Positions 1 through 26,346 of a DNA stretch of 26,346 bases are shown in pieces. Below the pieces are notes generated by a model, which saw only the letters and a list, made by a program, of their open reading frames with translations, had not been told where the DNA came from and made no database searches. Origin of the DNA: an uncultured Deinococcales bacterium (GTDB lineage: Bacteria; Deinococcota; Deinococci; Deinococcales; JAAFIG01). Where the stretch lies: assembly GCA_964244895.1 (NCBI GenBank), contig CAXTKV010000050.1, forward strand, positions 1 through 26,346, given 5' to 3'. The translations under genes and the position numbers were made by a program. Each line of letters starts with the position of its first letter. Within the stretch, counting starts at the first letter, position 1.

Positions 1-1200
1 GACCGCGCGCGGGTCTTCGTGGTCGTCTCGGACGCGCTGCGGTTCGAGGTGGCTGTGGCCCTGCGGGAACGGTTGATGCTCGAGCTTCGCGGCGAGGTCA
101 ACCTCGAACCGATCCTGAGCACCCTGCCGAGCGTCACGAAGTTCGGCATGGCCGCCCTGCTGCCCGCACCCGTGGCCTCCAGCATCGAGATCTCGGGCGA
201 TCGCGTGCTGCGCGGCGGAATGCCGACGAACACCTCTGAGGCCCGAGCCGCCGTCCTGAGCGCGTTCTCGGGCGTCAGCGCCGCGACCTTCGCCGCCGAC
301 CGGGTGCTCGCCTGGAACACGCTCGAGGGCCGAGAGCACGTCGCGCCGCACCGCCTGGCGTACATCTACCACAACGAGATCGACACCATCGGCGACAAGG
401 CCGCGAGCGAACGCGACGTGATGGCCGCGTGCGCGCGGGCCGTGGACGAACTCGTCAAGGTTCTCAAGAAGCTCGTCAACAGCCTCAACGCCACGAACGT
501 GATCGTCACCAGCGATCACGGATTCCTCTACCAGCGCCAGGAGCTCGAGGAGGCCGACAAGCTCGAGCAGCCGAAGGCCGACGAAGCCTACGGCGTGCGC
601 GTGCTCGACGCCAGCCAGCGCCACGTGCTGGGCGCGAAGCTCGAGCCTCGAGAAGGCGCGTTGCAGTTCGCGCCGCCCTGGTCGAGCGACCCGAGCCTGA
701 GCGTCCTCGTACCGCGCGGGTCGCTGCGGTTCAAAGCCTCGGGCGGCAAGCAGTACGTCCACGGCGGCGCGAGCCTTCAGGAGGTCTGCGTGCCCGTGCT
801 GACCTACCGCGACCGCGAGGGGCCGAAGGCGCAGGAGGGGGTATCCCGCAAAGTTGGTGTTCAGATCACGGGAACCGCACGGCGGGTCACGAACACGCGC
901 TTCACCATCAACTTGGTACAGACGGAAGCGGTTGCAGGTCGCCTACGGGCGCGATCAGTAATGGTGGTACTGCTCGACGCTAGCGGTAAGCCTATCTCCG
1001 ACGAGCGTCGCGCTGAACTCTCGAACACTTCACCCTATCCAACCGAGCGCAACGTTGCGGTGCGCCTTGCCATAGTTGGCAATCCGAAATCGGGATCGAG
1101 CGCCACCCTAATCGTGCGTGACGTTGAGGATGGCGCGGAACTCGCACGTGAAACGTGGACGATCAACCTCGCCATCACCGATGATTTCGGGGATTTCTAG
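1..1200 (+). CDS. pglZ: BREX-1 system phosphatase/nuclease PglZ (5' partial)
   Basis: Frame is open from base 1 (DRARVFVVVSDALRFE). PglZ motifs SDALRFE, LPSVTKFGMAALLP, YIYHNEID, TSDHGF, YVHGGASLQE. Directly upstream of brxL. Confidence 0.93.
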   Translation, partial: DRARVFVVVSDALRFEVAVALRERLMLELRGEVNLEPILSTLPSVTKFGMAALLPAPVASSIEISGDRVLRGGMPTNTSEARAAVLSAFSGVSAATFAADRVLAWNTLEGREHVAPHRLAYIYHNEIDTIGDKAASERDVMAACARAVDELVKVLKKLVNSLNATNVIVTSDHGFLYQRQELEEADKLEQPKADEAYGVRVLDASQRHVLGAKLEPREGALQFAPPWSSDPSLSVLVPRGSLRFKASGGKQYVHGGASLQEVCVPVLTYRDREGPKAQEGVSRKVGVQITGTARRVTNTRFTINLVQTEAVAGRLRARSVMVVLLDASGKPISDERRAELSNTSPYPTERNVAVRLAIVGNPKSGSSATLIVRDVEDGAELARETWTINLAITDDFGDF

Positions 1201-1214
1201 TCTGGAGCCTGTAA

Positions 1215-3236
1215 ATGACTGCTGACCTCGACCAGAAACTCAATGCTGTATACCCCGGTAAGGTCGTTCGTAAGGACCTGACCACCCGCATCAAAGAGGG
1301 AGCGAACGTGCCTATTTACGTGCTCGAGTATCTGCTCGGCACGTATTGCGCGACCGACGACGAGGCCGTGATAGAGGAAGGTGTGGCCACCGTTAAGCGC
1401 ATCCTTGCGGAGAACTATGTTCGGCCTGACGAGGCTGAAAAGGTCAAGTCGAAGATCCGTGAGCGTGGACGGTACACGGTCATTGACCGCGTGACTGTGC
1501 GCCTCAATGAGCGCGACGATCTTTACGAAGCGGAGTTAATGAGCCTCGGCGTGCGCCGCGTGGTCGTCGACCCGCAGACCGTGCGCGATTTCGAGAAGCT
1601 CCTGGCCGGGGGCATCTGGTGCATCCTGCAACTCGAGTACGCCGCCGGGGCCGACCCGAGCCCGTTCATCCTGACCAGCCTCAAACCGATCCAGATGCCC
1701 TCGGTCGACATGGATGAACTCTTCGCGGGCCGCCCGCAGTTCACGCGCGAGGAGTGGATCGACGTGTTGCTGCGCTCCTGCGGTTTGGAGCCGACCACGC
1801 TCGACGAGGGCGCCAAGTGGCACCTGCTGGCCCGGATGGTCGCGCTCTGCGAGAACAACTTCAACGCGGTCGAACTCGGGCCGCGCTCGACCGGCAAGTC
1901 GCACCTCTACAAGGAGGTCAGCCCGAACTCGATTCTGCTCTCGGGCGGTCAGACGACCGTAGCCAACCTCTTTTACAACATGGCCAGCCGCCAGGTCGGG
2001 CTGGTGGGGCTCTGGGACGTGGTCGCCTTCGACGAGGTGGCGGGCATCAACTTCAAGGACAAGGACGGCGTGCAGATCATGAAGGACTACATGAACTCCG
2101 GGTCCTTCGCGCGCGGCAAGGTCGAGATCACGGGCTCGGCCAGCATGGTCTTCGTCGGCAACATCGACCAGAGCGTCGAGCAGATGGTCAAGACCTCGCA
2201 CCTGTTCGCGCCCTTCCCGGACGCGATGATCGACACGGCCTTTCTGGATCGCGTCCACGCCTACATCCCCGGCTGGGAGATCCCGAAGTTCAGCCCCTCG
2301 AACTTCACCGTGCGGTACGGCTTCATCGTCGATTACCTGGCCGAGTGGTTGCGCGAGATGCGCAAGCGCAGCTTCGCCGACGCGATCGACAAGCACTTCC
2401 GGCTCGGCAACAACCTCAAGCAGCGCGACGTGACCGCCGTGCGCAAGACGACCTCCGGGCTCTTGAAACTGCTCTTCCCGGACGCCAGCTACACCAAGGA
2501 CGACGTGCGAGACGCGCTCGTCTACGCCCTTCGGGTGCGCCGCCGCGTCAAGGAGCAGCTCAAGAAGCTCGGCGGCATGGAGTTCTACGACGTGCATTTC
2601 TCGTACATCGACCTCGAATCGATGGAGGAGCACTTCGTCAGCCTGCCCGAGCAGGGCGGCGGCGGGCTGATCGGCGACGCGCCACTACCTCCCGGCCACG
2701 CCTACGCCATCAGCCGGGGCGACACCGACCTGATCGGCGCGTACAAGCTCGAGTTGCAGGTCATCCAGGGCGGCGGTCGGCTGATCCGCGCCGGGCTCGC
2801 CAACAGCGGCGAGATGCGCGACAGCATCAACGTCGCCCACAACTACTTCAAGGCCAACGCGCACCGGGTCAGCGCCAGCATCCACCCGGAGGGCTCCGAC
2901 GTGCTGCTCAGCCTGGTGGATCTTCAGGGCGCGGGCGCGCCCGACCAAGCGGCGCTGGCGCTGTTCGTAGCCCTGTGTTCGGGGATGTTGGATCGGCCCG
3001 TGCAGGCGCAACTCGCGATCCTCGGCGACATGACGCTCGGCGGGACGATCGCGCCCGTCACCAACCTGGCGAACGGCCTCCAAGTGGCGTTCGACGCCGG
3101 AGCGAAACGCGTGCTGCTGCCGATGTCGAGCGCCATCGACCTGCCGAGCGTCCCGCCGGAACTCTTTTCCAAGTTCCAGACGTCGTTCTACTCCGACCCG
3201 GTCGACGCCGTCTTCAAAGCCATCGGCGCGCTGTGA
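1215..3236 (+). CDS. brxL: BREX system Lon-like AAA+ protein BrxL
   Basis: 673 aa. N-terminal GKVVRKDL..GANVPIYVLEYLLG, Walker A GPRSTGKS, VAFDEVAG, MKDYMNSGSFARG, C-terminal Lon-like domain ending FYSDPVDAVFKA. Confidence 0.95.
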   Translation: MTADLDQKLNAVYPGKVVRKDLTTRIKEGANVPIYVLEYLLGTYCATDDEAVIEEGVATVKRILAENYVRPDEAEKVKSKIRERGRYTVIDRVTVRLNERDDLYEAELMSLGVRRVVVDPQTVRDFEKLLAGGIWCILQLEYAAGADPSPFILTSLKPIQMPSVDMDELFAGRPQFTREEWIDVLLRSCGLEPTTLDEGAKWHLLARMVALCENNFNAVELGPRSTGKSHLYKEVSPNSILLSGGQTTVANLFYNMASRQVGLVGLWDVVAFDEVAGINFKDKDGVQIMKDYMNSGSFARGKVEITGSASMVFVGNIDQSVEQMVKTSHLFAPFPDAMIDTAFLDRVHAYIPGWEIPKFSPSNFTVRYGFIVDYLAEWLREMRKRSFADAIDKHFRLGNNLKQRDVTAVRKTTSGLLKLLFPDASYTKDDVRDALVYALRVRRRVKEQLKKLGGMEFYDVHFSYIDLESMEEHFVSLPEQGGGGLIGDAPLPPGHAYAISRGDTDLIGAYKLELQVIQGGGRLIRAGLANSGEMRDSINVAHNYFKANAHRVSASIHPEGSDVLLSLVDLQGAGAPDQAALALFVALCSGMLDRPVQAQLAILGDMTLGGTIAPVTNLANGLQVAFDAGAKRVLLPMSSAIDLPSVPPELFSKFQTSFYSDPVDAVFKAIGAL

Positions 3237-3244
3237 GCGATGGC

Positions 3245-3838
3245 TCAGTCGAACCAGGCGAGTTCCTCGAGCCGACCCGCCCGAACGAGGAACTCACGCA
3301 GCGGCGTCGGGCAGCGCACGGGAAGAATCTCGAAGTTCTGCGTCTGCGGAATCGCCACGATCACCTGCGCGTCGGTCAGCACCTGGATCATGTTCGTCCG
3401 GGCCTTGCGGAGCGTCCCGTCGGTCCACGACGAGATCGCCGGGCTGTCCTCGAGCTTCGCCGAGAAAAATGCGCTCACGTCCGTCTGGCGCAATGTGTGA
3501 TCGAAGCGGCGCTGCTTGTCGCGCAGCACCTCGAGGGCGAACTCGCGCAGCAGGCGCTGGTGGCGCATGAAGGTGTACAGGTTCGTCACGCGGCGCAGTT
3601 CGGTCACACCCGTCAGGAACCCGAGGATCTCGGGCTCCAGGCTCTCCAGCCGGTTCAGGATCTCGCGGGCGAAAGTCGTCCGGCTCAAGGCCGATCGGTG
3701 CTCGATCAGACCCTCCTCAACGGCTTTGCGACGCACCTCGGAGGGCTTGAACCCATCCAGCAGGGCCTGCGCCAGACTGGCCGTCTCGTTCAGCAAGAAA
3801 GCGTTGTTGGTGTTCGCGGCGTACTCATTTCCGGACAT
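3245..3838 (-). CDS. brxA: BREX protein BrxA (DUF1819-like)
   Basis: 197 aa. N-terminal Y..N.....FLLNET, later RLLREFALEVLRDK, FF.AK.E....I.SWTD.TL.K.....IQVL.DA pattern typical of BrxA. Adjacent to brxL. Confidence 0.82.
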   Translation of the reverse strand: MSGNEYAANTNNAFLLNETASLAQALLDGFKPSEVRRKAVEEGLIEHRSALSRTTFAREILNRLESLEPEILGFLTGVTELRRVTNLYTFMRHQRLLREFALEVLRDKQRRFDHTLRQTDVSAFFSAKLEDSPAISSWTDGTLRKARTNMIQVLTDAQVIVAIPQTQNFEILPVRCPTPLREFLVRAGRLEELAWFD

Positions 3839-3955
3839 GGCCCAAATAGATTACCTTCGAGGTGAAAGAGAAGGATCTGTGAACGGTGTGGAACACGCTC
3901 GAGGTGTTTGTGGCTCTCGCATCGATGGCGCGGTAAAGTCACCCAAGAAGGCTGA

Positions 3956-3987
3956 GAGCGCGAGGTTCGAGACCGAACCTCGCGCTC
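3956..3987. repeat. Perfect 14-bp inverted repeat (hairpin or operator) in the brxA/coiA divergent intergenic region
   Basis: GAGCGCGAGGTTCG-AGAC-CGAACCTCGCGCTC. Confidence 0.8.
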
Positions 3988-4181
3988 GATTCGTTTTGAG
4001 AGGTGTGCGGCCTCTTCGTCGTACTCGAGCCATCGCGGTCTAGAGCACATCATGGGTTGAGTGATGCCGTCCTCAACGGGCAGGCTCGAGCTGGCGTCCC
4101 GTGCAAAGTGTTGGAAATCGCGCGGAACATCCAGGTATGGATGCCGGATTTGCACCGCCACCGTCGTTGTTCCCTGCTTCA

Positions 4182-4823
4182 ATGAATGGCGTGTTCACCG
4201 CCTTACGTCGCTCAAAGGAGAATCCGGAGGAAGCAGAACAGGTCGTGTCCCTCGGCAATCTGCATCGCACCGATGAGCAGCGCCGCAAGCTCCAAGACCC
4301 CACCCACCGCTTTGCCTGCCGATTGTGCGACGGTGACGTAACACCGCACCTCGGTTCGATCAGAGCCTGGCACTTCGCCCACGCGCCCGGTGCTCCGTGC
4401 GCGTGGGACGCCTGGAGCGAACCCGAGAGCGAAAAGCACCGCGCCTTGAAACGCGCCTGCTATCGGGCGATACACCAGCTTTATCCGCACGCGAAAGTTG
4501 AATTCGAGGTCATCGTGCGCGAGGCCGGGCGCATCGCCGACGTGATGGCGACCTTGCCGACCGGGGAGCGGATCGCCGTCGAGTGCCAGCTCGCCGAGAT
4601 CAGCTTGCAGGAACTCGAGACGCGCACACTCGCCTACGAGGCGGTGGAGGTGGAAGTCGTGTGGGTCTTCGAGAAATCGAAAGTTGAGCAGCACGCCGCG
4701 CCCTGGATGGGGTTCTACGAGTGGCTCTATGACCGGGGTAACTTCGTGATGCTGTTCGAGCCTCGCTACCAGAAGATCGAGCAGAACCTCGGGACCTTCG
4801 ATGCCACGCAATCCGACGCTTGA
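4182..4823 (+). CDS. CoiA-family Zn-finger / PD-(D/E)XK nuclease
   Basis: CRLC...HFAH...C zinc-binding N-terminus, ESEKH..LK, VEFE...AGRIADV.......IAVECQLA.IS...L..RT..Y nuclease core. Start taken as ATG 4182 (ORF extends to 4101). Confidence 0.8.
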   Translation: MNGVFTALRRSKENPEEAEQVVSLGNLHRTDEQRRKLQDPTHRFACRLCDGDVTPHLGSIRAWHFAHAPGAPCAWDAWSEPESEKHRALKRACYRAIHQLYPHAKVEFEVIVREAGRIADVMATLPTGERIAVECQLAEISLQELETRTLAYEAVEVEVVWVFEKSKVEQHAAPWMGFYEWLYDRGNFVMLFEPRYQKIEQNLGTFDATQSDA

Positions 4824-5976
4824 GCGCGGTCGGCGCGAGGGCCGACCGTCGCACGCCGCGTTCGATCTCGAAGGCCGGAGCGAGCGGCTCAAAGCCACGG
4901 GCCTGATCCGGATCGGTCGATACTTTGAGGCCGCAACGGTGAGCCTTTTGCGGGCCGAAGTCGAGTCGGTACGCGTGAGCCGCGTGTGGCAGTGGCTGAA
5001 CGGTTTCGACTTCGATCTGGCCCATGCCGATCAAGTCACGTTTTCCGTCGTTGAAACATCGGCGGTGTTCAGTCCTTTTGGTGACCGCGAGATGTACCGC
5101 CCAGAACCCCTGGGTGGCCGACCGTCATCGGCGGTCGCCCGGTGGTTCGTGCGCCGGATTCTCACCAGATCGCTCGTGCCAGGCCGCGCCGTGACGACGG
5201 AACAGTTGCGCTCGCGGCTGAACGCGATGGGCTTGGGTGAGCACTGGGCACGGGTCGGGCCTGAATTGCTCGCCTACGCCAGCGAAGGGTCGTGGGGCGG
5301 GCCGATCTTGGTGCAGCCCTATCACCGGCAGTGGGCGCTCGCGCCGTGGCAGGCTTTAAACGACGCGCGGCACTACGAGCCACTGCGCCTCGCTGAGGGC
5401 AAAGCGCTGTTCAAGGCGTACTACGGTGCCGCCTCGCGGTACTGGGCAAGGCGCGAGGATCGGGTGGGGCGGGTTCGCGCCCTCGAGGAGTTGAACCGGT
5501 TTGAGCCGAGTTTAGGCGTCCGCAAGCGGGTGCTTGGCGTCAGTACTGCGACACCAGCCGTTTCGCACGCACCGACGCAACGCGTGTCCCCGACCGCGAA
5601 AGTCGAAGAGCCAACGCCACCGAAGCGAGTCGCACACGTTTCTCGAGCCAACGAACTCAAGCCCGTGCCCCCGGTGCTCGAGGATGGCATCGTGTACGCG
5701 CTGCGAGTGAGCCTCAAACCCGACCGCTGGGACAGCCTGTGGATTGAGCAAGGCCGACCGGTGCTCCGAGACGGCGATCTGGTTGAGCTTCCACTCTGGA
5801 ACGACGAGCTGTGGTGGCACCGAGCGCTCCGCACGATTCGCATGTACGAGGGGTGGGGGTGTGATCTATCCGACCGATGGTCGCTCGGACCCGTCGGTCA
5901 CGCGTTGGAACAGTGGTCCGCAAAGAGATACGAACGTCAAGGAAGATTTCGAATCGGCAACAACAAAGAAGTTTGA
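4801..5976 (+). CDS. hypothetical protein (391 aa), overlapping the end of the CoiA-like gene
   Basis: Long ORF with protein-like composition and a Pro/Thr-rich linker near aa 250-290. No recognised family; start uncertain. Confidence 0.6.
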   Translation: MPRNPTLERGRREGRPSHAAFDLEGRSERLKATGLIRIGRYFEAATVSLLRAEVESVRVSRVWQWLNGFDFDLAHADQVTFSVVETSAVFSPFGDREMYRPEPLGGRPSSAVARWFVRRILTRSLVPGRAVTTEQLRSRLNAMGLGEHWARVGPELLAYASEGSWGGPILVQPYHRQWALAPWQALNDARHYEPLRLAEGKALFKAYYGAASRYWARREDRVGRVRALEELNRFEPSLGVRKRVLGVSTATPAVSHAPTQRVSPTAKVEEPTPPKRVAHVSRANELKPVPPVLEDGIVYALRVSLKPDRWDSLWIEQGRPVLRDGDLVELPLWNDELWWHRALRTIRMYEGWGCDLSDRWSLGPVGHALEQWSAKRYERQGRFRIGNNKEV

Positions 5977-6126
5977 GCTACGCTATTAGAGCAATTGAAA
6001 AGCGAGTTCGCGAACCTAAAGTGAAAACTGGTCGCGCCGTAGGGACTGACCGATCAAAATCGAGCCATGCTCCGTGCCGACGTTAGAAACGACCCGCCAC
6101 TTTTCAACTCCTGTCTGGCGTGACCC

Positions 6127-8088
6127 CTACACGGATGGCTGTACTCGCGTCCAACTTTGAGGGATGAGGGCATCGTCCTCACGCCACTCCTCGCGGATTG
6201 CGTCCTGGAATCGCGGATCGTCCCGAAGGTTGGCGTGGTCCGAAATTATGACTTGAAACTTCCCGCCCATGCGCTCGACCTCGTCGAAAACGAAGCCGAA
6301 GATGCGCCGCACGGCTTCCCGGTCGTCGTCTTTCAGCGTGGAGATTGCGCCGGTTTCCTTGATCTGTAGGCGCGTCTCCTCCTCCTTCGGGAAGTACACC
6401 TGCGTCGGCTGGTCCAGGAAAAGAAAGTGAGGTACCGGTCGGTCGTTCTCGGCCAGGTACTGATGCAGAGCCAGATGAACGATCAGGTGATACCCGAGCC
6501 AGTTCTGGCCCGAACCGATTTGGGCCAGCTCGATGGACCTCGCGCCCTTGTCCACCACGATTGTGCCTTTCGAGAGGTCAAGGCGGATGTTGCTCCCTTC
6601 CTCCGTGTGTTCGAGGTTCAGGGCGCGCGCCCACTCTGACATCTTCATGCTGATGCGCCCGAGGAGCGCCCCGAGACGCTCCTGCTTCGCGTCGGGATCG
6701 AGCTTTGCCTCAAGCGCTTCGATCCGGCTATGACGTTCCCTCAGGTCTCGTTGCAGCGCGTCGAGGTCGCTCGTGAAGTCGGTGCTCTCGAGCCACAGGC
6801 TAATCCTCCCCACGACCCGGCTTTTGCGGAGGCTTTCGTCACGCAATTGGGTGGCCAAACGCTGCGATTGGATGATGCCCTCGTACCCCGCGCGGATTTC
6901 CGTCATGCGCTTCCTAGTCGCGTCCAGCGCTTTACGCCTCTCGACGATGTAGTTCTGCAACTGGGGGCGATCGCGCTGTGCACCGCGCAAGCTGTCGTTC
7001 AGCCCTATCAGCGCCCCGCGAAGCTGCGCCGCGCTAGGGATCTGATGCTCGAGGGCGCTGTTGCAAACCGGACACCGATCCGTTTCGTAGTCTTCAGGGT
7101 ACAGGCCGATCGTTTGAAGGCGCGACATGTGGTCGGTCGCAGTTTGGGCGTATTCTCCCAAGAAGCTGATGTCCAGCTCCGCCATCTCGATTTCGGTGGC
7201 AGTGTGTTCCTCCAAATCTTTCAGCTCCGCAAACTCCTCGCGGAGTCTGGCGGCGTTGCCCCGGCCCGTGAAGGTGATTTCATTCGGCGTCCACTCGAGG
7301 GTGCGCCCGAGAACCGCCACCGCCGCCTCGAGGTTGTCCAAGGACTCGTTGAAGTCCGGCGGGATCAACCCTTCCTCTCGCGCTTCCGAAATCAACCGGA
7401 GAGCCTTGCTGATTCCCTCCCCACGAAGGTCCATTTCGTCCTTGAACTTTCGATGTTTTGCACGGTACTCGCGCCGCTCGTCTCTAAGCTGCTGCTCGAG
7501 CTGGACGTTGTCGTCCTCGACGATGCCGAGGAAGTAAGGCAGAGTATCCTTGAAGTGCAGGAAATGAAAGTGTTCGTCTTGCCGGTGGAAAAGCTTGCGC
7601 TTCGTCGCGATCTCGTCCTGCTGTTGAAAGCACAGCGTCAGCGCGTGGCGGATGGTGCCGACGACCGGCGAGCGCGTCTGGCCCTCGGGGGGGGCGTGGA
7701 GGTTCGGCGCAATCCCCAGTTTGCCGTTGAGCTGGTCTTGCACGGCGTTCCAGGTCGTGTTGGGCTTGTCGATGCTCTCGGGAATCTCGACCGTCTGGCC
7801 CTCCAGATAGAAGCACGAGCCGTCTTCGGCCCCGTCCCCAGGGTCGCGCCGAGCCACGAACACCTGCGACGCCCGAAACTCGAGCAGTAGGCCGTACCAG
7901 GCGACGTGATCGCGGATCGGACCCACCGCGATTTTGCACGTGCCGCCGAGGCAGTAGTCCACGATATCGATCAAAGACGACTTTCCCGTACCCGACTTGC
8001 CCGTGATGATGTTGACTGCGCCCGTTTTCAGGTTTACATCGCGTCGGAGGCCATTCTTGCCGAAGAGGACAATCGTTTTGATTTGCAC
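6127..8088 (-). CDS. lmuB: Lamassu / ABC-three-component SMC-like ATPase LmuB (DUF3732)
   Basis: Walker A GKSGTGKS, long coiled coils with central CPVC zinc hook, signature GSGQNW, Walker B FLFLDQP, QVIISDH. GTG start overlaps the upstream TAG by 1 nt. Confidence 0.88.
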   Translation of the reverse strand: MQIKTIVLFGKNGLRRDVNLKTGAVNIITGKSGTGKSSLIDIVDYCLGGTCKIAVGPIRDHVAWYGLLLEFRASQVFVARRDPGDGAEDGSCFYLEGQTVEIPESIDKPNTTWNAVQDQLNGKLGIAPNLHAPPEGQTRSPVVGTIRHALTLCFQQQDEIATKRKLFHRQDEHFHFLHFKDTLPYFLGIVEDDNVQLEQQLRDERREYRAKHRKFKDEMDLRGEGISKALRLISEAREEGLIPPDFNESLDNLEAAVAVLGRTLEWTPNEITFTGRGNAARLREEFAELKDLEEHTATEIEMAELDISFLGEYAQTATDHMSRLQTIGLYPEDYETDRCPVCNSALEHQIPSAAQLRGALIGLNDSLRGAQRDRPQLQNYIVERRKALDATRKRMTEIRAGYEGIIQSQRLATQLRDESLRKSRVVGRISLWLESTDFTSDLDALQRDLRERHSRIEALEAKLDPDAKQERLGALLGRISMKMSEWARALNLEHTEEGSNIRLDLSKGTIVVDKGARSIELAQIGSGQNWLGYHLIVHLALHQYLAENDRPVPHFLFLDQPTQVYFPKEEETRLQIKETGAISTLKDDDREAVRRIFGFVFDEVERMGGKFQVIISDHANLRDDPRFQDAIREEWREDDALIPQSWTRVQPSV

Positions 8089-8585
8089 TATGGCCTCACT
8101 CCCAGCATATTGAAGATCGTCACTTCGTCGCCGACGCGTCCGAACCAGCGACCGAGCGTCTTTGCCCTCGCCAGGGACTCGTGATCTGGGATTTCGGTCG
8201 CTGGTTCGCTGAGCTTCCAGCGGCGGGTCCGCACCGTCTGTGCACTTATGGCCCCGGCGTTTAGCGCGAGACGCCGAGTTGAGAGCAGCAGCACGACGGC
8301 CTCGCGCACATAGGGAAGGAGTTGCCGCGCCCGCACGGGCAGGTGCGTCCTGACCCTCGGGTTGTCACGAATCCACGAGTGAAGCTGGTCGTAGGACTTC
8401 GCCTTGACCGTCTCCCGGAGGTCCTCGAAGACGAAGATTGGAGCGGCCACGAAGAGCGCCGCGAAGGGCAACGGCCTACCGCACTCCTCTGTGTAGGCTT
8501 TACAGAAACGGTAGAGGGCCTCGCCGACGAACGCGGGGTTGAACATGTACTGGACCTCGACCGGTCGTTCGGCCCATGCCTTCAA
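8088..8585 (-). CDS. lmuC: Lamassu / ABC-three-component middle component LmuC
   Basis: TTG start overlaps the lmuA stop (TTGA). W.ERP.E...MFNPAF and C-terminal A..LGRWF.......IF.MLGVRP are typical of ABC-3C middle components. Confidence 0.8.
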   Translation of the reverse strand: MKAWAERPVEVQYMFNPAFVGEALYRFCKAYTEECGRPLPFAALFVAAPIFVFEDLRETVKAKSYDQLHSWIRDNPRVRTHLPVRARQLLPYVREAVVLLLSTRRLALNAGAISAQTVRTRRWKLSEPATEIPDHESLARAKTLGRWFGRVGDEVTIFNMLGVRP

Positions 8586-9784
8586 GACACCACCGCCGCC
8601 GCCTTGACCATCAGGTCGGCCAGACGCTCCCTGAACTCCGGGTGCCAACCGATCTTGAACGAGTTCGCGAGGATGTGCAGGCTGCCCCGGGCGAACATCC
8701 CGTTCAAGTAGTCCCTGCGGACGGTTCTGAAGTTGCTGCGCTCGGACCAGTCGAAGAGCCTCAACCCGAGCTTTCGCAGCGTGTCGTCGTCGGGCAGGTC
8801 GCCCTTCTCGTCGATCATCCTCTCGAACTCGAGCGCCCACTCTTCCGTGAGGTAGTCCTCATACCGCTCCAGCTCGTCATCGGTGATCAGACCCCGATCC
8901 AGCCACTTCGAGCGCTGGTGGTAGGCACGGTAGTACGTGCCGATCGCTCGGCGGAGGCGCGAGTTGCTGCTGAGGACGAGCTTCAGCTGGGCGACGAAGT
9001 ATCGCTGGTGTTCGGGAAGCTCGGATTCGTCCATCTCTAACGGCTTTGGGAAGTCGTCGGGAAGGTTGTGTTCCGAATACTGGTTGTTTAGGTCGTGGAG
9101 TTTGCTCAGAAGCTCGGCTGGCCTGACCGTCGCAGACGGGTTCTGGAGGAGCGCGTCCGTCTTGCGCGACCACCACCCCTCCAGAGCGTTGTAGAGGTCG
9201 TCCAGGAACTGAGGCCGTACCGAGAAGATCAGAAAGTGCTGCTTGATCTCCTCGACGACGTCGGATATGGAGGGTCGAGCGTCGAGCACGTTGACCCGCG
9301 ACAGCAGCTCGAGCCGCTCGGTCTCAGACAGCTTCAGGTAGCTGGCGTAGGCCGACTGAAGAGCGGCATTCTTGTTGTGCGTGGCTATATTGTGCAGCCG
9401 CCGATCCGCTTCCTTCACGTCGCGGGAACCCGTCGGGCGGAGCGTCGCAGCGACACCAGGTTCCGGTGCGGTTGAGGTCGTGATCAACGTGAGCATTGCC
9501 CGCGCGACCCGCTGCGGGTCACTTACAGTGAGTTCGCACCACACCCGGAGCGTCTTCCAGAGTTCAACGCTCGAGTCGGTCAGGTTCGCCGGGGTGATGT
9601 GCATCTTCGTCTGAAACAGCTCTTCCGCAACATCGCCGTCCTCGAAGGCTATATCATCCAAGCGCTCGAGCGACATTTCGGACGTCCGACCCTCACTGCT
9701 TGCCTTGAAAAGTAACAGGAGCGCCCAGCGAAATTGGTATTTGTACCCTAACGCGGACGGACCCGCCGAGAACGGGCTGGTCAT
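8582..9784 (-). CDS. lmuA: Lamassu effector LmuA: Cap4-like (DUF4297-type) nuclease plus ABC-3C C-terminal domain
   Basis: N-terminal SA.PSALGY.YQ...AL, E.LDDI.F.......LFQTK.H nuclease motif, S.ELWKTL..W. C-terminal FV.QL......AI..YYRA..QRS.W and RGSLHILAN..KIGWHP. Confidence 0.82.
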   Translation of the reverse strand: MTSPFSAGPSALGYKYQFRWALLLLFKASSEGRTSEMSLERLDDIAFEDGDVAEELFQTKMHITPANLTDSSVELWKTLRVWCELTVSDPQRVARAMLTLITTSTAPEPGVAATLRPTGSRDVKEADRRLHNIATHNKNAALQSAYASYLKLSETERLELLSRVNVLDARPSISDVVEEIKQHFLIFSVRPQFLDDLYNALEGWWSRKTDALLQNPSATVRPAELLSKLHDLNNQYSEHNLPDDFPKPLEMDESELPEHQRYFVAQLKLVLSSNSRLRRAIGTYYRAYHQRSKWLDRGLITDDELERYEDYLTEEWALEFERMIDEKGDLPDDDTLRKLGLRLFDWSERSNFRTVRRDYLNGMFARGSLHILANSFKIGWHPEFRERLADLMVKAAAVVS

Positions 9785-10008
9785 CGAGAACCCTTGTCCG
9801 CAAACATGCAAAGAACGGCGTGCAAGTTCACTGCATGTTCATCACGGTTTTGTTCCACGCTTGAATTCTATATTGAAATTCGGACCTGTTTAGGAACACC
9901 GCCCCAAACGGCGTTTCTAAGTTTGGACACGATTTCTTAGATTCTCGCGCTCAGCGCCAGTTCAAGGCAGGCGCACAGGATCGACGTACCGGGACGGGGA
10001 CGACGCTT

Positions 10009-10089
10009 CGCCCGTCAAGGTCGCGTTGCTCCCCTGACCGGCGTTCGCGCCGCCCCCAAATTGGTGTGGCTTCGAAAGGAGTCACACCA
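10009..10089 (+). promoter_or_regulatory. Structured leader: GTCAAGG/CCCTGAC hairpin followed by a hairpin that sequesters the RBS
   Basis: CGCCCGTCAAGG...CCCTGACCGGCG (imperfect stem), then TGGTGTGGCTTC-GAAA-GGAGTCACACCA (10062-10089) covering AGGAG and the A of ATG. Confidence 0.6.
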
Positions 10090-10586
10090 TGAACCCACTC
10101 GAGCCCAATCAGCCTTCCACCGAGGACGTCACCATCTCCGTCGACGACCGCCCGGACCGGCGCTACGCGATCTTCGTCCGGGGCGCACCATTCCGCATGG
10201 TGATCGTCTACGCCCACGCTGAGAGTCCCGCCGGTCGCTGGAGAAATCCCCGCGTCCGCTCCGAGGAGACCACGCTCGAGTTCAAACACCGAGGCCCGAA
10301 CGGCAACACCTGGACGAGCGCCCCCGGCGTGCGACACGCCCTGCGCCTGCCGAACGAGGCAATCACCTTCTTGCGGGAGCGCACCTACTCTTACCCGAAG
10401 ATCCTCGTGGCGGGCGTCGAGATCGTGACCTCGACCAGCGGCGGCAGCGCCCCGCGCGGCCCGAACGGCCAGGATCGCGGCTGGGAGGATTTCGTGTTCG
10501 AGACGATCGGCACGCTGGTCGTGCGCGACACCCTCTGGCTCGAGGCGCTCGCCCGCGTCGCGCTCGAACTCGGCGGTGGATTGTGA
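10089..10586 (+). CDS. hypothetical protein (165 aa)
   Basis: GAAAGGAG RBS, high-GC3 codon usage, GTGA overlap with the next gene. Confidence 0.75.
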   Translation: MNPLEPNQPSTEDVTISVDDRPDRRYAIFVRGAPFRMVIVYAHAESPAGRWRNPRVRSEETTLEFKHRGPNGNTWTSAPGVRHALRLPNEAITFLRERTYSYPKILVAGVEIVTSTSGGSAPRGPNGQDRGWEDFVFETIGTLVVRDTLWLEALARVALELGGGL

Positions 10587-11110
10587 CGCTCCCTCCCGAG
10601 GTGATGACCGCCTCGCGCATCACCGCCCAGGGCTTCGAGGCCCTGCTCGAGCGCGCCCTGCTCCACCCTGACTCGCGCGCCGCGCACCTCCTCTCGATCG
10701 TCGGGCCGCGCGAGGCCGTGCGCGCCCTCTGGGCCAAGGGCATCAGCGGCCACGAGGTGTTGATCTCGAGTGCTGGCCGCTTTCGCCGCCCCACTTTCTA
10801 CAACATGACGATGCGCCAGCAGAAGCTGCCCAGCGGCGCGACGCACCTGCTGGTGGCCTCGAAGGCCGTGCTCGCCGGGCGGGTGATCGTGGCCCGCACG
10901 GGCGCGGAACTCGAGGATCGCGTCTGGGCCTCGATCCAGCGCGGCTGCCGCACACCCCTGCACGCCAGTTGGCGGGACTTCGCGCTCGAGCGCGTTGCTC
11001 GAGTCGAACTCGAATCCTTCGGCCCTGTACTGGGCTGCGCCCTCGAGGGCTTAGACCGCTTCGGTGGCCTGGTGCGCGAGGCCGTCAAGGCGGGTGTGCT
11101 GTGCGCTTAG
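10583..11110 (+). CDS. hypothetical protein resembling the conserved ICE/plasmid ORF that precedes DUF6094 methyltransferases
   Basis: Coupled to both neighbours. LSIVGPREAVRAL and TPLHASW motifs recall that family (recognised by eye). Confidence 0.65.
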   Translation: MTLPPEVMTASRITAQGFEALLERALLHPDSRAAHLLSIVGPREAVRALWAKGISGHEVLISSAGRFRRPTFYNMTMRQQKLPSGATHLLVASKAVLAGRVIVARTGAELEDRVWASIQRGCRTPLHASWRDFALERVARVELESFGPVLGCALEGLDRFGGLVREAVKAGVLCA

Positions 11111-12033
11111 CCTCGACGGCTAAGGCCGGGTTCTACCCCACGCCGCCCTCGATCGTCAGCTTTCTGATCTCGCGGCTCGAGCCTTGCGCGGGCGTGACGG
11201 CGCTCGACCCGTGCTGCGGCACGGGCGATGCCCTGGCCCGGATCTGCGGGGTGATCCAGGCGAGGGGCTACGGGATCGAACTCGAGGCGGAGCGCGCCCG
11301 CGAGGCCCGAACGAAGCTCGGTGAGGTTCGCACCGGCGACGCCTTGCGCCACGAGGCGCGCGGGTTTTCCTTGCTCTACCTCAACCCGCCCTACGACACC
11401 GACGCGGGCGAGCGCCTCGAGCGGCGCTTCCTGGCGCAGTACGCGAGCAGCCTGCTCGAGCGCGGCTTGCTGGTCTTGATCGTGCCCGAGTCCGTCCTCC
11501 CGGCCTGCCGCGACCTGCTCGAGCACCACTTCTTCAATCTCGGCGTCTGGCGATTCCCACCGGAGGACTACGCCGCTTACCGCCAGGTGATCGTCACCGG
11601 TTTCAAACGCTCCGATCGCCATGCTCCAGGAATCCTGCCCGAAGTCTCGGTGCTCGAGGCGATGCCGCGCCTGGCCCTCAGGGCGGGCCACGACCCGCTC
11701 GTGCGCCGCCACCGGGTGACGGAGGCCGAGCAGCTCAGTGAGGCGGCCTCGAGTCCCCTGTGGGACGACCTGTGGCAGAAGACCGCCCCCGTTTTGAGCG
11801 CCTTCCGCCCGTTGCACGCCGTGCGCGAGGGCCACCTGGCGCTCCTGGTCGCGGCGGGGATGCTCAACGGCGTGGTGGTCGAGGGCGGCGGGCGCAGGCT
11901 CCTCGTGCGCGGCCTGACCGAGAAGACCACGACCATCGAGGAGGGTGAGGACCGCACCGTCGAGCGCGAGCAGTTCGTCGGCGCGGTGGTCGCGCTCGAC
12001 CTCGACAGCGGGGAGGAGGTGAACGTCAGATGA
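11101..12033 (+). CDS. Orphan class I SAM-dependent DNA N6-adenine methyltransferase (DUF6094-type)
   Basis: GTG start RLAS.AKAGFYPTP, motif I DPCCGTG, YGIELE..RA, catalytic LYLNPPY. No cognate restriction nuclease alongside. Confidence 0.85.
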   Translation: MRLASTAKAGFYPTPPSIVSFLISRLEPCAGVTALDPCCGTGDALARICGVIQARGYGIELEAERAREARTKLGEVRTGDALRHEARGFSLLYLNPPYDTDAGERLERRFLAQYASSLLERGLLVLIVPESVLPACRDLLEHHFFNLGVWRFPPEDYAAYRQVIVTGFKRSDRHAPGILPEVSVLEAMPRLALRAGHDPLVRRHRVTEAEQLSEAASSPLWDDLWQKTAPVLSAFRPLHAVREGHLALLVAAGMLNGVVVEGGGRRLLVRGLTEKTTTIEEGEDRTVEREQFVGAVVALDLDSGEEVNVR

Positions 12034-14186
12034 CCGTCCCCGTCAGCACCGAGGCCGATCTGCGCCTGGCCGTAAACCCAACCGACGAGGCTCCTGGCTC
12101 GAGCCTCACGATGCGCGCCTTCCTCGAGCAGTTCGGCGCGAGCCTGATGCGCGAGGCCGGGGCGCTCTACCCGCCTGTGGTCGAGGATGGCCAGCTCGCG
12201 CTGCCCGAGAGCCTCAAGCGCCCGCCCAAGGGCGACCAGGCCAAAGCCATCAAGGCCGCGCTGTCCGGGTTCGCGCGCGGCTTGCGGCAGGTCTTCGTGG
12301 TCGCGGAGATGGGCACGGGCAAAACCATGCTGGCCATCACCATCGCCCACCTCGCTGGGTACTCGAGGGTGCTGGTGATGTGCCCGCCGCACATCGTGCA
12401 GAAGTGGGCGCGCGAGATCCGCATGACCGTCCCGACCGAGGTCCACGTGCTCGAGTCGATCCGCGACGTCGAGGCCGCGCGCCACCGCACAGGCTTCTTC
12501 CTCGTCTCGCGCGAGAAGGCCAAACTCGGGGGACGATGGAAACCCGCCGTGACCCAGAAGCGCCGGTTCAAGGATCAGTTCTCCTGCTGCCCGGATTGCG
12601 GTCAGCCCGTGATGCTCGACGGCGTGCCGATCAAACCCGAGGCGCTCGAGCGCAAGAAGCACGCCTGCCCCTGCGGCGCGCGGCTCTGGACGGTTGATCG
12701 CGGCGGGCCGAGGCGGGTGGCGCTGGCCGAGTACATCAGCCGTCGGTTGCCGCGCGGATTCTTCGATTTACTCGTGCTCGACGAGGTGCACGAGCTGAAA
12801 AGCGGTAGTTCCGCACAGGGCATCAACGCCGGACGGCTCGGCGAACACGCCCGGCGCACGCTCGTCCTGACCGGCACGCTCTTCGGTGGCTACGCCAGCA
12901 CGCTCTTTCACCTGCTGTGGCGCTTCAACGACGCGATCCGCACCAGGTACAAGATCGACGACGCCAAGCGCTTCATCGAGGACTTTGGCTTGGTCGAGCG
13001 CATCACCACCCACGGGATCGAGGAGGACGGTCGCACCAGTGCCCGCCGCAACGCGCGCGTGACCTCCAAGGAGCGCCCCGGCGTCAACCCGAAGGTGCTG
13101 ACGGATCTCCTGGGTTGCACGGTTTTCTTGCGGCTCTCCGACATCGGCGATGACCTGCCGCCTTACGAGGAATCCGTGCTCGAGGTCGAGATGGAGCCCG
13201 AGCAGCACGAGGTCCACACGCGCTTCCGCGAGCGGTTAATGGCCGAGGTGCGCCAGGCCCTGGCCAACGGCGACAAGCGCTTGCTCGGCAAGGCGATGAT
13301 GCCGCTCTTGCACCACCCCGACACGCCCTACCGGGCCGAGCGCGTGACGCTCGAGGAACCGACGGCCCCGGACGGCGTGCGCGTGGTCGCCCAAGCCCGC
13401 GCGCTCGAGGCGAGCCGCCTCTACCCCAAGGAGAAATTGCTCTGCGAGTTCGTCAGCGAGCGGGCCGTCGAGGGCCGCAAGACGCTCGTCTACGTGCAGG
13501 GCACCGAGAGGCGCGACGTGACCGCGCGCTTGAAGGGACTGCTCGAACTCTACGGCGTGCGGGCGATGATCCTCAAATCGGATACGGTCGATACCAAGCG
13601 CCGCGAGGAATTCGTGCTCGAGACGCAGGACGGCATCGACGCGCTGATCTGCCACCCGAGGCTGGTGCAGACGGGCTTGGATCTCCTGGCATTCCCGTCG
13701 ATCGTCTTCTACCAGGTCGAGTACAGCACCTACACCCTGCGCCAGGCCTCGCGGCGCTCGTTTCGGATCGGGCAGGATCGGGACGTGGAGGTCGTGCATA
13801 TGGCCTACCGCGACACGGCCCAACTCCCGGCCTTGAAGCTGATCGCGGCCAAAGCGCAGAAGTCCCTGGCGCTCGAGGGCGAGTTGGTCGAGACGGGCTT
13901 GACCAACCTGGCGGACGAGGACGTGCTGTTGGCGCTGGCGAGATCGCTCGTGACGGGTGGAGAGCCGGAGGGTGAATTGAAGGCAACGCGCGTGCAGCGG
14001 CGCGAGGAAGATGCGCCAGAGGCGGCCACGGTGCTGCTCGAACGCGGATCGGTGGCCAGTGCAGGTCGGCTCACGGCGCCAGCCCAATCGGATGGCGAGG
14101 TCGTCTCGGGTCAGGCGGTACTCTTCGCGCTGACGGACTTGCTCGAGCCGGGAACGGTCCCTCGCCCCGTCAAGAAGAGCGCTTGA
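12030..14186 (+). CDS. SF2 SNF2-like DEAD/DEAH helicase with Zn-finger insertion
   Basis: AEMGTGKT, LDEVH, LTGT, TGLDL, QASRRSFRIGQ; CPDCG...CPCG insertion. ATGA overlap with the methyltransferase. Confidence 0.9.
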   Translation: MTVPVSTEADLRLAVNPTDEAPGSSLTMRAFLEQFGASLMREAGALYPPVVEDGQLALPESLKRPPKGDQAKAIKAALSGFARGLRQVFVVAEMGTGKTMLAITIAHLAGYSRVLVMCPPHIVQKWAREIRMTVPTEVHVLESIRDVEAARHRTGFFLVSREKAKLGGRWKPAVTQKRRFKDQFSCCPDCGQPVMLDGVPIKPEALERKKHACPCGARLWTVDRGGPRRVALAEYISRRLPRGFFDLLVLDEVHELKSGSSAQGINAGRLGEHARRTLVLTGTLFGGYASTLFHLLWRFNDAIRTRYKIDDAKRFIEDFGLVERITTHGIEEDGRTSARRNARVTSKERPGVNPKVLTDLLGCTVFLRLSDIGDDLPPYEESVLEVEMEPEQHEVHTRFRERLMAEVRQALANGDKRLLGKAMMPLLHHPDTPYRAERVTLEEPTAPDGVRVVAQARALEASRLYPKEKLLCEFVSERAVEGRKTLVYVQGTERRDVTARLKGLLELYGVRAMILKSDTVDTKRREEFVLETQDGIDALICHPRLVQTGLDLLAFPSIVFYQVEYSTYTLRQASRRSFRIGQDRDVEVVHMAYRDTAQLPALKLIAAKAQKSLALEGELVETGLTNLADEDVLLALARSLVTGGEPEGELKATRVQRREEDAPEAATVLLERGSVASAGRLTAPAQSDGEVVSGQAVLFALTDLLEPGTVPRPVKKSA

Positions 14187-14323
14187 CTGGGCTTCGGGCC
14201 GCTCCCGAAGCGCGTGCGCCGAAAGGAGATGACCCATGAGGCAAACAGCAGCGAACGAATCCGGCGCGGGCTGGTGAGACTCAAGATGAGCGAGGACTGG
14301 TTTCTTGACACGGAGGTGCTCGA

Positions 14324-14710
14324 GTGGAAGAGGGCTTCATACTGGTGTTCCTCGAGGACGGCGCAATCGAACGGCGCTGGTTCGAGGGCGCGACGCCGAG
14401 CCTGGTGCTCTTGCAGGCGGCGGTCGGCGGGTATATCGAACTCGTCGCGCCGAAGTTTCACGCGGTGGCTGACGGCGAGGTCTGGATCAACGAGGAGGGC
14501 CTCGGCGCGCTCCCTCCGAACCCATCGGGATCGAGCGCAGTCGGGCTGGACCTCTCGGTCTTCGAGCCGTTCTGCGGGCCGATCGTCGTCTCGCCGTTTC
14601 CGGGCGGCGAGCGGGCGATGACACGATTGCGGGACTCGGCCTTTCATCGGGCGCTCGAAGCGACCTTGCGCGACGTGCCCGCCTTTGGAGGTGCGCCGTG
14701 GCGCGGGTGA
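14324..14710 (+). CDS. DUF3846-like protein
   Basis: LQAAVGGYIE...WINEEG...LPPN...GPIVV motif; GGAGGT RBS. Confidence 0.75.
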   Translation: MEEGFILVFLEDGAIERRWFEGATPSLVLLQAAVGGYIELVAPKFHAVADGEVWINEEGLGALPPNPSGSSAVGLDLSVFEPFCGPIVVSPFPGGERAMTRLRDSAFHRALEATLRDVPAFGGAPWRG

Positions 14711-15021
14711 GCTTCAACGGACCCGAGGAATTCCTCGAAGAACTCGAGCGCGATCGGTCGCTGGTCGAGCGCGATCTCGTGCGCGTGACGGGCCTCTACC
14801 GGCGCGGCGGGCCGCTGCCGATGACGCGCGTGGCCCTGGTGGCGACGGCCAAGGTGGCGGGCGACGTGCTGCGGCTCGAACTCGAGGTGGGTTCCTTCAT
14901 CGCGCGCGAGGACGCCGAGGCGCACGGCGTGATGAAGCGCCTCGGTGAGCGCCGCGCCTGGCTGGAGGCGGAACTCGCGCGGCTCAAGCTCGAGGTGCGC
15001 ACGGGAATGCTCGAGCCTTGA
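14698..15021 (+). CDS. hypothetical protein (107 aa)
   Basis: GGAGGT RBS, GTG start, codon usage matches neighbours. Confidence 0.7.
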   Translation: MARVSFNGPEEFLEELERDRSLVERDLVRVTGLYRRGGPLPMTRVALVATAKVAGDVLRLELEVGSFIAREDAEAHGVMKRLGERRAWLEAELARLKLEVRTGMLEP

Positions 15022-15058
15022 CCCGTTCGGCCTCGCTGATTCCCAAGGAGGTGGTTCC

Positions 15059-15763
15059 GTGTTCGAATCGCTCTCGAAACTGATTCCCCACGAGGGGGAC
15101 ACGCTGCTGTTGACGCTCGCCCGAGACGGCGAGGGCTGGCGCGTCAACCTCGTCCCCCACCCCACCGACGCGACGCTCGCTGAAGCCCGATCACCCCTGA
15201 CGCTGGTGGCCAGCCTCGAGGATCTCGAGACGGGCTTCGAGGCCGCCCTCGAGCGCTTTTGCGCCGCGACCGCCCCCTTGCTCGAGCAGGTCGAGCAGGC
15301 TATCCAGGCCAGCAAGCAGGCCGCCGAGGAGGCGAGGGCCAAGGTCGCGCCGAAGTCCGCCAAGCCACCCGCGAAATCGGCCCCCCAGCCCAAGCCCGAG
15401 GTCCAGGCGGAACCAGCGGCCCAGGGCGATCTCTTCAGCGCGAGCGCGGCGGCGTCCGAGGCTGTTCCCAGTCCAGCCCCGGCGACGGAACCCGCACTGG
15501 TCACCGCCCCACCCGTGCCGTTCACGCCCGACCCGCAAGCGCAACTCAAGCGCCGCCTCGGCCAGCTCGGCCTCGAGCGCCAGTCGCTGAGCGAGCGTTT
15601 GAACGGCGCGGCGGCCTCGTTCGAGCTCGAGGGCGCGTTCGTCGAAGGTGTGCTGCACCCGTCCCTCGACGGCACCCCCCTCGGGCGCAAGTACCTCGAG
15701 GTCGTCGGCAAGATTCAGATGCTCGAGCGCCGTGGCACCGAGGCGCTCTCGGAGGTGGTGTGA
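15059..15763 (+). CDS. PRTRC system protein E
   Basis: AAGGAGG RBS. MFESL..L......LLL.......RVNLVP......PLTL.AS.EDL..GF...L, followed by an Ala/Pro/Lys-rich linker containing DLF. Confidence 0.85.
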   Translation: MFESLSKLIPHEGDTLLLTLARDGEGWRVNLVPHPTDATLAEARSPLTLVASLEDLETGFEAALERFCAATAPLLEQVEQAIQASKQAAEEARAKVAPKSAKPPAKSAPQPKPEVQAEPAAQGDLFSASAAASEAVPSPAPATEPALVTAPPVPFTPDPQAQLKRRLGQLGLERQSLSERLNGAAASFELEGAFVEGVLHPSLDGTPLGRKYLEVVGKIQMLERRGTEALSEVV

Positions 15764-15993
15764 TGGCCAGCGAAACGAAGTCAGGCACAGTCCAGGTCGA
15801 AGTCATCCGGCGCGAGTTCCGCTACGAGGGCCGGGTCCTGGCCGACCCGAACCCGAGGCTCGAACCGGACGGTGTGCGCGGCTTCTACGCGCAGCAGTTC
15901 CCGGAGCTGGTGAACGCGGTGCTCGAGGGTCCCGTGCTCGAGCGCGGGCGGCGCGTCTACCGCTTCGCGCGTCGCGTCGGGAAGAACGGGTGA
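15763..15993 (+). CDS. PRTRC system protein C (prokaryotic ubiquitin-like)
   Basis: 76 aa. REFRY.G..L.DPNP.L....VR.FYA.QFPEL.NA.LEGP......VY.F...VGKNG with C-terminal Gly. TGATG coupling. Confidence 0.9.
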   Translation: MASETKSGTVQVEVIRREFRYEGRVLADPNPRLEPDGVRGFYAQQFPELVNAVLEGPVLERGRRVYRFARRVGKNG

Positions 15994-15996
15994 GCC

Positions 15997-16218
15997 GTGG
16001 CCAGGTGCGCTCGAGCGGGTGCAAAGAATCAAGACAGCCTCAGGGCGACGCTCGAGCGCCTGATTCGCCTCGAGCCGGGCGAGCGCCCCGAGGCGCTGAC
16101 CGCCTTCCTCGAGGACGAGGACGCCCAACGCGCCAGCGAGATCGCCGCCCGGTTGACCAACGCCGCCCGCAACCGGACCCTCGTGCCCCCGCCGGAGCTG
16201 CCGGGCGTGCTGGACTGA
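15997..16218 (+). CDS. small hypothetical protein within the PRTRC operon
   Basis: 73-aa ORF fills the gap between C and F exactly; high-GC3 codons. Confidence 0.55.
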   Translation: MARCARAGAKNQDSLRATLERLIRLEPGERPEALTAFLEDEDAQRASEIAARLTNAARNRTLVPPPELPGVLD

Positions 16219-17147
16219 ACGCCTTTTCGTTGCCGCGACTCGGCGAGGCGGCGAATCCGATCGACCTCGGCGATCCCCGCCCGATGGCGAGACTGGCGCT
16301 CGATCTGCTCGAGGGCGGTGGCTTCGACGAGGCGCTCTGGTCGCCCGATCTTGAGATCGCCGACTGGCTCGGGCGCGCGTGGGAGGTGATCGTCGAGCGC
16401 GAGTTCGGCGGTCTACGGCTCGAGGCCAGTCTGACGCTCGAAATCGAGGGCGGGTCCGCCTGGGTCGGGCTGCGCGCCGAAGCGTGTACCTTCTGGGACG
16501 CGAGCGAGGTCTACGCCGCGCTCGAGGTGCTCTCGCCCGGCGCGGGTCAGGGCGTGCTCGCCCTGGTCGAATCGCTCGGCGGGCCGATGCCGGTGCTGAC
16601 CCCGAACCGCGCCCTCGAGTTCTGCCGGATGACGGGCACGACGCCCGAGGGGATGCTGCCCGAGGCCTACGCGTCGCTCGAGCCGATTCCGCGCGGTGCG
16701 CTCGAGGCCCTCGCGCGCGGTGAGCGGCCCGTACCGGGGGCGCTCTTTCCTGAGATCGGCGTGCCCGGTTTGGCGCGGCTGAGGGCGATCCTCGAGGCGG
16801 TGCGGGCCGTCGAGATCGCACTCGAGGCCTTGGGTGAGGAACAGGCCGGGCCAGCGTACAGCGACGCCTCGTGGCTGCCCGGCTACGGCCTCGGGCTGGT
16901 TGGGCCGCGCGGCGACCTCTGCTGGCACGCGGCGATGGAACTCGAGCAGTACGCGCGCGAGGAGGCGGGGATCGAGCTCGGCTGGCGGGTCGAAATCGAG
17001 GCGGACGAACCCGAGGGCTTCGCCGCGCTCGTGCGCTTCCTGGACTGCGCCCCAATGGTGCTCCGGGCGCTCGAGCGGCTGCTCGACGTGCTCGGGACGG
17101 AAAAGACTCGAGACGACGGCGAGAACCCGTTCGGGGAGGGGGATTGA
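16215..17147 (+). CDS. PRTRC system protein F-like
   Basis: Position between C and B. N-terminal FSLPRL, LE.L.PG.G..VL and VLTP patterns. Start is CTG 16215 or ATG 16284. Confidence 0.65.
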   Translation: MNAFSLPRLGEAANPIDLGDPRPMARLALDLLEGGGFDEALWSPDLEIADWLGRAWEVIVEREFGGLRLEASLTLEIEGGSAWVGLRAEACTFWDASEVYAALEVLSPGAGQGVLALVESLGGPMPVLTPNRALEFCRMTGTTPEGMLPEAYASLEPIPRGALEALARGERPVPGALFPEIGVPGLARLRAILEAVRAVEIALEALGEEQAGPAYSDASWLPGYGLGLVGPRGDLCWHAAMELEQYAREEAGIELGWRVEIEADEPEGFAALVRFLDCAPMVLRALERLLDVLGTEKTRDDGENPFGEGD

Positions 17148-17148
17148 G

Positions 17149-17826
17149 ATGACGGTCGAACCCTATGCGGAAATCGAGGGCAGCGGGCGCACCGGGCCAT
17201 CGCGGGCGATCCTCCTCTACGGGGGTCGCTTCGCCAGCGTTCACGCCATCGAGCGCGGCGAACTCGCGCCGGGCCGGGCGCTCTCGAGCGAGGCCCTGCG
17301 CGAGGCGCTCGAGGCCCTGTGCGGCGCGAGCCTCGAGTGGTTGCCCGCGAACGTGCTCGCCTTCGGCGCGGGGCGGCTCGTCTGGTGCGAGCCGCCCCAG
17401 ACTCGAGCGCTCTTCTTCGAGACGGGCGATGCCGCGCTCGATTCGCTCTCGGGTCGCGCCTTCCCCGTGCCGGGGTTGGTCTTCGCGGCCTCCGCGAGAT
17501 CGCTCTGCGTCTGGGCCTACCGGGGCGAGCACCGTCCAGAGTCGAACGAAGACCTCTTCGTCGCGCCGTTCTTCAACGTCGCTCGAGGCAGCGTCTGCCT
17601 CGGCTCGATGCGGGTGCCGGAGGTCTTCGATGCCGGATGCGGCGAGGCCTGGTCGGCCTCGTTCTTCGCGGCGGCCTTCACCCACCAGACGCAACCCGGG
17701 GCGCTCACCAGCTTCGGCGGCAGCCAGGCCGAACTCTGGCTCGAGAGCGGGCGTCGGGGGGCTTTCGATCCCGCCTGGCTCGTGCCCGCGAACACCGTTC
17801 TCGAGGCGGCGATCCGCCGTGAATGA
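17149..17826 (+). CDS. PRTRC system protein B (prokaryotic E2 family D)
   Basis: AILLY, ASVH.I, LP.NVL, LVW..P...R.LFF, P.PGLVF, LF.APFFNV..GSVCLGS, W...FF...FTH; GGGGAGG RBS. Confidence 0.88.
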   Translation: MTVEPYAEIEGSGRTGPSRAILLYGGRFASVHAIERGELAPGRALSSEALREALEALCGASLEWLPANVLAFGAGRLVWCEPPQTRALFFETGDAALDSLSGRAFPVPGLVFAASARSLCVWAYRGEHRPESNEDLFVAPFFNVARGSVCLGSMRVPEVFDAGCGEAWSASFFAAAFTHQTQPGALTSFGGSQAELWLESGRRGAFDPAWLVPANTVLEAAIRRE

Positions 17827-18598
17827 GCACCATCTGGCCGACGACCTGCGAGGCAAGCTCGAGAACCCCTGGGGTGCAGGCTGGCGGGTGGTGCTGGTCG
17901 GGGCGGGCGGCAACGGCAGCAAGGCGCTGGTCGGCTTGAAGAACCTCTCGTTGGCGCTCGAGGCGATCGGCTGGCGCGGACTCGAGGTCACGGTCTACGA
18001 CCCGGATACCGTCTCGGAGGCGAACCTGGTGCGTCAGGCCTTCTACGCCTGCGACGTGGGCCGCAACAAGGCGGTGACGCTGGTCAACCGGCTGAACCTC
18101 TCGTGCGGGCTCGACTGGAAGGCGTTGCCGGTCGCGTTCGGACCGGTGCGCTCGAGCCCGTGCGAGTTGCTGGTGAGTTGCGTCGATTCCGGCGAGGACC
18201 GCTTGGAGGTTTCGAAGGCCGCGCACATGGCGCGCTACTGGCTCGACCTGGCCAACGGTGAGACGTACGGGCAGGCGGTGCTCGGCCAACCCAAGCCTCC
18301 GGGCGCGACCTCGAGGCGGGGCCGTCTGCCGACGGTGGCGGAGCTCTTCCCCTCGATCCTCGAGCCGGACGAGGCGCGCGGTCCGTCGTGCAGCGCGAGG
18401 GAAGCATTGTCCCGGCAGGATTTGTTCGTCGGGGATGCGGTCGTGACGCTCGGGTTGAACCTCGTCTGGCGCTTGCTCAGACATGGCCAGATCGAGATCC
18501 ACGGCGGGTTCGTGAACCTCGAGACGGGCTGCGCCACGCCATTGGCGGTCGGTGCGAAACACCAACCACCGCGTTCTCGATCCGGTGCTCGAGGTTAG
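17819..18598 (+). CDS. PRTRC system ThiF-family (E1-like) protein
   Basis: VVLVGAGGNGS, YDPDTVSEANLVRQ.F...DVG.NKA..LV.R.N, SCVD, YWLD.AN....GQ.VLG, PSCSA.EAL.RQ.LF. Confidence 0.92.
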   Translation: MNEHHLADDLRGKLENPWGAGWRVVLVGAGGNGSKALVGLKNLSLALEAIGWRGLEVTVYDPDTVSEANLVRQAFYACDVGRNKAVTLVNRLNLSCGLDWKALPVAFGPVRSSPCELLVSCVDSGEDRLEVSKAAHMARYWLDLANGETYGQAVLGQPKPPGATSRRGRLPTVAELFPSILEPDEARGPSCSAREALSRQDLFVGDAVVTLGLNLVWRLLRHGQIEIHGGFVNLETGCATPLAVGAKHQPPRSRSGARG

Positions 18599-18630
18599 AC
18601 TGCGCCGTGGAAACTGCCTCGGATGACACA

Positions 18631-18661
18631 ACTTGACTAAGTGAACTTAGTCAAGTAGCAT
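18631..18661 (+). promoter_or_regulatory. Toxin-antitoxin promoter with overlapping palindromic operator
   Basis: ACTTGACTAAGT-GA-ACTTAGTCAAGT (12-bp arms, 18631-18656). TTGACT (18633) and TAGCAT (18656) are 17 bp apart. Confidence 0.85.
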
Positions 18662-18677
18662 CCAGGCGAGGAACACC

Positions 18678-18962
18678 ATGCGCCAAGTCAACGTCCACGA
18701 AGCCAAAACCCACCTCTCGCGCCTGCTCGAGCAGGTCGAGGCGGGCGAAGAGATCATCCTCGCGCGCGGCGGCACGCCGATCGCCCGGCTGACGCGCTAC
18801 ACCCCGGATGCGCCCGCCGGGCGCACGCCCGGTCGACTCAAGGGCCAGATCGTTGTTCACCCCGGCTTCCTTGAGGCTGACGTGGCCCTCGAGAAAGCCT
18901 TCGGCGATGGCGAGCTGTTCCCGAGGGCCAAGCCGCCGCACCGCGCCCGGAAGCCCCGGTGA
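18678..18962 (+). CDS. Type II antitoxin, Phd/YefM family
   Basis: VNVHEAKTHLSRLLEQVEAGEEIILARGGTPIARL; GAGG RBS. Confidence 0.93.
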   Translation: MRQVNVHEAKTHLSRLLEQVEAGEEIILARGGTPIARLTRYTPDAPAGRTPGRLKGQIVVHPGFLEADVALEKAFGDGELFPRAKPPHRARKPR

Positions 18963-19342
18963 CGGACCTGCTGCTGGACACGCACATCCTCCTGTGGTGG
19001 CAGGCCGACGACCCCGCGCTCTCCAAGAAAGCCAGGCGGTTGATCGCCGACGCGGATCGCCGGGTGGTGGTCTCGGCGCTCTCCTTGTGGGAGATCGCGA
19101 TCAAATCGGGTCGGGGCAAGCTCACCGCCGACGCGCGGCTCGTGCGCGACGCGATCCTCGACGACGGCTTCGAACTCCTCGGCTTCAGCGCCAGCCACGC
19201 GCTCGAGGTCGCGGCGCTCCCGGCGATCCACAACGACCCCTTCGACCGAGGATTGATCGCCACGGCCCGCGCGGACGGTCTCTCACTCGTCACGAGCGAC
19301 GAACTCTTGAAGGGGTACGGCGCGGGCGTGATGATGGTTTGA
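18959..19342 (+). CDS. vapC: Type II toxin, VapC/PIN family
   Basis: LLLDTHILLW, VSALSLWEIAIK...GKL, H.DPFDR.LIATA....L.LVTSD; GTGA overlap with the antitoxin. Confidence 0.93.
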   Translation: MTDLLLDTHILLWWQADDPALSKKARRLIADADRRVVVSALSLWEIAIKSGRGKLTADARLVRDAILDDGFELLGFSASHALEVAALPAIHNDPFDRGLIATARADGLSLVTSDELLKGYGAGVMMV

Positions 19343-19368
19343 GACCTGACGATTTCGGAGGTTTGCGC

Positions 19369-19752
19369 ATGAACGATACGACGTTGAAGGCGCTCCGGCT
19401 CGAGACCGAGGACGCCGTCGCCGAGGCGATGCTGGCCTTCGAATACGAGGACGAGGAAGACGCCCCGCACAAGCAGGTGGTTCGCCGCCTGGCGCGGGTC
19501 GCGCTCGAGGCCGCTCTCGGGCGACGCGGTGCAGAGGCGTTCGCCTCGTTGTGCCGGGGCCAAGCTGGAGCAGCGCCGGTGTCGGGCGACCCCCTCGAGC
19601 GGGCTAGGGCGATTCTCGAGGAGTTCGTTACCGATGTAGAGAGGGTCGGGCGGGCCGCGCTCGACGAGGAGGACGGGTCAGCATTCTGGCCGGATCTCGG
19701 GTTCACCTACGACCGGGCCAAAGCGTTTCTGAGCAAGGATGCGGCTCGATGA
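19369..19752 (+). CDS. hypothetical protein (127 aa, acidic)
   Basis: GGAGG RBS before ATG 19369; ATGA overlap with the next ORF. Confidence 0.7.
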   Translation: MNDTTLKALRLETEDAVAEAMLAFEYEDEEDAPHKQVVRRLARVALEAALGRRGAEAFASLCRGQAGAAPVSGDPLERARAILEEFVTDVERVGRAALDEEDGSAFWPDLGFTYDRAKAFLSKDAAR

Positions 19753-20015
19753 AGATCATCGTGACCGACGTGCGTACCGGCGATCACGTTCCGACATCCC
19801 TGGTGTTCAGCGGCCCGCGAGACGAGGTCTGGGACGAGTGGCAAAGCAGGGTCTGGCCGCTGCTCGTGCCGGTCGAACGCACGCGCTTCGAGGTCGCATT
19901 GCTCGGCGACGATGGCGAACTGCTCGAAGTCGGTGGACTCGATGAGCGGGGTTTCACGCGGCTCAACGAGGCGCCCCCTTCGCCCGTCGAGATCGCCGTC
20001 CCATTCGAGCCCTGA
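19749..20015 (+). CDS. hypothetical protein (88 aa, acidic)
   Basis: Translationally coupled; high-GC3 codons. Confidence 0.65.
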   Translation: MKIIVTDVRTGDHVPTSLVFSGPRDEVWDEWQSRVWPLLVPVERTRFEVALLGDDGELLEVGGLDERGFTRLNEAPPSPVEIAVPFEP

Positions 20016-20044
20016 ACTCGCGTGCCCTTCGGGGGGATTCCTTC

Positions 20045-20079
20045 ACTCGAGAACACCGCTCAAGACGGTGTTCTCGAGT
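20045..20079. repeat. Perfect 14-bp inverted repeat (terminator-like or structural hairpin)
   Basis: ACTCGAGAACACCG-CTCAAGA-CGGTGTTCTCGAGT; no U-tract. Confidence 0.75.
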
Positions 20080-20486
20080 CAGGCCGCGCTTTGATCTGCG
20101 GCCCGCCCGGAAGTGTGGTGATGCGCGATGATGGTGGCGATCACACACGCGCCGATCCTGGGGGTGATCGCCCTCGTCGAGGCGATAGGCTCCTCGCGCG
20201 AGGAGGCTGCACGGATCGCCCAGCGGAAGCTCGAGATCCGCGAGGACCACGAGTCGGGCTGCCGTTTCGTGCGCGTGTTCGAGGCCGAGGACTGGACTCG
20301 CCACGGCCTGAACTCAAGCCAGTCGCCACCGGACTCGTCCCGCACGCGCCATCGGGAGCGCTGGGCGACTGGCACGGGCGACCCTCGGGCGGCCCTCGCC
20401 GTCCGTCACGGCGACGCGGGCCGTGAAGCCACCCACCCTGCGCGCCCACGCTCGGGCCACCGCTCGAGCCGCCCAGGCTCTGGGTT

Positions 20487-20657
20487 GTGCTGGCCTTCCG
20501 CATGGTCGGACGGTGTGCGGTCGTCCTCGGCTGCCGTCAAGCCCGACGCTGCGCGTCTCGAGCTTCGCGCCCGGAACCCCACCGGGCGCTCCGGGCTTGA
20601 CCGCGCGTCGCACGGTTTGAAGCGACCGGTCGAAAAGAGAGGAAGGCAGGCCAGCAC
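20487..20657 (+). promoter_or_regulatory. Long branched stem-loop, candidate single-stranded-DNA (Frpo-like) promoter
   Basis: GTGCTGGCCT(20487)/AGGCCAGCAC(20648) outer stem, GTCAAGCCCG(20536)/CGGGCTTGAC(20592) inner stem, and two internal hairpins GACGC/GCGTC and GCGCCCGG/CCGGGCGC. Confidence 0.6.
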
Positions 20658-20745
20658 ACCCCCTGGCCCCGGAACGAGAAGACCCCGAGAGTTAGAGGCT
20701 CTCGAGGTCTACATCTCACTCGTCCCGAAGGAAGAGAGGCCTGGA

Positions 20746-21630
20746 ATGGCGACCCTCAGTGTACAGCAGTTCATCTCGCATCTGCCCAGAGAGCAAGCCG
20801 TCTGCAAGTTGGGCACCAAGGAATCGATGCTCGAGCACCTCAGGCAGTTGTACCGAACGGACGAGTTCTCCCGGCGGGCGCTCGATCAGGCGGCGCGGGC
20901 CAGGGCGCAGGGTGAGCGGGTGCGGGTCGAGACGGCGGACCGCTGGGAGCGCACGGCGGCGGGCGCGGTCATGGCGGCGGTCTTGAGGCTCTCGGCGCGG
21001 TTGCCGAAGCCCGAGAAGACGCTGCGGGTCTACCGCGACGAGGCGAGGTGCGATCCCGAAATCAAGCCGAGGCTCAAGCGCTGGTGGGCCGGGTACAACG
21101 GCGTGCGCTTCCGGGCGACGCTCGAGGACATCGTCCCGGCGAAAGCGATGGAAGCGGCGGAACGGCTCACGGCGATGCCGTTGGCGTACACCCAGGGTCG
21201 GCTCGAGGCGCGCGGGTGCGGACCCGAGATCGAGGTCGGCGAGCGGCTCGAGCGTGCCGAAGGTCGGAGCGGGTTCACGATCAGCGCCGGGCACTTCGAG
21301 CGCGAACCGCGGGCCTTCGAGGGCGTGGCGGTGCTCGAGGTCGAGGGCGTCGAGATCGCGCGGGTCGGGTGCTGGGCAGAACTCGAGTTCAAGCCTCGAG
21401 TTGAGCGCGACGATCGCATCCGGGGCGGCACGGCGCGGCTCGTGAAGGCGCCGAAGAACCACCGCTCACTGCGGCTCGGCGAGGAGCGCGTGATCGAACT
21501 CCGCTGCGGGCCGAACGGAACCTGGGAGCGCCTGTTCGGCCTCGGCGTCAAGGGCGGGATGGTCTGGGTGCGCGGCACGGCCGACGTCGAGGTCTTGAGG
21601 ATCGTCGCCAGGCGAGCGATGCTCGCCTGA
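20746..21630 (+). CDS. hypothetical protein (294 aa)
   Basis: Purine-rich RBS (GAAGAGAGG) before ATG 20746. The protein-like part of ORF 20128..21630. Confidence 0.7.
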   Translation: MATLSVQQFISHLPREQAVCKLGTKESMLEHLRQLYRTDEFSRRALDQAARARAQGERVRVETADRWERTAAGAVMAAVLRLSARLPKPEKTLRVYRDEARCDPEIKPRLKRWWAGYNGVRFRATLEDIVPAKAMEAAERLTAMPLAYTQGRLEARGCGPEIEVGERLERAEGRSGFTISAGHFEREPRAFEGVAVLEVEGVEIARVGCWAELEFKPRVERDDRIRGGTARLVKAPKNHRSLRLGEERVIELRCGPNGTWERLFGLGVKGGMVWVRGTADVEVLRIVARRAMLA

Positions 21631-21784
21631 GCGGATTCGTGGCTGGGGCGGCGTGCGCTGCCCCAGCCGTGTTGTCTTAGTCAATCGAGTGCGGCTGGCT
21701 CGCCGTGCGACCGGACGCGGGTGGACGGGTGATGGACGAGGCGATGGCGTTGGTTTCGGTCGCGCTCGGTTGGCGCGAGTCGTC

Positions 21785-21824
21785 CCAGACTTTGGAACTT
21801 ACAGCCAGACTTTGGAACTTACAG
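21785..21824 (+). repeat. Perfect 20-bp tandem duplication
   Basis: CCAGACTTTGGAACTTACAG x2, then a partial CAGACTT. Confidence 0.9.
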
Positions 21825-21901
21825 ACTTCAAAAGATTGTGGTGTCCAACATCGAGGCTCGACCGGGCACGGGATCGCCGAAGGCTGATTTTGGTTAAAAA
21901 G

Positions 21902-22513
21902 TCATGGACTTTCTGCAATACGTTGTTCTAAATCAGCCTTGGCTTTATATGCGTTTTGGCGAGCATCCTCGATCTGCTGATCGAGTTCCTTTAAACGTTC
22001 GTGCGCGACGACATCGCTATTGCCGATGAGGTTTGAGCGCTCAATCCAGGCAGCATGAAGCCCACGTAGCATCTCCAGTTCTTCGACCCGAATTAAAGCC
22101 ATACTTACGGCATCTTCTAACTTGCTCAACACATCGCTAGGCTCAGGTAGATCTACGGCTTGGTGGTTGGGATCGAGCAATGCCAACTCGGTTTGAAGGT
22201 TAACGATCCGGCTCCGAGTTCGCTCTAGTTCTTCTTCCGACCACCGATGCCAATGCTCACCAAGGGATGGTTCTCTCAGTTCACGCTGCAACTGGTGTGC
22301 AAACTGAAGTGCCCTTGAAAGGCGGGACCTCACAGTTTCGACAGTTACAGGTTTTTGGGTGGCGGTGGCAGCACGTTCTGCTTCGGCGAGGCTGACCTCG
22401 CTGTCCTTACGAACCGCCTCATAGAATGAGAGTTCGGCTGGAGTGGCCACTTGCTCTAGTTTAGCCAGTGCCTTGAGTTGGCGGCGGTAATATTCAATCG
22501 CAGAAATTGACAC
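21902..22513 (-). CDS. hypothetical coiled-coil protein (~203 aa)
   Basis: AAGGAG RBS before GTG 22513; helical, charged sequence; last gene of the minus-strand operon. Confidence 0.7.
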   Translation of the reverse strand: MSISAIEYYRRQLKALAKLEQVATPAELSFYEAVRKDSEVSLAEAERAATATQKPVTVETVRSRLSRALQFAHQLQRELREPSLGEHWHRWSEEELERTRSRIVNLQTELALLDPNHQAVDLPEPSDVLSKLEDAVSMALIRVEELEMLRGLHAAWIERSNLIGNSDVVAHERLKELDQQIEDARQNAYKAKADLEQRIAESP

Positions 22514-22534
22514 GCTTCGCTCCTTCATTGATCT

Positions 22535-24253
22535 TTACTTGGACAGCAGTTGTCGAAAGGCTGTCGTGTCAATCTCACCTGCCAAAAGCGCTTCGAGATT
22601 CTTCTGGAGATGTTCACGCTCGACACGCAAGTGTCCACCCAGAGTTCGTGGAACGAGGCCGTGCGTCCGCGCAACTTCGAGGGCTAAACGGTGCCAAGTT
22701 GGACCGTTCATCTCAGCCACTCGAACCAAGTGATACGCAATTAGGGCAGGAGGGACAACAGGTTGCAAGTGCCACTGATCACCACGCTGAACAAGCAATG
22801 CGTCGCGCATCCGCTTGCGCTCGACGTGTTGGTCGCGCGAGAGTTGTGCGTTGAGTCCGAAAGCCTCCAGTGTTGTCTGCACGAACGGCAGTCTCGATGG
22901 AATGCCTCGACCATGAACGCAGATTGATCGTCCATCTTTGAACACACTTGGAATCGCGGCGTCTGCGACCTCTGAAATTGAGAATGGCGAGAGTGCCAGA
23001 AATGCTGCCGCGATGGGATGCCGAAGCGTCAGCCGTCGAGCCAATCCCTCACGTGTTTTTGAATTCGGTGCTTTGGTAAAGAGTTCTCGTATTTCCGCAC
23101 AAAGCTGCGATACAGGAGCAATGTCTTCGCCAGCAAAGTGAAGTGCGATCTCGAGTTTAAGCCCGGCAAGTAACATCGCTACGTCTGGCATTCTCGATGA
23201 GCTGTGACGCACGCGCTGAGCTGCCAGAAGCGGCTGTCCAAGGCGCAGTAAAGCAAGTCCTTGAAACCACTCAATTTTTGGCAATACTGTTGCGCTGGTT
23301 GGTCGCCAGTGGCGAAACATCTCAAGGATCGCTCTAAGGGCGTCTGCATCGGGATGCCCTGCATTGGTTGCCAGGAGTTGATAGGCGCGGACTTGCACGT
23401 CATAGTTCCCTGAAGGGCAAACTTTCACAGCCTCAGTTGCACTCAGGACTCCGGTTGTGGCGCGAATGTACTGCAAGCTAGAGGCTGCAATTGGATCTTC
23501 GGGTTTTTCTGTGACCGCCGCATTTATTAACTCGCTCGCAAGTTCATCGTCACCGAGACGGAGCCAGATGAGGGCACTGTTGATAGTTGCACACCGCTGC
23601 TGTATCGATTTTGGCTTCGCATTGATCGCCACGAAGTCGTATTGCTCAAGCGCGTCTAACAGGTTCTCAGATCGCAGTGAGGCGAGACCAAAAAGTAAGC
23701 GAACCGCTAAATGAAGCACTGGTGCTTTTAGCCACTTGCTTGGAAGCACGGCCTCACTGGCGAGATCGAGGGCGCGATTGTACGATTGGTGTTCAACGTG
23801 TATTTCAGCCTGTGTTAAAAGGAGCTGGACCTCGGCTTCGACCGAAAATGGAGTTTTCAGAGGTGACTGTCGGATTTCGTCAAGCGCTCGCTCGAGCGCC
23901 CGTAGCGATGCCGTACTACGCGGAGCATTCGCAGTGGGCTTTGAACCTTCAAGTGCGGCCTCATGACGTGCCAATTGAGCGAGTGCGTGTCCACGTATCG
24001 CGGGGTCGTCAGACAGCAGTCCCATTCCGGCGAATTCGAGCCAGCGCTCATTGTCTCCAGCTAGGCAGTAAAGGTGGGCTGCCCGAATGGCAGCGATGAA
24101 ACCGCCAACTTTGGCGACGCGTGTTGCGAGTTCATGATTCTGATAACCTGACGAACGCTCAGATGCGACCCACCTATAGAATGCTTCTGGGTCGATGAGA
24201 TTCGGGATGTTGTGCGGTGCAAGCCGATCTTCCTGATCGCGGAACGATTTCAT
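22535..24253 (-). CDS. TPR-like all-helical protein (572 aa), putative peptide receptor/regulator
   Basis: Repeated TPR-like segments: AEIHVEHQSYNRALDLA, GLASLRSENLLDALEQY, ALIWLRLGDDELASELI, GLALLRLGQPLLAAQRV. ATGA overlap with the thioredoxin stop. Confidence 0.65.
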   Translation of the reverse strand: MKSFRDQEDRLAPHNIPNLIDPEAFYRWVASERSSGYQNHELATRVAKVGGFIAAIRAAHLYCLAGDNERWLEFAGMGLLSDDPAIRGHALAQLARHEAALEGSKPTANAPRSTASLRALERALDEIRQSPLKTPFSVEAEVQLLLTQAEIHVEHQSYNRALDLASEAVLPSKWLKAPVLHLAVRLLFGLASLRSENLLDALEQYDFVAINAKPKSIQQRCATINSALIWLRLGDDELASELINAAVTEKPEDPIAASSLQYIRATTGVLSATEAVKVCPSGNYDVQVRAYQLLATNAGHPDADALRAILEMFRHWRPTSATVLPKIEWFQGLALLRLGQPLLAAQRVRHSSSRMPDVAMLLAGLKLEIALHFAGEDIAPVSQLCAEIRELFTKAPNSKTREGLARRLTLRHPIAAAFLALSPFSISEVADAAIPSVFKDGRSICVHGRGIPSRLPFVQTTLEAFGLNAQLSRDQHVERKRMRDALLVQRGDQWHLQPVVPPALIAYHLVRVAEMNGPTWHRLALEVARTHGLVPRTLGGHLRVEREHLQKNLEALLAGEIDTTAFRQLLSK

Positions 24254-24585
24254 GACTTGACTGTATTTTCAATCAATCGGTCTAAGTGCTCGCGATAGGT
24301 TTTCTTCGGATACGACGAATACAACACATCGCTCGGTTGTCCGTCAACGAAGTAAATTACAGTGGGCACACCAAGGACGCGATTTCGAAGTGCAAGCGTC
24401 ATTTCCTTGACAGTATTCACACGACCGAAAGTTGCGATGCCCGCATACTCGTCCGCCAATTCAGCGATTGCGGGCGTGACGATCTTACATGGTGAGCAAT
24501 CAGGAGACCAGAATTCGACAACGGCGATGCCGCTTGCGAGTACCGCGTCGAAATTATCGTCGGTCAGATTGATGGCGTTCAGCAT
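24250..24585 (-). CDS. Thioredoxin family protein
   Basis: 111 aa. LTDDNF..V, VVEFWSPDCSPCK...P, cis-Pro loop GVPT.IYF.DG; GAGGAG RBS. Confidence 0.9.
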   Translation of the reverse strand: MLNAINLTDDNFDAVLASGIAVVEFWSPDCSPCKIVTPAIAELADEYAGIATFGRVNTVKEMTLALRNRVLGVPTVIYFVDGQPSDVLYSSYPKKTYREHLDRLIENTVKS

Positions 24586-24598
24586 TGGCTCCTCACAA

Positions 24599-24757
24599 TC
24601 AATTCTTGATTGACGCTCCATCGCCACAGAAGGGTCGGCAGAGTTGTCCAGGCATATCAAGCTGCGGTGGATGTTGGTTCGGATTTGCTGCGAAAATTGG
24701 AGGAAGTCCGACAAGCAGAACCATGAGTGCCGCAAGCATCAGTTTCGACTTTTTCAC
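24599..24757 (-). CDS. Small secreted peptide precursor (52 aa) with CRPFC motif
   Basis: AGGAGG RBS, GTG start. MKKSK n-region, LMLAALMVLLVGL h-region, PPIFA/A cleavage region; mature part about ANPNQHPPQLDMPGQLCRPFCGDGASIKN. Confidence 0.78.
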   Translation of the reverse strand: MKKSKLMLAALMVLLVGLPPIFAANPNQHPPQLDMPGQLCRPFCGDGASIKN

Positions 24758-24787
24758 TTTGAGCCTCCTGGCAATCACCTTAGCAAA

Positions 24788-24827
24788 GGTTCGGCAATTG
24801 TTGGCGCAATGTTCGGGTTTTGTTCGG
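24788..24827 (-). promoter_or_regulatory. Four heptamer direct repeats at 11-bp period upstream of the peptide gene
   Basis: + strand GGTTCGG (24788), TGTTGGC (24799), TGTTCGG (24810), TGTTCGG (24821). Confidence 0.6.
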
Positions 24828-25149
24828 GCGGCACTTAGGGAATTGCCGTAGCCTCTACCCATTGAGGTCTGGAGGGCTAAGAGTCACCGAACTGTAAAAC
24901 ACAAGTATCTTCATAGTCCTGATTGGTGCCGTGCTAAACGCCGTTTCCAACTTAAGGGACTTCCCGTGAAACGCCACTTGCGCACTCCGACACGGTTTTC
25001 CCCACTTCCACGCACCGTTCGAGTTCGCTTGATCCAATCAATGCCCACTTAGCAACGGTTTGTCCTCGTTCGATTCCCGCTGTGAACCGGGCCGAACACG
25101 CCCTAGTTCTCGAGGGCAGCTGGCTGTCTATTCTCAAGTGGAGGTTGCA

Positions 25150-25629
25150 GTGAACACAACGCGATTTGCTCGGTACGCTCGAGGTTTCATCGCCGGGACG
25201 AAGAGCGTCAGCGATATGTTCGCGGATCTGTCCGAAGGCATCGAGGTGTGGGCCACCGAACTCGAGGAGGGCGGATTCTGGCACCAGTGGGACCAGGACG
25301 CGTACTGCAACCGCAAGCGGTTTGCCAATTCAGGGTGTACGCGTTTCCAGGATGGCGACGGCTTCAAACGCCAGGTCATCAACTTCTTGACCACGCATCC
25401 AGGCGCTTTGCGCCGACAGGTCACCGCGAGCACGGGCATCAGCCGTCAATACCTCAATGGCGTGCTGAAGGAATTGGCGGCGAAGCAGGTGTTGCGCGTG
25501 GAGCAAAACCTGCTTTATCTCGACGCGGAGGCGGTAAATCCGTGGCAACCCACACCGCCGCGACCCGTCGCACGACGGATCGTATACGAACCACCGCTGA
25601 CGCTCGAGCTTGAATTCTGTGCGGGGTGA
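25150..25629 (+). CDS. Winged helix-turn-helix domain protein
   Basis: GGAGG RBS before GTG 25150. VINFLTTHPGA.RRQV...TGISRQYLNGVLKEL.AKQVL wHTH pattern. Confidence 0.7.
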   Translation: MNTTRFARYARGFIAGTKSVSDMFADLSEGIEVWATELEEGGFWHQWDQDAYCNRKRFANSGCTRFQDGDGFKRQVINFLTTHPGALRRQVTASTGISRQYLNGVLKELAAKQVLRVEQNLLYLDAEAVNPWQPTPPRPVARRIVYEPPLTLELEFCAG

Positions 25630-25634
25630 CGCGT

Positions 25635-26346
25635 ATGGCCACCAGTACGGATTTTGCGGCGATTCGCTCGGAGATCAAAGCGCGGATTGACTTGCGCGAA
25701 ATCATCGCGGACGACCTCGGCGTGCCGCTTCGGGGTGATCCCATGACCGCGCTCTGCCCCTTTCACCGAGAACGAACCCCGTCCTTCAAGGTGTATCGGG
25801 ATCACTTCTACTGCTTCGGTTGCGAGGCGAGCGGCGACATCTTCACGTGGTTGCAGTCCGACGTGCATTGCTTTGACGCGAAGGGAGCGTTTCACGAGGC
25901 GTTGCGGTTGGCTGGCCTGTCGCTGCAACCCCAACAGCTCCAGCACACGACCCGCCCGAAGGTTCCCACGGCCCCACCCGTCACGGCCGCTCAACTCGAA
26001 GCCTGGATGGAACCCTTCGTCGAAGCCGGTTGGAGGGCTTTGAGCGCACCGCGCACCGCTGCCGCCAAGCGTGCGGCGGCGTACCTCGAGACTCGAGGAT
26101 TGTCCGCCGCCGTTCCAGCGTTGCATTTCGGCGTCGCCGAGTACGACATGATTGAAGCGGCCCTTGCGAACAGTGCGCCGCAACGGATCAAGGGCTGGTA
26201 CGGTCGCGTCATTCTGCCCTTTTACTGGTCGGCCAGACTCGCGTGGTTCAAGGTGCGCCACGTCGGCGGCGAGACCGCCGCCGAGCTGAAACCCAAACAC
26301 GTGCTGCGCTCCGACGGCCCCAACGTAGGACATCACGTGTTCCCCC
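25635..26346 (+). CDS. CHC2 zinc-finger DNA primase (DnaG-like, mobile-element type; 3' partial)
   Basis: Translated by hand; absent from the ORF track because it has no stop in the window: MATSTDFAAIRSEIKARIDLREII...ALCPFHRERTPSFKVYRDHFYCFGCEASGDIF...AAYLETRGL...GRVILPF. Confidence 0.88.
   Translation, partial: MATSTDFAAIRSEIKARIDLREIIADDLGVPLRGDPMTALCPFHRERTPSFKVYRDHFYCFGCEASGDIFTWLQSDVHCFDAKGAFHEALRLAGLSLQPQQLQHTTRPKVPTAPPVTAAQLEAWMEPFVEAGWRALSAPRTAAAKRAAAYLETRGLSAAVPALHFGVAEYDMIEAALANSAPQRIKGWYGRVILPFYWSARLAWFKVRHVGGETAAELKPKHVLRSDGPNVGHHVFP

Follow-up and report, generated by a model that had tools for sequence, protein, structure and literature searches.

A conserved peptide, thioredoxin, and TPR receptor cassette of Deinococcales as a candidate variant of peptide signaling

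Four tightly packed genes on one contig of an uncultured Deinococcales bacterium raise the question of whether a secreted two-cysteine peptide, a thioredoxin, a large TPR-like protein, and a helical protein of no known family work together as a signaling system, and what a thioredoxin would do in it. The window is the whole 26,346-nucleotide stretch that was analyzed, for which a preliminary description had proposed a redox-gated quorum signal. Our analysis confirms the four genes and indicates that they make up a cassette conserved in Deinococcales. The reading that we favor, with a probability of roughly 0.6, is an autoinducing peptide-signaling cassette on a mobile element, in which a ring-shaped peptide is re-imported and activates a TPR-containing, SARP-like activator, while the thioredoxin handles the peptide thiols.

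The cassette comprises four minus-strand genes in the order peptide, thioredoxin, receptor, and helical protein, with open reading frames positioned as in the preliminary description; the dense packing claimed there was verified at these coordinates, with ribosome-binding sites or coupled starts present. The peptide gene (24599..24757, minus strand) starts with GTG behind the ribosome-binding site AGGAGG (24764..24769, minus strand). It encodes a 52-aa propeptide with a predicted Sec-type signal at about residues 1–23 and a mature part carrying C40-R-P-F-C44, these being the only two cysteines of the precursor, as had been noted. The thioredoxin gene (24250..24585, minus strand) encodes a cytoplasmic protein of 111 aa with the motif WSPDCSPC (PF00085, E 1.5e-16), and its stop overlaps the start of the receptor gene (22535..24253, minus strand; 572 aa) in ATGA, bearing out the proposed translational coupling. 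The helical, cassette-specific protein (21902..22528, minus strand; 203 or 208 aa) is a candidate effector or anti-activator. Its true start is more likely GTG 22513 than 22528; the former has AAGGAG upstream and gives a product that agrees with the 203-aa entry on record. Two longer frames, an 87-aa ATG-started peptide ORF and a 161-aa TTG-started thioredoxin ORF, were rejected, as ribosome-binding sites and homologs favored the shorter starts.

The cassette lies in an island of 53% GC between flanks of 69% and 62%, in a genome of 63% GC. A perfect 20-bp tandem duplication (21785..21824, unstranded) at the left edge of this island, where GC content steps between 21700 and 21800, is possibly an insertion scar. 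A strong hairpin of 15 pairs (21638–21671) is located between convergent genes. Positions 1–9811 of the window contain BREX pglZ and brxL, a brxA-like ORF, a CoiA-like nuclease, and an ABC-three-component defense system (ABC-3C; CTD7, DUF3732); positions 10969–19342 contain a DUF6094 methyltransferase, an SNF2-type helicase, a PRTRC-type cluster (E2-D, ThiF), and a PIN toxin–antitoxin pair; and positions 25060–26346 contain a divergent winged-helix ORF (MarR_2, E 9e-4) and a CHC2 zinc-finger primase. From BREX and ABC-3C through the DUF6094 methyltransferase, helicase, PRTRC-type, and PIN genes to the primase zinc finger, this content suggests that the contig is a plasmid or an integrative element. 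The PADLOC 2.0 defense models gave no match for the three window proteins, one homolog giving a weak helical-protein match (E 1e-3).

Used as a single query, the receptor matched proteins in 31 of the 364 genomes of the phylum, and a receptor profile at E<=1e-15 raised this to at least 47 of 364, a floor given that three candidates were scored per genome. These matches are confined to three of six families, and the named relatives are Deinococcus species. At E<=1e-30, a profile search returned 148 representatives. Of the 150 profile matches listed, nine are long proteins with many repeats and are probably generic matches. Among the 64 receptor-family neighborhoods examined (40 plus a further 24), a thioredoxin occurs at 15, in 14 of them together with a two- or four-cysteine signal-peptide ORF beside a type-A receptor; the remaining thioredoxin is found at L085, a mixed locus. 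Such recurrence argues against a chance assembly. Type A, the clade of the window, is a single clade with support of 100/99 (12 full-length rows). All 14 type-A loci with visible upstream DNA have the thioredoxin and a signal-peptide ORF with a ribosome-binding site and C-x3/4-C. Type-A receptors are only 29–55% identical, yet the cysteine pair and the thioredoxin are kept in 14/14. Hence, the expectation that receptor homologs would have adjacent peptide ORFs held in the neighborhood survey, as did the conserved cysteine and thioredoxin linkage. The order peptide, thioredoxin, receptor is found in 13 of the 14; in L042, the receptor diverges from a peptide, helical gene, and thioredoxin series, so that the four genes still lie together and the receptor adjoins the peptide. 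Distances among receptors, thioredoxins, and helical proteins covary (Mantel r 0.68, 0.66, and 0.55 over 11 loci, whose kin are not independent). No cassette loci were found in the metagenome scans or the viral scan, PLSDB contained no match for type-A receptors, and a sequence look-up found no look-alike of the window's receptor.

Sister clades of the receptor family carry other accessory genes, namely, an M3 oligopeptidase (23 loci), an S41 peptidase (11), or an ABC transporter (5). Thirteen M3 loci (within L049–L064) combine a vicinal-cysteine peptide and a receptor with an unclassified membrane-protein pair and have no thioredoxin. The pair, which is divergent, consists of a 275-aa membrane protein and a 146-aa protein of no known family, and it may be a peptide-modifying enzyme, since it is missing where the peptide has no vicinal cysteines. 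Other sister loci have cysteine-free peptides, and in four complete loci (L070, L072, L074, and L075) our charge and hydrophobicity rule detected no peptide. The genome of the window itself harbors a second receptor-family cassette (G000:C221, L087), with a receptor, a two-cysteine secreted peptide, and an S41 peptidase. Mixed loci were also observed (L083, L085, and L045), with a type-C receptor, peptide, and S41 series followed by a thioredoxin and/or the helical gene, or with a type-A-like receptor, a helical gene, and an S41 gene; a DCC1-like oxidoreductase lies near one mixed locus.

The peptide is predicted to be exported. Signal peptides were called by our own charge and hydrophobicity rule, which all 14 type-A precursors passed. 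The homologous precursors are 40–82 aa long, exceeding 70 aa in 2 of 14, and C40 and C44 are invariant in a 12-row alignment that omits two precursors with two tandem cysteine units. A tryptophan stands 1–4 residues ahead of the first cysteine in 13/14 type-A peptides, the window's peptide being the exception. The precursor of L047 contains a duplicated MPGGGDWEPEPEN unit, and L055–L057 have two tandem peptide genes per receptor. In the favored reading, the propeptide would be exported by Sec and trimmed, and C-x3/4-C would close outside the cell to a small disulfide ring. The peptide would then re-enter through host Opp-type transporters, and the host genome encodes 22 Opp-family binding proteins. 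Searches of the host genome, which is 91% complete, recovered neither DsbB nor VKOR, and this speaks against easy oxidation of the peptide, the DsbA-like proteins present there notwithstanding.

The fold of the receptor accords with an intracellular peptide sensor. A TPR superhelix (about residues 12–436) had been anticipated, and the best structural matches of the 572-aa protein are indeed AimR, MalT-III, Rap, and NprR, with AimR, Rap, and NprR aligning over 310–340 residues at an identity to structural matches of 8–12%. The receptor-family profile matches consensus TPR at E 1e-33, and 14 of 33 family members match TPR_2 at E<=0.1; the window's own receptor sequence has no Pfam TPR match. Family members are about 550–620 aa long, and N225 is invariant. 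This residue, the fold, and the analogy with RRNPP receptors suggest that the peptide binds in the TPR groove. Residues 424–572 form a C-terminal winged-helix/helical domain resembling a reduced SARP module. Its top structural matches, AfsR and EmbR, extend over 115–121 residues, spanning the ODB plus part of the BTAD, and nearly all other listed matches cover 50–81. Other searches returned little: Foldseek alone gave generic TPRs for the receptor and nothing for the C-terminal domain, Pfam and NCBIfam offered no name for the receptor, the peptide, or the fourth protein, a PDB sequence search with the C-terminal profile was empty, and ESM Atlas gave only sub-0.9 leads for this domain. Among the host-genome matches listed, the N- and C-terminal receptor profiles found no HTH or BTAD relatives, and the N-terminal profile scored meaningfully only for two family members. 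An hhalign comparison with a neighboring BTAD protein was negative. Taken together with a matching 11-bp repeat promoter, described below, the SARP-like domain makes the receptor itself a likely transcription activator with a C-terminal output arm, a role that the preliminary description had overlooked.

The thioredoxin scores 60.7 bits against PF00085 (cut-off 23.5), with the CxxC present and an export signal absent, and a CxPC motif occurs in 15/15 cassette thioredoxins. The tryptophan of WCGPC is missing from WSPDCSPC, the protein falls below every TrxA and TrxC equivalog cut-off, and a tree places the protein apart from host TrxA; judged by its sequence, it belongs to a dedicated group. 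The thioredoxin of the divergently rearranged L042 groups with host TrxA (SH-aLRT 99), and thus thioredoxin looks to have been recruited twice. Cysteine-pair peptides also occur at sister receptors that have no thioredoxin, so such peptides do not always need one, while type A always has it. Once co-induced, the thioredoxin could act on the peptide disulfide or on a mixed disulfide between peptide and receptor at C279. We lean modestly toward reset over activation as its direction, with the ring opened and the signal ended, because the thioredoxin fills the slot of the cytoplasmic M3 oligopeptidase in sister cassettes. A variant of this step, which we regard as unlikely, retains the same loop and takes the ring as a travel form only; the active ligand would be the reduced peptide or a peptide–metal complex, and the thioredoxin would open the ring, freeing the thiols to bond with C279 or to share a groove-bound metal ion. 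This would suit the translational coupling of the thioredoxin gene to the receptor and the restriction of C279 to the thioredoxin-linked clade (12/15 type-A receptors, 0/36 other receptors). However, the three type-A receptors without C279 still have the thioredoxin and the cysteine pair, and a reducing cytoplasm with TrxA is expected to open a small disulfide ring unaided.

The SARP lead predicted 11-bp repeats ahead of a −10 box. Four direct repeats with an 11-bp period (CGAACA, CGAACA, CCAACA, CGAACC; family consensus CCAACA-N5) lie at 24783..24826 on the minus strand and are predicted receptor sites. A putative −10 box, TAAGGT (TANNNT; 24777..24782, minus strand), follows exactly 44 bp after the start of the first repeat. 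The same 44-bp spacing from the first unit to TANNNT is exact in 11 of 14 type-A loci, off by one in L041 and by two in L058, with no box in L042. As the consensus was read from the type-A loci themselves, it was then tested on sites held out from training. With the window left out, a matrix built from ten other loci ranked the window site first in the 5.1-Mb genome (32.1 bits, next best 16.7), and 12/14 held-out sites outscored every one of the 10.2 million background windows. Across the 364 genomes, the exact pattern has 14 occurrences, spread over 12 genomes, compared with 2 for the reversed control; eight of the 14 are peptide promoters, and six lie upstream of a plasmid protein that shares 76% identity with the pUE30 large ORF, a replication initiation protein according to the available excerpt of PMC11165121. 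A sigma-70 scan misses the cassette promoter. No repeat box faces the winged-helix ORF or the CHC2 primase at 25060–26346, and the genome of the window contains one box only, so the output would be the helical protein or a gene on unassembled DNA. Gene order and motif suggest that this single promoter transcribes the peptide, thioredoxin, receptor, and helical gene as one operon. The winged helix of the peptide-bound receptor would bind the CCAACA repeats and activate its own promoter, giving positive feedback.

The repeats have a second context. The pUE30-type rep promoters (L122, L123, L125, L128–L130, L133, L135, and L144) carry 3–5 CCAACA repeats with an 11-bp period, followed by the inverted repeat GCACCCC..GGGGTGC and a TANNNT box; in pUE30 itself, the inverted repeat is retained and the full array is not. 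These repeats could be iterons, a regulon target, or a convergence. They also bear on a distinctly less probable account, in which the receptor does not bind DNA and instead acts as a Rap-like switch, retaining or freeing the helical protein, and some factor of the host or of a plasmid, such as Rep, occupies the repeats. Two rep-linked genomes with the exact pattern have no detected receptor, no sequence-level evidence for a DNA-binding domain was found in the receptor, and the helical protein is strictly linked to it, all of which would fit. Nevertheless, the window's genome has the box and no pUE30-type Rep was found there, the nearest folds to the C-terminal domain are SARPs, and the sequence of the box varies with both the receptor clade and the sequence of the recognition helix. 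Of the type-A receptors, 14/15 retain the putative recognition helix R[DN][QM]xxE; the exception, L042, is also the sole type-A locus without the box. In type C, a sister clade, the helix reads GxGx-Q and a different 11-bp repeat occurs (AAGTGT.. in 5/9); the upstream regions of type-B loci showed no perfect 11-bp repeat in common.

The helical protein has 18 matches in the 364 genomes. All 16 strong ones (E<=5.4e-11) adjoin a receptor-family gene, 14 of type A and 2 of type C, and the other two are weak and partial. It has no significant match in Pfam, NCBIfam, PDB sequences, PADLOC, or ESM Atlas, and its designation as a coiled coil rests only on its sequence pattern and on weak matches of homologs to coiled-coil families. 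In the favored reading, it might serve as the output that is induced or, alternatively, inhibit the receptor by feedback. In L038, a second array of three CCAACA repeats lies within the 3' end of the helical gene on the opposite strand, facing back into the cassette, and is possibly an antisense promoter.

A secreted cysteine-ring peptide on a mobile element, with tandem cysteine units in two precursors and a cytoplasmic reductase that could detoxify it, might also be a small disulfide-bonded, bacteriocin-like product, against which the thioredoxin and the helical protein protect the producer while the receptor regulates production. We consider this improbable, as the mature regions lack a cationic-amphipathic character, are short, and vary, with only W-x-C..C in common, and the type-A loci have no recurring transporter or membrane immunity gene. 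Pheromones are typically hypervariable around a small core, and the peptides show this pattern. Least credible is an envelope redox or stress sensor, in which the exported peptide samples the outside oxidizing state and reports to the same cell; the cysteine pair, the thioredoxin, and the DCC1-like oxidoreductase would suit it, but peptide sequences vary between loci, and sister cassettes with cysteine-free peptides and peptidases share the receptor family, so that peptide signaling looks ancestral.

If the autoinducing reading is correct, the range of cytoplasmic peptide–receptor signaling would come to include Deinococcota, where the output module would differ and the signal would be handled by redox chemistry and not by proteolysis. 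The predicted ligand, receptor, operator, and modifying enzyme are all supplied, and each step is testable in Deinococcus. Clade-specific triplets of peptide, helix, and box could yield orthogonal inducible promoters for Deinococcus-group bacteria. A bolder proposal is tentative and rather doubtful: a lineage independent of RRNPP, in which a reduced SARP activator is joined to a TPR sensor and a thioredoxin-switched ring gives a redox-dependent quorum read-out, possibly through a covalent peptide–receptor bond at C279, and which may also control the replication of pUE30-type plasmids. In the excerpts available, the open-access literature returned no description of such a cassette.

Among known systems, the RRNPP family comes closest. 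In AimR–AimP, Rap–Phr, NprR–NprX, and PlcR–PapR, too, a mobile element encodes a cytoplasmic TPR receptor close to a small propeptide of the Sec type, the type predicted for the cassette peptide, and peptidases in the sister cassettes add to the likeness. The consulted parts of the RRNPP_detector study list a propeptide of 10–70 aa, a Sec signal, a receptor of 250–500 aa, TPR repeats, and direct gene adjacency (bioRxiv 10.1101/2021.08.18.456871). Both this source and bioRxiv 10.1101/2023.09.19.558401 place such signaling in Bacillota and their mobile elements, and the latter describes the DNA-binding domain, where present, as an N-terminal HTH. By these excerpts, the 52-aa peptide is of RRNPP length and the receptor has the TPR profile matches and fold. 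The cassette would work alike and departs from two of the five criteria: the receptor has 572 aa, and the thioredoxin gene separates peptide from receptor in 13/14 type-A loci, with L042 adjacent and divergent. Its host is a member of Deinococcota, outside Bacillota, the putative DNA-binding domain is C-terminal, the peptide has an invariant cysteine pair, and a helical gene is added. MalT, which senses maltotriose and has a LuxR-type HTH, resembles the receptor in its domain III and C-terminal DNA-binding domain, whereas the cassette receptor is without a STAND ATPase.

The output side recalls the SARPs AfsR and EmbR, to whose ODB and part of whose BTAD the C-terminal domain aligns. According to the consulted part of PMC10936776, SARPs target direct repeats that are spaced by 11 or 22 bp and keep a constant distance to the −10 box, and the cassette repeats show both the 11-bp period and the constant distance; 5 bp separate the end of the last hexamer from TANNNT, in contrast to 8 bp for SARP repeats, a figure that depends on how the repeats are delimited. 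Unlike the N-terminal SARP module, that of the cassette is shorter and sits at residues 424–572 behind the TPR sensor; the receptor has no NOD/ATPase domain and no sequence similarity to SARPs, and the excerpts consulted mention no cognate peptide or thioredoxin for SARPs. Thus, the cassette borrows a SARP-like output geometry and is not a SARP by sequence or domain order, and we conclude that it is a real, conserved, and undescribed variant of peptide–TPR signaling.
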